Assembly (NCBI GenBank): GCA_043754695.1
Contig: JAYUUV010000009.1
Span: forward strand, 670 to 64,669
Source: Planctomycetota bacterium
GTDB taxonomy: Bacteria > Planctomycetota > UBA1135 > GCA-002686595
Reading direction: 5' to 3'
Length of the DNA: 64,000 nt
Part shown: one piece after another, positions 1 through 64,000 of the stretch
Layout of the letters: each line of letters begins with the position of its first letter
Position numbering within the stretch: position 1 is the stretch's first letter
The notes under the pieces: generated by a model
Database searches by the model: none
Told to the model about the DNA's origin: nothing
What the model saw: the letters and a program-made list of their open reading frames with translations, nothing else
Translations under genes and position numbers: made by a program

Positions 1-1478
1 GGATTGTTGCCCGCGGCACGGATCCAGTCGCCGAGGTTGTTCTTGCAGAACATCCCGATCGAAACGATCAGATACGCCGGTGCGACGTACTTGATGATGA
101 AACGCATGAAGCCCGGAATGCGCAGGTGCGCGCCCTCGTGGGCTTCTTTCATGCCGCGGTCCATGCCGAAGACCCAGCCGAAGCAGATCACTTGCACCGC
201 CGCAAGGACCACGATCAGGAACGTGCCGACCCAGTCATCGATCGTGCCGAGCGCAGCGAGGTCCTTCGAGAACCAGATCACCCAAAGCGATCCGAGCAGC
301 GCGACAACGGTGATGATCGCCGTCGATTTGAGGCGATTGGTTCCGAGCGCCTCTTCGACGAAGGCCACGGCCGGCTGCAGCATCGAAAGCGAACTGGTGA
401 TCGCAGCCAGGAAGAGCATGAAGAACCAGACCGCCCCGATCACATTGCCTGCGGGCATCTGCGCAAAGACCACCGGCAGCGTCGTGAATCCCAGGCCGAA
501 GGACCCGGTCGCGACCGCGGCGGCGGCGCCGGTGGCTCCAAGGAAGATGAAGGCGCTGGTCAGCGTGATCATGCCTCCGAATCCGACCTCGAAGAGTTCG
601 TTCGTCGCCGAAGCGGTCAGGCCGGACAACACGATGTCGTCCTTGCGCTTCATGTACGACGCGTAGTTGATGATCACGCCGAAGCCGACGGAGAGGCTGA
701 AGAAGATCTGCCCGGCGGCAGCCATCCAGGCGCCAGGATCCGCGAGGGCCGCGAAGTCCGCGTTCCACATGTAGCCAAGACCCGCCGTGACGGTGCGCTC
801 AGGATGGTCCGCCTGCGGCGAGAGCATCAGGACATAGGCCAGGACGATCAGCGCGCACACGGCCATCGCCGGCATGGCCCAGGTGCAGAACTTCTCGATG
901 CCTTTCGACAGTCCCTTGAACACGAACCAGACGTTCAGCGCGAACACGATCGCCCAGAAGACCACGCTCTCGACGACGTGGCCGCCGAGCATCACGCCGT
1001 CCTGGTTCTTGCCGGTGAATTCCGCGAAGTAGCTCGCCGACGATGCCGATTGCACGTCGATCGCGGCCTTGGGATCGATCCCCAGCGCCGTTCCGCCGAA
1101 GATCGCCTTGGCGTACTCCCACGCGTACGCGAGGCACCAGCCCTCGATGAACACGTAATAGAAGTAGACCGCGAGCGGGATCAGCACGCCGATCATGCCG
1201 AGGTAGCGCGCGACCGAACCGCGGCCGATGACACCCATGATCGCGGGCGCCGAATGGAATCCCTTGCGGCCGCCGTAGCGCCCCATGGTCCATTCCGCCC
1301 AGCCGATCGGGATGCCGAGAAACAGCAGCGCGCAGAAGTACGGAATCATGAACGCGCCGCCGCCATGCTGCGCCGCCTGTCCCGGGAAGCGCAGGAAGTT
1401 GCCCAGCCCGACGGCCGAACCGCTCACGGCGAGGATCACTCCCAGTCGGCTGCCCCATTCCTGTTTCTGCTGCGACAT
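1..1478 (-). CDS. Sodium-dependent transporter, SNF/NSS (neurotransmitter:sodium symporter) family; 3' end cut by the window edge
   Basis: Absent from the ORF track because no stop lies in the window. My translation of the minus strand from the ATG at 1476-1478 gives MSQQKQEWGSRLGVILAVSGSAVGLGNFLRFPGQAAQHGGGAFMIPYFCALLFLGIPIGWAEWTMGRYGG... This carries the GLGNxxRFP motif and the hydrophobic multi-TM character of the SNF family. The frame stays open to position 1. Confidence 0.8.
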   Translation of the reverse strand, partial: MSQQKQEWGSRLGVILAVSGSAVGLGNFLRFPGQAAQHGGGAFMIPYFCALLFLGIPIGWAEWTMGRYGGRKGFHSAPAIMGVIGRGSVARYLGMIGVLIPLAVYFYYVFIEGWCLAYAWEYAKAIFGGTALGIDPKAAIDVQSASSASYFAEFTGKNQDGVMLGGHVVESVVFWAIVFALNVWFVFKGLSKGIEKFCTWAMPAMAVCALIVLAYVLMLSPQADHPERTVTAGLGYMWNADFAALADPGAWMAAAGQIFFSLSVGFGVIINYASYMKRKDDIVLSGLTASATNELFEVGFGGMITLTSAFIFLGATGAAAAVATGSFGLGFTTLPVVFAQMPAGNVIGAVWFFMLFLAAITSSLSMLQPAVAFVEEALGTNRLKSTAIITVVALLGSLWVIWFSKDLAALGTIDDWVGTFLIVVLAAVQVICFGWVFGMDRGMKEAHEGAHLRIPGFMRFIIKYVAPAYLIVSIGMFCKNNLGDWIRAAGNN

Positions 1479-1715
1479 GCGTATGCCTCACGGGCCGGCG
1501 CGGGGCCGACCGAGGGACCGTGGTGGCGCGCCGGCGGGGGCCGGCGCGGTCCCGCGCGGGGACAGGGAGGGGAGCGTAGCCGTGCGGAGCGCTCTAGCGC
1601 AATCATCGAGCGCGTGGAGTACGCGTTTCGAACGCAGGTTGGCGCCCACGGGGATGAAGCCAGGCCCGTCGGCGCGTAGGATCGCCGCGCTCTCTTGTTG
1701 CTTTGAAGGAATCTC

Positions 1716-3116
1716 ATGCTCCGAATGACCCAGCGCCAATTTTCGAGCCGCCGTTTGTGTTGGACCGTCCTCGCGCTAGGCGGAGTTTTCGCCGCGGGCC
1801 TTCTGCTGGACGATGGTGTCCAAGCCGCGCCGCAGCAGCCCGACCCAGTCCGACCGACCGAGCGGAAAGTCCAGGATCCGGGCACGAGCTGGACCCAGCC
1901 ACAACTCGAACAGATCAGCCTCGAGATCCAGAAAGACGTCGAAGTCCTGCGCGGAGAAAAGTTCAAGGCCGTCGTCCCGGTCAAGCTTTCTTCGAAGGAT
2001 CAGTTCGTCAAGTACGCGCTCGAGCGCACTGAGAGCATGGATCCCGCGCCCAAACGCGCCGCGGATGAAACAATCCAGAAGATGCTCGGCCTGATTCCGC
2101 CGGACATGGATCTGCTCGCCGAGAGCATGCGCCTCTTGCAGGATCAGGTCGGCGGTTTCTACGACCCGGCTTCGAAGACGTTCTATCTGATGGACAACTG
2201 TCCCGAGGGCCTGGCCAAGATCGTGCTGGCCCACGAACTTGGCCACGCGCTCGACGATCAGCTGTACGACATCGACGGCACGCTGAAGAGAGTTGCCGAA
2301 CGCTCCGACGTGGGCGCGGCCTACCAGGCGGTCGTGGAAGGCAGCGGAACCTCGGTGATGAACCGCTGGACCGCAGGTCACATGAAGGCGCTGGACCTCC
2401 TGAGCATGGCCAAGATGCAGGACGAGCAAACCGCCTCGATGGCGCGTTCGCCGATGATCCTGTGGAAGCCGCTGCTCGCGGCGTATTTGAAGGGCGCGGC
2501 ATTCCTTGCGCGCACGGACAACGTGATGCAGGGTCAGACGCAGAGTGCGAGCAATGCCGATATCGATCTGGCTTTTCGCACGCCGCCCACTTCGAGCGAG
2601 CAGATCCTGCATCCGGAAAAATATTGGGATCGCGAACGCCGCGACGATCCCGTGCTTGTCCAGCAGAGTCTTTCGGAACTGCCGCAAGACTGGAAGTTGT
2701 TGCGCCGCGATGTGGTCGGCGAAATGGCGATCGGCGTCTGGCTCATCCCGCCCGGCGTGCGCGCAAAAGTGGATGGCAAGACAGTCGCCAATGCGCTCGG
2801 GATGGAGTACTCCGGCCCGGCCTCCGAGGGCTGGGGCGGTGACGAACTTGTGTTGCTCGGGCAGGGCGAAAAGGCGCGCGCATTGCGCTGGGTCACGGTC
2901 TGGGACAGCGCTCGCGATGCCGCCGAGTTCTTCGGCGCCGCGAACACGATGCTGTCCGAGCTCGAGGATTCACTGGCCACGCTCGCTGGCGGCAAGAAAT
3001 CAATGCTTCACGCGGAGCTCCACTACGGTTCCGAGCGCGAAGTGGTGCTCGAACTTGGCTACGGCACCAAGCGTGCGGAATGGAAAAGCGTCTTCGCTGC
3101 CTTCCATGGGAACTGA
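1716..3116 (+). CDS. Secreted HExxH metallopeptidase-like protein (family not recognised)
   Basis: 466-aa ORF with GAAGGA a few nt upstream of the ATG. It has an N-terminal hydrophobic signal-like segment (CWTVLALGGVFAAGLLL) and HELGH at residues 173-177 (nt 2232-2246). Composition is balanced, unlike the Arg/Ala-rich overlapping frames. Confidence 0.7.
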   Translation: MLRMTQRQFSSRRLCWTVLALGGVFAAGLLLDDGVQAAPQQPDPVRPTERKVQDPGTSWTQPQLEQISLEIQKDVEVLRGEKFKAVVPVKLSSKDQFVKYALERTESMDPAPKRAADETIQKMLGLIPPDMDLLAESMRLLQDQVGGFYDPASKTFYLMDNCPEGLAKIVLAHELGHALDDQLYDIDGTLKRVAERSDVGAAYQAVVEGSGTSVMNRWTAGHMKALDLLSMAKMQDEQTASMARSPMILWKPLLAAYLKGAAFLARTDNVMQGQTQSASNADIDLAFRTPPTSSEQILHPEKYWDRERRDDPVLVQQSLSELPQDWKLLRRDVVGEMAIGVWLIPPGVRAKVDGKTVANALGMEYSGPASEGWGGDELVLLGQGEKARALRWVTVWDSARDAAEFFGAANTMLSELEDSLATLAGGKKSMLHAELHYGSEREVVLELGYGTKRAEWKSVFAAFHGN

Positions 3117-3119
3117 GCG

Positions 3120-3911
3120 CTATCCGAACGCCGCGCCCAGTCGCTGACTCTGTCCACCCAGTCCGCCGGCGATGCGCCCGCACAAAAAAAACGTGCCCTC
3201 GATGCGCAGGCCGGCGCGCGGACGCTCGAGTCGATCGACGTCAAGTTGCCAGGGGCTGACGAAAAACGGCAGCGTGCGTCCAGGGGTTTCGACCTCGAGC
3301 ACATCGACGCTGCGGCGCGTCAACGGATTCTGGATCGTGCGCAGGCTGCGGATGCGCAGCGAGACGTCGATGCAGCCGCCGGGATTCTTCGAGCCATCGA
3401 GCGGCTGGATTGCAGCCGCGTAGGGCAGGCCCAGGGTCAAGGGATCGCGCGCTCCGCTGTCGGGCCCGACGTAACTGACGTCCAGTGCAAAACCCGCCAG
3501 TGACATCGCGATCACGTGTCCGCGCTCCAACCTGCGCGGCAGGCGCCGGGCATCGCTGAGCAACGCGCGCAGCGCGTACGAGTCCGGCGCGGGCGTCGTG
3601 GGATCGTCGCGCAGCGGCGGGTTGGCCCAGCCCGAGACCAGCGCGTCGTCGGGCGCATCCTCGGGCAACGTGATGGCTTCGAGCGCCACACGCACCCGTT
3701 GCGCGGAGCGATAGTGCGGGGTCAGCGACCAAAGCGCGCGGGATTCCTCGCGATCGAGGCGCACTTCCAATCCGTCGCCGAGGGCAAGCGCCAGGTGTTC
3801 TCCGGAAGGCCCGCGCCACGGCACGCGTTCGCCGCGCTCGCGGGCGAGCTGGGCCAGGGCCGCCAGGTCCTGATCCGGCGGGAACCCGATGCACTCGAGC
3901 AGGAAATTCAC
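3120..3911 (-). CDS. Hypothetical protein
   Basis: 263-aa ORF with protein-like composition (MNFLLECIGFPPDQDLAALAQLARERGE...). It is convergent with the previous gene (3-nt gap) and divergent from the M1 peptidase. No motif recognised. Confidence 0.5.
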   Translation of the reverse strand: MNFLLECIGFPPDQDLAALAQLARERGERVPWRGPSGEHLALALGDGLEVRLDREESRALWSLTPHYRSAQRVRVALEAITLPEDAPDDALVSGWANPPLRDDPTTPAPDSYALRALLSDARRLPRRLERGHVIAMSLAGFALDVSYVGPDSGARDPLTLGLPYAAAIQPLDGSKNPGGCIDVSLRIRSLRTIQNPLTRRSVDVLEVETPGRTLPFFVSPWQLDVDRLERPRAGLRIEGTFFLCGRIAGGLGGQSQRLGAAFG

Positions 3912-3976
3912 GGGCCAGGAGTTTCACGCCCTGAGGGACATACGGCAACCGCTTGCGGCGCTAAGCTCCCGCCACG

Positions 3977-6529
3977 ATGAGCGCGAATCATGCGAAAGCA
4001 GCCCTGGCGCCCGCGCGGAGCGGGTTCCGATTCCAAGGCGGGAACGTGATCTGGAGCCTGGGATTCCTGCTGGCGGTCAGCGGGTGTCACGCGACCGCGC
4101 TGGGCCCCAGCGCGATTCCCACCGAGCGTTCCCACAGCGCGCGCGAGGCGGAATTCGATGTCGAGAACTACGCGCTGGCGATCGATCTCGATCCGGTAAC
4201 GCGGCGCATCGCCGGACGGGCGACGATCCGCTTCGCTCCACGGGCGAAAAAGCTGTCGCAGATCAGCTTGGATTTCGTCGACCTGCATGTGCGCGAGGTC
4301 CAGGGCGAGCAGGGCCAAAAGCTCGAATTCAGCCATGACGATGGGGTGCTCGAAATCAAGCTTGCTCACGTTCTGCGCCCCGGCGATCTCGCAGAGATCA
4401 GCGTGGTGTACGACGGCGCGCCGCGCCGCGGGCTGTACTTCACCGACATCGAAGACGGCGTGGCCACGCAGGTCTTCACGCAGGGCGAATGCGAAGACTC
4501 GCGCGGCTGGTTTCCGTGCTTCGACTTTCCCAATGAACGCGCCACAAGCGAAGTCGCGGTCAGCATGCCGGCAGCCTGGACTTCCGTGGCCGCGGGCGAG
4601 CGTGTGGAGCGGCGCGAACTTGGCAACGGGCGCGCGCTGGAGCGCTGGCGCATGGGCACGCCCCATCCGGCGTACTTGACGACGCTCGTCGCCGGTCAGT
4701 TCGCCACGCAGACCGGCGAGTGGGACGGCATTCCGCTCGTCTATCTCGCCGATCCGAAACTCGAAGCCTACATGCAGTCGCGCTTTGCACAGACGCCGCG
4801 CGTGCTGGAGTTCCTCTCGAAGCTCACCGGCGTTCGCTATCCGTACCCGAAGTACAGTCAGGCCGCTGTCGACAACTTCCAGTTCGGCGGCATGGAGAAC
4901 ATTTCCGCGACGACGTTGACCGACACGTGGTTGACCGACGAGCGTGGCAATCGCGACGGCGCCGCGGGCGGCTTGATCGCACACGAAGCCGCGCATCAAT
5001 GGTTCGGCGACCTTTTGACCTGCGCCGACTGGTCGCACATCTGGCTCAACGAAGGCTGGGCGACCTACGCGACCGAACTGTATGTCGAGGCGACCGAGGG
5101 CCAGCAGGCCTTCGAGACTTCGATGGCCGGCGTGCGCGAGAGCTACCTCAACTCCGACGTCGGCGCTGCGCGCAGGCCGATGATCTTTGATCGCTATCGC
5201 GATCCGATGGACCTGTTCATGAGCGGGCACGCCTATCCGGGCGGTGCAAGCCGCTTGCACCAGTTGCGTTTCGAGCTTGGCGACGAGGCCTTTTTCGCCG
5301 GCGTGCGCCGCTACTTCGCGGACCAGCGCGGCAAGAGCGTGACCACGCAGGACTTTCAACGCTCGATGGAAGCCGCGAGCCAACGCGATCTGTCGAAGTT
5401 TTTCGCACAGTGGTTCTACGCCGCCGGTTATCCCCAGTTCGAGATGCGCTGGAGCTGGGATGGCGACGGCGACAAACTCAAGGTCGAAATCGAGCAGACC
5501 CAGGCTGCCGGTGGCGGAACGCCCAAGGCATTTCGCACGTCCGCGGAAATCGAGATCGTCGTCGCCGGCGGCGATTCCGCCACGACCAGGATCGAACGAG
5601 TCACGATCGACGAGCGTCATTCGACTTTCATATTCGATGCTCCCGCTCGGCCGAGTTGGGTGCTCTTCGATCCGCACGGCTGGTTGGTCGCACGCAACCG
5701 AAGCGAGAAGTCCGACAGCGAGTGGGTCGCGATCGCCAAGAATTGCCCGCATCCGCTGGCGCGCCGTGAAGCGCTGGGGGAACTGGCCAAGCTGGCGCAG
5801 GCATCGAAGGATGCACGTGTCCGCGCGCTCTATGCAGAGGTCTTCGCGACCAGGCTCCTCGCGCCCGATGATTCGGTCAGCGTGCGGCTCGCCGCGGTAC
5901 GCGCCCTGGCGACCCTCGCGCCCACATTGGGAAGCGTCGCGTTGCTCCAGGCGGCAGCAAGCGATGCCGACAGCGGCGTGCGCGTGGCCGCCATGGCGGG
6001 ACTCGCCGGATTCGCGCCGGACAAGCGCCTGAAGGACTTCGCGAAAGAACAGTTCGACGCCTGCTTCAGTTGGGGAACGATGGCCGCCGCCGCCGCGCTC
6101 GGCGCGCAGGCGGAGCCTGATTCGGCGTTCCAGATGCTGCGCTCGTTGATCCAGGCCAAGACTCCGTCGCCCCACGATGTGCTCCGCTCGTCGTTGGTCT
6201 CGACGTTTGCGGACCTGAAGGACGAGCGCGTGGTCGATGAACTCGAGCGCATCGCTTTCGACGCGCAATCCTCCGCGAGCGTGCGCGAGGCCGCGCTGCG
6301 CGGATTGGGGCGCAGCGCGCGAGCCAGGCCGCAGATCCGTCGGCGCATCGAGGCGCTGCTCGACGACGCCGACTATCGATTGCGCGGTGCCGCAATCGAC
6401 GCGCTCGGGAATCTGCAGGATCCGCAGGCACTTCCCGCCTTGCAGCGCGCGTATTCGTCGCTGGTCGATTCCAGACAGCGGCGGGCGATCGAGGCCCTGT
6501 TGCGCGCGCCGTGGGCAGCACCTCACTGA
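3977..6529 (+). CDS. M1-family aminopeptidase (aminopeptidase N-like) lipoprotein with C-terminal HEAT-like repeats
   Basis: Carries the exopeptidase motif FGGMEN, the zinc motif HEAAHQWFGD, and WLNEGWATY 18 residues later. There is an N-terminal lipobox-like LLAVSGC. The C-terminal ~250 aa consist of repeated A/L-rich helical units (…VRLAAVRALATL…, …VREAALRGLGR…, …LRGAAIDALGNL…) typical of HEAT/PBS repeats. Confidence 0.9.
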   Translation: MSANHAKAALAPARSGFRFQGGNVIWSLGFLLAVSGCHATALGPSAIPTERSHSAREAEFDVENYALAIDLDPVTRRIAGRATIRFAPRAKKLSQISLDFVDLHVREVQGEQGQKLEFSHDDGVLEIKLAHVLRPGDLAEISVVYDGAPRRGLYFTDIEDGVATQVFTQGECEDSRGWFPCFDFPNERATSEVAVSMPAAWTSVAAGERVERRELGNGRALERWRMGTPHPAYLTTLVAGQFATQTGEWDGIPLVYLADPKLEAYMQSRFAQTPRVLEFLSKLTGVRYPYPKYSQAAVDNFQFGGMENISATTLTDTWLTDERGNRDGAAGGLIAHEAAHQWFGDLLTCADWSHIWLNEGWATYATELYVEATEGQQAFETSMAGVRESYLNSDVGAARRPMIFDRYRDPMDLFMSGHAYPGGASRLHQLRFELGDEAFFAGVRRYFADQRGKSVTTQDFQRSMEAASQRDLSKFFAQWFYAAGYPQFEMRWSWDGDGDKLKVEIEQTQAAGGGTPKAFRTSAEIEIVVAGGDSATTRIERVTIDERHSTFIFDAPARPSWVLFDPHGWLVARNRSEKSDSEWVAIAKNCPHPLARREALGELAKLAQASKDARVRALYAEVFATRLLAPDDSVSVRLAAVRALATLAPTLGSVALLQAAASDADSGVRVAAMAGLAGFAPDKRLKDFAKEQFDACFSWGTMAAAAALGAQAEPDSAFQMLRSLIQAKTPSPHDVLRSSLVSTFADLKDERVVDELERIAFDAQSSASVREAALRGLGRSARARPQIRRRIEALLDDADYRLRGAAIDALGNLQDPQALPALQRAYSSLVDSRQRRAIEALLRAPWAAPH

Positions 6530-6539
6530 GCGCAGGACC

Positions 6540-7016
6540 GTGAAGACCGGTTTGAAACGCCCAGGCGATGGCGCATTGCTCGAGGACATGCGCCGCGCGC
6601 TGCTCGCGGAGTTCGGCTCCCAGGCTTTCTACGGTGAGCTCGCGCCACGCGTCAGCCACGCCGAATTGCGCGGCGTGCTCGAGCGAATGCACGCGGACGA
6701 AGCGCTGCAGATCGCGCGCCTGCGAGCAGTGATGTCAGCGCTCGGCGAACGTCCGCTCGAGCAGAGCCGGCGACGGCGCGTTTTGGCCTGGGCGCTGGCC
6801 AGTGCCTCGACCTTCACCGGCCGGCGGCTCGTGCTGCGCATCTGCGCCGAAGCGGAGCTGACGGCGTCGCGCTGGTACGCACAATTTCACGAGTACCTCG
6901 CGGCGGTCGGCGAACTCGAGCTCGCCCGCACCTGCGGCGAGATGAGCGCCTTCAAGTTGCGGCGCGCGCACGCGTTACAGCCGTGGCTCGATCAGCCGCG
7001 CGACGCGAGTCGGTAA
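6540..7016 (+). CDS. Hypothetical helical (possibly ferritin-like) protein
   Basis: The listed ORF 6237..7016 overlaps the M1 gene at its 5' end. The in-frame GTG at 6540 lies just after the M1 stop, and ATG 6588 is an alternative. The product (VKTGLKRPGDGALLEDMRRALLAEFGSQAFYGELAPRV…) is all-helical in character. The function and the start are uncertain. Confidence 0.45.
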   Translation: MKTGLKRPGDGALLEDMRRALLAEFGSQAFYGELAPRVSHAELRGVLERMHADEALQIARLRAVMSALGERPLEQSRRRRVLAWALASASTFTGRRLVLRICAEAELTASRWYAQFHEYLAAVGELELARTCGEMSAFKLRRAHALQPWLDQPRDASR

Positions 7017-7135
7017 CTCGTTTGCGAGCGCTATGATCCAGAACCTGCGGGGAGTTCTGCCCGCGTGGCATCCGTGCGCAGGGGCATAGCGCCGGAGTGT
7101 CCACTCCATCATCACCGGCCCCGAAGGACGAAGTC

Positions 7136-7798
7136 ATGAGCGAAGCGACAGTAGGCGGCATCCCGCGCATCGGCGACAAGGCACCCGATTTCACGGCCAT
7201 CACCACCCAGGGGACGCTGGAATTCTCCAAGTGGCAGGCGGGCAAGTGGGTGATCCTGTTCAGCCATCCGGCTGACTTCACTCCGGTCTGCTCGACGGAG
7301 CTGACGGAATTCGCGCGCCGTCAGGCGGAGTTCGACGCGCTCGAAACGAAGTTGATCGGACTCTCGATCGACTCGATTCACAGCCACATGGCCTGGCGCG
7401 AGAACCTGAATCAGATCCTCAAGGTCCAGATCAAGTACCCGATGATCGCCGACATCGACATGAACGTGGCACGGCTCTACGGGATGTTGCATCCCGGCGC
7501 GTCAGCGACTGCGACCGTGCGTGCCGTGTTCCTGATCGATCCCAAGGGCATCGTGCGCGCGCTGGTCTACTACCCGATGAACGTCGGGCGAAACATCGAC
7601 GAGATCAAGCGACTGCTCGAGGCGCTGCAGACCGCGGACGCGAACGGGTGCGCCTGCCCGGTGAATTGGAAACCGGGCGAAAAGGTGATTGTTCCGCCGC
7701 CCAAGAGCGAGGCTGAACTCGCGGAGCGCGACTCCCACAAGGAGTACGAGCGCGTGGATTTCTACCTCAGGAAGCGCGAATTGCCCGCCAAGAAGTAG
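7136..7798 (+). CDS. Peroxiredoxin, 1-Cys/Prx6-like
   Basis: Contains GDKAPDFTA…GKWVILFSHPADFTPVCSTELTEF, the classic peroxidatic-Cys motif. The ATG at 7136 is preceded by GAAGGA, whereas the ORF-track start at 7097 is a GTG without an obvious RBS. Confidence 0.9.
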   Translation: MSEATVGGIPRIGDKAPDFTAITTQGTLEFSKWQAGKWVILFSHPADFTPVCSTELTEFARRQAEFDALETKLIGLSIDSIHSHMAWRENLNQILKVQIKYPMIADIDMNVARLYGMLHPGASATATVRAVFLIDPKGIVRALVYYPMNVGRNIDEIKRLLEALQTADANGCACPVNWKPGEKVIVPPPKSEAELAERDSHKEYERVDFYLRKRELPAKK

Positions 7799-7872
7799 TC
7801 GCGGCGGCGGCCCAGGCCTGCACGATCAGCGATTCGTCAGCGAATCGTTCAGCGTTCCAGCACGGAGCGTAC

Positions 7873-7937
7873 GGTGCCAGGCACCTTCAACGATTCGAGT
7901 ACGAATCGCCGGAGCTGCCTGGCACCTCAGAATTTTA
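7873..7937 (+). terminator. Stem-loop between convergent genes, possible intrinsic (bidirectional) terminator
   Basis: GGTGCCAGGCAC (7873-7884) pairs with TGCCTGGCACC (7916-7926). An inner perfect hairpin CGATTCG-AGTA-CGAATCG lies at 7891-7908. The stem is followed on the plus strand by TCAGAATTTTAAAT. It abuts the stop codon of the minus-strand gene at 7927. Confidence 0.4.
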
Positions 7938-8139
7938 AATCGCGCAGGTCGTCGATCGAGAAGTCGAGGCTGACTTCATGGTCGATGTTGATCAGACGGC
8001 CGGTGCCCTTGAACTGGTTGAAGATCAGAGCCCCGTTCATGACACGGCCGTCCTTGAAGTAGAGCGTGACCTTGTCGGCCGTGCGCGCTCCAAGGAGCTG
8101 GTCGTACATGCGTTGGGAATCGGTGATTCGGCTTTTCAT
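7927..8139 (-). CDS. Small (70 aa) Sm/Hfq-like protein
   Basis: The ATG at 8137-8139 lies inside the listed ORF 7927..8259, whose upstream part is Arg/Ser-rich junk. The product is MKSRITDSQRMYDQLLGARTADKVTLYFKDGRVMNGALIFNQFKGTGRLINIDHEVSLDFSIDDLRDLKF. The segment VTLYFKDGRVMNGALIFNQF lines up by eye with the Hfq Sm1 segment [21 protein letters not shown]. Confidence 0.55.
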   Translation of the reverse strand: MKSRITDSQRMYDQLLGARTADKVTLYFKDGRVMNGALIFNQFKGTGRLINIDHEVSLDFSIDDLRDLKF

Positions 8140-8165
8140 GGAATTCGTACTTGCGGGTCGTGCGC

Positions 8166-8846
8166 CTAGTGCGGCGCCATGGAACCCGCGTGAGCGGTGA
8201 GAATGCCTGCGTGCGCAGTCAGAACATCTGAAAGACGTTCGACGAGGATCTTGGACCAAGATTCGAAGTTCGCACCTTGGTCGCTCAGGCGAACCAATTC
8301 TTCCGGGCTGACGAAACTCCCTTCGAGCAGGTCGTGCTCGCGGACTTTCACGTCGCCCTCGACGACCATCAATTGAACCAGGCCCACGTGCACCGCGCCC
8401 ACCGGATTGGAGTCGTCGTTGAGCACGCCGACTCGGGCGAGATGCGAACGGCCACTGACCTCGACCTCTTCGCGGATTTCGCGCCGCGAACCGTTGTCGA
8501 TCGGACTGTGACTGAGGGTGCCGGAAGGATCGACGGTCGCGATCGCGTCCTCGGGATTGATGTGCCCGCCGACTCCGATCGAAAGTTTGTTGGCGAGTCT
8601 CGCTTCGCCGCCCTTCGACAGGCGACGCATCAGGAAGATATCGCCATGGCGCACGACCACGGTGTACGGGATGACCTGCTTCAAGTTGGGATTGGTTTCG
8701 GCGTGCGAGCGCTGCACGAAAAATCCACGACGTGTGACCGTCTCCTCGAACGCGGCCAGCGGTAATTCGCCGCCGAAGGGCGTCAAGCCCTGCGGGTAGC
8801 AGTCGCGAAACAGCTCGTTGCGCGGCACGACGAAGACGAATTCCAT
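8166..8846 (-). CDS. NUDIX-family hydrolase
   Basis: 226-aa ORF with a Nudix-box-like GVGGHINPED…NGSRREIREEVEV (GX5EX7REUXEEXGU pattern, loosely). It is co-directional with, and 26 nt upstream of, the Sm-like gene. Confidence 0.7.
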   Translation of the reverse strand: MEFVFVVPRNELFRDCYPQGLTPFGGELPLAAFEETVTRRGFFVQRSHAETNPNLKQVIPYTVVVRHGDIFLMRRLSKGGEARLANKLSIGVGGHINPEDAIATVDPSGTLSHSPIDNGSRREIREEVEVSGRSHLARVGVLNDDSNPVGAVHVGLVQLMVVEGDVKVREHDLLEGSFVSPEELVRLSDQGANFESWSKILVERLSDVLTAHAGILTAHAGSMAPH

Positions 8847-9133
8847 GGGCGGTGTGGTGGGGGGCGGCGGCTTCGAATTTCGGGTCGTTGCGCGGGCGGG
8901 TTAGCTGGCTTGGCCGGAGACCTATAGGCCAGGCGGGCCCCAGGGGTTCGGGTCCCGGACTCCCAGGCCTCCGCTGCAGCCGCTGTTGAAGGTGAGGAGT
9001 CTCCCACAGTGCTCCAGCCTGTCAAGGCCTTGGAGTGGGGAGCAGCCCTCACCACTACATCTTGTGGTAAACGGCCGGAAGAGCCTGAGCCTCAACCAGG
9101 GCTGCTGGTTCGAGGCAGAAGTCAGGGCAGGAG

Positions 9134-9501
<368 letters not shown>

Positions 9502-9509
9502 CCGCGCCT

Positions 9510-9515
9510 AGCATA
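9510..9515 (-). promoter_or_regulatory. Candidate -10 box (TATGCT) for rnpB
   Basis: TATGCT on the minus strand lies about 8-10 nt upstream of the predicted P1 5' end. No convincing -35 was seen. Confidence 0.3.
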
Positions 9516-9619
9516 GACTGCCGCCCGCCGGCTTGGACCGGTCGAATCCCAAAGGATTCGTAGCCGACGGCCCGACAGCCCGGCGACCTTGGAACCCCAG
9601 CCCCCCCCAGAAGCCACGC

Positions 9620-11635
9620 ATGTTGTCTCTGCTACTCCCTTTTCTCCTGGCGCTGCCTGCGCCCCGCGCGACACTGCCGACGGAGACGTCGGGAGGGGTC
9701 GCGGCCTCGGTTGGGGACAAATTCGAGGAGCTCAAGGCCGCCTTCGATTTCGCCGCCGTCGGCGGCGACGCCAAGGCCCGGCATGCCGGGCTCGAAGCCT
9801 TGCTGTCTGGGTTCAATCCCGCCGCGGCCGGCGCGCTCGCGGCCGAGTACACGCGGATCACCGAGATCGTCGATGAGCAGGACGCGAACGCGCTCAAGGC
9901 GCGCGGCTTGATCGAGCGCAAGCAGGTCCTGATCGAACAGTGGAAGCAACGCTCCGCGACCGACGACGGAGCCATGCAGGCGCTCGAACGCGAGACCAAG
10001 GCGCTCGAGGAACAGAGGAAGGACTTGTACAAGTTCGAGGCCAAGCTCGACAAGGAGCGTCCCTGGCAGCAGGAACTTGCCGCTGCCACGACACGTTTGC
10101 TCACGGCTTTGCCCGCCGAGAAGCGCAAGAAACTGGAGACAGAGTTGCTCACCGATGCGACGGAACATCCGTCCGCGCCCGTGCGCCGGGCATCGATCGA
10201 TCTGCTCGGCACTGTCGGCGGGCAGGAAAGTGGTCTGGGGCTCGCGCGGCTGGCCCAAGGCCTGGGCGAGACCTGCGACAAACTCGAGGAGCGTTTGCCC
10301 AAGCTGATGAGCGAGGTGCACAAGATGGAAGCGCGCTTGGCCAAGGAAGCAGGCAAGCAGAACGACGGATTCTCGAAGGCCACCTACGAGCAATACGACG
10401 CCGTGAAACGCGACGCGGCCGAGCTGCGCACGAAAATCAGCGAGACCGATCGCCTGTGCGATCGCGCCGCCGCGGCTGCTGCGATCGCCCTCTCGCGGGG
10501 CAGCGGCAAGGAACAGGACGAGCTCGGCCCGACACTCCTGCGCGCATGGAAGAAAAGCAAGGGCCGCGGTCGGCGCGCGCTGCTCGAAGTGCTGTCCAGC
10601 GCACACTCAGACGCGCTCAGCGCCGCGTTGCGCGCTCAACTTGCGGCCGAGACGGAGCCCCTGTCGCGAGCCGAATGGATCGGCGCGTTGGTCGCTCAGT
10701 CGGACAGCGCGGTCATCCCCGACTTGATCCAGAAACATCTGCTCGACCCGGCCTGGGTCGTGCGCAGCAGCGCGGTGCGGGCGCTCGCGGAATTGCGTTC
10801 CAAGGAAGCCATCCCGGCTTTGATCGCGCGCCTCGCGCTCGAGGAAGGGCGCATGCGCACGGACATCGGCCTGGCACTCACTTCGCTGACGGCCAAGGAT
10901 TTCCACGGCAATGTCGAGCTCTGGCAGGGCTGGTGGAAGGACAACGCGGCCGCGTTCGCCGTGGCGCCCAAACGGCCGGGGAAAACCGCGCTCGACGAGG
11001 CCAAGGAGTCCTACGGCGTTTCCTTTTTCGGCATCAGCACCGAGAGCCAGCACGTCCTGTTCGTGATCGATTGTTCGCTGTCGATGAACTTCTCGATGAC
11101 GCCGAAGAACAACCCGACCGATGAACCCGGAAAGCCCTACGACACGCCGGACGAATCGAAGGGCGAATCCTCGCGGCTGTCTGCGGCCAAGCGCGATCTC
11201 GAGAAGGCGATCAGCGGCATCAAGGACGGCGGCGAGTTCAACATCATCGGCTACGCGGCCGACGTCTGGTCGTGGGACGACACACCCGCGGTCATGTCGT
11301 CGCAAACGCGCAAGGAAGCTCTGAGCTATGTCAACGCGCTCGAAGGCGCAGCGGGCACGAACATCTACTCGGCGCTGGAGCGGGCCTTCGACATGTCGGG
11401 CGCCAAGAGCGGCAGCGTCTGGAGCAAGCCTGCCTTCGACACGATTTTCTTCCTGACAGACGGCCGCGCCACGATCGGCGTGACCACGAACTCGGAAGAG
11501 ATCCTTGCCTACGTTCGCGAGCGCAACGCCAATGCGGGCATCGTGCTGCACACGATCGGATTGTCCGGAGCCCAGGATGCGCAATTGCTGCGACGACTCG
11601 CGGAAGAGAACCACGGACAGTACGTTGCGCGCTGA
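9620..11635 (+). CDS. Secreted coiled-coil / HEAT-repeat / von Willebrand factor A domain protein
   Basis: The ATG at 9620 gives a signal peptide MLSLLLPFLLALPAPRA, whereas the ORF-track start at 9533 is a TTG inside the rnpB promoter region. The C-terminal vWA domain has a MIDAS-like motif VLFVIDCSLSM, followed by TNIYSAL and FFLTDG. The central part has HEAT-like VRSSAVRALAEL. Confidence 0.8.
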   Translation: MLSLLLPFLLALPAPRATLPTETSGGVAASVGDKFEELKAAFDFAAVGGDAKARHAGLEALLSGFNPAAAGALAAEYTRITEIVDEQDANALKARGLIERKQVLIEQWKQRSATDDGAMQALERETKALEEQRKDLYKFEAKLDKERPWQQELAAATTRLLTALPAEKRKKLETELLTDATEHPSAPVRRASIDLLGTVGGQESGLGLARLAQGLGETCDKLEERLPKLMSEVHKMEARLAKEAGKQNDGFSKATYEQYDAVKRDAAELRTKISETDRLCDRAAAAAAIALSRGSGKEQDELGPTLLRAWKKSKGRGRRALLEVLSSAHSDALSAALRAQLAAETEPLSRAEWIGALVAQSDSAVIPDLIQKHLLDPAWVVRSSAVRALAELRSKEAIPALIARLALEEGRMRTDIGLALTSLTAKDFHGNVELWQGWWKDNAAAFAVAPKRPGKTALDEAKESYGVSFFGISTESQHVLFVIDCSLSMNFSMTPKNNPTDEPGKPYDTPDESKGESSRLSAAKRDLEKAISGIKDGGEFNIIGYAADVWSWDDTPAVMSSQTRKEALSYVNALEGAAGTNIYSALERAFDMSGAKSGSVWSKPAFDTIFFLTDGRATIGVTTNSEEILAYVRERNANAGIVLHTIGLSGAQDAQLLRRLAEENHGQYVAR

Positions 11636-11656
11636 AACCGTGGTAGGAAAACAAGC

Positions 11657-12550
11657 ATGAGCGCCGCACAACCGCTGACCACCTATCTCGAACTGCGCGA
11701 GTCCGCGCCTGATGGCAGCGAGGGCCAGGGGCTTTCGCATCAGTCTTCCGGACTGGTGTTGCTGCACGTGCTCGAAGTCGCGGCCTACGGCGAGCCCGTC
11801 GGTGGCGTGACCGTTGTTCACGACGCGGGTGATCACGGCGCACGCTACCTGTCGATCGCCCGCAGTCTGGCCGAAAGCCATTGGGCGGTCGCGCTGCCCG
11901 ACCTGCGCGGTCACGGCCGCTCCGAGGGGCCGCGCGGCCACAGCAATGGTTGGAACGAGGTGCTGCGCGACTTGCAGGCGGTCCAGAATCACCTGGCTTA
12001 TCGTTTGCCGGATGCCCCGAAGGTGCTGATCGGTCAGGGGCTCGGTGCGTTGTACGCGCTGAACTTCGCGCTCGAAAAACCGGGCGAGCTCGCAGGCTTG
12101 GTGCTGCTCGCGCCGCGCTGGACTCCGCAGTTCGAGGCGCCCAAGCCCGCCAGTGGTTTGAAGAAACTCTTCAAGAAGGTGTCTTCCACCGATCAGGGCC
12201 GCATTGGCAACCGGTCCGCGTTGCTCACGAACAGCGACGCGGAACGGCATCTGTGGGAAGCGGACACGCTCGTCCACGACACGATCAGTTTGCGCGCGAT
12301 TGCGCAAGCCGAGGAAATCGCCGCGCGCTGTCGCGCGAGTGCGGCCCTGCTGCGCGTGCCCACGCTCTTGATGCACGGCGACAAGGACGAGATCGCCGAT
12401 CCTGCAGGGAGCCGCGCGTACCGCTCGGGCCAGGTCGAACTATGCATGCTCGAAGGGCTGGCCCACGATCTATTGCACGAGCGCGGCAGCGATCGGATCA
12501 CGGCGCAGATCGCGGCCTGGCTTGCGGCGAAGATCGCGCGAGTCGGCTGA
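11657..12550 (+). CDS. Alpha/beta-hydrolase fold protein (lysophospholipase/monoacylglycerol-lipase-like) lacking the nucleophile Ser
   Basis: Shows VVHDAGDHGARY…PDLRGHGRSEG, then GQGLG where GxSxG is expected (nt 12032-12046), then later HGDKDEIADP and LAHDLLHE (Asp/His positions). Confidence 0.75.
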   Translation: MSAAQPLTTYLELRESAPDGSEGQGLSHQSSGLVLLHVLEVAAYGEPVGGVTVVHDAGDHGARYLSIARSLAESHWAVALPDLRGHGRSEGPRGHSNGWNEVLRDLQAVQNHLAYRLPDAPKVLIGQGLGALYALNFALEKPGELAGLVLLAPRWTPQFEAPKPASGLKKLFKKVSSTDQGRIGNRSALLTNSDAERHLWEADTLVHDTISLRAIAQAEEIAARCRASAALLRVPTLLMHGDKDEIADPAGSRAYRSGQVELCMLEGLAHDLLHERGSDRITAQIAAWLAAKIARVG

Positions 12551-12554
12551 TCGT

Positions 12555-12992
12555 CTAGCCCGGTTCGCCTGCTGCGATCCAGTCGCGCAGCAGGACCAAG
12601 GCCGAAAAGCTGTCCTTGAGCGCCTTGCGATCGCGGGGGCGCACCTGTGCGTCGCGCAGCAGATCCTCCGCCGCCTTGGTCGACAGGCGCTCGTCGACGA
12701 AGACCGCGCGCACGCCAAGGAATCTGGCCAGGAGCATCGCTGCAAACGCGCGCACTTCCGCCGCGCGCGGGCCTTCGCTGCCGTCCATGTTGCAGGGCAA
12801 GCCGATCACGAACACGTCGACGTCGCGCTCTTCGAGCAGCCGCGCGATGTAGTCGAAGAGCGCCGGTCCATTCGCATCGTCGCGCCAAGCCAGCAGCGGC
12901 GTGGTCGCAAGGCGCAAGGGATCGGCGACGGCAAATCCGCAGCGACGCGTGCCGTGATCGATGGCCAATGCCGAACGGCGCGACTTGTTCAC
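12555..12992 (-). CDS. ruvX: Putative pre-16S rRNA nuclease / Holliday junction resolvase-like YqgF
   Basis: ALAIDHGTRRCGFAV…DVFVIGLPCNMDGSEGPRA…VDERLST is the YqgF/RuvX signature. The GTG start overlaps the stop of the upstream gene (GTGA). Confidence 0.85.
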   Translation of the reverse strand: MNKSRRSALAIDHGTRRCGFAVADPLRLATTPLLAWRDDANGPALFDYIARLLEERDVDVFVIGLPCNMDGSEGPRAAEVRAFAAMLLARFLGVRAVFVDERLSTKAAEDLLRDAQVRPRDRKALKDSFSALVLLRDWIAAGEPG

Positions 12993-14050
12993 ACGTAAGG
13001 CGAGCGATCGTTGGTCATGCGTTCGACCAGCGTGCGCACCTGATCGGCGTGCTCGCGCGTGGTGACGAGCAGCGTGTCGCCCGAGCGCACCACGACCAGG
13101 TTGTCGACGCCAAGCAGCGCGACGAGTTGCCCCGCCTCGCCATAGACGATGTTGTTCGAGGCATCCAGCGCTTCGACGAGCGTGCCGCCGGTGACGCGAT
13201 TGCCGTTCGCGTCGGGTGCGAGCACGTCATCCATCGCGGACCACGCGCCGACGTCGCTCCAGAAGTAGTCGATCGGCAGCGTGCGCACGTCGCGCTCGCG
13301 CTCCATGACCGCGACGTCGATCGAAAGCTTGGGCAGGCTGGCATAGATCTTTTCCAGTTCCTGGCGCACGGGCAGACCCACGAGCGGCCGGATCACGCTT
13401 TGCGCGTGGCGCTCGAGGGCGCCGAGAATCGAGTCCGTGCGCCAGGCGAAGATTCCCGCGTTCCACAGAAAACCACCGCCGGCCAGGAACTCCCTGGCCC
13501 GCGTCTCATTCGGCTTCTCCACGAAACGACGCACGGCGAAGACCGGATGGGCGGCGCGATCGGCGAGGGCAGCGCCCAGTTCGATGTAGCCATAGCCCGT
13601 CGCGGCGCGCGTCGGCCGCACGCCGAAGGTGATCAGCGCGCGGCTCTCCGCCGCTTCGTCGCGACCGGCCCGCAGACTCGCGCGAAACTTTTCGACGGGC
13701 CGGATCACGTGGTCGGCCGGCAGCACGATCTGCACGGAATCAGGACTTCGTCGCGCGATCTCCAACGCCGCCCACGCCACGCATGCGGCTGTGTTGCGCG
13801 CACAGGGTTCGAGCAGCATGTTCTCGCGCGGCAGTTCGGGCAGTGCCTGTGCCAGCGCCTCGGCCTGGCTGTGTGCGCTGACGACTAGAGTGCGCTCCGG
13901 CGGAACGAGCCCTTCCAGGCGCGACAGCGTTTGCGCGACGAGCGAGCGCGGCTCGCCGATCGGCAAGTACTGCTTGGGCAATCGCCTGCGGCTCGCGGGC
14001 CACAAGCGTGTGCCGGAGCCCCCGGCCATGATCACGGCGAACGTTTCCAT
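12989..14050 (-). CDS. Mannose-1-phosphate guanylyltransferase (short form, no isomerase domain)
   Basis: METFAVIMAGGSGTRLWPASRRRLPKQYL is the nucleotidyltransferase G-loop. I prefer the ATG at 14050 over the TTG at 14089 used in the ORF track. Confidence 0.85.
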   Translation of the reverse strand: METFAVIMAGGSGTRLWPASRRRLPKQYLPIGEPRSLVAQTLSRLEGLVPPERTLVVSAHSQAEALAQALPELPRENMLLEPCARNTAACVAWAALEIARRSPDSVQIVLPADHVIRPVEKFRASLRAGRDEAAESRALITFGVRPTRAATGYGYIELGAALADRAAHPVFAVRRFVEKPNETRAREFLAGGGFLWNAGIFAWRTDSILGALERHAQSVIRPLVGLPVRQELEKIYASLPKLSIDVAVMERERDVRTLPIDYFWSDVGAWSAMDDVLAPDANGNRVTGGTLVEALDASNNIVYGEAGQLVALLGVDNLVVVRSGDTLLVTTREHADQVRTLVERMTNDRSPYV

Positions 14051-14105
14051 CGGCGGGGCACTTATGCGCTGCGCGGGCGCCGATCGCAAGCGCGCGCTGA
14101 ATTCC

Positions 14106-17100
14106 TCAGAAGCGGGTGGGCAGGGGACTCAGGCCTGGCAGGGGCAGTTCGCGCTTGCCGTGCTCGGTGGACTGAAAGAACGAGAGCGCGCCCTTGAGCA
14201 CGATTTGCGGCCGCGACATGTCTCCGCGCACGGAAACCGAAAGCAGGTTGTTCTGGATCCAGTACACCAGGCGCGTCAGCGGGCCCAGGCGATCCACCAG
14301 GCTGTAGCGAACGAAAAGGTCGTGGTTGAGGCGGCCGTCGAGATCCAGCGTGCCCGAGCCGACCAGTTGCACCAGCGGACTCTCCAAGTGGATCGCATCC
14401 ATGCGGATCACGCCGCCTCCAAGCGAAAAACGGCTCTTCATGCGCTCGAACACGGCGCTGGAGTCCAAGCCCAATTGCGAAAGCAGGTCGCGCATCACGG
14501 GGATCGACCACAGGCGCGTGTCGCGCATGTGCACCCAGCCGTCGCCGACGATGCCGGTCAACTTCTCCAGGCTGCCCTCGAGTCGGATCTCCGCGTCGAG
14601 GTAGCCCGTATCGGCGAATTCCGATTGGAACATGCCGCGCAGCAAGCCCTCGAGCAGCACATCGCGCAGCGCGAGTCCAAGTTCGAAACGGTAGGGATCG
14701 AGCAGGTCCATCGTGAACGCAGGCCCCGAAGCCGAGGTTCGCGCGCGCTCATCGGGGCCGTTGACCGCCGCCAGGTCGCCGATCCGGCCGCCCTCGAGTT
14801 CGCCCGACAAGTCGAGGATCGACAGCCGCGGCTGGATGTAGGTCACGAGCATGCGCGCCGACTGGAGTTTGCGATTCGCAATGCTGCCATCGAGTCCGTC
14901 GACCCGCGCCCAGGCGCGCACGTGGCCAGCTTCGAGTACCAGTTCGGACAGCTCCACCTGTGCGCGATGGATCGAGAGCGGCAAGCCGAGATCGACGTAC
15001 GCGTCGCGCGGGCGCACGTCGCCGGAGAGCACGAGTTTGGGGTTGCCGCGCTCGCTCTTGCCGAAGAAGTCGAGCTTCGCGTTCTCGAAATCGATCCAGC
15101 CCGAGAGGTGCAGGCGATCTATGGCCGCGCTGACGGTGTCCGGATCGAGGAACAGGCTCAGGTGTTCGCGATCGAGCGGCACTCCGCGCGCCTGCACGCC
15201 CGTGGTGAAGTGCACTGCGCCGTTCTCCTCGACGAAACGCGCGTCGTTGAGCGTGACGGCAGTACTGCCGAGGCGCGCCAGGATATGTTCGCCGGTCAGC
15301 ACGCCCTCGCGCTGCACGAGTTCGCCCCACAAACCGGAGAGCCCGAATCCGCCGCTGGTCTCGGTGCGGAACGAATTGTCGCGCAGGAAGACGCGGTACA
15401 CGCCGTCGTTGCGCAGCGGGCCGACTGCGGGAGTGGAAATCGAGACGTCTGCGTTGAAATCGATGCGACCGTCGATCGACAGCGCCTGCAGGTCGAACCC
15501 GCGCCCGCCGGAGCCGCCCGCGAACGCTTCGCGGAAGGCGCCGACCAGGCCGCGATTGGTCAGGTCGATACCCGCGCCGGCGACTTCGATGCGATCGGTG
15601 CCAGAGTCCCCGAACGTGGCAACGCAGGCGACGCGCGCATCCTGTGGCCATTCGCCGATCAGCGGAGCGATGCGTGTCGTGAACGAAGACACGCCCGCGC
15701 GCCCACCCTCGCTGCCCCGGACCACGACGCGGCCCTGCACGTTGCGCGTTGGAGTGGAAAAACTCGTCGGCGTCAACTGCACCTGTCGCGGCTCGATCTC
15801 GACGCGGAAGGCGATCGAATCGCCGGGCCGCCCCCGCGCCGCGCGCAGGTTCACATCGGCCTTGCCGGATGGCTGGAACATGTCGAGCGCCTTGCCCACG
15901 CCCGGCCAGGTCGCCGCGATCACTTCGCGGTCCGACCCGCGCAACGCCATGCCGCGCACGGCGACGTCGAAGTCCATCAACAGATCGTGTTCGTCGATTT
16001 TTGGAACGATCGGATGCTCGGCGTCGTGGAGCGCGAGCACGATCGTGGGGTCTTCCTGCACTCGACCGAGAACATGCACGCTCTCCGCGGTCGGAGTCGT
16101 GCCCGCCACGTCGAAGCTGATCCCGAACAGCGCGCGCGGATCGATCTCCAGGTCGATCCTGCCCTGTCCATGGTCGAGCGCGATCGGTAGGCCCTCCCAG
16201 GTCAATTGAAGGTCCTTGGGATAGACCTCGAAGTGTCCGGCCGTGCCGCCGCTGGCTGCGTCCGAGATGAGCCGGCCGATGCAGTCGGCCGTGCCCGCGG
16301 CGGGACGAAAGGCAGGCCAGATCCAGGCCGTGCCTTTGAGCCCTTCGACACCTTTGCGCATCGGCGTGCCGACGTTGAGTCCCTGTCCGCGGAAGTCGAG
16401 CACGACCTCGGGCATGCCTGGGGTGTTCGCAGTCTTGAGCGCGGCGGCGATGAGGCCGTCGACCTGCGACAGCGCCTTGCCGTTGCCGTCGTCGACGGGG
16501 TTCCCGACGAGTTCGAGCAGACCCACTTGGAACGCGCGCGCCTGGCTTGCGTCGAAGGCTGCAGCCACCCGGCCGCGCAGATTCTGGACCGGCACGGGGA
16601 AGCCCTGCCTCATACCGCCCGGATGGGGCTCGAAGCCCACGTAGGTTGCCCGAAAGTCGCCGTTCAGGCGGACATCGACAGCGCCGCTCCAGCGCTGCTC
16701 GCGATCGAGCGCCGCGGCGATCGCGAGATCCGCCTTGCCCTGCGGCGCGAGCGCGTGAAACGACTCGGAAGCGAGCGTCCACAGTCCGAGCTCCGCGAGC
16801 GAGTCGGGCGAAATCTCGCAGGACTTGATGCTGAGTTCGGCCGACAGGCTGCGCTGTGGCCCGGCTGCCTGGCCGAAGCGCGCGAACGCATCGAGTTCGG
16901 AGTCCCTCCAACGTCCGCGGCCGGCTGCCCTTGCGCTCCAGGAGCGCGGATCGAACCAACCGCGATCGGCTTCGACTTTGCAGTTCGCCTCCAGGTCGAT
17001 GTTGAGATCGCGCAGTGCCAGGCGGCTCGCGGCACGGGTCAGCGAGCCGGCCACGAGCCGCGCGCGCAACGCGAGGCTCGACGGAGTCTTTGGGTCGAGC

Positions 17101-17885
17101 GAGAGCTCTGCACGCGCGTCGATCGACAGCGTTCCGCTCGGATCCAGTTCGCGCAGGCCCTCGACATCGGTACCGGGCGGCAGCGCGGCCGTCGAAAGCG
17201 GAAAACCCGCCGTCGAAAGGTGCACGGACAGGATTCCCGCTCGCTCCACACGCCCCTGCATGTAGATCGCGGCTTCGCGATTGGCGGAGTCCGCAAGGCT
17301 TGGCGCGAGCACACCGCGCAGTTCCGCTCGGCCATCGGAGTCGTGGATGAACACCGCATCGACGGAACCGAGCGGGACGTCCCCCATGCGCGGATGCGTG
17401 ACGTCGAACTGTACGCCGTAGATTTCGATCGGCGGAAACGCCGCGACGTCGGCGAGGACTTGCGGCGGCGCCGCCCGCGGGCCGGAGTCCGCGCCGGCGC
17501 CCAGCGCGGCGAGCGCGTCGAACAATTCCGTCGAGAGCCGCACACGTCCACCGTCGATACGCACGTGCTTCACGCGCCGCGGCGGCGGCGCGAAGGGCGA
17601 GAGAATCAGGGTCGCGCGGTTGATGCGCGCCAGCCGGCCGTCGACCCCCAGCGTCAGTCCATGCAGCGTCAGCGCCGGAGTGAACCAGTCGAGCTCGATG
17701 TCCTCGACGTCGAAGTCCGTTCCGCTTTGCCCCAGCTCGCCGCGCACCCTGCCGCGCAGCATGTCCGCGAGCCAGCCGCTCTTTTCGAGCGTGTAGAGCA
17801 CGACGCCGCAGAACGCCAGCGTGCAGGCCAGCGCGAAACACGTGAACAGCAGCACGCGCCCGAAGATCTCAATCAGCCGCTTCAT
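14106..17885 (-). CDS. AsmA/TamB-family large envelope protein
   Basis: 1259 aa with a single N-terminal TM anchor (VLLFTCFALACTLAFCGVVLYTL), followed by a long beta-rich, Gly/Asp/Arg-rich body. The C-terminal segment …SVSVRGDMSRPQIVLKGAL resembles AsmA-like/TamB C-termini. This call is based on architecture. Confidence 0.6.
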   Translation of the reverse strand: MKRLIEIFGRVLLFTCFALACTLAFCGVVLYTLEKSGWLADMLRGRVRGELGQSGTDFDVEDIELDWFTPALTLHGLTLGVDGRLARINRATLILSPFAPPPRRVKHVRIDGGRVRLSTELFDALAALGAGADSGPRAAPPQVLADVAAFPPIEIYGVQFDVTHPRMGDVPLGSVDAVFIHDSDGRAELRGVLAPSLADSANREAAIYMQGRVERAGILSVHLSTAGFPLSTAALPPGTDVEGLRELDPSGTLSIDARAELSLDPKTPSSLALRARLVAGSLTRAASRLALRDLNIDLEANCKVEADRGWFDPRSWSARAAGRGRWRDSELDAFARFGQAAGPQRSLSAELSIKSCEISPDSLAELGLWTLASESFHALAPQGKADLAIAAALDREQRWSGAVDVRLNGDFRATYVGFEPHPGGMRQGFPVPVQNLRGRVAAAFDASQARAFQVGLLELVGNPVDDGNGKALSQVDGLIAAALKTANTPGMPEVVLDFRGQGLNVGTPMRKGVEGLKGTAWIWPAFRPAAGTADCIGRLISDAASGGTAGHFEVYPKDLQLTWEGLPIALDHGQGRIDLEIDPRALFGISFDVAGTTPTAESVHVLGRVQEDPTIVLALHDAEHPIVPKIDEHDLLMDFDVAVRGMALRGSDREVIAATWPGVGKALDMFQPSGKADVNLRAARGRPGDSIAFRVEIEPRQVQLTPTSFSTPTRNVQGRVVVRGSEGGRAGVSSFTTRIAPLIGEWPQDARVACVATFGDSGTDRIEVAGAGIDLTNRGLVGAFREAFAGGSGGRGFDLQALSIDGRIDFNADVSISTPAVGPLRNDGVYRVFLRDNSFRTETSGGFGLSGLWGELVQREGVLTGEHILARLGSTAVTLNDARFVEENGAVHFTTGVQARGVPLDREHLSLFLDPDTVSAAIDRLHLSGWIDFENAKLDFFGKSERGNPKLVLSGDVRPRDAYVDLGLPLSIHRAQVELSELVLEAGHVRAWARVDGLDGSIANRKLQSARMLVTYIQPRLSILDLSGELEGGRIGDLAAVNGPDERARTSASGPAFTMDLLDPYRFELGLALRDVLLEGLLRGMFQSEFADTGYLDAEIRLEGSLEKLTGIVGDGWVHMRDTRLWSIPVMRDLLSQLGLDSSAVFERMKSRFSLGGGVIRMDAIHLESPLVQLVGSGTLDLDGRLNHDLFVRYSLVDRLGPLTRLVYWIQNNLLSVSVRGDMSRPQIVLKGALSFFQSTEHGKRELPLPGLSPLPTRF

Positions 17886-17931
17886 TCAGGTGAACTTGGC
17901 GAAGATGCATCGAGCGCGCCTCGCTCGAGCC

Positions 17932-19137
17932 TCAAGCGCGCGCGAGATTTTGCGGCGTGTGGTCGTGCAGGATGGCCGGCGGTTCGTTCGCAGGGCGCGC
18001 TCTGGGCGTGAGCACGTCGGCTCCGCCGCGGAAGATGCGCTCCACACGCCGGCCCACCGAACAGGTGATCTCGTAGGGGATCGTGCCAGCCTGCTTGGCA
18101 ACTTCCTCGAGCGTGATCTGCAGGTCGCCGTCGCGGCCGAAAAACGTGACGCGATCGCCGACGCTGACGCCGGGGATGTGGCCGACGTCGACGGTGGTGT
18201 AGTCCATCGAGACACGACCGACGATGCGGGCGCGTTCGCCGCGCACCAGCACCGAGCCGTTGTTGCCAAGCCGCCAGGGGACACCGTCGTTGTAGCCGAT
18301 CGGCAGCGTCGCGATGCGCGTGGGTGCCGTCGCTTTCCATGTGCCGCTGTAGCCGACGGGCGAGCCTTCGACCAGGTCCTTCAAGAACACGACCTGGCTG
18401 CGCAGGCTCATCACCGGCTCGAGCTGTGCGGCACCGGGCAAGCCGTCCGGCAGGACTCCGTAGGCGCTGATGCCAGGCCGCACCGCGTCGAACATCGGAT
18501 CGAGCCCGGTGAACAGACAAGCCGAATTCGCCGCATGGATCCAGCCCGCGAGCAGGTTGCGCCGGCGAGCTTCGTCGATCACTTCGCGAAAGCGGGCCAG
18601 CTGCCTGGTCGTGACTTCGTCGTCCGCGCCCAACGTCGAACTCATGTGCGTCATCACTCCGCACAGGCGCATGTGGCGCGAAGCGCGGATCTGCTCGAGC
18701 AGCGGAAGCGCGCGCTCGGGCAGCACTCCCAGGCGTCCCATACCCGTGTCGATCTTGAGGTGCACGCGCGCGATCAGGCCCAGGCGCGCGGCCAGATCCT
18801 CGAGCATCTGGCAGCGGTCGGACGAATGCAACGCGACCTGGATTTCATGCACCAGGCAAGCGTTGGCCTCTTCGTCGACGATCGTGCCCAGCACCAGGAT
18901 CGGCGCGCGAATTCCGCTGCGCCGCAGTTCCAGCGCTTCCGCGGAAGTGCCGACGCCCAGCGCACTCGCGCCATGCCGCAGCGCGCAGTGACTGATCGCA
19001 ACGGCGCCGTGACCGTAGGCGTCGGCCTTGACGACCAGCATGATCGCGATGTCCGGGCCGACGCGAGCGCGAATCTGACCCATGTTCGACGCAAACGCAT
19101 CGAGGTCGATGTCGGCCCACACACGATATGAGTCCAC
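17932..19137 (-). CDS. alr: Alanine racemase
   Basis: VWADIDLDAFASNM…IMLVVKADAYGHGA is the PLP-Lys motif VVKAxAYGHG. Length is 401 aa. Confidence 0.9.
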   Translation of the reverse strand: MDSYRVWADIDLDAFASNMGQIRARVGPDIAIMLVVKADAYGHGAVAISHCALRHGASALGVGTSAEALELRRSGIRAPILVLGTIVDEEANACLVHEIQVALHSSDRCQMLEDLAARLGLIARVHLKIDTGMGRLGVLPERALPLLEQIRASRHMRLCGVMTHMSSTLGADDEVTTRQLARFREVIDEARRRNLLAGWIHAANSACLFTGLDPMFDAVRPGISAYGVLPDGLPGAAQLEPVMSLRSQVVFLKDLVEGSPVGYSGTWKATAPTRIATLPIGYNDGVPWRLGNNGSVLVRGERARIVGRVSMDYTTVDVGHIPGVSVGDRVTFFGRDGDLQITLEEVAKQAGTIPYEITCSVGRRVERIFRGGADVLTPRARPANEPPAILHDHTPQNLARA

Positions 19138-19202
19138 GCGCCGAGACTAGCAAGCGCAGCGAGCGGATCAACACGCAGTCTTGGACGTTAAGTGCGCGAG
19201 CG

Positions 19203-19862
19203 TCAGTTCGGTGCTGAACCGAAAGCGCGCAGGTACAGGGGTTCGAGTTGTGTTGGCGAGTGCGAACCCTCGCGCGCATGCCGCAGCACTCCGAGTTCCA
19301 ATAGCGCTGCGGCCGAGGGAACGCTGCCCTGGATCAGGCGCGAGCGAACGTCGGGGCCAAGCGTCGTCGCGAGATCGAGCGTCGAGTCGGCAAAGATCCG
19401 CAGCTCGTCGCCGACAAGCGCGGCAAGTTCCGTGGGTCGGATCAGGCAGGGCGCCTTCAGGACTTCGATGCCCGACTCGAGCCGGCGGTAGCGGGCGAAG
19501 TAGTACGCGGATTGGCGCGCGTCTTGCACCAGCGCAGCCTCCTCGCCGACGGCGAGCGCGCGCCAGCATTGGGCCTCGCCCGACGGAATGCCGAACAGCG
19601 CGGCCTTGCACCCGCGTGCGATGCCCAGCGCAGTGGCCGTGGCGACGCGCAGGCCGGTAAAGCTGCCCGGGCCGGTTCCGACGACCAGCAATTCCAGGTC
19701 AGCGACCCGCAGCCCGGCCTTCGACAGCAGGCGCTCGAGGGCCGGCAGCAGGTCACTGGCGTGGGGCCGGGCACCGGAGAGCCGCTCCTCGAGGGTGACG
19801 TCGCCCGATTGCAGGGCCACCGACGGGGAGCGCGTCGAGGTTTCGAAAGCAGCCGTCGCCAT
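19203..19862 (-). CDS. tsaB: tRNA t6A37 threonylcarbamoyl-transfer protein TsaB (YeaZ)
   Basis: AFETSTRSPSVAL…LELLVVGTGPGSFTGLRVATATALG is the YeaZ/TsaB signature. Confidence 0.85.
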   Translation of the reverse strand: MATAAFETSTRSPSVALQSGDVTLEERLSGARPHASDLLPALERLLSKAGLRVADLELLVVGTGPGSFTGLRVATATALGIARGCKAALFGIPSGEAQCWRALAVGEEAALVQDARQSAYYFARYRRLESGIEVLKAPCLIRPTELAALVGDELRIFADSTLDLATTLGPDVRSRLIQGSVPSAAALLELGVLRHAREGSHSPTQLEPLYLRAFGSAPN

Positions 19863-19881
19863 GGGGGAGGCCGAGGGCGGG

Positions 19882-21237
19882 TCAGCCCGAAAGTTCGTGC
19901 GCGAGCAGGTCTGCCAGCTGCTTGGCCCTGCGCAGGATCCAATCGTGGTCGGGTCCCTCGACCATGACCCGAACCAGGGGTTCCGTGCCCGAGTAGCGCA
20001 GGAGTACCCGGCCGTCTTCGCCCAGCTCCGCTTCCACGGCCTGCACGGCTTCGTTGACGCTTTGGAGACTGCTCAAAGCGGGTTTCCTGGCGACCGAAAC
20101 GTTGATCAGCACTTGCGGGAACGCGTGGAAGTGGCCGGCCAGCGCCGAAAGTGGCTCGCCACTCTCTTTCATGACCCGCAGCACGCGCAGCGCCGTGTAG
20201 ATCCCGTCGCCGATGAAAAAATTCTCGGGTCCAAACACGATGTGACCCGATTGTTCACCGCCCAGGCGCAGCTCCTCGCGGCGCAGGACTTCGACGACAT
20301 TGCGATCGCCGACATCGGTCGTGATCACGCCGACACCGATGTCGCGCATGGTCTTGGTCAGCCCCTTGTTCGACATCACGGTCGTGACCAGGCGCGGGTC
20401 CTTCCATTCGCCGCGGGCCATGGCGTGGCGAGCGAGCAGCATCAAGATCGCGTCGCCCCCGACCAGCTGGCCCTTCTCGTCGACGAGCAGGCAGCGGTCA
20501 CCGTCGCCGTCGAGCGCGATACCGAGTTCGGCTCCAACGCGCCGAACAGAGTTCGCCAGCGCCTCAGGATGCGTCGATCCACAATCCCGATTGATGTTGT
20601 CGCCATCGGGTTCGGCGGCGATCGAGGTGATCTGGGCGCCCAGCCTGCCGAAGACGCGCGGTCCGACCCGGCTGCCACCGCCGTTGGCGCAGTCCAGCGC
20701 CAGGATCATGCCATCGAGCTTCAGACCAGCGCCGACTTTCTCGACCAGGCGCGTCAGATAGAGAACTTCGAGGCTCTCGTCGTACTCAGGTGGCGCGCCG
20801 TCCGGAGCCGGACTCGGATCGGCGATCCAGCGCCGCTCGATCTCGGTCTCGATCTCGTCGGAGAGTTTTAGCCCGTTCCCGGTGAAGAGCTTGATCCCGT
20901 TGTCGTCGGCCGGGTTGTGCGAGGCGGAAACCATGGCACCCAGTTCGAAATCCTGGGTGCGTGCGAGCCAGGCGAGCCCGGGCGTAGTCATCAGCCCGGC
21001 AGAAATGGGGCGCAGGCCGGCTGCGGCGAAGCCGCGCGCGAGCGCCGCGCAAAGCTCGGGTCCCGAGCGGCGGCCATCGTGGCCCAGCACCACACGGCGC
21101 TTCTTCCTCGAGCGCGATTCGCCCGCGAGTACCGCGCCCACGGTCCGCCCGAGCGCCGAGACCGGGCCGGCTGCAAGCCAACCCTCGCCCGCGCGGCCGC
21201 GGACGCCGTCCGTGCCGAAGATGCGAGCCGCGCTCAC
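19882..21237 (-). CDS. glmM: Phosphoglucosamine mutase
   Basis: VSAARIFGTDGVRGRAGE starts at the GTG at 21237. The active-site region is MVSASHNPADDNGIKLF. The product is 451 aa. The upstream 231 codons of the listed 682-aa ORF are Arg/Ala-rich read-through. The ftsH-folP-glmM order matches the conserved order known from E. coli. Confidence 0.9.
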   Translation of the reverse strand: MSAARIFGTDGVRGRAGEGWLAAGPVSALGRTVGAVLAGESRSRKKRRVVLGHDGRRSGPELCAALARGFAAAGLRPISAGLMTTPGLAWLARTQDFELGAMVSASHNPADDNGIKLFTGNGLKLSDEIETEIERRWIADPSPAPDGAPPEYDESLEVLYLTRLVEKVGAGLKLDGMILALDCANGGGSRVGPRVFGRLGAQITSIAAEPDGDNINRDCGSTHPEALANSVRRVGAELGIALDGDGDRCLLVDEKGQLVGGDAILMLLARHAMARGEWKDPRLVTTVMSNKGLTKTMRDIGVGVITTDVGDRNVVEVLRREELRLGGEQSGHIVFGPENFFIGDGIYTALRVLRVMKESGEPLSALAGHFHAFPQVLINVSVARKPALSSLQSVNEAVQAVEAELGEDGRVLLRYSGTEPLVRVMVEGPDHDWILRRAKQLADLLAHELSG

Positions 21238-21311
21238 GAAGCGTGCTTCCAGGAGATGTGGAACATGGATGGGCGCCGATTGTGACCTGCTTCGCGCGGC
21301 GAACAATACCC

Positions 21312-21333
21312 AAGTCGAGTGAGCACTCGACTT
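21312..21333 (-). terminator. Hairpin overlapping the folP stop (possible attenuator/processing or weak terminator)
   Basis: AAGTCGAG-TGAGCA-CTCGACTT is a perfect 8-bp stem. On the minus strand it is followed only by GGGTATTGTT (a weak U-tract). It lies in the 95-nt folP-glmM spacer. Confidence 0.3.
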
Positions 21334-22436
21334 CAGTGCGAAGCGATCGCCCACGCGACACGCGCGGCCTGGAGCATGGCGCGCACATCGTGAACGCGCA
21401 GCAGCTCGGCTCCGCCCTGCACGCAAGCCGAGAGCGCCGCCGCGCTGCCGCCAAGTCGATCGTGCGCCGCCGTCGCGGGGACCTGCGTTGCGCGCGACTC
21501 GATCTGTCCGATGAAGGACTTTCGCGACGGGCCGACCAGGATCGGGATCCCCAGCGAGCGCAGTTCCGCCAGCCGCGCGAGCAGCGCCAAATTGTGCTCG
21601 AGGGTCTTTCCGAAGCCGATCCCGGGGTCGACCCACAGATGCTCCGTCGCGATGCCGGCGTGCCAGCAAACGCTGGCGCGTTCGCGCAGGAAAGCCAGCA
21701 CCTCGTCGAGTACGTCGCCGTAGAGCGGTGCGCGCTGCATGTCGAGCGGCAGCCCCTGCATGTGCATCAGCGCAAAGCCGCAACCGCGCCGCGCGACCAG
21801 CGGAATCATCTCCGCGTCGAAACGCCCCGCGCTGATGTCGTTGACAATGGTTGCACCCAGGTCGAGTGCTTCCGCGGCCAGGCGCGCCTTGGTCGTGTCG
21901 ATGCTGATCGTCAGCTTCGAGCGGCCGCAAAGTTCGCGGACCACGGGCAACACGCGCCGGCGCTCTTCTTCGATATCGATGGGCGAAGACCCCGGCCGCG
22001 TCGATTCTCCGCCGACGTCGAGGGCGTCGGCTCCTTCAGCGATCAGCGCCAGTCCGTGTTCCACAGCTCGGCTTGGATCGCTCCACAGGCCGCCGTCGGA
22101 AAAACTGTCGGGGGTCACATTGAGTATGCCGAGGATGCGTGGCGGCCGGGTGGGCGCGGCGCGCGCGAGCGCTGCCGCGAGCAAGGCGCGTGCGCGCGGG
22201 GACGAGGGCCGCTCGTTCGCCGAAATCCTCTCGAGCGAGAAATCCGCGACCTCCCACGCGCCGGATTCGCTGCTCTCGAGCCGCAGGTCAGGTCCGAAGA
22301 ATGCGCGCAATTCTTCGCGGAACTCGCCGCCCCGGAACGCGACGCGCGCGCGGACACCCTTGCGGGCAGTGTTCAGCGCGCGCGGATTCAGCGCGAGCGC
22401 CGCTTCGCCCAGCAGGTCCTGAGGCGAGATGTCCAT
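21333..22436 (-). CDS. folP: Dihydropteroate synthase with a ~100-aa N-terminal extension
   Basis: ILGILNVTPDSFSDGG and later …VGPSRKSFIG are DHPS motifs. The start is taken at the ATG at 22436 (MDISPQD…). The ORF-track start at 22493 is also possible. Confidence 0.85.
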   Translation of the reverse strand: MDISPQDLLGEAALALNPRALNTARKGVRARVAFRGGEFREELRAFFGPDLRLESSESGAWEVADFSLERISANERPSSPRARALLAAALARAAPTRPPRILGILNVTPDSFSDGGLWSDPSRAVEHGLALIAEGADALDVGGESTRPGSSPIDIEEERRRVLPVVRELCGRSKLTISIDTTKARLAAEALDLGATIVNDISAGRFDAEMIPLVARRGCGFALMHMQGLPLDMQRAPLYGDVLDEVLAFLRERASVCWHAGIATEHLWVDPGIGFGKTLEHNLALLARLAELRSLGIPILVGPSRKSFIGQIESRATQVPATAAHDRLGGSAAALSACVQGGAELLRVHDVRAMLQAARVAWAIASH

Positions 22437-22556
22437 TTCTGAATCGTGGAGCCTGCGTGTCGCACAGTCCAGTCCATCGCCGAACCCATGCAACGAGTCC
22501 GGGCGGCCTCTCGAGGAGAAACCGCCCGGCGCAGGCGCGCAGCTTGCCGCGCAAGC

Positions 22557-24959
<2,403 letters not shown>

Positions 24960-25074
24960 GGAGTTGGTTGGGCGGGCGGGCGATTCGAAAACGCGGGGGA
25001 GGGCTAGGGGTCGGTCTGCCCAACCTCTACGGTCCTACGGGGCATTGCCTTGACGGTAAAAGGGCTCAGCGCGG

Positions 25075-25641
25075 CTAGTACGACTCGGGTTCTTGGGTTT
25101 GGGCCGCGGGGTCAGGGGGTTCGTAGGCTACCGCGCCGAACAAGTCCAGCGTGAGTCGGTCGGCTAGATTGCGCATCGCTCGCGCCCGGGCCGCCCGCTC
25201 GCCGTCGGGTTCCTCAATCCGGTAGCCGCTCGACGTGGAGGTCAGAGCCCTGCGCAACACTCTTGGCGGCAGCGGGTTGCCGTCGCGGTCGAAGTGCCGC
25301 CGGGGATCGACGAGCGAAGCTTCCACGGTGATCTGGATGCCGGTTTCGAGCAACTTGTTGTCCTCGCTGCGGATGCCGCCGCGCCGGTTGTAGCCGAGCA
25401 CCTTCCCGCGCAGGACAAGGTCGGCGTGCAGCGGATCGACGACGCGGACGGGGACCATCCGCTCGACAGCCTGGGCGAGCTCGGATTGGAGCTGGACCTC
25501 GACGTCGCGCAGCGGCCCATCGTTCCCGAAGAACTCGATTCCGATAGTTCGCCTGCCCTCGGGCACGGTCAGCCCAGTGTGGTAGCCGCAGGCGAAGAGC
25601 GCCGCGGTCAGCACGATCGAAACGGCGATGGCCAGCCTCAC
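25075..25641 (-). CDS. LptE-like LPS-assembly lipoprotein
   Basis: Lipobox LFACGYHTG (the CGYH start is typical of LptE/RlpB), about 188 aa. The GTG start overlaps the stop of the upstream lipoprotein gene. The call is from motif and size only. Confidence 0.5.
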   Translation of the reverse strand: MRLAIAVSIVLTAALFACGYHTGLTVPEGRRTIGIEFFGNDGPLRDVEVQLQSELAQAVERMVPVRVVDPLHADLVLRGKVLGYNRRGGIRSEDNKLLETGIQITVEASLVDPRRHFDRDGNPLPPRVLRRALTSTSSGYRIEEPDGERAARARAMRNLADRLTLDLFGAVAYEPPDPAAQTQEPESY

Positions 25642-26774
25642 GGCAAAGCTCCGGGCGGTTTCGCGGAATTGGCCGCCGGGGCGGGCAAGGCATTCGGATC
25701 CTCCGCTGCCGCGCCAGGTGCCGGCTGCTGCGGATCAGGTGGCAGTCCTTGGATGGCGCGTTCCGCCTTCGCGATCGTCGGCTCGTCGCCGCTTTGTTCG
25801 GCCAGTACGAGGGCCCGTTCGGCGTGGATTCGAGCACCGTCCCACTTCTCGACCACCCTGTAGAAGTGCGCGACGACCAGGTCGGACTGCGCCAGGCGAG
25901 TCAGGCAATCCTTCTGGTCCGCGCTGGCTCGTGCTTCGAATTCGTTGCCGGCGTGGGCTTCCAACCAGGCGTTGAGTTCGTCGAGGGCGCGCAGCAATTC
26001 GCGCCGGTCGTAGTCCGAACGCAGGATCGAGACGAGCCGCAGGTGGGGGATGCGCCACTCAGCCTCGATGGCGAGCGGACTGTCGAGGTGATAGGTGACC
26101 AAGTCTTGATAGCGTTCGAGTGCGGTCGACCACAGGCGATCGTCTTCGTAGAGCTTCGCCAGGCGACGATAGGCTTGGTCGCAGCGCCGCTCCTTTGGAT
26201 AGTTTTGAACCAGGTACTCGAGGATCGCCTTGGCGTCATCCTGGTCGCTGAACAGACCGAAAATCGAGAAGTGCGACTCCGCGAGTTTCATACCCGCCTC
26301 GAACAGGATATCTCCGGCGAGCACGCGTTCGTGGTGCGTGCCGGCCGGCGGATAGCGCGTGTCGACCTTTTTGATCATCGAGTAGGCATCGACCGGCTCG
26401 CCCTGATCGAGCAGCAATTTCGCCGTGCGTACGCCCGCGGTGATCGCGATCTGGCGCGGCAAGTTGAGCTCGAACAGATCCTCCATCTCGTCGGGGTCGC
26501 TGCCGGCCTTGGAGAGTTCGTCGATGCGTGCTTCCGCGCAGCGTTCGAGCAGCAGATCGATTCGGGTCTTCTGCTCGCTCGACAACGCGTCCGATTCGCG
26601 CACGTCGCGCAGTTCGGAAAGCGCTTGCGCATTCTTGCCCGCCGCGATGTCGGCCTCGGCGCGCGCCACAGTCTTGTCCGCGGCGGCCGCGTCCTCGGCG
26701 GAGCCCGAGCTGCGGAACATCGCACAGCCGGGAGCCACACACAGGACGGTAAGAAGCAGTGCGCGAGCGATCAT
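25638..26774 (-). CDS. TPR-like lipoprotein, BamD(YfiO)-like
   Basis: Signal plus lipobox LLLTVLCVAPGCA with a helical-repeat body. The segment LAQSDLVVAHFYRVVEKWDGA resembles the BamD LAxxELxVAxFYxxRxxYxAA block. The C-terminal tail is Pro/Ala-rich. The ATGA overlaps the recO stop. Confidence 0.5.
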   Translation of the reverse strand: MIARALLLTVLCVAPGCAMFRSSGSAEDAAAADKTVARAEADIAAGKNAQALSELRDVRESDALSSEQKTRIDLLLERCAEARIDELSKAGSDPDEMEDLFELNLPRQIAITAGVRTAKLLLDQGEPVDAYSMIKKVDTRYPPAGTHHERVLAGDILFEAGMKLAESHFSIFGLFSDQDDAKAILEYLVQNYPKERRCDQAYRRLAKLYEDDRLWSTALERYQDLVTYHLDSPLAIEAEWRIPHLRLVSILRSDYDRRELLRALDELNAWLEAHAGNEFEARASADQKDCLTRLAQSDLVVAHFYRVVEKWDGARIHAERALVLAEQSGDEPTIAKAERAIQGLPPDPQQPAPGAAAEDPNALPAPAANSAKPPGALP

Positions 26775-27574
26775 CGTGGGGCGTTGCGTTGTGGGCTGGA
26801 GAGGAACGTACGGTAGCTCTTCGGTCGGCCCTGGAGTTGGTATTCGAGGAAACGCGCGACCGCGTCGCGCAGGTGCAGCAGCGAGTTCGGACTCAGTTCG
26901 AAGGCAGCGGCGGCCGGGCGCGGCGCGCTGGAGCCAGCTGCCAGTCGGGCGGCGTCGAGCAATACGGATTCAGGCAGGGTCCCCACGCGTCGGCCGATCG
27001 CTCTCGCCTCGGCGGCGCAACCGGCGCACAGCCGTCCGCCGCACTGTGCCGAAAACTCCGCCCGACGCGACCCGCTTGCGCCCGTCGCGGGAGCCGGACC
27101 CGCGCAGGATGCGCACTCGAGCAAGGCTGGGGCAAGCCCGAGATTCTGTAGGAATGCCAGTTCGAACTCAACCAGGGCGCGCTGCGGAGGATTCGGCGAC
27201 AGGAGTCGGTCCAGGGCCGTTTCGCCAAGGGCGAAAAGTTCGCTGTTCACCGCTGCTTCCTGGATCCCGCTGTCCATAAGTTCGAGAACGGTAAGCGCCG
27301 CTCGGTAGCGCTCGAGATCCTGGGCGATTTTGTGCCTGCGGGTGGTGATCGTGGCGCCGTGCAAGGTCGAGAGCTCGCGGCCTGGGGTTTCCTGCCAGTC
27401 CAGAGCGAGGGTGTCGAACAGGTCGAGCGCGGCGTAGTAACGCGCGGTCGGGCGATAGGCGCCCTTCGCGAGCAGATGGACGCGGCCGCAATTGCGCGTG
27501 GCGACATGAATGACGAGCGACGATTCGCCAAAGCGAAAGCGTCGCAGAATCAGGGCGTGGTCGATGCGGCGCAT
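26771..27574 (-). CDS. recO: DNA repair protein RecO
   Basis: MRRIDHALILRRFRFGESSLVIHVATRNCGRVHLLAKGA is the OB-fold N-terminus, and the Cys cluster CASCAGP…CGGRLCAGC is in the C-terminal half. The ATG at 27574 is preferred over the GTG at 27586, which lies inside the repeat arm. Confidence 0.85.
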   Translation of the reverse strand: MRRIDHALILRRFRFGESSLVIHVATRNCGRVHLLAKGAYRPTARYYAALDLFDTLALDWQETPGRELSTLHGATITTRRHKIAQDLERYRAALTVLELMDSGIQEAAVNSELFALGETALDRLLSPNPPQRALVEFELAFLQNLGLAPALLECASCAGPAPATGASGSRRAEFSAQCGGRLCAGCAAEARAIGRRVGTLPESVLLDAARLAAGSSAPRPAAAAFELSPNSLLHLRDAVARFLEYQLQGRPKSYRTFLSSPQRNAPR

Positions 27575-27704
27575 GGTGCCAGGCACATCTCCAACCTTTT
27601 GCCGCCGTGTGTTTCACAGCGCCTTTGCCGGTTCAGCTCGACGTGGCCGTTGCTCTCACAGCGCCGTTGGTTGCGCGCAAAAGGGTGGAGATGTGCCTGG
27701 CACC
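27575..27704. repeat. Palindromic repeat unit 1 (130 bp, 28-nt terminal inverted arms)
   Basis: GGTGCCAGGCACATCTCCAACCTTTTGC … GCAAAAGGGTGGAGATGTGCCTGGCACC. The arms are reverse complements with one mismatch. The core holds two direct TCACAGCGCC(T/G)TTG copies around GGTTCAGCTCGACGTGGCC. Confidence 0.9.
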
Positions 27705-27780
27705 GTACTGGCGCGGTCGGTGGTTCACAACGGGGAGATTGTCTCGCGCGGCGCGGATCGAATGATCCCTCCAGTACGGA

Positions 27781-27904
27781 GCCAGGCACATCTCCACCCT
27801 TTTGCGTCCAAGCAACGGCGCTGTGGAAGCAACGGCCACGTCGAGCTGAACCGGCAACGGCGCTGTGAACTAGCAGGCGGCAAAAGTTTGGAGATGTGCC
27901 AGGC
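27781..27904. repeat. Palindromic repeat unit 2 (reverse-complement copy of unit 1, diverged)
   Basis: GCCAGGCACATCTCCACCCTTTTGC … GGCCACGTCGAGCTGAACC … GCAAAAGTTTGGAGATGTGCCAGGC. It aligns to the reverse complement of unit 1 along its whole length, with scattered substitutions. Confidence 0.9.
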
Positions 27905-27938
27905 TCCCGCGGCGCGGCGAACGCCGTTGGGCAACCGT

Positions 27939-29261
27939 TCAGGAAGGAGCCAGGCTCCTGACCCTGACTCTCAGCACACGCCTGTCCGTAACCTCCGACA
28001 CCTGAAACTCACTCCCGCCACGTACGAAGGATTCTCCGCGCAGCGGAAATCGCCCAAACTCGGCCAGCACGAAACCACCCAGAGTCTCGTAATCAGCGGT
28101 CTCCGGGAGGTCGAGGTCGATCAACTCGTTGACTTCGCTGACGTGCAATGCGGCATCGATCTCGACCACGCCGCCGGGCAGCTGCTTCAGCGGGCTCGGC
28201 GCCTCTTCGTCCGATTCGTCGTGCAGTTCGCCGACGATTTCGCCGAGCACGTCACCCAGCGTGACCAGCCCTGCCGTGCCGCCGTACTCATCCAGCACGA
28301 TCGCGAGCTTGATCTTTTCGCGGCGGAATTCCTTGAGCAGCTCCGACACGAGCTTGGTCTCCGGCACGAAGTACGCGGGCCGCAGGAGCGAGCGCAACGA
28401 TCGCTCCGTGGCGTTGGTGTCGACCAGCGCCGTCATCAAGTCGCGCGCCGAAATCGTGCCGATCACGGCGTCGAGCTTGCCTTCGAAGACCGGCAGGCGG
28501 GTGTAGCCGGATTCGGAAGCGATGCGGGCGGACTCGGCCAAGGGCGTGTCGACATCGATCGCCTGGACCGAAGTCCTGGGTGTCATGACCGCGGCGACGT
28601 CGACCTCGCGCACATCCATGATGTTGCCGATCAGTTCGCGCTCGGTGGCATCCAGCGGCCCCGAAGCTTCCGTGTCGGCCACGACCTCGCGCAGGCCCGC
28701 GACAGTCTCCCGCGCGTCCTCTGGATCTGCGCCCTGCCCGAAGAGCCGAATCATGCCTCTGCGCACCGCGTCGAGCCCGAGCGCCAATGCCGCGATCGGC
28801 CACTGCAACCAGTGAAATACAGGCAGGCAGCGGCGGACGATGCCCTCGCCCCAGCTGGATGCCAATGCCTGGGCCAGTGCCTGGGTCGAGATCCACAGGC
28901 AGGGCACCGTGATCGCGAGCGATGCGAGCGTCACACCCCAGGTCACCTGGCGGCTCTCCGAGAACCAGCGCACGATCAGGGTCGCGAAGAGCGCCGCGCT
29001 GGCGGTCTCGAACATGCTGGCCGATGTGGTCAGCTGGCGAGATCGTTCCAGGCGCTCACGCAACTTGGCGCGCCGCGCTGGATCCCGCTCGGACTCGAGC
29101 ACCCGGCCGGCGGGCGTCTGCCCCAGCGAACGTCTCAGCGCAGCGAAGGCGGCAGAGAAGATCAGCGCAACCAGTGCCCCGGCCAGGGCATGGAATTCAA
29201 GCTGAGTCAGATCGACGTCGGAGGTTCCGACGACGGACAGGAACGACAGGGCAGGATTCAA
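27939..29261 (-). CDS. CNNM/CorC-HlyC family transporter-associated protein (DUF21 + CBS pair + CorC_HlyC)
   Basis: The N-terminal TM region is followed by …ELIGNIMDVREVDVAAVMTPRTSV… (CBS pair), then …IVLDEYGGTAGLVTLGDVLGEIVGE… and the C-terminal …ETLGGFVLAEFGRFPLRGESF… The ORF-track start is a TTG, so the start is uncertain. Confidence 0.85.
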   Translation of the reverse strand: MNPALSFLSVVGTSDVDLTQLEFHALAGALVALIFSAAFAALRRSLGQTPAGRVLESERDPARRAKLRERLERSRQLTTSASMFETASAALFATLIVRWFSESRQVTWGVTLASLAITVPCLWISTQALAQALASSWGEGIVRRCLPVFHWLQWPIAALALGLDAVRRGMIRLFGQGADPEDARETVAGLREVVADTEASGPLDATERELIGNIMDVREVDVAAVMTPRTSVQAIDVDTPLAESARIASESGYTRLPVFEGKLDAVIGTISARDLMTALVDTNATERSLRSLLRPAYFVPETKLVSELLKEFRREKIKLAIVLDEYGGTAGLVTLGDVLGEIVGELHDESDEEAPSPLKQLPGGVVEIDAALHVSEVNELIDLDLPETADYETLGGFVLAEFGRFPLRGESFVRGGSEFQVSEVTDRRVLRVRVRSLAPS

Positions 29262-29465
29262 TGCGATTCGGGAAGCGGAGCGGCCGGGGAAGCCTGACCG
29301 CAGGGGCGGACATTGTAGGACGGGAGCGGGGTCGCCGGGTGATGGGGCCTGGTGCTCGGCTGGAATGTGTTACGAAATCGCTCCAAATCCCCGAGACCGT
29401 TACGAGGTCGTGCCAGTTCTCTGGCCTCCAGGTCCGGTTTTAGCCCCTCCACCCCAGCCGAGGAA

Positions 29466-29521
29466 ACACTTAAATATCTACAGCTACATATGTTAGGAGA
29501 ATATTAGAGAGCAAGAACATA
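29466..29521. promoter_or_regulatory. AT-rich island in a divergent intergenic region (candidate promoter/UP-element/nucleoid-protein site)
   Basis: ACACTTAAATATCTACAGCTACATATGTTAGGAGAATATTAGAGAGCAAGAACATAG is roughly one-third GC by hand count, in a window that is otherwise about two-thirds GC. It lies 30 nt upstream of the sigma-factor ORF. No confident -35/-10 assignment was possible. Confidence 0.35.
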
Positions 29522-29551
29522 GACCGGCACGCGCTCTGCACTTCATGCGCC

Positions 29552-30343
29552 ATGGTCACCACCCTTCGCGCCGTGCCCGGCTTCGGTTCGGGCTCCCTGG
29601 CGGGCTTGGCGCTGCCAGCTCCTATCCGCCGCAGCCTGCTTTCCCGGGGTGTGCTGCTCGAGAGCCGCCCAGGCGAAGCCCCGACCACTTTCGCCGAGCG
29701 GATCGACACGGCCTTGATGGCCCTGTTCCGTGACACGCACGATTCCGAGTGTTTCGAGGCCCTCTATCAGCGCACATCGGCTGCTGTGGTCGACTGGCTT
29801 CGCCGCCTGATGGGGCAGCGGCGCGCCGGAGTCGATCCGCTGGATGTCCTGCAGGACACGTTCGTCAACGTGTACCAGTACTCCACCCGCTTTCGCGACG
29901 AACGGCCGGACAGTTTCCGAGTCTGGGTGCGGACGATCGCCTCGAACGCGTTGCGGCGTGCACGCTCTCAGGTGCCGCGGCGACCCGAAGAGCATGAACT
30001 CAACGCCAGAGCGGAGCCCGCGGCCCCACGTGCCGAACCCGCGCGTCGGCTCGACGAAGAAGAAGAACAGCGCCGGCTTGCAGTGGCCTGGATGCTCTTC
30101 CTCGACCACTACGCCCGGGCCTACGCGAGCCTGGCCGCGCGCGATCAAGCTGCGCTCGCCCTCGTGGAACTCGAGCGGCTCAGCTACGCGCAAGCCGGCG
30201 AGCGGCTCTCGGTGGGCGCCTCCAATATGAAAATGATCATGTTCCGGGCGCGCCAGCGCCTGATCGGGCGCATGAATCACTCGCTGGGCTGCGCTCGGCA
30301 GGAGACGCCGCGCAAGGCAGCGGCGCTTCTGGCTGTTGGATAG
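29552..30343 (+). CDS. ECF-type RNA polymerase sigma-70 family factor
   Basis: Region 2 is FEALYQRTSAAVVDWLRRL…LQDTFVNVYQ…FRVWVRTIASNALRR. Region 4 is LALVELERLSYAQAGERLSVGASNMKMIMFRARQRL. An alternative start at the ATG at 29717 (MALFRDTHD…) would give a more typical ~208-aa protein. Confidence 0.85.
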   Translation: MVTTLRAVPGFGSGSLAGLALPAPIRRSLLSRGVLLESRPGEAPTTFAERIDTALMALFRDTHDSECFEALYQRTSAAVVDWLRRLMGQRRAGVDPLDVLQDTFVNVYQYSTRFRDERPDSFRVWVRTIASNALRRARSQVPRRPEEHELNARAEPAAPRAEPARRLDEEEEQRRLAVAWMLFLDHYARAYASLAARDQAALALVELERLSYAQAGERLSVGASNMKMIMFRARQRLIGRMNHSLGCARQETPRKAAALLAVG

Positions 30344-30397
30344 CCCACCGGCCGATCCTCGGACCCATCGGGGGCCGCTGCTCGCTACTCTGGGTCG

Positions 30398-31687
30398 GTG
30401 AACATTCCGGCAGTGCGCACGATCGACCTGCTCGTCCACTCCGCCGGGGAATTGTGCACGGCCATCGGCACACAGCCGCGCGGCGGATTGGACCTGGGCG
30501 CGATCCGCTGTGTCAGCGACGCGGCCGTTGCGGTCGATGCCGGCCGTGTGCTGGCCGTCGGTCCCACGGCAAAGTTGCGGCGCGAATTCTTGGCGCGTGC
30601 CGAACTCGATGCCGAAGGCGGGCTGGTTCTGCCCGGATTCGTCGATGCGCACACGCATCCGGTCTTCGCCGAGGGTCGCGAGGACGAATTCGAGTTGCGC
30701 ACGGCGGGCAAGAGCTACGTCGAGATCGCCGCGCTGGGCGGCGGAATCCTCTCCAGCGTGCGCGGCGTGCGCGCCGCATCGAAAGATCGCCTGCTCGAGC
30801 TCGTGCAGGCGCGTCTGGAGCGCTTCGTGGACCTGGGCACGACCACGATCGAAGCCAAGAGCGGTTATGGGCTTTCGTTGGAGGCTGAGCTCAAGTCACT
30901 GGAAGTGCTCGCCGCATTGCGCGCGCGCGGTCCGATCGACATCGCGCCGACCTTTCTTGGCGCCCACGAAGTCCCCGAGGAATTTCGCGGGCGCAAATCG
31001 GCCTACGTCGATCTGCTGCTCGAGGAATGCCTGCCGCGCGTGGCTGAATTGAAGCTGGCCGAATACGCCGACGTTTTCACGGAAAGTCACGTCTTCGATC
31101 TGGCCGATTCGCGGCGCCTGATGGAGCGCGCGCGCGCACTGGGCCTGGGTCTGCGCATGCACGTCGATCAACTCACTTGCCTGGGCGGAGCCGAGCTTGC
31201 CGCGGAACTGCGCGTCAGCTCCGCCGATCACCTGGAGTTCGTCAGCGACGGCGGGATCCGGGCACTGGCGGCGAGCGCCGTCGTTCCCGTGCTGTGCCCG
31301 CTCGTTCCGCTCTACCTGCGGATCGAGCGCGAGGCGCCGGCGCGGCGCATGATCGACGCCGGTTTGCCCGTGGCGATCTCGACCGACTACAACCCCGGTA
31401 GCTGCCCGCAACAGAGTCTCGCGCAGGTGATGACCTGGGCTGCGCTGCGCTACCGGATGAGTTCGGCCGAGTGTTTGACTGCGGCGACGCTGAATCCCGC
31501 CTGCTCGCTGGGCCGCGGCGACGAGATTGGCACGCTCGAGCCGGGCAAACGCGCCGATCTGGTTATCTTCTCCTGCCCGAACTTGCGCCGGCTGGTCAGC
31601 GAGTTCGCTTCGAGCCCCGTGCGCGCGGTCGTCGTGCGCGGCCGCGTGGTTCGCGGTAGCAGTCGTGTGCGCGTGCCTGGTCCCTGA
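30398..31687 (+). CDS. hutI: Imidazolonepropionase
   Basis: LVLPGFVDAHTHPVF…GKSYVEIAALGGGILSSV…TTTIEAKSGYGL…TFLGAHEVP…ADHLEF…ISTDYNPGS…GTLEPGKRADL is collinear with HutI amidohydrolase motifs. Confidence 0.9.
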   Translation: MNIPAVRTIDLLVHSAGELCTAIGTQPRGGLDLGAIRCVSDAAVAVDAGRVLAVGPTAKLRREFLARAELDAEGGLVLPGFVDAHTHPVFAEGREDEFELRTAGKSYVEIAALGGGILSSVRGVRAASKDRLLELVQARLERFVDLGTTTIEAKSGYGLSLEAELKSLEVLAALRARGPIDIAPTFLGAHEVPEEFRGRKSAYVDLLLEECLPRVAELKLAEYADVFTESHVFDLADSRRLMERARALGLGLRMHVDQLTCLGGAELAAELRVSSADHLEFVSDGGIRALAASAVVPVLCPLVPLYLRIEREAPARRMIDAGLPVAISTDYNPGSCPQQSLAQVMTWAALRYRMSSAECLTAATLNPACSLGRGDEIGTLEPGKRADLVIFSCPNLRRLVSEFASSPVRAVVVRGRVVRGSSRVRVPGP

Positions 31688-31717
31688 GTCGTCCTTTTCC
31701 ACAGAGCCTGTTCATCG

Positions 31718-32611
31718 ATGTCGATCGTCGAGTGCGTTCCCAACTTCAGCGAAGGTCGTCGACCCGAGGTCGTCGATCGCATCGTCGCGGCGCTTGCCTC
31801 GGCGCCCGGCGTGCGCGTGATCGATCGTTCGATGGACGCAGGGCACAACCGCGCCGTGATCACCTTCGTCGGCTCCGATCTCGATGTCGGCGAAGCTGCC
31901 TTCCGTGCCATCCGCGCGGCCGCGGGCGAAATCGACCTGCGCACGCACACCGGCGAACACCCGCGCATCGGCGCGAGCGATGTGGTGCCCTTCGTGCCGG
32001 TCGCCGGCGTGACGCTCGAACGCTGTGTCGAGATCGCCCACGCCTTGGGCGAGCGCGTCGGCCGCGAACTCGAGATCCCTGTCTACTTCTACGAGGCCGC
32101 CGCGCTGATTCCGGCGCGCCGCAATCTTCCCGACGTGCGCAACATCGGCTTCGAGAAGCTCAGCGCTGCCGTGCTCAACGATCCCGCGCGCGCGCCCGAT
32201 CGCGGCCCCGCCAAGCTGCATCCCTCGGCCGGCGCGACCGTGATCGGTGCGCGCCAGTTCCTGATCGCCTACAACGTCAACCTCGAGAGCGCGGATGTCC
32301 AGGTCGCGAAGGAGATCGCGAAAAAGATCCGCGAGAAAGACGGCGGGCTGCCCGGCATCAAGGCCATGGGTTTTTTCCTCGACGATTTGAAGTGCGCCCA
32401 GGTCAGCATGAACGTCTGCGATTTCCAGCGCACCGGCCTGCTGCGTGCCTACCAGGAGATCGAGAAGCTCGCCGCCGAGCGCGGCGTCAAGATTCGCGAA
32501 AGCGAACTTGTCGGACTTGCCCCGCGCGCCGCGCTGGGCGACGGAATCGCCGCGCGCATCCAGTTGCGCGGTTTCGATCCCAAGCGTCAGATCGTGGAGG
32601 AGTTGATCTGA
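31718..32611 (+). CDS. Glutamate formimidoyltransferase
   Basis: MSIVECVPNFSEGRRPEVVDRIV… is the hallmark N-terminus of the formiminotransferase (FtcD N/sub) domain. Length is 297 aa. Confidence 0.85.
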   Translation: MSIVECVPNFSEGRRPEVVDRIVAALASAPGVRVIDRSMDAGHNRAVITFVGSDLDVGEAAFRAIRAAAGEIDLRTHTGEHPRIGASDVVPFVPVAGVTLERCVEIAHALGERVGRELEIPVYFYEAAALIPARRNLPDVRNIGFEKLSAAVLNDPARAPDRGPAKLHPSAGATVIGARQFLIAYNVNLESADVQVAKEIAKKIREKDGGLPGIKAMGFFLDDLKCAQVSMNVCDFQRTGLLRAYQEIEKLAAERGVKIRESELVGLAPRAALGDGIAARIQLRGFDPKRQIVEELI

Positions 32612-32613
32612 AC

Positions 32614-33819
32614 ATGTCGCTTTGCCGCACGTCTCGCGGGGTCCGGCGCGCAGTCGTCGGCTGCGCCCTGATGTTCTTCGCGCTGCTTTGGCCAACGGCC
32701 GGCGCCAGCGCGTACATCGCGCCGCAGACGCCACCACCCGCGAAAGCGCCGCCGACAGTGGACTGCAAGGTCTGCAAAGCCACGGGCATCGTCCCCTGCG
32801 GCGAACATCCCAAGGAAGAATGCGCCTGGGAGAAGAGCGCGCTGTTCTGCAGTTACATCGCCGATTGCCCGGTCTGCAAGGGCACGGGTTTCATCGACTG
32901 CAAGGACTGCGACAATCCCGAGTCCGGCAAGCTGCTCGCGGCCAAGATCGCGGCGCTGCCCAGCCTGCGCGCCGAAGTCGAGAAGTACGACGCGCAGATG
33001 GGACGCAAGCTGCGCAAAGCAGTCTCGACGCATTTCACATTGGTGTGGGAGATCGACAGCCTGAAGGTCGAGAAACGCATCGTCGGCGCGCACGAACTGA
33101 CGCACATTTACCTCGACCGGCTCGAGCAGTTGTTCGCGCTCTATATCGATCTGACCAAGGCGCGGCCGGGCGAAATCGTCAAGCGCCAGAAGGTTTTCGT
33201 CTGGTGGCTGGTCAATGATCAGCAGGAGGCCACGCTGCGTTTTTGTCAGCAGGGTTCGGCCAATGGCGTGAAGCTGATGGGTTCGGAGTCGGCCTACTCG
33301 ATCTGCGGCAACCGCCAGTTCTTCACGACCGACGAGCGCCTGCACCGCAACATCGTGCACAGCGTGACGCACCTCTTGTTCGCGCACGAACAGCCGAGCA
33401 TGTGGATCGGCAACCTCAAGGCCGGCTGGGTCGAAGAGGGCCTGGCCCACGTCATGGAGGACCGCATCTTCGGTATCTGCGACAACTACTGCTACGAGGA
33501 GCAGAACACGAACAACGATTTCCACAGCGGCAAGTACAAGGTCGCCATGCGCAAGATGATCGTCGATGGCAAGTCACCGCCCGTCTCGGACGTGATCGGG
33601 CGCAATACCGATCAGTTGAAGTTGCCCGAGCACGCTGTGGCCATGAGCCTGGTCGACTACCTGCTGCAACGCGAGCCGGGCAAGTTCGATCTGTTCGGGA
33701 AGCGCCTGCGCTCCAAGGTCGCGGTGCGCGATGCACTCCGGGCTGCGTTCGGGATTTCGCCGCTGGAACTGGAGACGGCCTGGAAGGCCTGGGTGCTCGA
33801 GACCTATCCCAAGCAATGA
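32614..33819 (+). CDS. Secreted protein: DnaJ-type CxxCxGxG zinc-finger repeats + DUF1570/peptidase-MA-like domain
   Basis: The ATG at 32614 is 2 nt after the previous stop. It is in frame with the artefactual 695-aa ORF 31732..33819, whose 5' part is out-of-frame read-through of the previous gene. The signal peptide is AVVGCALMFFALLWPTAGASA. The Cys motifs are CKVCKATGIVPC and CPVCKGTGFIDCKDC (nt 32764-32913). Later comes IVHSVTHLLF…WVEEGLAHVMED, which resembles the HExxH…EGLAEY core of DUF1570. Confidence 0.65.
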   Translation: MSLCRTSRGVRRAVVGCALMFFALLWPTAGASAYIAPQTPPPAKAPPTVDCKVCKATGIVPCGEHPKEECAWEKSALFCSYIADCPVCKGTGFIDCKDCDNPESGKLLAAKIAALPSLRAEVEKYDAQMGRKLRKAVSTHFTLVWEIDSLKVEKRIVGAHELTHIYLDRLEQLFALYIDLTKARPGEIVKRQKVFVWWLVNDQQEATLRFCQQGSANGVKLMGSESAYSICGNRQFFTTDERLHRNIVHSVTHLLFAHEQPSMWIGNLKAGWVEEGLAHVMEDRIFGICDNYCYEEQNTNNDFHSGKYKVAMRKMIVDGKSPPVSDVIGRNTDQLKLPEHAVAMSLVDYLLQREPGKFDLFGKRLRSKVAVRDALRAAFGISPLELETAWKAWVLETYPKQ

Positions 33820-35243
33820 TGCTCGCGCTGCTCTTCGCGCTGTGCACGCAGTCGCCGTCCGCGGCGAGCGAGACGCAAAGTGTGCTGGAGCTTGCGATGG
33901 ACGCGCATTTTCGCGTGGCGCGCAGCGAACGCGAACTCGCCTTCTTCGAGCGCTATGCCCGCGCTTCGGATGAAGCCAAGGCGCGCGCGCGCGGCGTGCT
34001 GGAGAGATTGCGCGCGCCCGGAACCGCCAGCGCTGCGCCGAGTTCGTCCCCGGCCGTGGCCAAGGCGCTGCGCGCGCTCGAGACACCTGTGGCAACTCCG
34101 AATGCGGATGCGGCGCGCAGGCGCGAACGCCTCGAGGAACTCGTCGACTCGCTCGACCTTCAGGCGACTCCCGGAATATTCGCGGCAGCGAGTTCGCTCG
34201 AGGGCAAACTCGTGCACATCGCCATCTCGCCGCTCTATCCGCTCAAGGAACGCCCGCAAGTCAGCCTCTCGCTGGTCTGGATCCTGCCCGATGGCTCGGA
34301 ACGACTGGCCTATCGCGGGCTGGTCAAGCCCGCGCTCTTCGGCGGGGCCGGTTTCGGCGTCCAACTCGGTTTCCCAGGCCACGAGCCCGGCACGCGGCGG
34401 CTCGCGATCGAAGTCGAGTGCGACGGCATCAACGTACGCGGAGAGCCCTTCGAACTGCAGTGCGTCGCCGCGCTCGACGAGCGCGCGAAGCAGGTCTTCG
34501 CCGGCCTTGTCGAGCTCGCCGATCCGCGCATGCCGCTCGCGAATTGGATGGCGCTCGACGCGCAGCGCGGACTGCGCACGCTGGCGCGAGTCGATGCCGA
34601 GCAACAACTGTCGCGGCTGGAGAGCAAGGCGAACGCCGCACATGCTTACCCGTGGTTGCTCGCGTTCGCCGCGTCCGAGGGCGATGCGCAGTGGATCTGG
34701 CGTTTGGATCCGCCGGGTGCGCCGCAGGCCACGTTGCTCTTGTTGTGCCCGTCGACGGAACCTGCCGAAGCCAGCCTGTCGCGAGCCGAATGGGCCGGCC
34801 TGGCAGGTTGGCGTGTGCTCTCGATGCACCTGCCGCGCGGCGGCGCGGGCGAAGGCACGACGCAAGAATTGTTCGCGCGTCTCAGTTCCAGGTTGGACGA
34901 AAGCGGCGAAAAGCTGCCGCTGGTCTGCGTCGCGCGCGGCGATACCATCGGCAAGTTCGCCATGGATTTTTACGGCGCGAAATCGCGGCCGTATGACGCG
35001 GAGGTGCTGCTGATGTCGGCAGCGCCCGCGAGCCCGGAGAGCCTTGCGGGCAGCGTGCCGCGCCTGGTGCTCGCTCCGGGCGGCCGGGCAACGCCGGAGG
35101 GCTGCGCGATCGGCCCGCAGACTTGGTGGCTCGACAGTTCCACGCTTGCACTGATCGCCGACTTCGAATTGCCGACGCGTTTGAAGTCGACGCTGCCGCT
35201 GCTGCTTGGAGCGCTGCGCGAGTCATCGAAGGAAGCGAAGTGA
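33816..35243 (+). CDS. Hypothetical secreted protein
   Basis: ATGATG at 33816 overlaps the previous stop (ATGA). The signal-like N-terminus is MMLALLFALCTQSPSAAS. 475 aa, no motif recognised. Confidence 0.55.
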   Translation: MMLALLFALCTQSPSAASETQSVLELAMDAHFRVARSERELAFFERYARASDEAKARARGVLERLRAPGTASAAPSSSPAVAKALRALETPVATPNADAARRRERLEELVDSLDLQATPGIFAAASSLEGKLVHIAISPLYPLKERPQVSLSLVWILPDGSERLAYRGLVKPALFGGAGFGVQLGFPGHEPGTRRLAIEVECDGINVRGEPFELQCVAALDERAKQVFAGLVELADPRMPLANWMALDAQRGLRTLARVDAEQQLSRLESKANAAHAYPWLLAFAASEGDAQWIWRLDPPGAPQATLLLLCPSTEPAEASLSRAEWAGLAGWRVLSMHLPRGGAGEGTTQELFARLSSRLDESGEKLPLVCVARGDTIGKFAMDFYGAKSRPYDAEVLLMSAAPASPESLAGSVPRLVLAPGGRATPEGCAIGPQTWWLDSSTLALIADFELPTRLKSTLPLLLGALRESSKEAK

Positions 35244-36907
35244 GAGGACTTTTCGCCGTACTGATCGCTTTTGCGCTCTGGTTCGTTCCACCGCCGACTC
35301 GCTTCGAGGGCGCGCAAAGTTTGCGGAGCGCTGAAAGTTGCTATCGCATGCGCATGTGCGAGTTGGCGTTGTTCACCGGCGAGAGTCCGCTGCAAGATCG
35401 CCTGCTGGAATGGCGCGCGGGCGAGTACGTTCCCTACGGCGCCCTGGCGCCCGCGGCGAGCGCGTTCCTGCTCGGACGGCTCGTGCCACGTGTGGCGCAG
35501 GCGGTGGAGCAGGGCGATCTCGACGAAGATGCGCTTGCCGACGGAGCGCGGCGCCTGATGCTCGTGCTGGCCTGGATCGCGGCGCTTTCGATCATGTTCG
35601 CAGCCTCCAAGCTCAGGTTGCCTGGGGACCCGACGGCGCAGGCCGGCCCCTGGGTGTTCGCCTGCTCGCTTGGCATCGCGCTCGTCTGGACCGCGCTCGT
35701 GCTTGCGCCCTCCGTCGATGGTGGATCGGTGCGGCCGGCTGTCTGGTCGCTGCTTTTGTGTTCCGCCGTGCTGGGCGGAGCTCTCTTGCTCGCGCGTCCC
35801 CACGAACTCGGAGACCTGATCGGTTTGGCGATCGGTGTCGGCGTGCTTGCCGGCCTCGCGCTTGCGAACGATCCCTTCGCCTGGAACACGGTGCTCGCAC
35901 CGCTGTGCGCGCTGGGCCTGGCCGCGCGCGAACGGCCCAAGAATTTGCGTCGCGACAGCCTGCGCGCGGCGATCTTCTTCAGCGCCACGACGCTGATCGT
36001 GTCGCTGGTGCGAACTCCCTGGCCGGCGGGTACGTCGCCGTGGCCGAGATTCGAGCTCGCTTGGGCAGCGCCATCGCTTTCGTCAGCCGAACTCGCAATC
36101 GACGCGCTGTGCCTTGCGGCAATCGCCTGGCTGTTGCTGCGGGCACGGGACTGCACGCAGCGGCGCACGTTGAGCGTGGTGCTCGTGCTCGGTTTCGTGC
36201 TGCGCATGATCGACGCGCGTTTCGCCGCGGCCCCGCTGGCCGCCGCCGGTTGCGCGCTGGTGTGTTGGACGCAAGCGCTGGCGAGCGACGGCGAGCGCAG
36301 TCCTGTGCGGCGCGCGCTGCCGATCGCCGCCGCCGCCGCAATGCTCGTGGCGATCGCCTGGAACGACAACGCGCCCTACACGACGGCTTCGATCCGTGCG
36401 CTGCGCGAGCTGCGCCAGACCACGCCGTCCGGTGGCGCGTGGAATCATCCGTTGGCCAGGCAGGAGTATGGGATCCTGGCCAATCCCGAATTTGGAGGAA
36501 TGATCGCCTTCCACGCTCGCCGGGCGTCGTGTGGCGCACTGCTTCCCGGCGCCACGGCGAGTGAGGCCGCGCGCAGCACGGCCGGTGCGCTGCTCTGCAA
36601 GTCGATCGAAGAGCTGGCCGCGCGCGCGCGCGAACTCGGCGCGGCCTATGTGATCGTGACGCGCCGCGATCTGGAGCGCCCCGCAGCCTGGCTTGCGCTT
36701 GCGGGGCAGGAAGCCGCGACCTCTGACGGCGTCGTCGCCGGGACGGGAGTGCTGCCCGAATTGCTCGCTCGAACAGAGCTTGCTGGTTTCGAATTGCTGC
36801 GTCGCGTGGCCGCGCCTGGCGACCCAGAGGGTCCGGCTGAGCTGGCGGTTTGGCGGCTCGTCAGGCCCGCGTTCCTGCACGAACCGGCAGCGCTGCGAGC
36901 GCGATAG
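35240..36907 (+). CDS. Polytopic membrane protein, STT3/AglB-like (GT-C fold) with degenerate WWDYG position
   Basis: The GTG at 35240 overlaps the previous stop (GTGA). There are multiple hydrophobic segments over residues ~1-375, then a soluble C-terminal domain. By eye, SAESCYRMRMCELALFTGESPLQDRLLEWRAGEYVPYG resembles the STT3/AglB first-loop block (DxYYhxR…G…D…YPxG). IRALRELRQTTPSGG…QEYGILANPEFGGMIAFH resembles the (L)xxLxxNTP…YGVxSWWDYGHWI block, and …LGAAYVIVT resembles …gvrYVIV. Confidence 0.55.
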   Translation: MRGLFAVLIAFALWFVPPPTRFEGAQSLRSAESCYRMRMCELALFTGESPLQDRLLEWRAGEYVPYGALAPAASAFLLGRLVPRVAQAVEQGDLDEDALADGARRLMLVLAWIAALSIMFAASKLRLPGDPTAQAGPWVFACSLGIALVWTALVLAPSVDGGSVRPAVWSLLLCSAVLGGALLLARPHELGDLIGLAIGVGVLAGLALANDPFAWNTVLAPLCALGLAARERPKNLRRDSLRAAIFFSATTLIVSLVRTPWPAGTSPWPRFELAWAAPSLSSAELAIDALCLAAIAWLLLRARDCTQRRTLSVVLVLGFVLRMIDARFAAAPLAAAGCALVCWTQALASDGERSPVRRALPIAAAAAMLVAIAWNDNAPYTTASIRALRELRQTTPSGGAWNHPLARQEYGILANPEFGGMIAFHARRASCGALLPGATASEAARSTAGALLCKSIEELAARARELGAAYVIVTRRDLERPAAWLALAGQEAATSDGVVAGTGVLPELLARTELAGFELLRRVAAPGDPEGPAELAVWRLVRPAFLHEPAALRAR

Positions 36908-36954
36908 TCCGCGCGACAGTTGGGCCTTGTTCCCGGTACCGCTATGGTGCGCCC

Positions 36955-39363
36955 ATGGGGAAAGCGCTTCGCGTGGTCCTGGGTGTCCACGCACACTGGA
37001 CCGGTTCGCAGTGGGCCGCCATCGACAACGTCCTGGAGCAGGCGCTCGAGACCGCCCTGTCCGCAGCAAAGCGCCATGGGGCCGCCTGTGCCGTCGATTT
37101 CGACGCGCGCGGGCTCGAGGAATTGGCCGCGCGCTCGCCTGTGGTTCTCGAGCGTCTGCGCGCAGCGCTCTTGGAGCAGCGTGTCGAACTGACCGGTGCC
37201 TGTTACGCGCAACCCTGCGCCGGGTTGAACGGCGGCGAATCCAACATACGCCAACGTGTGCTCGGCGCGCGTGTCGTCCAGCGCTTGCTCGGCCGGCGCG
37301 TGCGCGCGATCTGGGAGGGCGCCCCCTCGATCCACCCGCAACTGCCGCAGATCCACTCAGGCCTGGGCATCCAGGCCGTCGGTCTGGTCCCCGCGATCGA
37401 GGAGTGCAGCAGCGACGTTCCGCTGGATCTGCACGAGTGCTTCGTATGGCAGGGCCCGGATGGAACGCAGCTGCGCGCGCTTGGCGCAAGTTCGCTGTCG
37501 ATGGCCTTCGCGCGCGGTGATTTCGACGCGCAGGTCGACGGGCTGCCCGCCGGCGAGGCTGCCTCCGTACTCATGGCCTGGGTGCCGCAGGATGAGCAGC
37601 GCGCGGCCGAATTCTGGGGCCGCATCGACGCGTTGCGCGCCGATCCGCGGCTTGCCTTCCAGGCAACTGCGTTCAGCGCACTCGTTCGCGATCTGGCGCC
37701 CAGGGCGCAGGGCGAACCGATTCGCATCGGCAACGATGAAGTGTTCCACGGCTACGCGCCCGCCAAGAACGGCGATCTGCTCGGGCGCGGCGTCGCCTGG
37801 TGCGAAGAGCAACTGCTCGCGGCCGAAGCGCTCGCCGCGTTGCTGGGAAGATTGCGCGACGTCGATCGCGAAATGGCGACCTGGCCCGCGTGGGAGCTCG
37901 ACGAATCCTGGCGCGAGTTGTGCATCGCGCAGCACCACTCGATCCCGGCTCGCGAGGGCCGGCTGGCCGCGGTGGCCGAATGTTCGATCGAGCGCTCGCT
38001 CGCGCTGGCGCAGGAGGTCCACGAACGCACGCTGTTTCAACTCGGCCAGAGTGTGCAGGGGCTCGAGGGCGGTCACCTGGTGCTCAATCCGCTGGGCTGG
38101 GCGCGCGATGTGCTGCACGACAGCGGCGTGGCCCGCGCCGTGCCGCCCTTTGGTTACAAGGTCGTCGATCCCTATGAGTTGGACAGCACGCCGCTCGGCC
38201 GCGTGCGCGTGCGCGAAAACGACGAACGCATCGCGCTGGTGCGCGGACGCATGCGCGTCGAGATCGACCGCAGCCGCGGCGTGATCGAGCAAATCTCGAC
38301 ACGCGAATTTCCGGAGGGGCTGCTCGATCCCGCGCGGCCGCTGCTCGATTTTTCGCTCGTGCGCGGCGGGCGAGAAGAAAAATTCCCCGAGGCGGAGGTG
38401 GCGAGTTCGTCGACCGAAGAAGAGGAAACGGACGAGCTGACCATTCGCCGCATTGGCCGCGGAGGCGTCAATCTGACGATCCAGGTCGCGATCGAGCCTT
38501 TGTTCGACGCGGTCTGGATTCGAATCCAGTCCGAGGATCTGCCGCGGCCCGATGCCGGCGCCCAAGCCGGGCTGCGCTGCGTGCTGCGGCCGCGCCTCGC
38601 GGGTGAACTCAAGTTGCGCGCCGACTCGCCCTATGGCGTCGGAGAAATCCGCGCAGAGACTTCGCGCGAGCGTCGCGCACCGCGCGGCGCAGGCCGGAGC
38701 GAACTCGTCGATACACTTCTGCGGCCCTTCACCGCGCTGCGTTTCGCAGACCTGTCCGCCGCAGACGGCCGGCGCGGTGTGCTCTACGTGCACGACGGTG
38801 CACCGTCCTTCGCGCGTATCGATGGGGGCTTCGAGCATTTGCTGTCGACGGTCGATCCTCTGGATCCAGGTTCGTTCGAAAGCGCACTGATGGCGGACCT
38901 GTGGATCGTTCCTCACGCCGGCATGGACGACGCAGCGCGCATGCGCCGCGCGATGGAATGCACGCTGGGCAATCCGCGTTTCATGCAGAGCACGGAAATT
39001 CGCGGCGGTGGGGTGCTGCCCGCGGCGATGGGCGCGCTGTCGGTGAGTCCCGAGCACGTGCTCGCCACGGCTTTTTGGCGCGAGCCGGCCAGCGCGCGCG
39101 AACACGTGGAGCACGCGCTAGGCACGGGCATGGACGCCGTGTTTGCGGTGCGGCTTGTCGAATTCTCTGGTCGCGCGGCCAAGGTCAAGTTGCGCGTCGC
39201 CGGCAGCTTGATGCGCGCCGCGCGCACCGATCTGCTGGGCGAAGTCCTCGAATTGCTTCCTGTCGAGCGCTGCGACGCGGCCTTCGGGCCCGGAGAAGGT
39301 CCCTGGAGCGAGATCAGCCTGGAGCTTGGAGCCAATGCGATCGCGACAATTCACTTCGTGTAG
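36955..39363 (+). CDS. Glycoside hydrolase family 38-like (alpha-mannosidase-like) protein
   Basis: The ATG at 36955 starts MGKALRVVLGVHAHW…. The segment LLEQRVELTGACYAQPCAGLNGGESNIRQRVLGARVVQRLLGRRVRAIWEGAPSIHPQLPQIHSGLGI parallels the GH38 N-domain block (GRxExxGGMWVEPDxNLPSGESLxRQxLxGxRFFxxxFG…WxPDxFGxxxQLPQIxxxxGI). No signal peptide is obvious. Confidence 0.5.
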   Translation: MGKALRVVLGVHAHWTGSQWAAIDNVLEQALETALSAAKRHGAACAVDFDARGLEELAARSPVVLERLRAALLEQRVELTGACYAQPCAGLNGGESNIRQRVLGARVVQRLLGRRVRAIWEGAPSIHPQLPQIHSGLGIQAVGLVPAIEECSSDVPLDLHECFVWQGPDGTQLRALGASSLSMAFARGDFDAQVDGLPAGEAASVLMAWVPQDEQRAAEFWGRIDALRADPRLAFQATAFSALVRDLAPRAQGEPIRIGNDEVFHGYAPAKNGDLLGRGVAWCEEQLLAAEALAALLGRLRDVDREMATWPAWELDESWRELCIAQHHSIPAREGRLAAVAECSIERSLALAQEVHERTLFQLGQSVQGLEGGHLVLNPLGWARDVLHDSGVARAVPPFGYKVVDPYELDSTPLGRVRVRENDERIALVRGRMRVEIDRSRGVIEQISTREFPEGLLDPARPLLDFSLVRGGREEKFPEAEVASSSTEEEETDELTIRRIGRGGVNLTIQVAIEPLFDAVWIRIQSEDLPRPDAGAQAGLRCVLRPRLAGELKLRADSPYGVGEIRAETSRERRAPRGAGRSELVDTLLRPFTALRFADLSAADGRRGVLYVHDGAPSFARIDGGFEHLLSTVDPLDPGSFESALMADLWIVPHAGMDDAARMRRAMECTLGNPRFMQSTEIRGGGVLPAAMGALSVSPEHVLATAFWREPASAREHVEHALGTGMDAVFAVRLVEFSGRAAKVKLRVAGSLMRAARTDLLGEVLELLPVERCDAAFGPGEGPWSEISLELGANAIATIHFV

Positions 39364-39445
39364 TGCCGCGCTGATCGGGATTCGCGGGTCACAGACGCCG
39401 CGCTCCTCCGTACGACAGATTTTCACGGCCCCTCGCCTCTCGCCC

Positions 39446-40324
39446 ATGAAGCTAGCTTTCAAATTGGTCGCATTGGTTCTTCTGCTCGTCGCACCGAGTC
39501 TTGCTGCTCAGCAGCACGGAGAGCTGCGCAGTCTCGCGCCCGATGGGCTCGCGCTCGGCGGCTTCGACCCGGTCAGCTACTTCCCCGCGGGCGGGATGGC
39601 CGCCGCGATTGGCAGCGAGAAGTTCGAGTTCAAACTCGGGCCGGCGCGCTATCGATTCGTCAGTGCCGAGCATCTGGCGTGGTTCAAGAGCGAGACCGAA
39701 CGCTACGAACCGGCGTACGGCGGGTTCGATGCAGCATCGATTGCTGGTGGGGGAAGGAAGCCGGCGAGTCCGCAGTCGTTCAAGGTGGTCGGCGCACGGC
39801 TTTTCCTGTTCGCTGAGCCGACGGAAGTGGGCGCCTTCGACGCGAAGCAGGTCTCCAGCGCCGACGAAGCCTGGAAAAAACTGAGCGGCGAATCCGCGCG
39901 CGGGGTTGCCGCCGACGACGCGCGCGTCGGCGTGAAATGGAATCTCGGCAAGGACCAACTCGCCATCGAAGGCTTCGACCCGGTCAGCTATTTCCCCGAG
40001 GGCGGCGGCTCGCCGGTGAAGGGCGATCCGAAGCTCGAAAGCGTCCTGGACGGCGCGCGCTATCGGTTTGCGAGCGCCGCGCACCAGAAATGGTTTTTGG
40101 CCGAGCCTGCGCGCTACCGCCCGAAGTACGGCGGCTGGTGCGCCTATGCCATGGTCGACGGCGACGACGTCGAAGTCGATCCGAAGTCCTTCCTGATCGA
40201 GCACAGCCGGCTCTTGCTTTTCTACAAGGGCTTCTTGGCCGACACGCGCGCGAAGTGGTTGCCCAAGGCGCAGGAATTCGCGCCGAAGGCGGACGCCGCG
40301 TGGGCGAAGCACGCGCTCAAGTGA
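39446..40324 (+). CDS. Secreted tandem YHS-domain-like protein
   Basis: The ATG at 39446 gives the signal peptide MKLAFKLVALVLLLVAPSLAA. There are two repeats of GFDPVSYFP…G…ARYRF(V/A)SA(E/A)H…WF…P.RY.P.YGG. Only the second repeat has the YGGWCAY Cys. Confidence 0.7.
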   Translation: MKLAFKLVALVLLLVAPSLAAQQHGELRSLAPDGLALGGFDPVSYFPAGGMAAAIGSEKFEFKLGPARYRFVSAEHLAWFKSETERYEPAYGGFDAASIAGGGRKPASPQSFKVVGARLFLFAEPTEVGAFDAKQVSSADEAWKKLSGESARGVAADDARVGVKWNLGKDQLAIEGFDPVSYFPEGGGSPVKGDPKLESVLDGARYRFASAAHQKWFLAEPARYRPKYGGWCAYAMVDGDDVEVDPKSFLIEHSRLLLFYKGFLADTRAKWLPKAQEFAPKADAAWAKHALK

Positions 40325-40444
40325 TCCCGGTCAGGGCAGGCGCGCACTGAAAAAGAAGCGAGGCCGACCATCCCGCAGGCTGGCCGACCTCGACTGCTTT
40401 AGCGCGGCACGAGCGTCAACGCACAGTCGACACTCGCCAAGGAA

Positions 40445-43069
40445 TTACGGGCAAACCGTGAACTCGAGTCCGTTGCTCAAGGTGATGTTGTCTGGCGCGG
40501 GGAAGCCGTTGTCGCGGCCCCAGAACTGCGCGTCGACCAGCGTGCCGGCGACTTGCAATGCGGCGAGCGGAGTTCCGCCGAGCGCGCCGATCGCGAAGGC
40601 GTTCATGTCGATCGCGTACACGCCGGTGCAATCCAGTCCGCTCGGCGAACCGCCGGAGACAACTCCGACGGTGCGCTTGATGGCTCCGCCCAGGCAGAGT
40701 GTGCCACCGCCGAACGGAGTCGCGGCTTGGCCGCCCGTGCCGTAGAGCATCAGGCCAGGCTTGTTGTTGAGCACGTTCGCCGCGCTGATCGTGAAGCCGG
40801 AACCGGCCGTCGCGCTCGACGTTCCAGCGAACCCGATGCTCGGCACACAGCCCAGCGAATTGATCTTCGCCACGCAGTAGGCCGTCGGCGCCGCGCAGGA
40901 CGGGACGGGATCGATCCCGGTCACGACCAGCGCAAAGCGCGCGTTGACGCCCGGGTCGCCGCTCGCGGCATCCGTGTTGATGTCGCTCGCGATGACTTCC
41001 ACGGTCCAGGTTCCGGCCGCGGGACTTTGCACGAACACGTTTTCGACCGTGTCCTTGGTGTTGGCGACTCCGCCTGGGGTTGAGAAAAGTCCTGCAGTCA
41101 GTCCGTTGTTGCCGAAGTAGATCGTGCCACTCGGCGACGTGACCTTGAGCGTCAAATCGTTGAGCCGGGCCAGCGCCGCCCCAACCAGACCCTTGGGATC
41201 CAGGTAGCACAGGGTCGCACGGAATTCGGCTGCGCCGGGGGAAACCGTCAACGGGTACGAAACCGTTTGCAGATTCACCAGGAGCTGCGACTCATCGATG
41301 TAGAACGTGTTCAGTCGCCGGTCGTAGGTGTTCTTCAGATCGACCAGTCCCCAACCCTGCTTCACGCGCGTCAGGCCCGCGCCCGCACCACCCGCGGTCC
41401 AGTTGTAGGGATTCGCGTTGTTCACCATGAAGGCCTTGGCCGTCATTGCGTGGCAACGATTTTCGAAGACCGTGCCACCCGGATTGGGCACTGGGTTGCC
41501 AAACACCTGTTGCGACCACATCTGGAAGAAGAGTCCGAAGTGGCCGGCCGTGATCGGCGTCGCTCCGGAGGTTCCACCGAACGAACTGGTGTACGTGCTG
41601 GTCGTCGTCGTGGTGAAGATGTTGTCGTAGAAGTGCGACAGCTCCGGTTTGATCCGGCCGTCGGCGGCGGGCCCAAAGGTCGCGCTGCTGACGTTGTCGT
41701 CGGTCTTGCTCAGCGTGTTGACGTGATCGACCCCGCCGACCGAGACGATGTTCTTGGCCCAGGCCTGCGGCCGCGCACTTTGCGAGTTCGTGTTCGACAT
41801 CGACTGACAGATCACGATGTCGTTGATGAAAATGATGTCGTCGAGTTCCTGGGACTTGGACGTGTACTGCGTCGTCTGCGAATCGCCCCAGCTGTTCGAC
41901 TGGAACACGCACTTGTAAATGTCGGTCGGGTCGACGAGATCGGCGGTCAATGCGTAGCGGTCAGGCGCGGGGGAGTAGGCACTGATGAAACCCTGTCCCT
42001 TGGACAGGAGGCCTTTTGCCTGCGGATTCACGCCGTGGGCGAAGATCTGGCCGCTCGTGGACGTGCCGTGCGAGTCACTGTTCACGGCCAGGTGCGCCGC
42101 AAGCGGCAAAAATCCCGGCGCGGCGGTGAATTCCGGGTGAGAGAGCTGCGCGCCGCCGTCCATGACCTCTCCGCGCACACCGGTTCCATCGAACATTGGC
42201 GAGCCCAGCGGCTCGATGTACGTGGCGCCGCTGATCTGGCGCGCGATGTCCATGTCGTTCTCGGGCTCGCCCCACGGATCGATGAACGCGACTTCGTCCA
42301 TGCCTGCGAGCGCCACGATCATCTCGGCGTTGAGCGTTGCCTCGAAGCGGAAGCCTGAGGGGTAATTGAGGTCGATCGAGCCGCCCATGGCAACGATTCG
42401 CGAGGCCACCAGGTTCTTCTGCTCGGGCCCGCGTTCGAACACGACGACGTTGTAGCGCGCGGTCGGCGGCAGCGTTCCGCCGTTGAGGCCGTCCTGGATC
42501 GATCCGTCGAGACGGTACTCGCCGTGAAACTTGCCGATCCAGCGCACGAAGGGCAATGCACCCACATCCGCGCGCGCCATGCCGGGCAACTTGACGACGT
42601 AGGCGTGATTGCCGACGTAGTCGTAAATCGAACCGCCCAGTTGCACGATCGCCTGGCGGAATTCTTCCAGCGGCTGGGTCACGAACTGGACGATGTAGAT
42701 GTTCTCGCCGGCGGAGAGCAGCGAGTTGTCGAAGCTCGGCGCGGCGACCAGCGGGTCGAACGTCGCGCGGCGCAGCATGATCGAGTAGTCCGTCGCGGTC
42801 GAAACGGCGAAACTGCGGCCGTCCTGACTGATCGCGTAGTGGGGCGTGAGCAGGCCGTCGCTCGAACGCTCGTTCCACAGCGCCAGTTTCACCAAGGATC
42901 CCGGCACCGCGATCATGCGCGAGTCCTGGACCATTGCAGTCAGTTCACTGCCGGCGCCGTACGCCGGTGCGCCGGCGATCGCCGAGCTCGCCGAAGACGA
43001 GAAGATCAGACTCGCGAGGGCGAATCCGATCGTGGGAAGCACGCTGCTTGAGTGGGGGGCCATCCGCAA
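40445..43069 (-). CDS. Secreted subtilisin-like serine protease (peptidase S8) with extra C-terminal Cys-containing domain
   Basis: The signal-like N-terminus is followed by the catalytic-triad contexts GEVMDGG (Asp), [11 protein letters not shown] (His) and [14 protein letters not shown] (Ser). The last ~150 aa form a separate Gly/Ala/Cys domain. Confidence 0.85.
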
Positions 43070-43330
43070 TCTACTCCTGAAGAAAAATGAGGCTGCTAGC
43101 GACCAACGCGTTCGACCCCGAAAAAACTGCGCACCGGGTGGGACCTGGTACGCAATGGGACGGACGGCGTTACCCGCTCAAGGCTAGCTCAGATTCAGCG
43201 GCGTGCACCTTGCTTGGGACAATTCCAGTCGGCGTCCCCGGGGAAAACGGGTGTTGCCCTGCGCATGAAGGTTTCGAGAGGTTCGGGTTCGCGGACGTCG
43301 CCGGTCCAGCGATTCCTCGGGGATTTCCTA

Positions 43331-43362
43331 GGAAAAGGGCCCCCGAGAATCCCCGGGGGCCC
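43331..43362 (-). terminator. Rho-independent terminator of the small Cys-rich protein gene
   Basis: The minus strand reads GGGCCCCCG-GGGATTCT-CGGGGGCCC followed by TTTTCC, a perfect 9-bp GC stem. It lies about 70 nt downstream of the stop at 43431. Confidence 0.75.
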
Positions 43363-43430
43363 GACCACACTGGGGCTGTCCGGCGCCCCCACAGGCGCCG
43401 CGCGAACCCCATCCCGGCTCGCGAACGATT

Positions 43431-43892
43431 TCAGTTGGCGTGCACGCGCCAGCTGCCTTCGACCCAGACTCGCTCGGTGATGCACTTCCACGCTCCGGGC
43501 TCTTGGACCGTGCGCCAGTAGCCGGCGCGGACTTCGACGCGATCGACGTGCAGACGTCCGCAGTAGTCGCGCCAGCAGCGCTCTTGAAAGACCGCCGGCA
43601 CGTACTCCTGGCGCACGCAACCTGGAACGAAGACGCGACGTTCGACGTCTTGGTAGTGGCCTGGATCCCAGACCGGTTGCGGCGCGCAGTGCGGCGGTTG
43701 CACGCGGATCGGAGGCGCGCAGAACGGCGCGCCGAAGTTGAAGCCGGCGCTCACGCCGATCGAGCTGTGGTGTCCCTGCTTGCCGAACCCGATGCGCAGC
43801 TGTTGGGCTTGCGCCCCGGGTGCGACGAAGGCGACGACGAGCGGGAGCGCTGCCAGGGCGAATGCGCGACGCAGGAGATTGAATGCTGTCAT
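43431..43892 (-). CDS. Small secreted Cys-rich protein (153 aa)
   Basis: The internal ATG at 43892 gives the signal peptide MTAFNLLRRAFALAALPLVVAFVAPGAQA. The mature part has 6 Cys and W/Y/V-rich beta-like segments. The upstream part of the listed 219-aa ORF is junk-like. Confidence 0.6.
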   Translation of the reverse strand: MTAFNLLRRAFALAALPLVVAFVAPGAQAQQLRIGFGKQGHHSSIGVSAGFNFGAPFCAPPIRVQPPHCAPQPVWDPGHYQDVERRVFVPGCVRQEYVPAVFQERCWRDYCGRLHVDRVEVRAGYWRTVQEPGAWKCITERVWVEGSWRVHAN

Positions 43893-44181
43893 GGGAGGCT
43901 TGCTTCCGCGGCACATGACCGCGGCGGGTGGCAGAAGTGCGAACCCCGTGCCAAGGCCGTTCTTGGCCATGCCAATGCGCCTTCCGGGCGCCGGATGCCA
44001 CTGCGGTCGAATCGGAGCGCGGAGCTGTCCACCGCCGGGGTCAGCGCCTGGACTCCCCAAGGCACACTTCGTTGGCCCCTGCGCTCGCACAATCGCCGCG
44101 AGCTTCCGGCTGGAGTTCGGAACGGACTCGTTATAGATATGTCCTGTGGCGTGCCTTGGATTCGGCGCGCCCGCTTCGTCA

Positions 44182-45137
<956 letters not shown>

Positions 45138-45141
<4 letters not shown>

Positions 45142-48100
45142 TCTTCGCGATCGTCGCTGCGTGGGGGATGATCCAGCAGCCGCAGGCGCCCGAAACGCAT
45201 TTCACGGTTCCGCCGGGATTCGTGGTTGATCGGCCGAGCGATTTTTCGGGATCGTTGATTTCGCTCACGTTCGCTCCAGACGGAAGCGCGTACATCGGCC
45301 GCGAAGCGGAAGGCATCGTGCGTCTGTCGGATGTCGATCACGATGGTCGATATGAACGCGTAGAAGAATTCGCGCCCGAGCTGACGATGTGTCAGGGCCT
45401 GGCGGTGAAAGACGGCGCGCTGCTCTCGACGGGCGTGATCGAATCGAAAGTCGGTCTGTGGCGTGTGCCGATCAGCGCGAATGGATTGCGCGCGGGACCC
45501 GCGGAAAGACTTTTCGAATTCACCGATGGCGGCGAGCATGGGGCCCACGCGGTCGTCGTTGGGCCCGATGGCTCCGTCTACGTGATCGTCGGCAACCAGT
45601 CGGCCTTCAGCGACGCGGAGGGCCATGCCAGCGGCTATTGGGCGGGGGACGAGGGGCGATTGCTCCCACCTTATATGGATCCGCTCGGCTTCGGGGCGAA
45701 GGTGCGCTACCCCGCCGGATTCGTGGCGCGGGTCGACTTGGAAAAGCGCACGTGGCAGTACGTCGCGGTCGGGATTCGCAATGCGTACGACCTCGCCTTC
45801 GACAACAACGGCTACATGTTCGCGGTCGACAGCGATATGGAGTGGGACATCGGTCTGCCGTGGTATCGCCCCGTGCGCCTGCTCGAGATCCTCGAAGGCG
45901 CCGACTACGGTTCGCGCGCGGGCTCGAGCGTCATTCCGGAATGGTGCGTCGACACGGAACCCGCCTTGCTCGATCTCGGCCGCGGCTCGCCGACGGGCGC
46001 GGTCTTCGGAACGCGCACCCGGTTTCCACTCGAGTGGAAGTGGGCGCTGTACAGCGGAGACTGGGCGCGCGGAAAAATCCTGGCGCTGTCGACGGGCGCA
46101 GATATTCACAGCGACAAGTCCGGGAGCGTAGATTTCTTGAGCGCGGACACAGCGCTTCCAATCACCGATATCGAAGTCGGCCCTGAAGGCGGCTTGTGGT
46201 TCTTGACCGGCGGTCGTGGTGCTCACGGCGGAGTGTTCCGTGTTCAGTGTCCCGCGGCAGCCGACGCGCAACTGTCCAGCTTGAAACGGCCGGACAGAGA
46301 GTCCCGTGGAATGAGGACGCGCACAGTCGAGTGGGTGAAGTTGCTCCTCACAGGGAGATATCAGCGTGTGATCGATCAGGATCCGTGGTTTGGGTTCTGG
46401 CAGGATCGAAGCCTCTGGCCACTTCAGGCTCGAATAGTGTGGTGGGGATTCAGTGATGGAGACCGCAAGTCGATGCTGCGGTCTCGGAAACCAGTCGACC
46501 GCGCGAGCGCCCTGGTGACTCTCGCATCCGTGACCAAGATTGAGTATCGGGCGGACGCGATTGCGAAGCTCGCGCCGCGCGCGCTAGATGACATTGTCGC
46601 CGCCGCGGAATCGCGCACGGACCTTACCCTGGCGGGGCTGCGCGGCTTGGAATTGGGTCTGCTCCGTCAGGGCGATCCGTCGCCGGAACTCATGGAGCAA
46701 CTTGCGACGCGATTGCTCGCCATGTTCCCGAACGAAGATGCGCGGATAGCGGGCGAAGTTGGCGTTTTGCTTTCGCATCTCGACGACGTGCGAGCACTCG
46801 CGCCGCTCATGAGCGAGATGGCGAAGAGCCCGCAGGAGCTTGCGATCCACTACGCCGATTGCGTGCATCGCATGACGCATGGCTGGGACGCTGCGAAGCG
46901 GCGCGCGATGCTCGATTGGTTCGCGCGCTCGAGCGAATACACGGGTGGCATTTCCCTGCCCGGTTATTTGTCGGCCATGCGCGCGCATTTCATCGCGAAC
47001 TTGCAGCTCGACGCGTGCAAGGAACTTGCTCCACAAGATGGAATCGAAGCGGAGAGCCTCGCGCTGATTCTCGCGCGGCTGCCCGCCGAGGATGCCGAGA
47101 AGTACTTCGCGAAGTTCGAGACTGCACTGGCGCGCATCGTGCCGAAGTCCTTCGGGACGCGCGAGCAATCGACCAAGGACGCAGCACTGCGCGCGCTTTC
47201 GCCGCTGAAGCTCGCCGCGGTGGACGAGCTTGCGCGCAAACTTGCCGTGACCGAAGGCGGGATCCTCGAAGCTCCCTGGGCACTGCTCGCGCGATCGCCG
47301 GATCCACGCGATTACGCGCTGTGGGTCGGCGCGATCGTTTCGCCATCGTCTACGAAGCGCGAGACTGCTTTCGGCGCGCTCGAGAAAATCGAACTTGCGC
47401 CGACGAGCGCCGACGAATGGCGCGCGCTGCTCGATCACGCGCGCGAAATCGGCTCGCGCCGCGGCCGCGAGTTGACGCGCACGCTGGCGCGTTGGTGTCG
47501 CAATTCAGGCGGGGCGGTCTCGGAGGGCGAGCTTTCAACGCCGAAAGACTTCGACGCCGCGCTCGCCGCGATCGAGAGCTGGTACGCAGCCCAATTTCCC
47601 CAGGGAAAAGGCCCGTCGACGCCGGATCCGAGTCCTCATTGGTCGGAAGAGCAGATCCTGGCCTTCCTGAAGCGCGCAAAGTCGCGACCGGGTTCGCCCG
47701 CACTCGGCCGCGTGGTTTTCGAAGCCGCGGGCTGCATCGCGTGTCATGCGGTCGGAACGACTCCAGCGACTGATCGCCGCGGATTTGGACCCGATCTTGC
47801 CAATGTCACGGATCGTTTGTCCGACGCTGACTTGCTCGCGGCGATCATGGCGCCCTCGCGCATCGTCTCCGATCAATATCGCGCCTTCATCGCGTTGACC
47901 AAGGACGATCGCATGTTCGAGGGCATCGTCACGCGCCGCGACGACAAGGGCATCGAGATCCGGCCCGCGGGGCAGGAGCCGATCGAGATCGAAAGCGATG
48001 ATCTCGAATCGCTCAAACCTTCGACACGTTCGTCGATGCCCGAGGGTCTGCTCGATTCGCGCACCCTGGAGGAGGTCCGCGATCTCTTCGCGTACCTGAA

Positions 48101-48662
48101 GAATCCGGCTGCGACCGGGGCCACACAGAATTGGTCAGCGCTCTTCGGCCCCGGGGGCATCAAGGGCTGGGACGGCGACGCCGCGATCTGGAGTCTGCGC
48201 GGCGCGACGCTTTTCGGCCGTTCCGTCGGCATTGCGCGCAGTTCCTACATCCTCGCGCCGATGCCGGCGCAGGACATGTGCGTCGAGTTCGACGTTTTCC
48301 TGCCGCCGGGCGGCAACTCAGGTCTGTGTTATCGCGCGGAGCGACCGAGCGATCCGGCGACTACGGATCCGAGCGGAGCCCAGGCGGATCTGGGCCAATC
48401 GTATTGGGGCACGCTGTACACGCCGGAACTTGCGACCCACGGCAAACCCGATGCCGCGTTGCTCGAAGCCGCGCTCGATCGCAACGGCTGGAATCATGTG
48501 CTCGTGCGTTTCGCGGGCGATCAGCAGTCGATGGAGATCAACGGCTTCGAGACGTATTCGCTGCGCGAAGCACTTCCACCCGGTACGAAGTTCGGCTTCC
48601 AGGTGCACCAGGGCAAGCCGATGCAGGTCAGGATCGCCAACGCGCGTTGGCGCGCGCCCTGA
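45138..48662 (+). CDS. Large dehydrogenase-like beta-propeller / HEAT-repeat / CxxCH heme-binding / DUF1080 protein (PVC-type architecture)
   Basis: 1174 aa. The N-terminal block is [12 protein letters not shown]…[11 protein letters not shown]…DVDHDGRYE. The central part has long helical repeats. The single cytochrome c motif is [11 protein letters not shown]. The C-terminal domain is …[18 protein letters not shown]…[10 protein letters not shown]…[19 protein letters not shown], typical of DUF1080. The ATG overlaps the cbpA stop (ATGA). Confidence 0.8.
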
Positions 48663-51569
48663 TCATTTCTTTTCCTGCAGCGCGCGCTCGAGGTCGACGA
48701 CCAGGCCGTCGAGCGGATCGATCTTGCGCGCGCGCTGCAGCAGGGCGCGCGCCTCGTCCTGCTCGGCCAAGTTGGCCAGACACAAAGCCAGGCCGGCGAG
48801 CACCGTCGGCGAATCGGGCATCGATTGCTGCAATGCGCGATAGATCAATTTCGCGCGCGCGAACTGTGATTGATCGAGCCAGGCCTTGGCCACGCGTGCA
48901 GCTTCGATGGGCGAAGATTGCACGATTTGAGTCGCGGCCGCCGCCAATTCCTCGGCGTCCTTGGGCGGCGCCCAGACCAGCTGGTCGGCGAGCGCCGCGC
49001 TGTCGTCGGGCAGGTAGGCGAGCAGCAATTCGTTCATGGCGAAAGCCTTGATCGCGTCGTTGCGCGCAATCAGCGCGCGCTTGTGGCCGCGCAAAGCATT
49101 GGCCTGGGGCTCGCTCCAGCCCCAATCGGTGATCAGGCGCGCGGTGTAGCGCGGATCGAAGGCTGCATAAATCGCGTCCATGGGTTTGCGCGACTTGGTG
49201 AACTTGATCTCGAACAGATCGCGCGGCGCTTCGAACTCCAGGCGCATGTTGGCGTCGGTGTTGATGGCGCTTTCGCCGTCCTGTTTGCACAGGGCCTTCA
49301 GGTCTTCGTCTTCTAGCATCAGGACGCTGAGCAAAAGCGTGCGCACGTCGGCGCTGGCGAAATACTGCAGCAGGTCCTCGCGCACGTCGGCCATCGCGTC
49401 GAGTGTTTCCTGGGCGCGGTCGAGCAGCGCGCCTGGCGGCACGATCGGGTCGGACGAGCACAACAGCAGCGTGTCGTACTCGTTGATGCGCAACAGCGCG
49501 ACCTTGGGAAACACGCTTTGCGCGGTGTTCGCGACCAAGGCGTACTGCGTGGCCGACAATCCGTAGGTCTGCAGCCACTGCACGAAGATTCCGCCGCGCG
49601 CGAGGCGCGAACGCGCAGTCGCGTAGAACTCCTGCGTGTACAAATTCGAGATCCCGGCGATCCAGGGATTCGACGGTTCGGAGATGATCAGGTCGTAAGC
49701 CGTGTCGTGGGCCTGCAGGAAATTGCGGCCATCGTCGATGACCTGATGGAAACGCGGCGAACCGTGCGGGTTCTTGTTCTCTGGGGCAAAGAAGCGCGCA
49801 GCCTCGGCGATCGAAGGCTCGAGCTCGCAGCAGGTGACCTCGGTCTTCGGGAACAGCAGCGCCGCGCCCGCGGTCGTGCCCGATCCCATGCCGATCACCA
49901 GCACCGATTGGGCTTGTGGCCGCAGCAGCATCGAAAAATACGCCGCGCCCAGTTGCATCGGCATGTCTTCCCAATTGGAGGCGTCGACCTTGCCGTTGAC
50001 GCGCAAGTTCTTGATTCGCGGCGGTGCGCTGCGCGTGGTCTCGTCGGCATCGACTTCGAGCGCCAGCACGTTCGCGCTGGCGCCTTCTTTGAAGAACAAC
50101 ACGCGCGCGCGGTCGCTGCGCAGGACATCGGTTTTCTCGGCGTAGAGATACGATCCGAGGTTGGTGGCGCGCACGTCGTCCGAACGCCAGGGCGCGATGA
50201 TCATCGCCACCGCCGCCACGGCCAGGCCCAGCTCCGCCTCGCGACCGTTCCAGCGCGGAGCGAGGGCCAAGAGCAGCGCGGCGACATAGCAAAGCAGCGC
50301 GAGCATGGTCGTGGCCTGCGAGCCGATCCAGGGCACGAGCAGCGTGAACGCTGACAGCGCGCCTGCGATCGAGCCGAGCGTGTTCCAGGCGTAGATGCGC
50401 CCGACGCTGGTTCCCGCGCGCGTGGCGCTAGAGCCGAGCAAGGCGATCAAGGCCGGAAAGAAAATGCCCATCGCAAAGGTGGCGACGAGTTCGAGCGCGG
50501 CGCTCATTGCGCTGCACAAGGCGGCATTGAACAGCGGCGAGGCGCGCTGATCGCGCAGCGTGCCGGCGAGGTGCGCGAGCGAAGGCTCCAAGAGTCGGCC
50601 GCAAAGTGTGCCGACGACGACCAGCAAGGCTGCGATCGCGATCCAGCGCCGCGGCGTGCCGAAGCGCTCGCCGAAAAGGGCGAAAGCAAGACTGCCCGCG
50701 GCCAGGCCGGCGATGAACACGACCACCAGAGCCGTGAACGCGTACGTCGTCGGGCCAACGATCAGGGAAAGCTCGCGGCCCCAGAGCATTTGCAGGCTCA
50801 ACGCGCCGAATCCAGCCAGCAAAGCCGCGGCATGGACCGCGATCGCAGGTGGGGGCGCTTGTGCGCTGACGGATTCCGCGATCGTTTTCTCCGCGGAAAA
50901 CTCGAGCACGACAGGTCGCGCCGCGCCGCGCGCTTGCGCTCGATCCGTGAGCAGTGCCAGCACGCCGATCAGGGCGCTGCCACCCGCGGTGGCGAAGTTC
51001 GTTCCGTCCAGGCCGATCGCCGGCAGCAGATAGAACCCCGCGATCCACGCGCCCATGGCCGCGCCCGCCGCATTGAACGCGTACAGCCAGGCGGACGCGC
51101 GGCCGACCGAAGTACCTTGCACCGCGAGCCAGCGCACCAAGAGCGGCAGCGTCGCTCCCATCAGGATGCATGCCGGTGCGATAGCGAAAAAAGTCGTCGC
51201 CACGCGCACGGCTGTCAGCGCGAGCGAATGATTTTCCAGGGAAGGTGTCGCCAGCGCCGCGATGCGCGCGCACCACGGCGAAACCAGCGGCACGCACACG
51301 GCCCACAGTGCGATCCCGAATTCGCACAGGCCATAGGCGAACAATGGCCGCGACATACGATCGGCGCGCGCGCCGATCAGCCACGCACCGAGGCCTAGAC
51401 CGGCGAGGAACGAAGCGACGACGCTGGCCATGGCCAGCGAACTCGAACCCCAGACGTGGGCGAAGCGCTTGAACCAGAGCACTTCGTAGACGAGCGCGCA
51501 GGCTCCCGAGGCCACGAAGTAAAGCGTGGCGCCGATTTCGAAGGCGCGCGTGCGCTGCGGAGTCGACAT
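48663..51569 (-). CDS. Fused polytopic membrane domain / spermidine-synthase-like methyltransferase-fold / TPR protein
   Basis: The N-terminal ~480 aa are multi-TM (FVASGACALVYEVLWFKRF…). Then comes VLVIGMGSGTTAGAALL…YDLIISEPSNPWIAG (spermidine synthase-like), followed by C-terminal TPR-like helices. Confidence 0.75.
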   Translation of the reverse strand: MSTPQRTRAFEIGATLYFVASGACALVYEVLWFKRFAHVWGSSSLAMASVVASFLAGLGLGAWLIGARADRMSRPLFAYGLCEFGIALWAVCVPLVSPWCARIAALATPSLENHSLALTAVRVATTFFAIAPACILMGATLPLLVRWLAVQGTSVGRASAWLYAFNAAGAAMGAWIAGFYLLPAIGLDGTNFATAGGSALIGVLALLTDRAQARGAARPVVLEFSAEKTIAESVSAQAPPPAIAVHAAALLAGFGALSLQMLWGRELSLIVGPTTYAFTALVVVFIAGLAAGSLAFALFGERFGTPRRWIAIAALLVVVGTLCGRLLEPSLAHLAGTLRDQRASPLFNAALCSAMSAALELVATFAMGIFFPALIALLGSSATRAGTSVGRIYAWNTLGSIAGALSAFTLLVPWIGSQATTMLALLCYVAALLLALAPRWNGREAELGLAVAAVAMIIAPWRSDDVRATNLGSYLYAEKTDVLRSDRARVLFFKEGASANVLALEVDADETTRSAPPRIKNLRVNGKVDASNWEDMPMQLGAAYFSMLLRPQAQSVLVIGMGSGTTAGAALLFPKTEVTCCELEPSIAEAARFFAPENKNPHGSPRFHQVIDDGRNFLQAHDTAYDLIISEPSNPWIAGISNLYTQEFYATARSRLARGGIFVQWLQTYGLSATQYALVANTAQSVFPKVALLRINEYDTLLLCSSDPIVPPGALLDRAQETLDAMADVREDLLQYFASADVRTLLLSVLMLEDEDLKALCKQDGESAINTDANMRLEFEAPRDLFEIKFTKSRKPMDAIYAAFDPRYTARLITDWGWSEPQANALRGHKRALIARNDAIKAFAMNELLLAYLPDDSAALADQLVWAPPKDAEELAAAATQIVQSSPIEAARVAKAWLDQSQFARAKLIYRALQQSMPDSPTVLAGLALCLANLAEQDEARALLQRARKIDPLDGLVVDLERALQEKK

Positions 51570-51572
51570 CGT

Positions 51573-52757
51573 TCAGGAAGTCTGCGCAAGAAACGCGGCT
51601 TGGGCGGCTTCAACAGCGCTCGAAGGAACTTTTCGGCCTTCGGCGCGCAGGCACGCGGCCAGAGCATCGAGGATCAGCACGACATTGCGCAGGCTGGCTC
51701 CGCTGCCCATCATCCCCACGCGCCACAGGCGGCCCTTGTGGGCCCCGAGTCCGCCGGAGATCTCGATTCCGTAGTCCGCGAGCAGCCGCTTGCGCACGCG
51801 CAGGTCATCGACGCCCGTCGGAATCGTGATCGCGGTGACCTGCGGCAAGGCATCGGCGTCAGGCACGAGCAATTCCAGTCCGAGTTCGCGCACGCCGGCG
51901 CGCAGGGCCCGGCCGATCCGCGCGTGGCGTTCGAAGCGCGCTTCGAGACCTTCGATATGGACCAGCCGCGCGGCTTCGTGCAGCGCGACCAACAAGTTGG
52001 ACGAGATCGTGTGGTGATAACCGCGCTCGCCGCCCCAGAAGCGCATCAGGAGATTCATGTCGAGATAGAAACTGCGTTGTGACGCGGCGCGCTCGCCGAT
52101 GCGCTGCTGCGCGCGCGCGGAAAAAGTCACCGGCGAAAGTCCGGGCACGCACGACATGCCCTTTTGCGAACAGGAGTAGGCCGCGTCGACGCCCATGGCG
52201 TCGGCATTCACCGGCATGCAGCCCAGCGACGTGACCGCATCGACGACAAAAAACGCGCCCAGTTCGCGCGCGAGTTCGGCGAGCGGCGCGAGGTCCTGAC
52301 GCACTCCGGTCGAAGTCTCCGCGTGCACCGCGCAGAGCACCGACACTTTGTTGCCCGCGGCGGCCTTGCGCAGGCGCGCGACGTCGGCCGGGCGGCCCCA
52401 TTCGTGTTCGACGGCGATCACGCGCGCTCCGCCACGGCGGGCGACTTCGAGCATGCGCGCGCCAAAGTAACCACCGACGGCGACGAGCACCGCTTCGCCG
52501 GGCTCGATCAAGTTGACCAGCGCGCCTTCCATGCCCGCCGTGCCGGTGCCCGAGAAGGCGATCGTCCAGGGATTCTGTGTCCCGAAGATCGGCCGCAGCA
52601 GCCCAGAGATCTGATCCTGCACCTCGAGCAGGACCGGGTCGAGGTGGCCGATGGTCGGCTGTGCCAGGGCGCGCAGCACCGAGGGAGCGACGGGGGAGGG
52701 ACCGGGGCCCAGCAGCAGCCGGTCGGGGGTAATGCAGGCTTGGATCGATTGATTCAC
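51573..52757 (-). CDS. Class V aminotransferase (serine-pyruvate/alanine-glyoxylate aminotransferase-like)
   Basis: LLLGPGPSPVAPSVLRA…FSGTGTAGMEGALVN…FVVDAVTSLG…AYSCSQKGMSCVPGLS carries the PLP-Lys in SxQK. Confidence 0.85.
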   Translation of the reverse strand: MNQSIQACITPDRLLLGPGPSPVAPSVLRALAQPTIGHLDPVLLEVQDQISGLLRPIFGTQNPWTIAFSGTGTAGMEGALVNLIEPGEAVLVAVGGYFGARMLEVARRGGARVIAVEHEWGRPADVARLRKAAAGNKVSVLCAVHAETSTGVRQDLAPLAELARELGAFFVVDAVTSLGCMPVNADAMGVDAAYSCSQKGMSCVPGLSPVTFSARAQQRIGERAASQRSFYLDMNLLMRFWGGERGYHHTISSNLLVALHEAARLVHIEGLEARFERHARIGRALRAGVRELGLELLVPDADALPQVTAITIPTGVDDLRVRKRLLADYGIEISGGLGAHKGRLWRVGMMGSGASLRNVVLILDALAACLRAEGRKVPSSAVEAAQAAFLAQTS

Positions 52758-52880
52758 GGGGCCTAGTTTGCCGCCGCGTGCGGCCTGGCGCGAACCCTGA
52801 CGAAAAGCCGCGTAGATTTCTCCAACGCTGCTTCAACCGGCCCGTAGCGACTGCGGCGCTCAGGCGTCCACCCCCCTCAG

Positions 52881-53270
52881 ATGTCACGACGAAGTTCTTC
52901 TCGCCCGACCGACGCCGAACTGGAGATCCTGCGGATCCTTTGGCGACGGGGTACGATCTCCGTGCGCGATGTCCACGATGAGCTCAATCTGACCCGGCCG
53001 ACCGGCTATACCACGGCGTTGAAACTGTTGCAGATCATGACCGACAAGGGCTTGGTGCGCCGAGACGAGTCGAGCCGTGCCCACCTGTACCAGGCGGTCG
53101 AGTCGCAGGAGGGCACGCAGGGCAAGCTGGTGGCGGATCTGGTCGAACGCGCCTTTGGAGGATCGGCGTCGGACTTGGTCCAGCGCGCGCTCAGCCAATC
53201 GCAGGCGCGCCCCGACGAATTGGCCACGATTCGCTCGCTGATCGAGGATCTCGAACGCCGCGGGTCCTGA
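52881..53270 (+). CDS. BlaI/MecI/CopY-family transcriptional repressor
   Basis: LEILRILWRRGTISVRDVHDEL…GYTTALKLLQIMTDKGLVRRDESSRAHLYQA is the winged-helix Penicillinase_R signature. Length is 129 aa. Confidence 0.85.
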   Translation: MSRRSSSRPTDAELEILRILWRRGTISVRDVHDELNLTRPTGYTTALKLLQIMTDKGLVRRDESSRAHLYQAVESQEGTQGKLVADLVERAFGGSASDLVQRALSQSQARPDELATIRSLIEDLERRGS

Positions 53271-53299
53271 AGGCCATGGCGCCGGGCTGAAGTTCGAGC

Positions 53300-54694
53300 A
53301 TGCAGGCAGCAACTGTGGAGCTGGCGGGCACGGGCTGGGCGGCAGAATACGCTCACGCGCTGACCTGGACGTTTTTGCACTCGCTCTGGATCGGTGCCTC
53401 CGTCGCGTGTTGCCTGTACGGATTCCTGCGCCTGGTGCACGTGCGCCGCGCGCGTTTACGTTACGCGGCGAGCACCGGCGCGCTGTTCAGTGTGCCGCTG
53501 ATCGCGCTGTGGACACTTTCGCGCGAGCTGGACACCGAGGCCGGCGATTTTTTCTCTCTGCTCGACCAGGCAAGTTCCGAGGGAGCGCCGTTCTCCAGCG
53601 CAATCTTCGGTTCGCTGGGGATGTTAGTCGCCTGGGCCGACGAGTTGCGCGCGTCGCTGGCCGGGCGCCTGGAGCCGCTCGAAGAGACGCTAGCGCTTTC
53701 GTGGGCGCTCTTGGCGCTGCTCGCACTCGTGCGTGTCGGTGGCGGTTTTGCGTTGCTTGCGCGTCGCGCCTCGCGCGAATTCAGGCCCGCCGCACCCGAC
53801 TGCCAAGTTCGGCTGGCCCTGCTTGCACGGCGACTTGGCATCGCGCGCCGCGTCAGGCTGTATTGGAGCGACGCGGCCGAAGTGCCGATGGCGGTCGGTG
53901 CGTTTCGCCCGAAGGTCGTGCTGCCCAGCACGCTTCGCGAACAGGTCGAGCGCGGTGAGCTCGATCTCGTGCTGCTGCACGAGTTGGCCCACGTGCGCCG
54001 CGGCGACGGTTTCGCGCGGCTGATCGAAGCCGTGTTTCAAGCGCTTTTCGTGCTGCATCCTTGCATGCCTTGGATCGCGGCGCGCGTCGCGCGGGAACGC
54101 GAGCACTGCTGCGACGACATCGCCGTCGGTGCCGGAGCCGATCGCCTCGGTTACGTCCGCGCCTTGGCCGAATTGGAAACGTCGCGCTGCGAGCGCAGCG
54201 CGCGCAGGCGGCGTTGGTGGCGTCCGGTGCTTGTCAGGGAGCCCGCCCTGCGTGCGACCGATGGTGCGCTCGTCGAGCGCATCCGCCGCTTGACTTCGCT
54301 GACGCAAAAACCGCCGCGCACGGTTTTCGTGCCGGCCTGTGCGGGCTTGTTGCTGGGCGCCAGCGGCCTCGCGCTCGGTGCGCTGCCGACCCATGACCTG
54401 CGCGGCGCGAACGTAGCCTTCGTCCCTGCGACACCGGCGGGGATCGAGCGCAGCTTCGACGTGACCGTGACGAGCGCGCACCCAAGCGGCGAGAGCGATC
54501 CGTCCGCGCGACCGATGATCGCGCGCATGATCGTGTTGAACCACGCTGTCGAGGCGAGCGGCGGCGAACCCGCGAAGTTCGTGATCGGCGAAGCGATCGA
54601 ACTCCGGCGCGGAATGCCGCTTGGGGAGACGGACTTCGCTGTGCATCCCGCGCAACCGATCGTTCGCATTCGCGCGCTCAGGTCGGCTCGCTAG
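53300..54694 (+). CDS. BlaR1-like M56 peptidase membrane sensor (no penicillin-binding domain recognised)
   Basis: The N-terminal TM segments are followed by LVLLHELAHVRRGD (HExxH) and …EREHCCDD. The C-terminal ~180 aa are unrecognised. It lies 29 nt downstream of the blaI-like gene. Confidence 0.8.
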   Translation: MQAATVELAGTGWAAEYAHALTWTFLHSLWIGASVACCLYGFLRLVHVRRARLRYAASTGALFSVPLIALWTLSRELDTEAGDFFSLLDQASSEGAPFSSAIFGSLGMLVAWADELRASLAGRLEPLEETLALSWALLALLALVRVGGGFALLARRASREFRPAAPDCQVRLALLARRLGIARRVRLYWSDAAEVPMAVGAFRPKVVLPSTLREQVERGELDLVLLHELAHVRRGDGFARLIEAVFQALFVLHPCMPWIAARVAREREHCCDDIAVGAGADRLGYVRALAELETSRCERSARRRRWWRPVLVREPALRATDGALVERIRRLTSLTQKPPRTVFVPACAGLLLGASGLALGALPTHDLRGANVAFVPATPAGIERSFDVTVTSAHPSGESDPSARPMIARMIVLNHAVEASGGEPAKFVIGEAIELRRGMPLGETDFAVHPAQPIVRIRALRSAR

Positions 54695-55091
54695 CTTTCG
54701 GGATCACGCGCAGCAGAAGTTCCTTGAAGGAGCGCGCGCTCTGTGCGCCCTCGCTGCCGGCGAGGAAGCGGCCGTCGGCATCGGCGAAGATCGCGAAGGG
54801 CAGGCTCATCGCGTCGGGCATGTTTTCCGCCAGCGCCAAGACCTCGTCTTCGGGGTCGTCGCAGTCACTGGCCAGGGCGACGCAATGTCGCGCCACGAGC
54901 GGGGCGACTTCAGCGTGGGGCAAGACACCCTGGACAAGCGCGCGGCAATTGCCGCACTGCTCGCGGCCGAACTCGACGAAGATCAGTTTGCCTTCGCGCC
55001 GGGCCTGGGCCTGAGCCACGCTCCAGCGTGTATTCCAGTCCAGGGTCGCGCGGTCGTCGAAGTGGGGATGGGGCCTAAGCGGGGTGGTCAT
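54678..55091 (-). CDS. Thioredoxin-fold protein (CxxC = CGNC)
   Basis: GKLIFVEFGREQCGNCRAL… is a thioredoxin-like/DUF255-like context. The 3' end overlaps the convergent BlaR1-like gene by 17 nt. Confidence 0.7.
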   Translation of the reverse strand: MTTPLRPHPHFDDRATLDWNTRWSVAQAQARREGKLIFVEFGREQCGNCRALVQGVLPHAEVAPLVARHCVALASDCDDPEDEVLALAENMPDAMSLPFAIFADADGRFLAGSEGAQSARSFKELLLRVIPKASEPT

Positions 55092-55212
55092 GGGCTCGAT
55101 TGTCGCCGGAACGGGACCCGCAGGCGATGGTGCTCAAGCCCATGCCCAAGGGAGGCCGACTTCAGCGAGACCCGCCGATATTGACGGGGCTCGCAAGCAG
55201 AGGACTCCAAGT

Positions 55213-55512
55213 ATGACTGCCGCTCAACCTTCGCGGGACGAACCCGCGCACAACGGAGTTGACGAAGCACGAGTTTCGCCGCGCCATCCGACGAGCGTGT
55301 CGGTGCGCATCGCGATCGAGACGCTGGAATTTGGCGGCCAGGCGGACAACCTTTCCGCCGGCGGCATTTTTCTGTTCACGCCCGACAAGATCCGCGTGCG
55401 CGTGCTGCTCGACGAAGGCGGTGAATTGCGCAGCTTTTCCGGCAGGATTGCACGCGTGCAGCAGATGAACGCCGAGCAAAGCGGTTTCGCGATCGAGTTC
55501 GACCGCGAGTAG
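55213..55512 (+). CDS. PilZ-domain protein (99 aa)
   Basis: RVSPR (RxxxR) and DNLSAGG (D/NxSxxG) are at the proper spacing. The ATG at 55213 is preferred over the upstream start in the ORF track. Confidence 0.65.
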   Translation: MTAAQPSRDEPAHNGVDEARVSPRHPTSVSVRIAIETLEFGGQADNLSAGGIFLFTPDKIRVRVLLDEGGELRSFSGRIARVQQMNAEQSGFAIEFDRE

Positions 55513-55534
55513 AACCGCCTGAGTTTGGATGGCC

Positions 55535-56980
55535 TCAGTGCAGCGTGTCCAGGAAGTATTTGGGCAGCACACCCATCGCGATCACGAACAGCACGCACAC
55601 GGCTGTGGCCAGCGCCACCGGGAACGTCGAAGCCTGGGGCTTGGTCGCCGCCGTGGCTTTGCTTTCGTCCTGCATGTACATGGCCACGATCACGCGCAGG
55701 TAGTAGGCCATGCCTACGACCGAAAGCAGCGCGCCGATCACTGTCGCGGCGACAAAGCCGGAGCGATAGGAAACGCTGAACACGAACCACTTGCCCAAGA
55801 ATCCGCCGGTGGCCGGGATGCCGCCCAGCGACAGCATGAACAGCGCCATCGCCGCCGCCACGAAGGGCCGGCGTTGCGCCAGGCCCTTGAGCGCGTCGAA
55901 AGTGGTGGCCTGCTCGCCGTCGTGCTCGAGCACGGCCAAGAGTCCGAAAGCACCCGCGGCAGTGAACACGTACGCTCCGAGATAGAAGATCGCGGCGGCG
56001 AAGGCTTCGTCTTGGCGGACCACACCGCTCAGATAACCGGAGATCACCAGCAAAATAGTTCCGGCGTGCGCGATGCCGGAGTACGCCAGCATGCGCTTGA
56101 TGTCCTTCTGCATCAGCGCGCCGAGGTTTCCGATCGCCATCGTGATCACGGCGATCGCGACGATCAGCGAGGCCTGCGTCGGCGGAATCAGGAACGCCGC
56201 GTTGAGCAAGAAAGCGAAAGCCGCGGCCTTGGTGCCCGTGGCCATCAAGGCTGTCACCGGGGTCGGGCTGCCTTCGTAGACGTCCGGCACCCACAGATGG
56301 AAGGGGAACACGCTCACCTTGAAGAACACGCTGGCCATGACCAGCGCGACACCGGCCAGGAAAAGCGGCGAGCTGTGGTTCGCACCGCGCAGATCGGCGA
56401 AGGTCACACTGCCGGTCGCCGTGTAGATCAGGCCCGCGCCATAGAGGAAGAACGCGGCCGCGAAGGCTCCGAGCAGGAAGTACTTCAGTCCGGCTTCGAC
56501 CGAGCGCGGATTGTTGCGGCGGAAAGCAGCCAGCGCATAGAGCGGGATCGAAAGCACTTCCAGGCCGATGAAGAAGACCATCAAGTCCTGGGCGCCGGCC
56601 ATCATCGTCATGCCCAGCGGCGTGACCAGCATCAGGAAGTCGTGCTCGCCCTGGAAGGGGCGGTCTTCGCGGTAGTAGTGCACGCTGAACAGCCAGGCGA
56701 GCAACGTCGCGAAGACGAACAGGATGCCCCACAGCGCGCTGGCTTTGTCGGCGACGTAGGTGTTCTGCAGCACCGGCCCGATCGGATGCATCCAGATCGA
56801 GACCTGCGCCGCGGCGGTCGCGATCAAAGTCGCCAGCACGAGCGTGTGCCGCGCCGCGCGCAGGGCGGGAATGACTTCCGCGAGCAAAAGCAGCACGGCG
56901 CCCAGCGAGAGGGCGAACAGTGGCCCCATCGCGCGCAGCGCGTTGTCGTCGAACAGGTGCAGGATGTCTTGCGGATTCAT
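55535..56980 (-). CDS. nuoN: NADH-quinone oxidoreductase subunit N
   Basis: 481-aa polytopic antiporter-like subunit, last gene of the nuo block. The start overlaps the nuoM stop. Confidence 0.9.
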   Translation of the reverse strand: MNPQDILHLFDDNALRAMGPLFALSLGAVLLLLAEVIPALRAARHTLVLATLIATAAAQVSIWMHPIGPVLQNTYVADKASALWGILFVFATLLAWLFSVHYYREDRPFQGEHDFLMLVTPLGMTMMAGAQDLMVFFIGLEVLSIPLYALAAFRRNNPRSVEAGLKYFLLGAFAAAFFLYGAGLIYTATGSVTFADLRGANHSSPLFLAGVALVMASVFFKVSVFPFHLWVPDVYEGSPTPVTALMATGTKAAAFAFLLNAAFLIPPTQASLIVAIAVITMAIGNLGALMQKDIKRMLAYSGIAHAGTILLVISGYLSGVVRQDEAFAAAIFYLGAYVFTAAGAFGLLAVLEHDGEQATTFDALKGLAQRRPFVAAAMALFMLSLGGIPATGGFLGKWFVFSVSYRSGFVAATVIGALLSVVGMAYYLRVIVAMYMQDESKATAATKPQASTFPVALATAVCVLFVIAMGVLPKYFLDTLH

Positions 56981-58527
56981 CGGTTGGTTTCCGTCGCCGT
57001 CGCGGTCTCGCCGCCGCGTGGGTCGCTCGGGGCGGAGGCGAATTTCAGCGCGCGCGCTTCGTCGCAGCGGCGCACGATCGCGTCGATCGCCGGTTGCGAA
57101 TTGGCCAGGAACGGCGTCGGCGCGACTCCGATCCAGACGATGAACACGACGATCGGCACCAGCGTCGCGATCTCGCGCAGGGAGAGGTCGGACAACTCGC
57201 GATTCTCACGCTTGTTGAGCGGCCCAAAGAGAACTTTGCGCGTGGCCATCAACAGGTAGATCGAGCCGAAGATCACACCCAGGACGCCGACCACCGCGAG
57301 CCAGCGGTTCGCGTCGAAGGCGCCCTTGAGGATCAGGTACTCGCCGATGAAACCATTCAAGCCCGGCAGCGCCGCCGAGGAGAGCACGGCGATCACCAAG
57401 AAGACCGCGAACAGCGGCATGCTCTGCGCAATGCCGCCGAATTCGTCGAGCGCGCGCGTGTGCCGGCGCTCGTAGATCATGCCGACCAAGAGGAACAACA
57501 TGCCCGTCGACATGCCGTGGCTGACCATCTGCAACACGCCGCCCTGCATGCCCGCGCTGGTCAGGGCGAAGAGGCCCAAGATCACATAGCCCAAGTGGCT
57601 GACCGACGAGCAGGCGACGAGTCGCTTGAGATCGTTCTGCGCCATAGCCAGGAATGCGCCGTACACGATGCCGACCGCGCCGAGCACCATGAACAGCGGC
57701 GCGTGCTCGACCGCCGCGGCGGGGAACATGGCAATGCAGAAGCGCAACAGCCCGTAGGTGCCCATCTTCAACAGCACACCTGCCAGGACCACCGAGCCCG
57801 AGGTCGGCGCCTCGGTGTGCGCGTCGGCGAGCCAGGTGTGGAAGGGCATCACCGGGACCTTGATCGCGAAGGCCAGGGCGAAGCCGGCGAACAGCCAACT
57901 CTGCTTCGCGAGCGGCAGCGCACCCGCCAGTTCGGTCAGGCGCGGAATGTCCGAGCTTTGGAACTGGTAGAGCATCGCGATCACCGCGACGAGCATCACT
58001 AGCGAACCGGCCAGCGTGTACAGGAAGAACTTGATCGTGGCGTAGATGCGCCGTTCGCCGCCCCAGATCCCGACCAGGAAATACAGCGGGATCAGCGAGA
58101 TTTCCCAGAAGAAATAGAACAGCACCATGTCCAGCGACAGGAACACGCCGAGCATGCCGGTCTCCATGACCAGCATCCAGACCATGAATTCCTTGACGCG
58201 TTTCTCGACGTGCCCCCAGGTCGAGAGGATCACGATCGGCATCAAGAGCGAGGTCAGCGCGACCATCAACAGCGAAAGGCCGTCGACGCCGAGTTTGTAG
58301 TAGATCGCAGTGCCGTTGCTAAGTTCGAACCACGGGATGCTGATCACATGCTGCGCGCCGAGGGCCGCAGCGTCGAAATCGCGATAGAGCATCACGCCGA
58401 GCACCGCCACCGCGAGCGTGGTGGCGAGCGCTATCAAGCGCTGCATCTGCGCGGCTGCGGTCGGCGTCAAGAGCACGAGCGCGGCGCCGACCAGCGGCAG
58501 GAAGGTCAGGGCGGTGAGCAGACTCAT
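56977..58527 (-). CDS. nuoM: NADH-quinone oxidoreductase subunit M
   Basis: MSLLTALTFLPLVGAALVLL… starts at the ATG at 58527 and overlaps the nuoL stop (ATGA). The product is 516 aa. The upstream part of the listed 644-aa ORF is read-through. Confidence 0.9.
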   Translation of the reverse strand: MSLLTALTFLPLVGAALVLLTPTAAAQMQRLIALATTLAVAVLGVMLYRDFDAAALGAQHVISIPWFELSNGTAIYYKLGVDGLSLLMVALTSLLMPIVILSTWGHVEKRVKEFMVWMLVMETGMLGVFLSLDMVLFYFFWEISLIPLYFLVGIWGGERRIYATIKFFLYTLAGSLVMLVAVIAMLYQFQSSDIPRLTELAGALPLAKQSWLFAGFALAFAIKVPVMPFHTWLADAHTEAPTSGSVVLAGVLLKMGTYGLLRFCIAMFPAAAVEHAPLFMVLGAVGIVYGAFLAMAQNDLKRLVACSSVSHLGYVILGLFALTSAGMQGGVLQMVSHGMSTGMLFLLVGMIYERRHTRALDEFGGIAQSMPLFAVFLVIAVLSSAALPGLNGFIGEYLILKGAFDANRWLAVVGVLGVIFGSIYLLMATRKVLFGPLNKRENRELSDLSLREIATLVPIVVFIVWIGVAPTPFLANSQPAIDAIVRRCDEARALKFASAPSDPRGGETATATETNR

Positions 58528-60620
58528 CGTGAGAGGGAGCTCCACATCCAGAGGAATACGATTCCCGCCGCACCGCCGCCGATCCAGATCGCATAGGTGC
58601 GGATGCGGCCGTCGGTCAGCGTGCGCAGTCCGCCGCCTGTGGCGCGGGCCAGCGCGGCAGTCCCGTTGACCGCGCCGTCGATGCCGAATTGATCGATGAC
58701 GACGTAGGTTACGAAGGCGATCAGTTTGATCGGCTGGACGATCTTTTGCGTGTACGTGTCGTCGATGCGCCAGGCTTCGCCGAGGAAACCGAACAGCGCC
58801 GGACGCTTGCGCGCCAGCGCGTCGTCGCGCGCGATCCCGGCCTTGTAGGCATGGAAGCCGCGATGCGCGAAGACCAGGGCAATCAACGCTCCGACTCCCA
58901 GCAGGATCCATTCGATCGCGTGCGAGAGTTCGTGCAACTCACCGCCGTGGTTCGCCAGAAGGATCGCGCGTCCCGGCTCGATGACCGGCTCCAACCAGCC
59001 GTCGAGCAGGTGCGGCAAGTGAAACACGACCGGCAATCCAAGCGCACCGCCGACCACCGAGAGCACCGCAAGCACCATCAGCGGCAGGGTCATGACCGTC
59101 GGCGACTCGTGCGGGTGCACATGCTTCGCGTCGTAGCGCGGCTCGCCGAAGAATGTCAGCGCGACCATGCGCCAGGTGTAGAAGGCCGTGATCGCCGCCG
59201 TTACGAGGCCGAGCACCCACAGCGCGCGATAGGCTCCGCCGTGGGCGAAGGTGTGCGCGAGAATCTCGTCCTTCGAAAAGAAACCGGAGAGCAAGGGCAA
59301 ACCGGACAGTGCTCCCGCGCCGCACAGGAAGGTCAAGAACGTGCGCGGCATCTTGGCGCGCAGCCCGCCCATCTTGTGCATGTCCTGTTCGTCGTGCATG
59401 CCGTGGATCACCGAGCCCGCGCCGAGGAACAACAAGCCCTTGAAGAACGCGTGCGTGATCAGGTGGAAGATCGCGGCCGCGAACGCGCCGCTGCCCAGCG
59501 CCAGGAACATGTAGCCGAGTTGGCTGACCGTCGAGTAGGCCAGCACCTTCTTGATGTCGCGCTGCACCAGCGCCGTGGTCGCGCCGATGAACGCGGTCAG
59601 CGCGCCGATCGTGGCGATCACGAGCAACACTGTGTCGTTCGCCGCGAACAGCGGGTTGAGCCGCACGACCAGATAGATGCCCGCGGTGACCATGGTCGCC
59701 GCGTGGATCAAGGCCGAGACCGGCGTCGGACCGGCCATGGCGTCGGGCAGCCAGGTGAACAGCGGGAACTGGGCCGACTTGCCGCAGCAGCCGCCGAAGA
59801 GCAGCAGCGCGGCCAGCATCAACTCGTTGTTGTGCGTGCCGCCGCGCAACATCTCGGCCACGCTCTCGGCGATGTGCGAAAGATCGAGCGTGCCGAAAAG
59901 GTGCACGAGCAGGAACGAGCCGACCAGGAAACTCGCGTCGCCGATGCGGTTCATCACGAAGGCCTTTTGCGCCGCTTCCGCGGGCCAGCCCTTCGCGTAC
60001 CAGAATCCGATCAGCAGGTAGGAGCACAGGCCGACACCTTCCCAGCCGATGAAAAGGCCCAGCAGGCTTGAGCTGAGCACCAGCATCAACATCGCGAACA
60101 CGAAAAGATTCAGGAAGGCGAAGAACTTCGCAAAACCCGGATCGCCCTTCATGTAGCCGACGGAATACAGGTGGATCAGAAAGCCGACGCCGGTGATCAC
60201 CAGGCACATCGCGCTGGAGAGCGGATCGAGCACCATCGAGATGTCGACGCTGAAGCCGGTGACGCTGATCCAGTGCCAGGGCGTGCTTTCGAGCACGCGC
60301 TGCGTAGGTTCCAGCGCGCGCAGATCGAAGAAGCCCTTGACCGCCAGCGCCAGGGCCACGGCCATCACCGCGCAGGCCACGAACGCGGCCAGTTTCGCCG
60401 AGGCCCTGGTCTCTTTCGCGCCGTGCTCGGCGTGATCGTCGTGCGCCGCCGCGGCTGCGCCATGGGCGGGCTGTGCGTGAGCATGTCCGTGACCGTCGCC
60501 ATGTCCATGTCCCACCGGCGCGCTGCGCCGTTCGAGACCGGAGAGATAGAGCATTCCGCTGATCGCGCTGCCGGCGAGCGGCAGGGCCGGGATGGCCCAC
60601 AACCACATTTGATCGGTCAT
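58524..60620 (-). CDS. nuoL: NADH-quinone oxidoreductase subunit L (with His-rich insert after TM1)
   Basis: …LFIGWEGVGLCSYLLIGFWY…, the long C-terminal amphipathic helix region, and the position between nuoK and nuoM support the call. Confidence 0.9.
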   Translation of the reverse strand: MTDQMWLWAIPALPLAGSAISGMLYLSGLERRSAPVGHGHGDGHGHAHAQPAHGAAAAAHDDHAEHGAKETRASAKLAAFVACAVMAVALALAVKGFFDLRALEPTQRVLESTPWHWISVTGFSVDISMVLDPLSSAMCLVITGVGFLIHLYSVGYMKGDPGFAKFFAFLNLFVFAMLMLVLSSSLLGLFIGWEGVGLCSYLLIGFWYAKGWPAEAAQKAFVMNRIGDASFLVGSFLLVHLFGTLDLSHIAESVAEMLRGGTHNNELMLAALLLFGGCCGKSAQFPLFTWLPDAMAGPTPVSALIHAATMVTAGIYLVVRLNPLFAANDTVLLVIATIGALTAFIGATTALVQRDIKKVLAYSTVSQLGYMFLALGSGAFAAAIFHLITHAFFKGLLFLGAGSVIHGMHDEQDMHKMGGLRAKMPRTFLTFLCGAGALSGLPLLSGFFSKDEILAHTFAHGGAYRALWVLGLVTAAITAFYTWRMVALTFFGEPRYDAKHVHPHESPTVMTLPLMVLAVLSVVGGALGLPVVFHLPHLLDGWLEPVIEPGRAILLANHGGELHELSHAIEWILLGVGALIALVFAHRGFHAYKAGIARDDALARKRPALFGFLGEAWRIDDTYTQKIVQPIKLIAFVTYVVIDQFGIDGAVNGTAALARATGGGLRTLTDGRIRTYAIWIGGGAAGIVFLWMWSSLSR

Positions 60621-60623
60621 GGG

Positions 60624-60943
60624 CTAGCCTTCCATCTCTTGCACGGAGTCGGCTTCGGTGGTTTGTCGCAAGCGGAACAGGGCAATGATCAGCGCCAGAC
60701 CGACCGCCGCCTCTGCCGCCGCCACGGCGATCACGAAGATCGCGAACACGGGGCCGACCAGGTTGACGTGATCGGGCGTCGAATGCTGCCGGCTGGCGGC
60801 CAGGAAGGTCAGGTTGGCCGCGTTGAGCATCAGTTCGATGCACATCAGGACCACGATCACATTGCGGCGGATCAAGAATCCGAGCACGCCGATCGCGAAC
60901 AGCGCGGCGGCCAGGAAAAGCAGATGTTCTGTCGGGACTTGCA

Positions 60944-60944
<1 letters not shown>
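60624..60944 (-). CDS. nuoK: NADH-quinone oxidoreductase subunit K
   Basis: 106 aa, three TM segments, [28 protein letters not shown]…. Confidence 0.9.
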
Positions 60945-61455
<511 letters not shown>

Positions 61456-61483
<28 letters not shown>

Positions 61484-61977
61484 CGGTTGTTCAGTCGGTA
61501 GACGTAGTCGATGCGCTTCTGAAGCGCGGACTTGGGACGCTTGAGCTTGTTGATGTCGTAGACCAGGGCCGAGCGCGTGTAGTCGGCGAGCTCGAGCTCG
61601 TTCGACATGAAGATCGCGTCCTTCGGGCAGGCCTCCTCGCAGAATCCGCACAGGATGCAGCGCAGCATGTCGATGTCGAAGCGCACGGGCTCGCGCTCGA
61701 TCGTGCGGTCGGTCTCGCCGCCGTCGATCGTGATCGCGTAGGCCGGGCAGGCGATCTCGCACATGCCGCACGAGACGCAGGCGATATTGCCGTCGTCCTT
61801 GACCACCAGGCGCGGCTGCCCGCGCGTGACTTCGTTGGTGGGCAGCGGCTCTTCGGGATACTGGCGCGTGATCTTCTTCTCGAAGAGCTTGCGGAACGTG
61901 ATCGAGAGCCCGCGAGCGATCTCGGGCAGATAGAGCTTCTCGCGCAGCGAAAGCTCCTTGCGGCGCACGATCACCAT
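61456..61977 (-). CDS. nuoI: NADH-quinone oxidoreductase subunit I (2x[4Fe-4S] ferredoxin)
   Basis: CVSCGMCEIACP and CILCGFCEEACP motifs. The ATG at 61977 (MVIVRRKELSLREKLYLPEI…) gives 173 aa. It overlaps the nuoJ start by 28 nt. Confidence 0.9.
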
Positions 61978-63005
61978 AGGTCGACTCCGAAGGAAACGGC
62001 CGCGCCGGTCAGGAAGAGATTGGCGAGCGCGAGCGGCAGGAAGACCTTCCAGCCCAGGCTCATCAATTGATCGAAACGGAAGCGCGGCAAGGTCCAGCGC
62101 ACCCAGAGATAGAGGAACAGGAACATCGAGGTCTTCGCCAGGAAGGCCAGGACGCAGAAGTACCAGGGCGCGTCGGCCCAGAAGGGCACCTTGTAGCCGC
62201 CGAGGAAAAGCGTGGTCCACAGGCAGGCCATTACGACCATCGCGCAGTACTCGCCGAGCGCAAAAAGCGCGAAACGCATCGAGCTGTACTCGGTGTGGAA
62301 ACCGCTGACCAGCTCGGGCTCGCACTCGGCGAAGTCGAAGGGGTGGCGATTGGTCTCGGCGAAAGCCGCGATGCTGAAGAGGACGAAGGCCAGCGGCTGG
62401 TGGAAAATATTCCACTCGAGAAAATCCGGCTGCGCCTCGACCACAGCGCGCAGCGAGAGCGATCCGGAGATGGCCACGACTGCCAGGATCGAGAGGATCA
62501 AGGTCAACTCGTAGCTGATCATCTGTGCCGAAGCGCGCAATCCGCCGAGCAGCGAGAACTTCGAGTTCGAAGCCCAGCCGCCGAGGATCACGCCGTAGAT
62601 CGCAAGTCCGCCGATCGAGAGCAGGTACATCAGGCCGATGTCCAAGTCGGTCACGGAGAAGTTGGTGTGCTCGAAAGGCCCGAACGGCAGCGGGATCGCC
62701 GGCCCGAAGGGGATCACGGCGATCGTCAGCATCGCCGGAATCGCTGCGACCGCAGGCGCGAAGCGGAACAGCCACTTGTTGGCGCCGTCAGGAGTCAGCG
62801 ACTCCTTGAAGAAGAACTTCACGCCGTCCGCGATCGGCTGCAGGATGCCCCAGGGCCCGACGCGGTTGGGGCCGTGGCGGTATTGCATCCAGGCCGAGAC
62901 TTTGCGCTCCGCCAGCGTCATGCCCGCGGCGGTGCCGAGCAGGCCGCCGTAGATGACGTTGCACTTGATGAACCAGGTCAGCAGATTCCAGAGCATCGGA
63001 GTCAT
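61971..63005 (-). CDS. nuoH: NADH-quinone oxidoreductase subunit H
   Basis: …LAERKVSAWMQYRHGPNRVGPWGILQPIADG… is the NuoH/ND1 signature. Length is 344 aa. Confidence 0.95.
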   Translation of the reverse strand: MTPMLWNLLTWFIKCNVIYGGLLGTAAGMTLAERKVSAWMQYRHGPNRVGPWGILQPIADGVKFFFKESLTPDGANKWLFRFAPAVAAIPAMLTIAVIPFGPAIPLPFGPFEHTNFSVTDLDIGLMYLLSIGGLAIYGVILGGWASNSKFSLLGGLRASAQMISYELTLILSILAVVAISGSLSLRAVVEAQPDFLEWNIFHQPLAFVLFSIAAFAETNRHPFDFAECEPELVSGFHTEYSSMRFALFALGEYCAMVVMACLWTTLFLGGYKVPFWADAPWYFCVLAFLAKTSMFLFLYLWVRWTLPRFRFDQLMSLGWKVFLPLALANLFLTGAAVSFGVDLW

Positions 63006-64000
63006 CGGGCGTTCGCTCCGCTGGTTGCCAAAAGGCCGCAGAGTGTGTCGAGCGTGCGGGTCAGCGGCTCGACGCCCGCAGGCGCGGCGCGCGCGATCGT
63101 GAGCTTGCCCACGTGCCCGTCGACGTTGACCCAGTGGCCGATCTTCTCGACCTGCTCAGGAGTTCCGACGCAGACGTCGGCGCTGTTGCCTTCGAGCGCG
63201 TGCGTATCGAAAGTGACGATCTGCGCGCCTTCGATTGCAGCGAGCGCCGCACGGCCGCACAACTCGATCACGCGCTCGCCGGCCAGCACGCTGGCACTCG
63301 CCGCAGCCACACGCGCGCGCGCTGCTTCGGCGGAAATGGCTTCGAAGCCCAGATCCATCAGTCCGCGCCGGTTCGGGCAGGGATCGCCGGTGTTGAGCAA
63401 CGCGTCCTTCAAACCACTGGGGGCAGGCGAGACGAATTGCGGCTTCGCGCCGAGGCTCTTCGCGAGCGCGGCGAAACTCTTCGCTTCCTCGACAGTCATG
63501 AACGGCGAGGCGATGGCGACGACGCCCGACTTCGCGCGCAGACTCTCCGCGGCTTGGGCCAAGGCGTCCGCAACGCTCGCAATCTCGAGACCCAGGGCAG
63601 TGCGTCGCGCGGCGGGCAGCAACCTCTCGGCCGCATTGTGGCGCTGTGCCGAGAAGCGACCCGTGTCGCACATCCACCATTGATTGACCGCGGCGTCGTA
63701 GCGCGGCCGGAAGCGCTTGACGTCCTTGTTGCGCAGCACTTCGACGCTGATCGCGCAGCCGCGGCTGCATTCGCCGCAGGTCGAAAGCGACTTTTTCAGG
63801 TTCCAGACGCGCGCCTGGAAGCGGAAATTCTTCAGCGTCAGCGCGCCGACCGGGCAGACGTCGGCCAGGTTGCCCTGGTAGTTGCCCACGAGCGGCCGAT
63901 CCATGAACGTCGCGATCGTCGAGCGCGAACCGAGGTCGACCACGGCGAGTTGCGGCGTCTTCGGAATCTCTTCCATGAAGCGCACGCAGCGCGAGCACAG
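63002..64000 (-). CDS. nuoG: NADH-quinone oxidoreductase subunit G, C-terminal part (5' end outside window)
   Basis: The frame is open to position 64000 (…LCSRCVRFMEEI…). The Fe-S and molybdopterin-like contexts are DVCPVGALT and …STCGECSRGCAISVEV… The listed start at 63985 is an internal GTG. Confidence 0.85.
   Translation of the reverse strand: MCSRCVRFMEEIPKTPQLAVVDLGSRSTIATFMDRPLVGNYQGNLADVCPVGALTLKNFRFQARVWNLKKSLSTCGECSRGCAISVEVLRNKDVKRFRPRYDAAVNQWWMCDTGRFSAQRHNAAERLLPAARRTALGLEIASVADALAQAAESLRAKSGVVAIASPFMTVEEAKSFAALAKSLGAKPQFVSPAPSGLKDALLNTGDPCPNRRGLMDLGFEAISAEAARARVAAASASVLAGERVIELCGRAALAAIEGAQIVTFDTHALEGNSADVCVGTPEQVEKIGHWVNVDGHVGKLTIARAAPAGVEPLTRTLDTLCGLLATSGANAR

Follow-up and report, generated by a model that had tools for sequence, protein, structure and literature searches.

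The spacer between corC and recO in a stretch of Planctomycetota DNA of 64,000 nucleotides, referred to here as the window, contains two inverted copies of a 130-bp hairpin repeat, named unit A on the corC side and unit B on the recO side (Table 1). The element is real. It is by far the strongest repeat of the window in a self-BLAST comparison, and a 16-mer from its arm occurs four times against 0.56 expected, a number reached in none of 100 shuffles; the same units were recovered in the independent assemblies L004/L005, L014 and L015, so that an assembly artefact can be dismissed. The element is restricted to one narrow clade of uncultured Planctomycetota, and the chances are about even that it is a new palindromic repeat of intergenic spacers, of the MITE/REP kind, low in copy number and restricted to its lineage, vertically inherited and self-remodelled. 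The palindromic repeat family appears to be new, since a description of it could not be found in the literature.

Table 1. Features of the corC-recO spacer and of the second palindrome locus, in window positions.
Feature	Position	Strand	Description
recO	26771-27574	-	Pfam RecO_N and RecO_C
Unit B	27575-27704	+	130 bp, recO side, abuts the recO ATG
Unit B recO-proximal arm	27575-27602	.	GGTGCCAGGCACATCTCCAACCTTTTGC; outer 12 nt are part of the GGTGCCWGGCACC terminal palindrome
Unit B conserved motif region	27614-27669	+	TCACAGCGCCTTTG, CCGGTTCAGCTCGACGTGGCCG, 6-nt variable spacer TTGCTC, TCACAGCGCCGTTG
Unit B inner arm	27677-27704	.	GCAAAAGGGTGGAGATGTGCCTGGCACC; from the inverted-repeat search
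Centre between the units	27705-27777	-	closed by CCGTACTGG / CCAGTACGG
Unit A	27778-27907	-	130 bp, corC side; core motif on the minus (mRNA) strand
Diverged tandem copy	27908-27958	-	51 nt; left arm, linker and start of motif 1
corC	27939-29261	-	CNNM/CBS/CorC_HlyC transporter-associated protein (Pfam); upstream of recO
Second-locus hairpin	7868-7926	.	25-bp stem, 4-nt loop, lacks the 74-nt core

The initial annotation of this DNA had described, next to recO, a unit with 28-nt arms carrying one mismatch and a core of about 74 nt with two direct copies of a motif, and both were found in unit B: the arms are 96% complementary with 74 nt between them, and the direct copies of TCACAGCGCC(T/G)TTG lie at 27614-27627 and 27656-27669 with a spacing of 42 nt. 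The 74-nt core is asymmetric, and the core motif CACAGCGCC of unit B reads on the plus strand, so unit B is reversed on the corC-recO mRNA. The other unit had been called an inverted copy of the first, which is the case (90.7% identity between A and B), but the bounds of 27781-27904 given for it are too narrow, as unit A extends 3 nt further on each side; its 28-nt arms (27778-27805 and 27880-27907) are 89% complementary and again separated by 74 nt. The 9-bp inverted repeat CCGTACTGG (27703-27711) and CCAGTACGG (27771-27779) closes the centre between the units and, as had been proposed, extends the symmetry into one large inverted repeat, 27575-27718 against 27764-27907, whose 144-nt arms are 88% complementary with 45 nt between. 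The positions 27693-27735, which comprise the recO-proximal half of the centre and part of the inner arm of unit B, are near-invariant in the alignment of close lineages and read on the minus strand as CCCCGTTGTGAAC, a partly variable 12-nt spacer and then GCCAGTACGGTGCCAGGCAC.

Each unit carries a terminal palindrome of the form GG(A/T)GCC(A/T)GGC(A/T)CC flanked by GTAC, and a GTAC(GG) flank is present at both window loci that carry the palindrome and at the recO-locus flank in L004, L005, L014 and L015. A diverged third copy of the arm, at 27930-27958, lies 51 nt from the unit A arm (72% identity between 27879-27907 and 27930-27958) and overlaps the 3' end of corC, namely its last six codons (RSLAPS) and the stop codon at 27939-27941. 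This third copy, the core motif block and the second terminal-palindrome locus had been overlooked in the initial annotation. Its statement that the element abuts the recO ATG (27574-27572) within a 364-bp gap between the two genes is accurate. recO itself lacks a Shine-Dalgarno sequence, the window RecO is 100% identical to P0123, and the synteny of corC and recO is kept in all relatives compared. The only gathering-level Rfam match in the window is RNase P.

The distribution of the element was examined at several scales. The unit was found nowhere else in 342 kb made up of the window and all further loci compared (nhmmer with a unit profile, blastn at word size 9), of which about 90 kb came from the window's own clade (the 64-kb window and about 28 kb). 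The arm pattern GGCACATCTCCANNCTTTTGC gave three matches in the GTDB representative genomes, a collection to which the source genome does not belong, and these were judged to be chance: the match in L002 lies inside a coding sequence and forms no hairpin, and those in L001 and L003 come from unrelated phyla with similarity limited to the 21-22-nt pattern. The core pattern CCGGYTCAGCTCGACSTGGCC gave 12 matches in JGI metagenomes, none of them with the flanking CACAGCGCC motif, and no match in IMG/VR, where the flank 16-mer gave seven matches that were taken as chance from the expected number, uninspected; no match to the whole element was obtained among plasmids by blastn.

At the protein level, a word-indexed search of the translated element against 5.8 billion proteins gave no match, and an exhaustive HMMER search returned two nameless ORFs, P0244 and P0245, among 1.84 billion representative proteins, which argues against a high-copy family. 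Both are spurious ORFs that read through two further copies of the unit; their 67% identity is confined to the unit, their flanks are unrelated, and in no frame of any locus compared do those of P0244 match corC or recO. Caution is needed in annotation, as gene callers have already made proteins from this element, which is open throughout in one reading frame per strand. A reading of the element as a small ORF was rejected: its variable columns, judged by eye on the alignment, show no 3-nt periodicity, a start codon is absent, and the frame is broken by indels in the linkers.

Relatives with about 70% RecO identity (L006-L013) have a corC-recO spacer of 37-70 bp that holds no unit, and the terminal palindrome occurs 0 times in about 100 kb of their sequence. 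Four close lineages (RecO 89-92%) retain the element at corC-recO in differing states. The window has both units and a spacer of 364 bp; L014 has a corC-side unit A with a 42-nt internal deletion together with the recO-side unit B (spacer 301 bp); and L004 has a full unit A without unit B (spacer 193 bp), a single palindrome GGTGCCAGGCACC replacing unit B at the empty recO-side site. L014 and L015 carry unit B in the same position as the window, and L004/L005 lack it. The initial annotation had suggested looking for empty sites at syntenic recO loci, and L004 offers one, but the recO tree groups the window with L015 and L014 with L004 (14 informative sites versus 7 and 2 for the alternatives), which points to a loss of unit B in L004 rather than to an insertion in the other lineages. 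In L004 and L014 the 3' coding sequence of corC itself forms the left arm of unit A, and unit-free relatives have RK(L/P)AA as the homologue of the CorC C-terminal RSLAPS; the ancestral left arm of unit A is native corC sequence, which fits a local birth better than a foreign insertion. The arms of unit A are of the B type in the window and of the corC type in L004 and L014.

A history can be proposed from these states. Unit A would have been born first, at the 3' end of corC, with its left arm taken from the last corC codons, and a second copy, unit B, would have been placed in inverted orientation into the GGTGCCAGGCACC palindrome abutting the recO start codon, both events falling in the ancestor of the narrow Planctomycetota clade. 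Vertical inheritance would have followed, with slippage and conversion remodelling the element via its own repeats: one lineage would have lost unit B precisely between 11-bp direct repeats, another would have undergone a 42-nt deletion between the two core motifs, and the window genome would have acquired a 51-nt tandem duplication and had its A arms homogenised to the B type. It has been reported that polymerases slip across hairpins flanked by direct repeats, and the loss of unit B and the 42-nt deletion have the exact form of such slipped-strand deletions (PMC4134008); slippage substrates account for change of the element, but not for its identity or for the conservation of its core.

The second locus shares part of this sequence. 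Its hairpin reads GTAC-GGTGCCAGGCACCTTCAACGATTCG-agta-CGAATCGCCGGAGCTGCCTGGCACC, lies between a peroxiredoxin gene (7097-7798, plus strand) and a small convergent ORF (7927-8259, minus strand), and folds at -38 / -43 kcal/mol (z about -8). It has the 16-mer GTACGGTGCCAGGCAC and the arm start CCTTC in common with the recO locus, and of the unit it contains only the terminal palindrome; full units are counted at one locus and terminal palindromes at two loci in the 64-kb window. The hairpin is kept in place in L028 and L031, where the GTAC flank is not retained, and the spacer of the sister lineage L032 measures 7 bp at this position; judged from these sequences, the second-locus hairpin is a clade-specific addition to a compact spacer.

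The local features of the recO locus leave room for a reading, possible at a tentative level, in which the element belongs to no repeat family at all. Short native palindromes located where corC stops and recO starts would have given rise to inverted and tandem duplications through template switching and slippage, and the product would have been kept as a regulator-binding platform or as expression-tuning hairpins; in each unit the two direct 13-nt sites, four helical turns apart, would be putative sites for a regulator of the corC-recO operon. Such a birth in place agrees with the confinement of the unit, over the 342 kb compared, to one locus shared by four lineages, with the native corC origin of the left arm, with the loss of unit B in L004 and with the negative scans of GTDB representatives, JGI metagenomes, the IMG/VR core and plasmids and the empty word-indexed protein search. 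It also agrees with a core block conserved above the neutral level beside drifting linkers and with the persistence of an intact unit in either orientation (only A in L004, only B in L014), as would be expected of a double-stranded DNA site more than of an RNA that acts from one strand. However, the 16-17-nt GTACGGTGCCAGGCAC(C) recurs at the unrelated 7868-7926, which is hard to explain without a common source, the flanks of P0244 are unlike corC and recO, and no regulator, operator-like palindrome or promoter pattern was found.

Another view, that the unit is an active MITE mobilised in trans by an IS/RAYT-type transposase encoded elsewhere in the genome, with GGWGCCWGGCWCC as target, an 11-bp duplication, and A and B as independent insertions, is considered rather improbable. 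The unit does have the size and ends of a MITE (130 bp, non-coding, 28-bp terminal inverted repeats); unit B lies between perfect 11-bp direct repeats of GTGCCAGGCAC in L014, with a single copy at the empty site of L004; both units sit at copies of one palindrome that is also present at the second locus; and REP insertion inside short palindromes is on record (PMC3733652). Weak hints come from assembly breaks of the kind that repeats produce, L005 beginning inside unit A and L015 in the inter-unit centre, and from the Logan contigs L029 and L030, which end at the same base in the second-locus hairpin. However, the empty site is a loss by the recO tree, and the apparent target duplication is itself palindromic and can therefore equally be an extension of the arm. 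Taking unit A as an insertion with a 13-bp duplication would leave the pre-insertion corC without a stop codon in the L004 sequence. No other copy is present in about 90 kb from the window's own clade, the protein search gave two matches among 1.84 billion proteins, and the core is conserved more than the arms, the opposite of what end recognition by a transposase would lead one to expect. In line with the initial annotation, none of the 38 window ORFs scanned matches a transposase, RAYT or reverse-transcriptase family. Its mobile or REP-like reading is borne out as far as the architecture goes, which fits the MITE/REPIN pattern, but it is weakened by the distribution, with the same locus occupied in four lineages and no copy elsewhere in 342 kb, by the recO tree and by the native corC arm. 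Mobility of the unit is put forward as a proposal.

Whichever way the units arose, their conservation is uneven. Without its spacer the conserved block measures about 49 nt and consists of two direct CACAGCGCCKTTG motifs 42 nt apart with CCGGYTCAGCTCGACSTGGCC between them. Among five full units, identity amounts to 91% in motif 1, 95.5% in the central part and 91% in motif 2, compared with 80-88% in the arms and 45-65% in the linkers; the neutral proxy, taken from recO and corC at four-fold degenerate sites, stands at 70-77%. Conservation is thus a mosaic, with the motif block above the neutral proxy and the linkers drifting. On the preferred reading, the conservation of this block in either orientation suggests a sequence-specific partner, most simply a putative DNA-binding protein. 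In the stem, 8 of the 28 pairs show compensatory changes in both partners; pairing holds in 91.9% of cells, a value matched by none of 500 shuffles and well apart from slid controls (35-53% paired); arm-to-arm correction at the DNA level can also explain complementary stems, without selection. No covariation was found within the core, where all predicted pairs are either invariant or rest on a self-complementary GCGC.

A core that is conserved more than its stems is unusual in a selfish repeat and is the single feature most worth following up. It is possible, though unlikely as things stand, that the 49-nt block on its covarying 28-bp stem is an undescribed functional nucleic-acid module recruited by this clade for the control of corC and recO, either as a binding platform for a putative protein or as a structured RNA or DNA element; the palindromic stems would then display the module, in a cruciform or hairpin for instance, and would not be transposon ends. 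Comparison of the core with the patterns of parS, LexA boxes, IHF sites, attC and CRISPR repeats gave only half-site or spacing-incompatible likenesses, and a tRNA-derived origin, considered for the T-arm-like GGTTCAGCTC, found no support in ARAGORN, which detected no tRNA or tmRNA.

At the RNA level, the whole region is predicted to fold as one hairpin on either strand, at -297.5 kcal/mol (z -25) on the minus strand and -310.7 kcal/mol (z -21) on the plus strand. On the mRNA strand unit B folds at -77.5 kcal/mol (z = -7.4), unit A folds at -67.1 kcal/mol (z = -5.4), and the centre alone folds no better than shuffles (z = -1.3). The corC-recO transcript would contain either a pair of highly stable hairpins or a single duplex of about 150 bp acting between the genes. 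A structure of this kind would shield or set the 3' end of corC, present a target to a double-strand RNase and sequester the nucleotides directly upstream of the recO ATG. The element probably acts as an RNA structure between corC and recO. The centre may carry the recO promoter or 5' end; a scan of the element found no sigma-70 promoter pattern, and the candidate TTGTGA-N17-TACGGT in the invariant centre, which matches 7 of 12 positions, fails that scan. No intrinsic terminator site was found in 27575-27958 on either strand, and no T-run follows any arm.

The initial annotation had also allowed for a function at the RNA level, and this has some support in the covariation of the stem, but it gains nothing from Rfam or from strand bias. 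With Rfam 15, the element gives only sub-threshold matches to generic long-hairpin miRNAs, MIR160 and mir-550, the latter at 38.8 bits where the gathering score is 81. G.U pairs in the large repeat number 1 versus 4 between the strands, with no bias to either strand, the mismatches in the stem are mostly of the transversion type, and the only consistent G.U pairs are those facing the corC stop codon in L004 and L014. It is very improbable that the units are structured non-coding RNA genes, each with a long closing stem that presents the conserved core, with their own transcription and a function unrelated to corC and recO. The covarying stem, the conserved core with its variable linkers and the very stable predicted folds are what such a gene would show. 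However, no Rfam family is matched beyond the miRNA hairpins, no pair inside the core covaries, no promoter or terminator pattern accompanies the units and no G.U bias marks a strand; the copies are moreover oppositely oriented and lineages keep either one intact, so that no single strand is preserved.

The preferred reading, a low-copy repeat of the MITE/REP kind, can be set against known systems. It has been reported that Correia elements and similar MITEs combine inverted ends with a conserved core, IHF sites, promoters and an RNase III cut (PMC2649163, PMC10969869). The Correia element of Neisseria (CREE/NEMIS), a MITE of about 100-155 bp whose conserved core is enclosed by inverted ends of about 26 bp, resembles the present unit in its build, in its intergenic position near gene starts and ends, in forming long hairpins when transcribed and in a presence that varies between related genomes (PMC2649163, PMC10969869). 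Correia elements, however, number more than 100 dispersed copies per genome, duplicate a TA target, carry promoters and a mapped IHF site and are cleaved by RNase III, whereas the present element has its full unit at one locus with an 11-13-bp palindromic flanking repeat, and the two share no sequence similarity.

REPs, located mostly downstream of coding regions, occur as inverted dimers, and short palindromes enclose them in some genomes (PMC3733652). In REPINs and BIMEs, as here, two inverted palindromic units form one long hairpin that is extragenic and directly follows a stop codon, varies among close relatives and shows excision of units (PMC3337134, PMC3116915, PMC3733652). A REP, however, measures 20-40 bp with a stem of 5-13 bp and a loop of 2-20 nt (PMC3733652), in contrast to the 130-bp unit, 28-bp stem and 74-nt core found here; a REPIN is about 90 bp in all, and REPs are present in tens to thousands of copies per genome, beside a RAYT gene. 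REPs also bear an unpaired GTAG or CGTC tag where the present units have a GTAC flank; no GTAG is adjacent to the stems, and CGTC occurs inside the core (GGCCACGTCGAGC), away from any 8-9-bp stem. The ERIC (IRU) sequences of enterobacteria are intergenic imperfect palindromes of about 127 bp, low in copy number in some genomes (E. coli has about 30), co-transcribed with their neighbours and able to affect mRNA stability in a position-dependent manner (PMC10969869); the present unit resembles them in length, palindromic build, intergenic position and low copy number, and would likewise be transcribed with its neighbours and affect mRNA stability. ERIC occurs in many genera and its central inverted repeat is conserved, whereas here an asymmetric core carries direct repeats, and the element does not extend beyond one narrow clade and, essentially, a single locus.

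Literature searches yielded next to nothing about small non-autonomous repeats of Planctomycetota, one for MITEs gave no relevant result, and the survey of GTAG/CGTC repeats mentions Planctomycetes only briefly (PMC3733652); the family adds a palindromic repeat from that phylum. The four states at one orthologous site form a natural series that would cover the birth of a palindrome from native sequence, its duplication, its homogenisation and its deletion. One of the hairpins runs across the stop codon of corC in relatives, the second stops at position -1 relative to recO, and the natural variants with and without each unit would allow a direct test of their effects on termination, mRNA processing and translation initiation.

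As listed in the table, the spacer between corC and recO contains two 130-bp hairpin units in opposite orientation, unit A on the corC side and unit B on the recO side, which together form the strongest repeat in the window. The paired palindrome described in the initial annotation is real and was well described: its first unit, with 28-nt near-complementary arms and a 74-nt core, the direct TCACAGCGCC(T/G)TTG copies and the CCGTACTGG / CCAGTACGG pair were all found where it had placed them, the proposal of one large inverted repeat holds, and the gap upstream of recO does measure 364 bp. The second inverted unit also exists, but the limits proposed for it, 27781-27904, fall 3 nt short on each side. 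The stem of unit B ends at position -1 relative to the recO ATG, while that of unit A starts 31 nt past the corC stop codon, and a third, diverged arm copy overlaps this stop codon and the last six corC codons; the arm 16-mer occurs 4 times against 0.56 expected. The predicted fold of the region reaches -297.5 kcal/mol on the mRNA strand (z = -25) and -310.7 kcal/mol on the opposite strand (z = -21), with single units at -67 and -77 kcal/mol on the mRNA strand.

Features of the window and of homologous loci
Feature	Location	Details
Unit B	27575-27704	28-nt arms, 96% complementary, 74 nt enclosed
Unit A	27778-27907	arms 89% complementary
Large inverted repeat, units A and B	27575-27718 and 27764-27907	144-nt arms, 88% complementary, 45 nt between
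Third arm copy, diverged	27930-27958	51 nt further on from the unit A arm; repeat family D1
recO	ATG at 27574, minus strand	Pfam RecO_N and RecO_C
corC, upstream gene	27939-29261	CNNM/CBS/CorC_HlyC protein
Second-locus hairpin	7868-7926	25-bp stem; between peroxiredoxin gene and small convergent ORF
Peroxiredoxin / convergent-ORF spacer, window's clade	window 7799-7926; L028 6677-6789; L031 1046-1164	113-128 bp
Peroxiredoxin / convergent-ORF spacer, sister lineage	L032 4529-4535	7 bp
corC-recO spacer, unit-free relatives	L006 9933-10000; L010 2596-2665; L013 949-985	
RNase P RNA, bacterial class A	9135-9499 (-)	306 bits, full-length
Direct repeat, ~176 nt	39548-39723 and 39959-40134 (+)	69% identity; within ORF 39326-40324
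Long ORFs without Pfam match	14106-17885; 1716-3116; 19588-20871; 33243-35243; 35123-36907	first 1259 aa; last two overlap by ~120 nt

Elsewhere in the window, the RNase P RNA is the only gathering-level Rfam match, and the direct repeat at 39548-40134 is probably an internal protein repeat, its ORF having no Pfam match. The presence of several long ORFs without a Pfam match is typical of Planctomycetota.

All RecO homologues come from uncultured Planctomycetota, the RecO of the window being identical to the database protein P0123, and the gene order sigma factor / corC - recO - TPR - lptE - ftsH is common to the relatives. In relatives with 66-73% RecO identity, the corC-recO spacer is 68 bp (L006-L009), 70 bp (L010-L012) or 37 bp (L013) and has no unit, and the GGWGCCWGGCWCC palindrome is absent from ~100 kb of their sequence. 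Besides the window, the element is present in the corC-recO spacer of three lineages whose RecO is 89-92% identical, and its state varies among them. The window has a full unit A with B-type arms and an extra 51-nt arm copy, a short centre and unit B; in L014 (GCA_031413375.1), unit A has lost 42 nt internally, and with them one of its two direct core motifs, the centre has a 29-nt insertion and unit B is present between perfect 11-bp direct repeats GTGCCAGGCAC; in L015, the contig begins in the centre, so that unit A is not covered, and unit B is present; and in L004/L005 (GCA_031388685.1), unit A is full, with a left arm formed by the corC 3' coding end, stop codon included, the centre is short and unit B is absent, with a single GGTGCCAGGCACC directly before the ATG. 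In L004 and L014, the unit A stem takes in the stop codon of corC. An intact unit persists in either orientation, the one that is intact being A in L004 and B in L014.

The recO genes of the four lineages share 86-89% nucleotide identity, and 14 informative sites group (window, L015) and (L014, L004), versus 7 and 2 for the alternatives; because of this grouping, the absence of unit B in L004 is read as a loss. What remains is one copy of the 11-bp repeat, the hairpin having stood between two; losses by strand slippage across a hairpin have this form (PMC4134008). In L014, the 42-nt deletion falls precisely between the pair of direct core motifs. In addition, the unit A arms have the B-type sequence ACATCTCC in the window and the corC-type TCCTTCC in L004 and L014, and therefore the two units of the window have been homogenised; its unit A stem was released from the corC reading frame by the 51-nt tandem copy. 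CorC proteins end in RVRVRSLAPS in the element clade and in RVRVRK(L/P)AA or RVRVTKPAA in unit-free relatives, so the ancestral left arm is modified native coding sequence rather than imported DNA.

The full unit was found at no other place in the 64-kb window or in the 342 kb examined, of which ~90 kb are from the window's own clade; exact-pattern scans of GTDB representative genomes, JGI metagenomes and IMG/VR gave chance matches only, and blastn against plasmids gave no match. In line with the initial annotation, no transposase, RAYT or reverse-transcriptase family was matched by any of the 38 window ORFs scanned. The second-locus hairpin begins with GTACGGTGCCAGGCAC(C)TTC, as the recO element does, lacks the 74-nt core and is retained at the corresponding position in L028 and L031, against a spacer of only 7 bp in the sister lineage. 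At least two compact spacers of the clade have therefore gained hairpins that share this terminal palindrome. The peroxiredoxin spacer of the window's clade also has two copies of a small CGATTCG-N4-CGAATCG hairpin. Two independent Logan contigs, L029 (end 2389) and L030 (end 1052), end at the same base inside the second-locus hairpin, and contig breaks also fall inside unit A (start of L005) and in the centre (start of L015); such breaks may reflect repeats or population variants in the metagenomes concerned.

One frame per strand is stop-free across the whole element (27540-27990), and when its translation was run against 1.84 billion proteins in an exhaustive HMMER search, two nameless ORFs came back, P0244 (199 aa) and P0245 (190 aa), each reading across a unit (QRRCE...VE(L/V).RQRRCE, corC-type arms, VR(C/S)QAP flank). 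These are spurious proteins made by gene callers from related unit copies; over the 46 residues of the unit they share 67% identity, with no relation between their flanks. P0245 seems to come from an A-centre-B-recO arrangement like that described here; the P0244 flanks, compared in all frames with the loci examined, matched neither corC nor recO, so P0244 may be a unit at another locus. Only two matches in so large a set point to a low copy number. Overall, this is a low-copy, structurally dynamic element restricted to one clade.

At four-fold degenerate sites of recO and corC, taken as the neutral proxy, these lineages are 70-77% identical. Among five full units, mean pairwise identity is 91% in motif 1, 95.5% in the central block, 91% in motif 2 and 80-88% in the arms, against 45%, 58% and 65% in the linkers between stem and motifs; core conservation above stem conservation is the unusual trait of the element. 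The 28-bp stem has two-sided changes at 8 pairs and 91.9% paired cells, a level reached by 0 of 500 shuffles, with slid controls only 35-53% paired; predicted core pairs showed no covariation. Stem mismatches are mostly transversion-type, no G.U preference was found for either strand, and consistent G.U pairs occur only in L004 and L014, opposite the stop codon of corC. In our reading, the stem is kept as a stem, through selection or DNA-level correction between arms; for the core, it is the sequence that is kept, and this suggests a partner that is sequence-specific but not tied to transcription of a particular strand.

In its working, the element comes closest to MITEs of the Correia or ERIC type or to an oversized doublet of the REPIN type. 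It differs from REP in size, stem length and the missing GTAG/CGTC tag and has the structural features of a MITE (size, inverted ends, non-coding), and it is therefore filed as a new member of the broad group of small palindromic intergenic repeats, assigned to no named family.

Both the mobility and the functions of the element are putative. No intrinsic-terminator or sigma-70 pattern occurs in the element, and corC and recO are probably co-transcribed because the spacers of relatives are only 37-70 bp; on a shared transcript, the element would be a large structure between the two genes. REP hairpins lying within ~15 nt of a stop codon are reported to lower protein output via ribosome stalling, and unit A of the L004 type would fall under this effect. 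On the model of REP, ERIC and Correia elements (PMC3733652, PMC10969869, PMC2649163), the structure could also protect the corC 3' end, present a double-strand RNase site and restrict access to the recO start. That the hairpin presents a new functional nucleic-acid module seems unlikely. The short spacer of L006, L010 and L013 is unconserved apart from TGTCGTAAT, kept 8-12 nt before the GTG start of recO; a Shine-Dalgarno sequence is not apparent there, and TGTCGTAAT could be a -10 box serving a recO mRNA with a short leader or none. In the element itself, the centre block is nearly invariant (CCCCGTTGTGAAC followed by GCCAGTACGGTGCCAGGCAC, with 12 partly variable nt between them) and may, speculatively, hold the recO promoter or 5' end, in which case unit B would be a 5' leader hairpin.

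Follow-up and report, generated by a model that had tools for sequence, protein, structure and literature searches.

GT-C glycosyltransferases that use polyprenyl-monophosphate sugars, such as PMT, DPY19 and ALG6, require little beyond one acidic residue in EL1. In eukaryotes, the Cys-containing oligosaccharyltransferase accessory subunits Ost3/Ost6 and TUSC3 hold the substrate beside the STT3-type subunit on the non-cytoplasmic face. All known oligosaccharyltransferases are described as having a strongly conserved WWDYG motif that matters for their activity (PMC4287180). The window analyzed here, a 64,000-nt stretch from an uncultured Planctomycetota genome, contains four tightly packed genes (g1–g4) that encode among them one STT3/AglB-like membrane protein and one mannosidase-like protein. 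A sequence-only reading had proposed a four-gene module for periplasmic glycan transfer and trimming or for glycoprotein maturation. We find a working pathway of transfer and trimming unlikely, since g3 and g4 both lack residues that such enzymes need.

Gene run and its conservation in relatives

The four genes lie near the tail of a run of eight genes, all on the plus strand, in the order sigma-hutI-ftcD-g1-g2-g3-g4-YHS (Table 1). That one co-directional run extends from an ECF sigma gene to a secreted YHS protein was borne out by domain matches and, for the YHS product, by a textbook signal peptide, MKLAFKLVALVLLLVAPSLAA, encoded from the likely true start at 39446. The gene after YHS is a convergent S8 peptidase. 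Two histidine-catabolism genes, hutI and ftcD, sit between the sigma gene and g1 and had been omitted earlier. The only plausible promoter region is an AT-rich stretch at about 29470–29530, upstream of the sigma gene, and g1–g4 are probably co-transcribed.

Table 1. Genes of the co-directional run, with positions in the window
Feature	Coordinates	Strand	Basis
ECF-type sigma-70 factor, first of the run	29552..30343	+	Pfam Sigma70_r2/r4_2, TIGR02937
hutI, imidazolonepropionase	30398..31687	+	TIGR01224 equivalog, E 2.3e-124, 415 bits vs cutoff 298
ftcD, glutamate formimidoyltransferase	31718..32611	+	TIGR02024 equivalog, E 6.8e-105
g1, 401 aa, secreted	32614..33819	+	translation; weak Peptidase_MA_2
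g2, 475 aa, family unknown	33816..35243	+	no Pfam/NCBIfam/PDB match
g3, 555 aa, polytopic, STT3/AglB (GT-C) fold	35240..36907	+	AF2 model, Foldseek, profile
g4, 802 aa, GH38-like	36955..39363	+	Pfam GH38N at threshold, family profile A9
Secreted protein, YHS (seleno)protein-type domain, last of the run	39446..40324	+	NF041384, E 5.6e-51

All four junctions lie exactly where they had been placed before. The ftcD stop (32611) and the g1 ATG (32614) are separated by a 2-nt gap, the tightest non-overlapping junction of the run. The g1/g2 overlap is ATGA (33816–33819) and the g2/g3 overlap is GTGA (35240–35243), with AGGAAG 5 nt upstream, while 47 nt separate the g3 TAG, ending at 36907, from the g4 ATG at 36955. 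Since start/stop overlaps are ordinary features of operons, the layout is real and not statistically unusual. The four-gene boundary is arbitrary, because coupling reaches upstream into ftcD and the whole surrounding housekeeping block (FtsH-LptE-TPR-RecO-CorC / sigma-hutI-ftcD) is syntenic to the same depth as g1–g4.

The genes are syntenic in relatives. Both overlaps and the g3/g4 gap of about 47 nt recur in the related loci L001, L004 and L019, and even the more distant L010 and L024 keep the 4-nt g2/g3 overlap. The sigma gene holds its position in nine loci (L001, L003, L004, L010, L015, L020, L029, L050 and L052) and the YHS gene in four (L001, L003, L004 and L019); hutI precedes g1, g2 or STT3-like genes in nearly all related loci. 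Homologues of g2 come after g1 in L001, L004, L010, L015, L024, L027 and L050. Within the proposed module, g1-g2-g3 forms the recurring core; g4 joins in some lineages only, adjoining g1–g3 in two clades about 40% diverged and being absent beside full-length STT3-like orthologues. Elsewhere g1 stands by itself beside ribosomal protein S1 (L011–L014), and a g1 paralogue is inserted between g3 and g4 in L010, L015 and L016, which suggests selection for g1-like proteins in this context. A clean absence of g3 was found in L003/L009, and g3 is also absent in L050; g1, g2 and g4 remain in L003 and L050. In addition, g2 has an internal deletion in L019, its L003 copy is split, and sister MAGs lack g2 or g3. 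All genomes compared are MAGs, and assembly artefacts could account for some of these losses and splits, for instance in L003, which derives from a long-read contig. In L051, hutI/ftcD and the block are absent and the g1 homologue is followed by an overlapping 510-aa ORF in which similarity to g2 is not detectable.

Purifying selection acts on all four genes, with Ka/Ks values of 0.19 for g1, 0.30–0.33 for g2, 0.31–0.39 for g3 and 0.16–0.21 for g4, and the proteins therefore do something. By this measure g2 and g3 are about 2-fold more relaxed than g1, g4, hutI and ftcD.

Properties of the four products

For g3 there was no direct hit in Pfam. Its AF2 model (pLDDT 88) matched AfAglB-L in a Foldseek search of the PDB (E 1.3e-10), with yeast and human STT3, DPY19 and PglB also among the matches, and the C-terminal AglB-core-like periplasmic domain matched 3vu0 (Foldseek TMt 0.74). 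A profile search found 98 relatives, some of which themselves hit Pfam STT3, AglB_core-like and AglB_L1. Fold and transitive profile homology thus both bear out the call of a polytopic, STT3/AglB-like protein, and the degenerate catalytic motifs attributed to it are real. Three of the four oligosaccharyltransferase catalytic signatures are absent: the DxH metal motif reads SVRPA (163–167), the EL5 catalytic loop is wholly deleted together with its membrane segment and the TIXE/SVSE-type Glu, and WWDYG is replaced by NPEFG (415–419), a stretch that varies within the clade. Only the D-to-E version of the EL1 acid is kept; the residues retained are E32, R38, D53 and R427/R428. Three of five clade representatives have E32, and two sister lineages carry Ser or Gln at this site; D53 is conserved in each of the 67 aligned relatives. 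Across the window clade neither the Asp nor the His of DxH is found (0/5 each), the EL5 segment is missing and nothing of WWDYG is left.

The long-form STT3-like group has the DxH Asp in 26 of 42 members, and D48, D180-H181 and E362-S-x-P365 are invariant in its 690-aa subgroup A8. Sister lineages have, at the position of g3, a full-length STT3-like protein of 640–730 aa that retains the EL1 Asp, DHH as its metal motif and the Glu-bearing EL5 loop. These genes lie directly after sigma-hutI(-g1-g2) in L020–L024, L027 and L029, and IMG annotates their products as Stt3 or dolichyl-diphosphooligosaccharide-protein glycosyltransferase. The g3 proteins of the window clade are about 100–135 residues shorter. 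The g3 protein is a truncated derivative of the full-length proteins that sister lineages have at its position. At most, it could be a metal-independent GT-C enzyme with a different donor.

Of the signal peptides proposed for the first two products, that of g1 is clearly Sec-type. That of g2 is plausible only: assuming a start at 33816, the N-terminal hydrophobic stretch is short and weak and carries no charge, and g2 homologues are called with longer N-termini overlapping g1. Neither the g2 sequence nor its profile matched anything in Pfam, NCBIfam or the PDB. The g1 family has 117 members, every one from Planctomycetota. Its zinc-finger region carries eight invariant Cys residues (C51, C54, C62, C79, C85, C88, C96 and C99) and matches BSD2/DnaJ-CR weakly (E 0.035). 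The match of g1 itself to Pfam Peptidase_MA_2 is also weak (E 0.0044); such matches occur in 9 of 12 family members, the best at 6.4e-7, below the Pfam gathering threshold, and there is a single DUF1570 match. In this domain HSVTH (249–253) replaces HExxH and is followed by GWVEEGLAH (271–279). Among the 112 members examined, H249 is always followed by N, S or C, never by Glu, so the catalytic degeneracy noted earlier for g1 is real and runs throughout the family. In a second motif, HELTH (160–164), the H-x-x-x-H is invariant and just 59% of members have the Glu.

The assignment of g4 as GH38-like also stands. In Pfam, the Glyco_hydro_38N score barely reaches its cutoff (25.3 bits versus 25, E 1.3e-5) and the mid and C2 domains are weak. 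Searching with the family profile A9 recovered GH38 Ams1 structures at E 2e-21 and the GH57 structure 1k1w at 7e-5. In the A9 alignment the nucleophile Asp pairs with the second E of WEEEF. The sequence-only reading had counted two degenerate members, g1 and g3, and missed that the center of g4 is degenerate too. HAHWTG is found for HxHW-xD, with loss of the metal-binding Asp; WEGAP for WEEEF, with G122 at the nucleophile position; and QHHS for QHHD, with loss of the Asp of QxHD. H12, H14, E121 and H328 are kept. The losses are present in all six clade members. A search for a signal peptide in g4 found none. Relatives with an intact site are the stand-alone copies L005 and L006 and the copies in L010 and L050, and the site is partly decayed in L015 and P0022. 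The L050 copy lies after g1-g2 and before GFO_IDH_MocA and PfkB. The intact relatives are part of sugar catabolism in the cytoplasm, beside a PfkB kinase and a GFO/IDH/MocA oxidoreductase.

Alternative readings of the locus

We regard as quite improbable a functional envelope system of novel composition, in which g3 would transfer glycan to an outer-face acceptor, g1 and g2 would be accessory and g4 would trim or recycle. The STT3/AglB fold of g3 with its EL1 acid, D53 and conserved Arg residues, the purifying selection on all four genes, the tight and conserved g1/g2/g3 overlaps and the presence of g4 beside g1–g3 in two diverged clades are all in its favor. However, g3 retains neither DxH nor the EL5 loop nor the very motif that is described as important in all known oligosaccharyltransferases, g4 has neither a signal peptide nor a nucleophile, and genes for glycan assembly (GT2/GT4, flippase or polyprenyl-phosphate sugar synthase) are absent from the 64-kb window. 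Nor do the partners keep together: g1, g2 and g4 persist without g3 in L003 and L050, and full-length STT3-like orthologues lack g4. Still unlikely, if less so, is the absence of any functional module, with unrelated neighbors kept in place by a syntenic block specific to the lineage and transcribed by read-through from the sigma/hut promoter, so that adjacency would carry no information on shared function. The equal depth of synteny of the whole block, the tight junction with ftcD, a catabolic enzyme, the solitary g1 genes beside ribosomal protein S1 and the g4 relatives found alone or with sugar-catabolism genes all fit such a block. It accounts less well for the overlap of g2 with the STT3-like gene from the window out to L024, for the g1 paralogue between g3 and g4, or for the g1-g2-like pair outside the hutI/ftcD block in L051, although the second ORF there does not resemble g2.

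The most likely reading, with in our view roughly an even chance, is that g1–g4 are a decayed or repurposed remnant, the tail of an inherited run from which canonical glycan chemistry has been lost. The eight-gene run would have been inherited vertically in one lineage of uncultured Planctomycetota, with an evolutionary core, g1-g2-g3, made up of a secreted Cys-rich/MA-peptidase-like protein, a protein of unknown fold and a GT-C protein of STT3/AglB fold. In the window clade g3 has shrunk from the full-length STT3-like state, losing its three signatures, and g4 would be a cytoplasmic neighbor of separate origin with no step in a periplasmic pathway. Oligosaccharide transfer and trimming by canonical chemistry would no longer be carried out, the loss of activity in g3 and g4 being read from their motifs. 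Given their persistence under purifying selection, the products of g1–g4 are probably non-catalytic binding or scaffold proteins, with the constraint on g2 and g3 apparently relaxing and the two genes being lost sporadically. Against the remnant reading stand the retention of E32 and D53 in g3 and the presence of DPY19 among its fold matches, as well as the four residues kept in g4 and the purifying selection on all four genes.

Comparison with known systems

The likeness of g1 and g2 to Ost3/Ost6 and TUSC3 would be a functional analogy only, with no sequence or fold relationship. With the peptidase MA clan (Peptidase_MA_2 PF13485, DUF1570 PF07607) g1 shares a gluzincin-like H-x-x-x-H ... W-x-[DE]-E-G-x-A-H arrangement, but the Glu of HExxH is absent family-wide and scores are sub-threshold; its four Cys pairs resemble BSD2/DnaJ cysteine-rich domains. 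The domain order of g4, an N-terminal (beta/alpha)7 barrel, a helical middle and C-terminal beta-sandwiches, is that of GH38 class II alpha-mannosidases (Ams1, MngB, SpGH38 type) and the GH57 fold, and like these GH38 enzymes it has no signal peptide and keeps the His-x-His and QxH histidines. The wider g4 family already differs in having WEEEF (Glu) in place of W-x-P-D-x-F-G (Asp nucleophile), and the window clade is further removed, with Gly at the nucleophile, Thr-Gly for the metal-binding Asp and Ser for the Q-x-H-D Asp. Compared with STT3/AglB/PglB (CAZy GT66; Pfam PF02516, PF22627), g3 is short (555 versus 650–870 aa), lacks the second metal motif (DxD/DxH), the EL5 Glu segment and WWDYG, and has Glu for the EL1 Asp. 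It nevertheless shares their GT-C architecture, with a membrane domain of multiple helices at the N-terminus and a periplasmic alpha/beta core domain at the C-terminus, and their long first external loop with x-x-Y-x-x-R and D-x-x-x-x-x-P-x-G patterns.

The gene run, its neighbours and its conservation

The genes g1 to g4 lie within a single co-directional run on the plus strand, headed by an ECF sigma gene and closed by a YHS-domain gene, as the sequence-only reading of the window had described, and its four junction positions were all exact when the sequence was re-read. That reading did not mention two genes separating the sigma gene from g1, namely hutI (TIGR01224, E 2e-124) and ftcD (TIGR02024, E 7e-105), nor that the 2-nt junction is one between ftcD and g1. 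The products of hutI and ftcD carry out consecutive steps of histidine catabolism. We also considered that the two might belong to the module under wrong annotations; they exceed their equivalog cutoffs by far and were thus taken as genuine histidine-catabolism genes. Given their presence and the 2-nt junction, g1 to g4 are the tail of a 10.8-kb run of eight genes. At its far end, the YHS-domain gene likely starts at ATG 39446, which would give its product a classic signal peptide.

The only AT-rich candidate for a control region, aaacacttaaatatctacagctacatatgttaggagaatattagag, lies upstream of the sigma gene, inside the 290-nt divergent CorC/ECF sigma intergenic region, and is likely the promoter region of the eight-gene run. 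Neither a sigma-70 nor an ECF consensus motif was found, and a promoter and terminator scan of positions 29000-41000 gave nothing above shuffled sequences. A search for ECF-type GAAC-N15-18-CGTC returned 18 matches versus 18 expected. Terminator-like sites were not found in the intergenic gaps of the run, and their overall number was not beyond chance. The run has the features by which operons are recognized (a shared strand, genes that overlap or lie close together, the absence of internal terminators and a layout conserved in the related loci L001, L004, L007 and L019), and it is probably co-transcribed.

Coordinates of features in the window and in related loci (prefix L, from other genomes or metagenomes)
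Feature	Position	Strand	Remark
Mannose-1-phosphate guanylyltransferase-like gene	12989-14089	-	NTP_transferase and ManC beta-helix
1259-aa ORF	14106-17885	-	no Pfam match
FtsH, LptE, TPR protein, RecO, CorC	upstream of run	opposite to run	
Unusually AT-rich stretch	29470-29530		
ECF sigma gene	from 29552	+	first gene of run
ftcD/g1 junction	32611/32614	+	stop/ATG, 2-nt gap
g1	32614-33819	+	
g1/g2 overlap	33816-33819	+	ATGA
g2	33816-35243	+	
g2/g3 overlap	35240-35243	+	GTGA, AGGAAG ahead
g3	35240-36907	+	TAG at 36905-36907
g3/g4 junction	36907/36955	+	47-nt gap before ATG
g4	36955-39363	+	
YHS-domain gene	39326-40324	+	longest ORF, overlaps g4; NCBIfam 'YHS domain-containing (seleno)protein', E 5.6e-51
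S8 peptidase, DnaJ, others	downstream of run		
Large multidomain protein	45138-48662	+	
BlaI/Penicillinase_R-type repressor, then BlaR1 (M56)-like membrane peptidase	52881-54694		
Partial NADH:quinone oxidoreductase (nuo) operon	55535-63985	-	NuoH-like, NuoL/M/N-like and NuoG-like genes
Large multidomain protein	L012:3683-8638		
Intact g4 relative with neighbours	L006:10001-14966		
Intact g4 relative with neighbours	L050:11791-16378		
g1 paralogue	L010:14187-15389		
g1 paralogue	L015:14205-15350		
g1 paralogue	L016:~6218-7258		
952-aa g2-g3 fusion call	L052:10173-13031		

The window has a G+C content of 65%, and every homologue with a source name came from an uncultured Planctomycetota MAG. 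Within the 64 kb there is no GT2 or GT4 glycosyltransferase, flippase or polyprenyl-phosphate sugar synthase. The only nucleotide-sugar gene, the mannose-1-phosphate guanylyltransferase-like one, is 19 kb from the module on the other strand and adjoins the 1259-aa ORF. The BlaI-type repressor and BlaR1-like peptidase form a signal-transducing pair. The large multidomain proteins of the window and L012 (1174-1651 aa) carry DUF7133, cytochrome c and 3-keto-disaccharide hydrolase or ThuA domains; such proteins recur close to g1-family genes in several Planctomycetota loci.

Synteny in relatives, for which the sequence-only reading had called, was found: the full run is kept in L001, L002, L007 and L004, with g4 identities of 51-69%. 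In L019, a close relative, g2 residues 36-414 are deleted internally. L003/L009 cleanly lacks g3, with a g2-g4 spacing of 90 nt, and its g2 is split, perhaps through a sequencing error, as the contig is a long-read one. Three loci (L010, L015 and L016) have the order sigma-hutI-ftcD-g1-g2-g3-(g1 paralogue)-g4. The order in L050 is hutI-ftcD-g1-g2-g4, without g3, and that in L017 and L052 is hutI-g1-g2-g3 followed by unrelated genes including HisRS, without g4. The g1 gene stands by itself in L011-L014; in L051 its surroundings are unrelated and a 510-aa ORF overlaps it. L005 and L006 have g4-like genes without g1-g3. The 4-nt overlap of g2 and g3 seen in the window recurs in loci as distant as L010 and L024. 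These arrangements show that the recurrent core is g1-g2, usually with an STT3-like gene next, and that g4 is an intermittent neighbour.

Ka/Ks values (Nei-Gojobori, window genes against L001, L018 and L019) were 0.19 for g1, 0.30-0.33 for g2, 0.31-0.39 for g3 and 0.16-0.21 for g4, compared with 0.16 for hutI and 0.11 for ftcD. Purifying selection acts on all of g1 to g4, which are genuine coding genes. The values for g2 and g3 are more relaxed than those of the other genes compared by a factor of about two, which fits their sporadic loss.

g3 and its STT3-like relatives

As a single sequence, g3 had no Pfam or NCBIfam match at E<0.1 and no PDB sequence match, and it did not match PF02516 (STT3) or PF22627 (AglB_core-like) directly; the only link is transitive, through a profile. 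A word-based search returned six close homologues only. A five-homologue profile, run against 1.84 billion cluster representatives, recovered 98 relatives; the family sequences are representatives clustered at 50% identity (about 100). Among the 67 full-length relatives that were aligned, g3 included (alignment A7), 13 matched AglB_core-like and nine matched STT3, and one, the protein P0108, carries the STT3, AglB_core-like and AglB_L1 domains of a complete AglB. Using this alignment, AF2 gave a model of g3 with pLDDT 88 and pTM 0.89, while a model from just five sequences (pLDDT 50) was discarded. The best Foldseek match in the PDB was Archaeoglobus AglB-L (E 1.3e-10, TMq 0.65); yeast and human STT3, the C-mannosyltransferase DPY19 and PglB also matched, and the C-terminal domain resembled the AglB-S2 globular domain (3vu0, TMt 0.74). 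On the strength of this confident model and its matches, the STT3/AglB-like label that had been given to g3 from raw sequence is correct.

An alignment of 11 long-form relatives (the 690-aa group) was used as the query in a metagenome scan and identified 30 loci. When window proteins were searched by tblastn, the gene order was sigma-hutI-STT3-like in L020 and L029, sigma-hutI-g2-like-STT3-like in L021-L023 and hutI...g1-g2-STT3-like in L024 and L027. Upstream in L020, five minus-strand ORFs match the window's FtsH, LptE, TPR, RecO and CorC in size. The long forms are annotated in IMG as Stt3 or dolichyl-diphosphooligosaccharide-protein glycosyltransferase. Given the shared position, and ~25% identity of g3 to the long forms while that of hutI is ~64%, g3 is their fast-evolving, shortened orthologue.

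The long forms constitute a bacterial STT3-like family of 640-730 aa (L020-L031; proteins P0051-P0119) encoded directly behind ECF sigma and hutI genes. Its members keep the Asp of EL1, RIDHHV and the E-S-x-P of EL5, and xW[GS]xGH replaces WWDYG. In L029, longest-ORF calls of the STT3-like gene and hutI overlap by 4 nt. In the wider family of about 100 representatives, every sequence for which a source name or a fetched locus is available belongs to a Planctomycetota MAG. This wider family combines the STT3/AglB fold with the lack of WWDYG, the AglB-like P0108 (QWDFG) being the outlier; lacking this motif, it probably does not recognize N-x-S/T sequons, and N-x-S/T is probably not the acceptor of the long forms either. 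We found no description in the searchable literature of a WWDYG-less STT3 family in Planctomycetota, of GT-C pseudoenzymes or of decayed forms of the g3 and g4 type.

The catalytic signatures of oligosaccharyltransferases are mostly absent from g3. The EL1 acid, 6 residues ahead of a conserved Arg, is E32 in g3, Ser in P0003, Gln in P0036/L004 and mostly Asp in the long forms (DDPDAAYHLRR). We take this column to be that of the catalytic Asp (D47 in yeast and in AfAglB, D56 in PglB). The second metal motif, presumably the column of AfAglB D161/H163, reads RIDHHV in relatives and KVDHHV in P0108; in the window clade, the copies of close relatives, it reads SVRPA (g3), SVSAA or SVRHE, with Asp in 0/5 and His in 0/5. 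In EL5, E-S-x-P is invariant in the 690-aa group, and the whole segment is deleted in the g3 clade. A group of intermediate length (527-582 aa), with the L010 and L015 copies among its members, lacks it too but often keeps DxH or HxH. In the WWDYG column, P0108 has QWDFG, the long forms xW[GS]xG, g3 NPEFG and its sister sequences NPRAA or PPALA. Every known oligosaccharyltransferase is described as having a strongly conserved WWDYG motif that matters for its activity (PMC4287180). Residues D53, R38 and R427/R428 are still conserved in g3.

The products of g4, g1 and g2

The match of g4 to PF01074 (GH38N) is at threshold (25.3 bits, cutoff 25), and those to the middle and C2 domains are weak. 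It has 27 homologues, some with GH38N, GH57, middle and C2 domains, the last two being clear in relatives. A 16-sequence family profile matched GH38 Ams1 structures (E 2e-21, positions 5-460) and a GH57 glucanotransferase (7e-5). Both the threshold match and the profile thus uphold the GH38-like label. In the profile alignment, the GH38 nucleophile Asp (W-l-P-D-T-F-G) pairs with the second Glu of the family motif WEEEF, the metal Asp of H-x-H-x-D with the D of HMHWVD, and Q-F-H-D with QHHD. All six window-clade sequences have HAHW[TIA]G (HAHWTV in P0019/L004), WEG[AGQ] and QHH[SA] instead. A Tat or Sec signal was considered and rejected, as the N-terminus enters the first barrel strand at once. 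With no signal peptide and these motif losses, g4 is predicted to be a GH38-like protein of the cytoplasm whose active site has been dismantled. Two members of the module had been called degenerate; that holds for g3 and g1, where degenerate motifs are seen, and g4 is a third that was missed.

Relatives of g4 with intact motifs occur in L005, L006, L010 and L050, and partly decayed ones are found in L015 and as P0022. The L006 gene lies beside GH172, GH116, a PfkB sugar kinase and a GFO/IDH/MocA oxidoreductase; that in L050 comes directly behind g1-g2 and ahead of GFO_IDH_MocA and PfkB. These neighbours point to a cytoplasmic role in sugar catabolism for the intact family. None of the four partners (PfkB, GFO_IDH_MocA, GH172, GH116) is present at g4 in the window.

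The g1 product has a clear signal peptide and eight Cys in CxxC-type pairs, including CPVCKGTG, that are invariant among 112 sequences; its profile matched BSD2/DnaJ cysteine-rich domain structures weakly (E 0.035). A C-terminal Peptidase_MA_2-like region was matched in 9/12 members, below the Pfam threshold (best 6.4e-7); g1 itself scored 17.3 bits against a cutoff of 32.4. Here g1 reads H249-S-V-T-H253, followed by GWVEEGLAH. Throughout the 112-member family, which is all from Planctomycetota, no variation is seen at H160, H164, H249, H253 and H279, and position 274 holds only D or E. Glu never follows H249 (0/112; N 48%, S 28%, C 15%), which makes the missing catalytic Glu a trait of the whole family and no recent loss. 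At 160-164, where g1 has HELTH, 59% of the family has Glu after H160. In the sister clade of L010, L015 and L016, the g1 paralogue between g3 and g4 (28-30% identity) has retained its Cys pairs and the two HxxxH motifs.

For g2, searches of Pfam, NCBIfam and the PDB with the single sequence and with a profile found no relative. Chance-level matches to a CARF nuclease (E 0.25) and, in one member, to TOBE_3 were dismissed. Its N-terminal hydrophobic stretch is weak, assuming a start at 33816. The L052 fusion call starts g2-like and has a g3-like middle, and its middle and end include Arg-rich out-of-frame translation; it was rejected as a fusion and is a gene-calling or frameshift artefact.

Meaning of the module and comparison with known enzymes

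What the evidence supports is a gene run that is real, conserved and probably co-transcribed and that encodes STT3/AglB-fold and GH38-like proteins. It does not support a periplasmic pathway at work in glycan transfer and trimming, for which the sequence-only reading had seen a candidate in these genes, since the signatures of g3 are mostly gone and g4 is predicted to be cytoplasmic with its site dismantled. We consider a still-active, novel glycosylation system quite improbable. In the reading that we prefer, and in which our confidence is evenly balanced, an ancestral envelope unit of g1, g2 and the STT3-like gene would have decayed within the window clade, and g4 would be a cytoplasmic protein of separate derivation that likewise lost catalysis. 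The products would now be non-catalytic, or g3 would work by a reduced, metal-independent GT-C mechanism.

That the genes are merely syntenic and share no function is unlikely in our judgement. Very doubtful, finally, is a Planctomycetota-specific envelope module of three enzyme folds without catalysis (STT3/AglB-like GT-C, GH38-like, and MA-peptidase-like fused to a DnaJ/BSD2-type zinc finger), which would have arisen from a hitherto uncharacterised, sigma-hutI-coupled, WWDYG-less bacterial branch of STT3-like transferases and been repurposed for non-enzymatic binding, chaperoning or sensing of peptides or glycans, co-expressed with the ECF sigma factor. Intact, partly decayed and fully decayed copies offer a natural series on how glycoenzymes turn into pseudoenzymes while they remain under selection. 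If annotation pipelines call such genes oligosaccharyltransferase or alpha-mannosidase, the capacity of Planctomycetota for N-glycosylation would be overestimated.

Bacterial STT3-type oligosaccharyltransferases are known mainly as the PglB proteins of Campylobacterota and Desulfobacterota. In its model, g3 shares with STT3, AglB and PglB (GT66) the GT-C membrane fold and the C-terminal periplasmic core domain. At the position of the EL1 catalytic Asp it has Glu. In contrast to these enzymes, it has NPEFG for WWDYG, and neither the second metal-binding motif (DxD/DxE/DxH) nor the EL5 loop with its catalytic Glu (TIXE/SVSE-type). It is a further-decayed form of the STT3-like family, beside a GH38-like protein without a nucleophile. 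Compared with the Peptidase MA clan (Peptidase_MA_2/DUF1570), g1 lacks the HExxH catalytic Glu at 250. The architecture of g4 is that of a GH38 alpha-mannosidase, with barrel, middle domain and C-terminal sandwich, and H12, H14 and H328 of the metal site are kept; however, G122 in WEGAP stands in place of the nucleophile Asp (W-x-P-D-x-F-G), T16/G17 (HAHWTG) in place of the metal Asp and S329 in place of the QxHD Asp.

What the first reader, a model, noticed from the sequence alone, without database searches (positions are those of the whole stretch)
35240..36907. STT3/AglB-like membrane protein in which the catalytic WWDYG position reads ANPEFG
Seen in sequence:
- Residues 30-67 (nt 35327-35440) read SAESCYRMRMCELALFTGESPLQDRLLEWRAGEYVPYG.
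- Residues 386-425 read IRALRELRQTTPSGGAWNHPLARQEYGILANPEFGGMIAFH, with the YGIL…AFH part at nt 36467-36514.
- These are followed by …ELGAAYVIVTRRD.

Established knowledge: oligosaccharyltransferases of the STT3/AglB/PglB family have an acidic DxYY-type block plus a YPxG block in the first external loop. After the last TM they have an …L…NTP… segment followed by the WWDYG motif that binds the acceptor sequon. Soon after that comes a …YV(I/V)V strand.

Inference: the order and spacing of these three blocks match by eye. However, the first acidic residue and the WWDYG residues are replaced, and the TM domain (~375 aa) is shorter than in characterised OSTs. The protein could be an OST homologue with changed acceptor specificity, a different GT-C activity, or a non-catalytic paralogue.
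Basis: partly seen in the sequence, partly recalled or inferred. Interest (0 to 1): 0.65.

Follow-up and report, generated by a model that had tools for sequence, protein, structure and literature searches.

The report
Reduced AglB/STT3-like membrane protein, catalytic motifs lost
This gene from a Planctomycetota bacterium encodes a real but stripped-down relative of the enzyme that attaches sugar chains to proteins; it has lost most of the residues that enzyme needs, so it probably does something different or no longer catalyses anything.

Summary
ORF 35240-36907 (+) encodes a 555-aa membrane protein containing the quoted peptides.

Homology is shown three ways:
- A high-confidence AlphaFold2 model (pLDDT 89.5) whose 12 best PDB matches are all OST catalytic subunits (AfAglB E=9e-11; yeast Stt3 TM 0.67).
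- A profile chain: target family to 657-729-aa planctomycetal Stt3-like proteins (hhalign E=2e-65), and those to A. fulgidus AglB (E=8e-12).
- Shared gene order with the long forms, which makes them positional orthologues.

Against the defining OST motifs, the target compares as follows:
- It keeps the EL1 acidic residue (E32 for D47) and the phosphate-site Arg (R327 for R426).
- D161-H-H163 is replaced by R165-P-A167.
- WWDYG reads N-P-E-F-G, and this is not conserved among its closest relatives.
- The TM8-TM9 hairpin and the TIXE half of EL5 are deleted, giving 11 TM helices instead of 13.

dN/dS of 0.16-0.31 shows the gene is still under selection. Canonical N-X-S/T glycosylation is very unlikely. 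The likely alternatives are an altered, metal-independent GT-C activity or a non-catalytic role. It is a new variant of a known kind, of moderate interest.

The parts
35240..36907 (+). Gene for the 555-aa reduced AglB/STT3-like GT-C membrane protein (GTG start, TAG stop)
   Evidence: ORF and translation. Five close homologues of the same length. AF2 model with pLDDT 89.5. Foldseek best hits are OST catalytic subunits.
35240..36358 (+). Transmembrane domain, residues 1-373. It has 11 predicted TM helices: 2-15, 96-123, 137-158, 166-184, 190-210, 212-231, 234-256, 282-304, 306-324, 333-350 and 355-373. Topology is N-in, C-out.
   Evidence: Helices are from the AF2 secondary structure and hydropathy. 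K/R-rich short loops at 124-136, 185-189, 231-234, 304-306 and 350-355, read from the sequence, lie on the cytoplasmic side.
35327..35440 (+). EL1 block, residues 30-67. E32 aligns with AfAglB D47 (first DXD), R38 with R53, E41 with E56, and D53 with the D of 'WFD' (invariant in all 70 aligned relatives). A P65-Y-G67 motif follows.
   Evidence: hhalign A4 vs AfAglB, A4 vs long group, long group vs AfAglB. Invariance.
35723..35746 (+). EL2 relic G162-S-V-R165-P-A167-V-W169. It sits at the position of the second DXD motif (AfAglB G-F-N-D161-H-H163-I-W; yeast G-S-Y-D166-N-E168).
   Evidence: HMM alignment to yeast Stt3, hhalign to AfAglB and motif table. The long group keeps D-H-H and some short-group members keep D-P-H.
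35867..35884 (+). N210-D-P-F-A-W215, a clade-specific invariant periplasmic motif between TM5 and TM6. Function is unknown; it is a candidate replacement acidic residue.
   Evidence: Invariant in the five close homologues and absent from the long group and AfAglB.
36008..36082 (+). Short periplasmic loop, residues 257-281. It is a fused remnant of EL4 and the N-terminal part of EL5. The TM8-TM9 hairpin and the TIXE-bearing C-terminal half of EL5 are missing here.
   Evidence: hhalign A4 vs long group places a gap of about 110 residues here, covering two hydrophobic segments and FMDVVGESRPL (VVGE aligns with TIAE).
36212..36223 (+). D325-A-R327-F328. R327 aligns with AfAglB R426, which lies close to the dolichol-phosphate phosphate.
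   Evidence: HMM alignment 'darf' to 'QNRF' and hhalign QRRF to QNRF. The role of R426 is stated in PMC8342417.
36359..36904 (+). C-terminal periplasmic alpha/beta domain, residues 374-555, of the AglB core type
   Evidence: Foldseek match to the AglB-S2 C-terminal domain 3vu0, TM(target) 0.74. A4 profile hit to 3vgp. 13 of 70 relatives hit Pfam AglB_core-like.
36401..36430 (+). L388-R-E-L-R392-Q-T-T-P-S397, counterpart of AfAglB L-T-W-M-R-E-N-T-P
36482..36496 (+). N415-P-E-F-G419 at the WWDYG position. The following F424-H-A-R427-R428 aligns with AfAglB V-A-H-R-M-P.
   Evidence: Alignments. Close relatives read NPRAAG, NPGSAG, NPGLAG or PPALAG, so E-F is not conserved.
36647..36679 (+). Y470-V-I-V-T-R-R-D477-L-E-R480: a beta-strand followed by the position of the DK/MI motif. 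The long group reads Y-V-V-V-T-P-R-M-V-x-D.
   Evidence: (strand 468-474). Assignment to the DK/MI motif is inferred, not tested.
32614..33819 (+). Conserved operon partner 1: a 401-aa exported protein with two CxxCxGxG zinc-ribbon motifs and an HExxH (H-E-L-T-H) peptidase-MA-like domain
   Evidence: Weak Pfam Peptidase_MA_2 hit. 42% identical to the protein at the same position next to a long-form Stt3-like gene. Synteny.
33816..35243 (+). Conserved operon partner 2: a 475-aa protein with an N-terminal signal-like segment and no family hit. It overlaps both neighbouring genes by 4 nt.
   Evidence: No hits. Homologues sit at the same position in L009 (34% identity) and L013 (31% over the N-terminal half).
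36955..39363 (+). Downstream GH38-like (alpha-mannosidase-like) 802-aa protein with no signal peptide, 47 nt after the target's stop codon
   Evidence: Pfam Glyco_hydro_38N, 1.3e-5. PDB alpha-mannosidase 7uft, E=0.004. Same position in L001, L003, L009 and L012 but absent in L013 and L014.

Best explanation
Shown: the gene encodes an inner-membrane GT-C protein of a Planctomycetota bacterium that descends from an archaeal-type oligosaccharyltransferase (AglB/STT3, CAZy GT66). It is the positional orthologue of 657-729-aa planctomycetal Stt3-like proteins. Those long forms keep the catalytic set: the EL1 Asp, the EL2 D-H-H, an EL5 V-V-G-E (TIXE type) and the phosphate-site Arg. The lineage leading to the window first deleted the TM8-TM9 hairpin and the TIXE half of EL5, going from 13 to 11 TM helices. 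The window's own clade then replaced D-H-H with R-P-A and let the WWDYG position drift to NPEFG.

Inferred: it can no longer perform metal-dependent transfer to Asn-X-Ser/Thr. It keeps the EL1 carboxylate (E32), the phosphate-binding Arg (R327), a clade-conserved Arg (R165) where the metal ligand used to be, new invariant periplasmic motifs (NDPFAW, LDEDA, GAWNH) and purifying selection. I therefore commit to this reading: it still binds a polyprenyl-phosphate-linked sugar at the periplasmic face and carries out a metal-independent, non-sequon glycosyl transfer. In this model E32 acts as the base or orienting carboxylate, and R165 and R327 neutralise the phosphate leaving group. The acceptor is probably one of the two co-translated exported partner proteins or another envelope component.

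Confidence differs by claim. Homology and motif loss are about 0.95 certain. 'Not a canonical OST' is about 0.9. The altered-but-active mechanism is about 0.45.
For: - Fold: the AF2 model has pLDDT 89.5 and pTM 0.90. Foldseek ranks 1-12 are all AglB or Stt3/STT3A/B chains (E from 9e-11 to 4e-7, TMq 0.56-0.67). DPY19, PglB, AftA and ArnT rank lower, and the C-terminal domain matches AglB-S2 with TMt 0.74.
- Profile chain: A4 vs long group gives 100% probability, E=1.9e-65. Long group vs AfAglB gives 97.5%, E=7.6e-12. The long forms hit TIGR04154 archaeo_STT3 at 5e-47, and short-form P0017 hits it at 9e-15. Among 70 relatives, 13 hit AglB_core-like and 9 hit STT3. The A4 profile's top PDB hits are AglB and Stt3.
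- Orthology: the same RecO / CNNM / sigma / amidohydrolase / 401-aa / ~450-aa / Stt3-like gene order occurs around long and short forms.
- Motif map: with motif definitions from PMC8342417.
- Selection: dN/dS is 0.31 against L005 and 0.16 against L007.
- Clade conservation: G162-S-V is invariant, R165 occurs in most clade members, and R327, NDPFAW and GAWNH are invariant.
- Some short forms lacking TIXE still conserve D-x-H. This suggests the deletion alone did not end ligand or metal-site function.
Against: - Two of three metal ligands and the TIXE Glu are missing. In AfAglB, alanine scanning of the TIXE segment sharply reduces activity (PMC8342417).
- The WWDYG-equivalent residues vary even among 50-72% identical relatives.
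- The protein evolves faster than its neighbours: 26% identity against 34% and 43% in the same pair of loci. Its dN/dS is 0.31, against 0.16-0.20 for the neighbours, and is highest (0.39) in the C-terminal domain. All of these points fit loss of catalysis equally well.
- R165 is Ser in P0003, and E32 is Ser or Gln in P0003 and P0009.
- No glycan-assembly genes lie in the 64-kb window.
- I could not inspect model coordinates, so the spatial clustering of E32, R165 and R327 is inferred from the homology alignment only.
Confidence: 0.45

Rival explanations
1. Non-catalytic relic (pseudoenzyme). The protein has lost glycosyltransferase activity and is kept as a membrane scaffold, anchor or receptor for the conserved exported partner proteins (the 401-aa HExxH/zinc-ribbon protein and the 475-aa protein). 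It may still bind a lipid-linked glycan.
For: - D161-H-H163 is replaced by R-P-A, TIXE is deleted and WWDYG has drifted without conservation.
- dN/dS is higher and divergence faster than in neighbouring genes, most of all in the C-terminal domain.
- The three-gene module with 4-nt overlaps is retained across deep divergence. This explains purifying selection without requiring catalysis.
Against: - The EL1 carboxylate, the phosphate-site Arg and several small polar periplasmic motifs remain invariant in the clade. That is more than a scaffold would need.
- A new Arg is fixed in most clade members at the former metal site.
Confidence: 0.35
2. Lipid-linked-oligosaccharide hydrolase. The protein releases free glycans into the periplasm, an activity known as a side reaction of OSTs. 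The products would then be imported and trimmed by the downstream cytoplasmic GH38-like mannosidase.
For: OSTs from all three domains hydrolyse LLO in the absence of an acceptor (PMC8342417). The peptide-binding motifs are lost while the phosphate-site Arg is kept. A GH38-like gene lies 47 nt downstream in four related loci.
Against: The GH38-like gene is absent next to the long-form orthologues, so the link is not universal. Hydrolysis in known OSTs uses the same metal site that is lost here. No transporter gene lies in the module.
Confidence: 0.08
3. Still a genuine N-oligosaccharyltransferase that recognises an unusual sequon with a rebuilt active site.
For: Overall AglB fold and C-terminal core domain. 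E-F-G at the D-Y-G positions in this particular protein.
Against: Two metal ligands and the TIXE segment are absent, and every characterised Stt3, AglB or PglB has them (PMC8342417). E-F is not conserved in the closest relatives.
Confidence: 0.05
4. Chance resemblance: an unrelated polytopic membrane protein whose blocks merely look like STT3 motifs.
For: There is no direct Pfam, NCBIfam or PDB sequence hit. hhalign of A4 against the single AfAglB sequence gives only 4% probability.
Against: Foldseek E=9e-11 with full-length TM 0.64-0.67 to OSTs. The transitive hhalign chain gives E=2e-65 and then 8e-12. P0017 hits TIGR04154 at 9e-15. Synteny is shared with annotated Stt3 proteins.
Confidence: 0.01

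Closest known systems
Archaeal oligosaccharyltransferase AglB (A. fulgidus AglB-L, PDB 3WAJ/5GMY/7E9S; NCBIfam TIGR04154 archaeo_STT3; CAZy GT66)
   Same: Best structural match. Both have a GT-C TM domain plus a C-terminal core domain, with collinear blocks: D47-PWYYYR-LIE aligns with E32-SCYRMR-MCE, WFD with Q-D53, QNR426F with DAR327F, LTWMRENTP with LRELRQTTP, and the VAHRMP and YVV strand blocks also correspond.
   Different: The target has 11 TM helices, not 13. D161-H-H163 is R-P-A, the TIXE half of EL5 is deleted, and WWDYG reads NPEFG. There is no peripheral AglB_L1 domain. It has 555 aa against 868 aa, and gives no direct profile hit.
Planctomycetal long-form Stt3-like proteins (657-729 aa; e.g. 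P0026, P0054). JGI names them 'asparagine N-glycosylation enzyme membrane subunit Stt3'. They are uncharacterised.
   Same: Positional orthologues in the same gene order. hhalign E=1.9e-65 over 545 columns. They share LRWMR..TPSPGPWN, HARRP and YVVV blocks with the target.
   Different: The long forms keep D-P-D, D-H-H, V-V-G-E and Q-R-R-F and have two more TM helices plus a full EL5. Their WWDYG position reads x-W-[SG]-[LMY]-G-H, so the Asp is lost there too.
Bacterial PglB (C. lari, PDB 3RCE/5OGL/6GXC)
   Same: Same fold class: Foldseek E=3e-6, TMq 0.55.
   Different: A more distant match than AglB or Stt3. PglB sits in a pgl glycan-assembly cluster, and no such cluster is present here. All PglB catalytic motifs are present in PglB but mostly absent here.
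DPY19 tryptophan C-mannosyltransferase (PDB 7ZLG-7ZLI) and other GT-C-A enzymes (ArnT, AftA)
   Same: Related GT-C folds (E=2e-6 to 4e-5). From general knowledge, these are precedents for STT3-like architecture used with different acceptors and without the OST metal/WWDYG apparatus.
   Different: Lower structural similarity (TMq 0.45-0.56). The target has no Pfam PMT_2 or DPY19 hit, and its C-terminal domain is specifically of the AglB core type.

Membership tests
STT3/AglB/PglB oligosaccharyltransferase (GT66) | GT-C fold: N-terminal polytopic TM domain plus C-terminal extracytoplasmic alpha/beta core domain | tested here: met
   AF2 pLDDT 89.5. Foldseek top 12 hits are OST catalytic subunits with TMq 0.56-0.67. 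The C-terminal domain matches 3vu0 with TMt 0.74.
STT3/AglB/PglB oligosaccharyltransferase (GT66) | Direct significant match to family profiles (Pfam PF02516 STT3, PF22627 AglB_core-like, NCBIfam TIGR04154) | tested here: not met
   No hit at E<=10 for the target or its four closest relatives.
STT3/AglB/PglB oligosaccharyltransferase (GT66) | Homology demonstrable through intermediate sequences | tested here: met
   A4 to long group E=1.9e-65. Long group to AfAglB E=7.6e-12. P0017 to TIGR04154 9e-15, and P0026 5e-47. Family scan.
STT3/AglB/PglB oligosaccharyltransferase (GT66) | 13 transmembrane helices | tested here: not met
   11 helices in the model. The hhalign gap covers two TM segments.
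STT3/AglB/PglB oligosaccharyltransferase (GT66) | First DXD motif on EL1 (AfAglB D47; metal ligand and Asn-orienting carboxylate) | tested here: inconclusive
   E32 aligns with D47, so a carboxylate is kept, but as Glu. The position is Ser or Gln in two clade members.
STT3/AglB/PglB oligosaccharyltransferase (GT66) | Second DXD motif on EL2 (AfAglB D161-x-H163; yeast D166-x-E168) | tested here: not met
   R165-P-A167 at these columns.
STT3/AglB/PglB oligosaccharyltransferase (GT66) | TIXE/SVSE motif on a long EL5 loop | tested here: not met
   The segment aligned to TIAE in the long group (VVGE) falls in a deletion in the target family. The remaining loop is 25 residues. A clade-conserved E/D at position 281 exists, but it is not positionally equivalent.
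STT3/AglB/PglB oligosaccharyltransferase (GT66) | WWDYG motif (Ser/Thr +2 pocket) | tested here: not met
   N415-P-E-F-G419 in the target. Relatives read NPRAAG, NPGSAG and similar variants.
STT3/AglB/PglB oligosaccharyltransferase (GT66) | DGGK / DNXTZNX[T/S] motif after WWDYG | tested here: not met
   The aligned segment reads C-G-A-L-L-P-G-A-T. L-P-G-A is conserved in the clade but is unlike either motif.
STT3/AglB/PglB oligosaccharyltransferase (GT66) | DK or MI motif in the C-terminal domain | tested here: inconclusive
   After the YVIVT strand the target reads R-R-D477-L-E-R480, where the long group has P-R-M-V-x-D. Assignment would need a structural superposition, which I could not do.
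STT3/AglB/PglB oligosaccharyltransferase (GT66) | Conserved Arg near the lipid-phosphate (AfAglB R426) | tested here: met
   R327 in D-A-R-F aligns with Q-N-R-F and is invariant in the clade.
STT3/AglB/PglB oligosaccharyltransferase (GT66) | Oligosaccharyl transfer to Asn in N-X-S/T | not testable with these tools
   Requires biochemistry or glycoproteomics.
Other GT-C-A families (ArnT/PMT_2, DPY19, AftA) | Best structural or profile match to that family | tested here: not met
   Foldseek ranks them below all OSTs. The target has no Pfam PMT, PMT_2 or DPY19 hit.

The most novel reading that the evidence does not exclude
Planctomycetota carry an archaeal-derived AglB lineage that forms a dedicated three-gene envelope module with a zinc-ribbon/HExxH protein and a ~450-aa exported protein. 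Within this lineage the window's clade would have converted the enzyme into a metal-independent GT-C. In that enzyme an arginine (R165) replaces the divalent cation, and the sequon-reading apparatus (TIXE, WWDYG) has been discarded in favour of a single dedicated, non-sequon acceptor. This would be a natural example of OST active-site rewiring.
Probability: 0.15. Interest if true: 0.7.

Novelty: new variant of a known kind. Interest (0 to 1): 0.45.

Why it matters
[quoted passage not shown] Natural homologues that keep the fold and stay under selection after losing most of those motifs are rarely described. The graded series found here shows which parts of an OST are dispensable for whatever residual function is selected:
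- long forms with full catalytic motifs but an altered WWDYG;
- short forms without TIXE but with D-x-H;
- the window's clade, with R-x-A.

The series also offers candidates for engineering or for finding new GT-C chemistries. In addition, it flags a conserved, unannotated planctomycetal envelope module. Public annotation calls the short forms 'hypothetical protein' or gives them no name, so recognising them as AglB-derived improves annotation. If the protein turns out to be an inactive relic, the finding is of modest, mainly evolutionary, interest.

Tried and rejected
- Direct hmmscan of the target and its four close relatives against Pfam and NCBIfam gave only noise: DUF3792 and TIGR04086 at E of about 2-3.
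- phmmer and the 5-sequence profile against PDB sequences found nothing.
- The word-indexed homologue search found only 5 relatives.
- The first AF2 run, on that shallow alignment, was unusable at pLDDT 50. I did not use it.
- hhalign of the 26-sequence family against the single AfAglB fragment gave E=0.0095 but only 4% probability. I use it for residue mapping only; the significance rests on the two-step chain.
- I considered reading S278-S-A-E281 as a relic TIXE motif. I rejected this because hhalign places the TIXE segment inside the deletion and E281 sits directly at the start of a TM helix.
I rejected it because E32, not A31, is in register with D47.
- Five literature searches for planctomycetal STT3/AglB/PglB or for inactive STT3-like proteins found nothing specific.
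- Pfam scans of the rest of the window found no glycan-assembly cluster, only an unlinked ManC-like gene 21 kb away.
- The 475-aa partner protein has no Pfam, NCBIfam or PDB hit.

Full report
**1. The observation**

The window is 64-70% G+C. It comes from a Planctomycetota bacterium: the only close relatives in GTDB genomes are four Planctomycetota MAGs.

The ORF runs from a GTG at 35240 to a TAG at 36905-36907 and encodes 555 aa. The GTG overlaps the upstream gene's stop codon as GTGA. All quoted peptides are present at the stated nucleotide positions. The second peptide starts at residue 385 rather than 386.

**2. Direct searches fail**

- hmmscan against Pfam and NCBIfam gives nothing meaningful, either for the target or for its four closest relatives.
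- phmmer and a 5-sequence profile against all PDB sequences also give nothing.
- The word-indexed search of 5.8 billion proteins finds only five relatives at 49-72% identity. One of these is truncated.

**3. Homology is nevertheless established**

*Distant relatives.* An exhaustive profile search of 1.84 billion representative proteins found 98 relatives, 40 of them at E<=1e-10.
- Scanning 70 of them against Pfam gives AglB_core-like in 13 and STT3 in 9. The only other recurrent families are related GT-Cs.
- One hit, P0081, is a bona fide AglB. It has STT3, AglB_core and AglB_L1 domains and matches AfAglB at E=1e-23.

*Structure.* With the 70-sequence alignment, AlphaFold2 gives a confident model with pLDDT 89.5 and pTM 0.90. 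The Foldseek search of the PDB returned:
- Ranks 1-12: all OST catalytic subunits. These are A. fulgidus AglB (E=9e-11, TMq 0.64), yeast Stt3 (TMq 0.67) and human STT3A and STT3B.
- Lower ranks: DPY19, PglB (E=3e-6), AftA and ArnT.
- The isolated C-terminal domains of AglB-S2 match with TM 0.74, normalised to the target.

*Profile chain.*
- The 26-member short family that contains the target (A4) aligns to an 11-member group of 657-729-aa proteins with hhalign probability 100% and E=1.9e-65 over 545 columns.
- That long group aligns to AfAglB residues 19-610 with 97.5% probability and E=7.6e-12.
- The long forms hit NCBIfam TIGR04154 (archaeo_STT3) at 5e-47, and a short form (P0017) hits it at 9e-15.
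- The A4 profile's own best PDB hits are AglB and Stt3, though at marginal E-values of 0.007-0.05.

**4. Orthology**

The long and short forms occupy the same genomic slot. The shared order is RecO, CNNM, ECF-type sigma factor, amidohydrolase, (FTCD), a ~400-aa protein, a ~450-480-aa protein, then the Stt3-like gene. The last three genes overlap by 4 nt.

| Protein | Identity between loci |
|---|---|
| ~400-aa partner | 42% (window vs long-form locus L013) |
| ~450-480-aa partner | 31-34% |
| GH38-like downstream gene | 43% (window vs L009) |
| Stt3-like protein | 26% (window vs L009) |

JGI annotates the long forms as Stt3. The short forms are 'hypothetical protein' or unnamed.

**5. Anatomy**

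The model has 11 TM helices, N-in and C-out, with the K/R-rich short loops on the cytoplasmic side. A C-terminal alpha/beta domain spans residues 374-555.

Motif definitions are those of Taguchi et al. 2021 (PMC8342417):
- 13 TM helices;
- DXD on EL1 (D47);
- DXD on EL2 (D161-H-H163);
- TIXE on EL5 (E360);
- WWDYG, DGGK and DK/MI in the C-terminal domain;
- R426 near the phosphate.

| AfAglB feature | Target |
|---|---|
| D47-PWYYYR53-LIE56 | E32-SCYRMR38-MCE41, same register |
| WFD | D53, invariant in all 70 relatives |
| G-F-N-D161-H-H163-I-W | G-S-V-R165-P-A167-V-W |
| Q-N-R426-F | D-A-R327-F |
| LTWMRENTP | LRELRQTTP |
| WWDYG | N415-P-E-F-G419 |

The TIXE-equivalent of the long forms is V-V-G-E within FMDVVGESRPL. 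In all short forms this segment and two upstream TM segments fall in a gap of about 110 residues. What remains is a 25-residue loop at residues 257-281.

The family therefore shows a graded loss:
1. Long forms keep D-P-D, D-H-H, V-V-G-E and Q-R-R-F, but read x-W-[SG]-[LMY]-G-H at the WWDYG position.
2. Short forms lack TIXE, but some keep D-P-H and P-D-W-G.
3. The window's clade has R-P/A-x and N-P-x-x-x-G. The E-F of the window's protein is not shared by relatives, which read NPRAAG, NPGSAG, NPGLAG or PPALAG.

**6. Is it still a working gene?**

Nei-Gojobori dN/dS values:

| Comparison | dN/dS |
|---|---|
| Target vs 72%-identical orthologue (L005) | 0.31 |
| Target TM part | 0.27 |
| Target C-terminal domain | 0.39 |
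| Target N-terminal 225 codons vs 88%-identical orthologue (L007) | 0.16 |
| GH38-like neighbour | 0.16 |
| YHS neighbour | 0.20 |

The protein is under purifying selection, but this is more relaxed than for its neighbours. The relaxation is greatest in the domain that reads the sequon in true OSTs.

Clade-invariant polar motifs in periplasmic loops point to a constrained periplasmic surface. These are L94-D-E-D97, G162-S-V, N210-D-P-F-A-W215, W261-P, P267-W-P269, G399-A-W-N-H403, H425-A-R-R428 and L435-P-G437.

**7. Mechanism**

- *Shown:* AglB ancestry, loss of two metal ligands, loss of the TIXE segment and loss of the WWD pocket.
- *Inferred:* canonical metal-dependent Asn-X-Ser/Thr glycosylation is not possible.
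- *My commitment (about 0.45):* the protein still binds a polyprenyl-phosphate-linked sugar and performs a metal-independent transfer to a non-sequon acceptor. E32 would act as the carboxylate. R165 and R327 would replace the cation in neutralising the phosphate. The acceptor may be one of the co-translated exported partners.
- *In favour of this reading:* E32 and R327 are retained, and Arg is fixed at the former Asp position in most clade members. D-x-H also persists in other TIXE-less short forms, which suggests the deletion did not end site function.
- *Main rival (about 0.35):* a non-catalytic scaffold for the conserved module. This explains the drift of the WWDYG position and the faster evolution equally well.
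- *Minor rivals:* an LLO hydrolase coupled to the GH38-like neighbour (0.08), a genuine N-OST with an odd sequon (0.05) and chance resemblance (0.01).

**8. Context**

No glycan-assembly cluster lies in the 64-kb window. The surrounding genes are housekeeping: FtsH, RecO, LptE, DnaJ, nuo/Mrp subunits, alanine racemase and a BlaI/BlaR1-like pair. An unlinked ManC-like gene lies 21 kb away.

The literature holds that bacterial Stt3 homologues nest within Euryarchaeota and were acquired by transfer at least twice (PMC4973528). I found nothing on planctomycetal or motif-less STT3 homologues.

**9. Verdict**

By descent and fold it belongs to the superfamily, but it fails most of the defining catalytic features. 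It should not be annotated as an oligosaccharyltransferase. It is a new variant of a known kind, of moderate interest (0.45).

Noticed in passing
window 36955-39363 (+): GH38-like (alpha-mannosidase-like) 802-aa protein without a signal peptide, 47 nt downstream of the target. It is conserved at this position in four related loci but absent next to the long-form orthologues. Its N-terminus reads V-H-A-H-W-T-G, where the L009 orthologue reads N-H-M-H-W-V-D, so an Asp near the N-terminal His pair may be replaced here too.
   Followed up: partly
window 32614-33819 (+): 401-aa exported protein with two DnaJ-type CxxCxGxG zinc-ribbon motifs followed by an HExxH (H-E-L-T-H) peptidase-MA-like domain. 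It is 42% identical to the protein at the same position in a long-form locus (L013). It has only weak Pfam hits and no NCBIfam hit.
   Followed up: partly
window 33816-35243 (+): 475-aa protein with a signal-like N-terminus (MMLALLFALC...) and no detectable family. It is translationally coupled on both sides by 4-nt overlaps and conserved next to every Stt3-like family member examined. It could be the acceptor or a subunit.
   Followed up: partly
window 39446-40324 (+): Two-repeat YHS domain protein that strongly matches NCBIfam NF041384, 'YHS domain-containing (seleno)protein' (3e-51). This copy appears to carry Cys (GGWCAY) rather than an in-frame TGA. I did not check this further.
   Followed up: no
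window 29474-32611 (+): A run of ECF-type sigma-70 factor, imidazolonepropionase-like amidohydrolase and glutamate formiminotransferase (FTCD) genes lies immediately upstream. It is syntenic in all related loci. Whether the sigma factor controls the Stt3-like module is unknown.
   Followed up: no
window 14109-17885 (-): 1259-aa ORF with coding-like GC3 (0.83) and no Pfam hit at E<=1e-4.
   Followed up: no
related proteins P0026, P0054 and others (loci L010, L013, L014): The long planctomycetal Stt3-like proteins keep all catalytic motifs but read x-W-[SG]-[LMY]-G-H instead of WWDYG. They lack the Asp that binds the +2 Ser/Thr. They may be active OST-type enzymes with a non-canonical acceptor rule and would be worth testing in their own right.
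   Followed up: partly
window 52848-54694 (+): A BlaI/BlaR1-like repressor and M56 sensor-peptidase pair, followed by a thioredoxin-like gene and a cluster of nuo/Mrp-type antiporter-like subunits (55.5-63 kb). This is ordinary chromosomal context.
   Followed up: no
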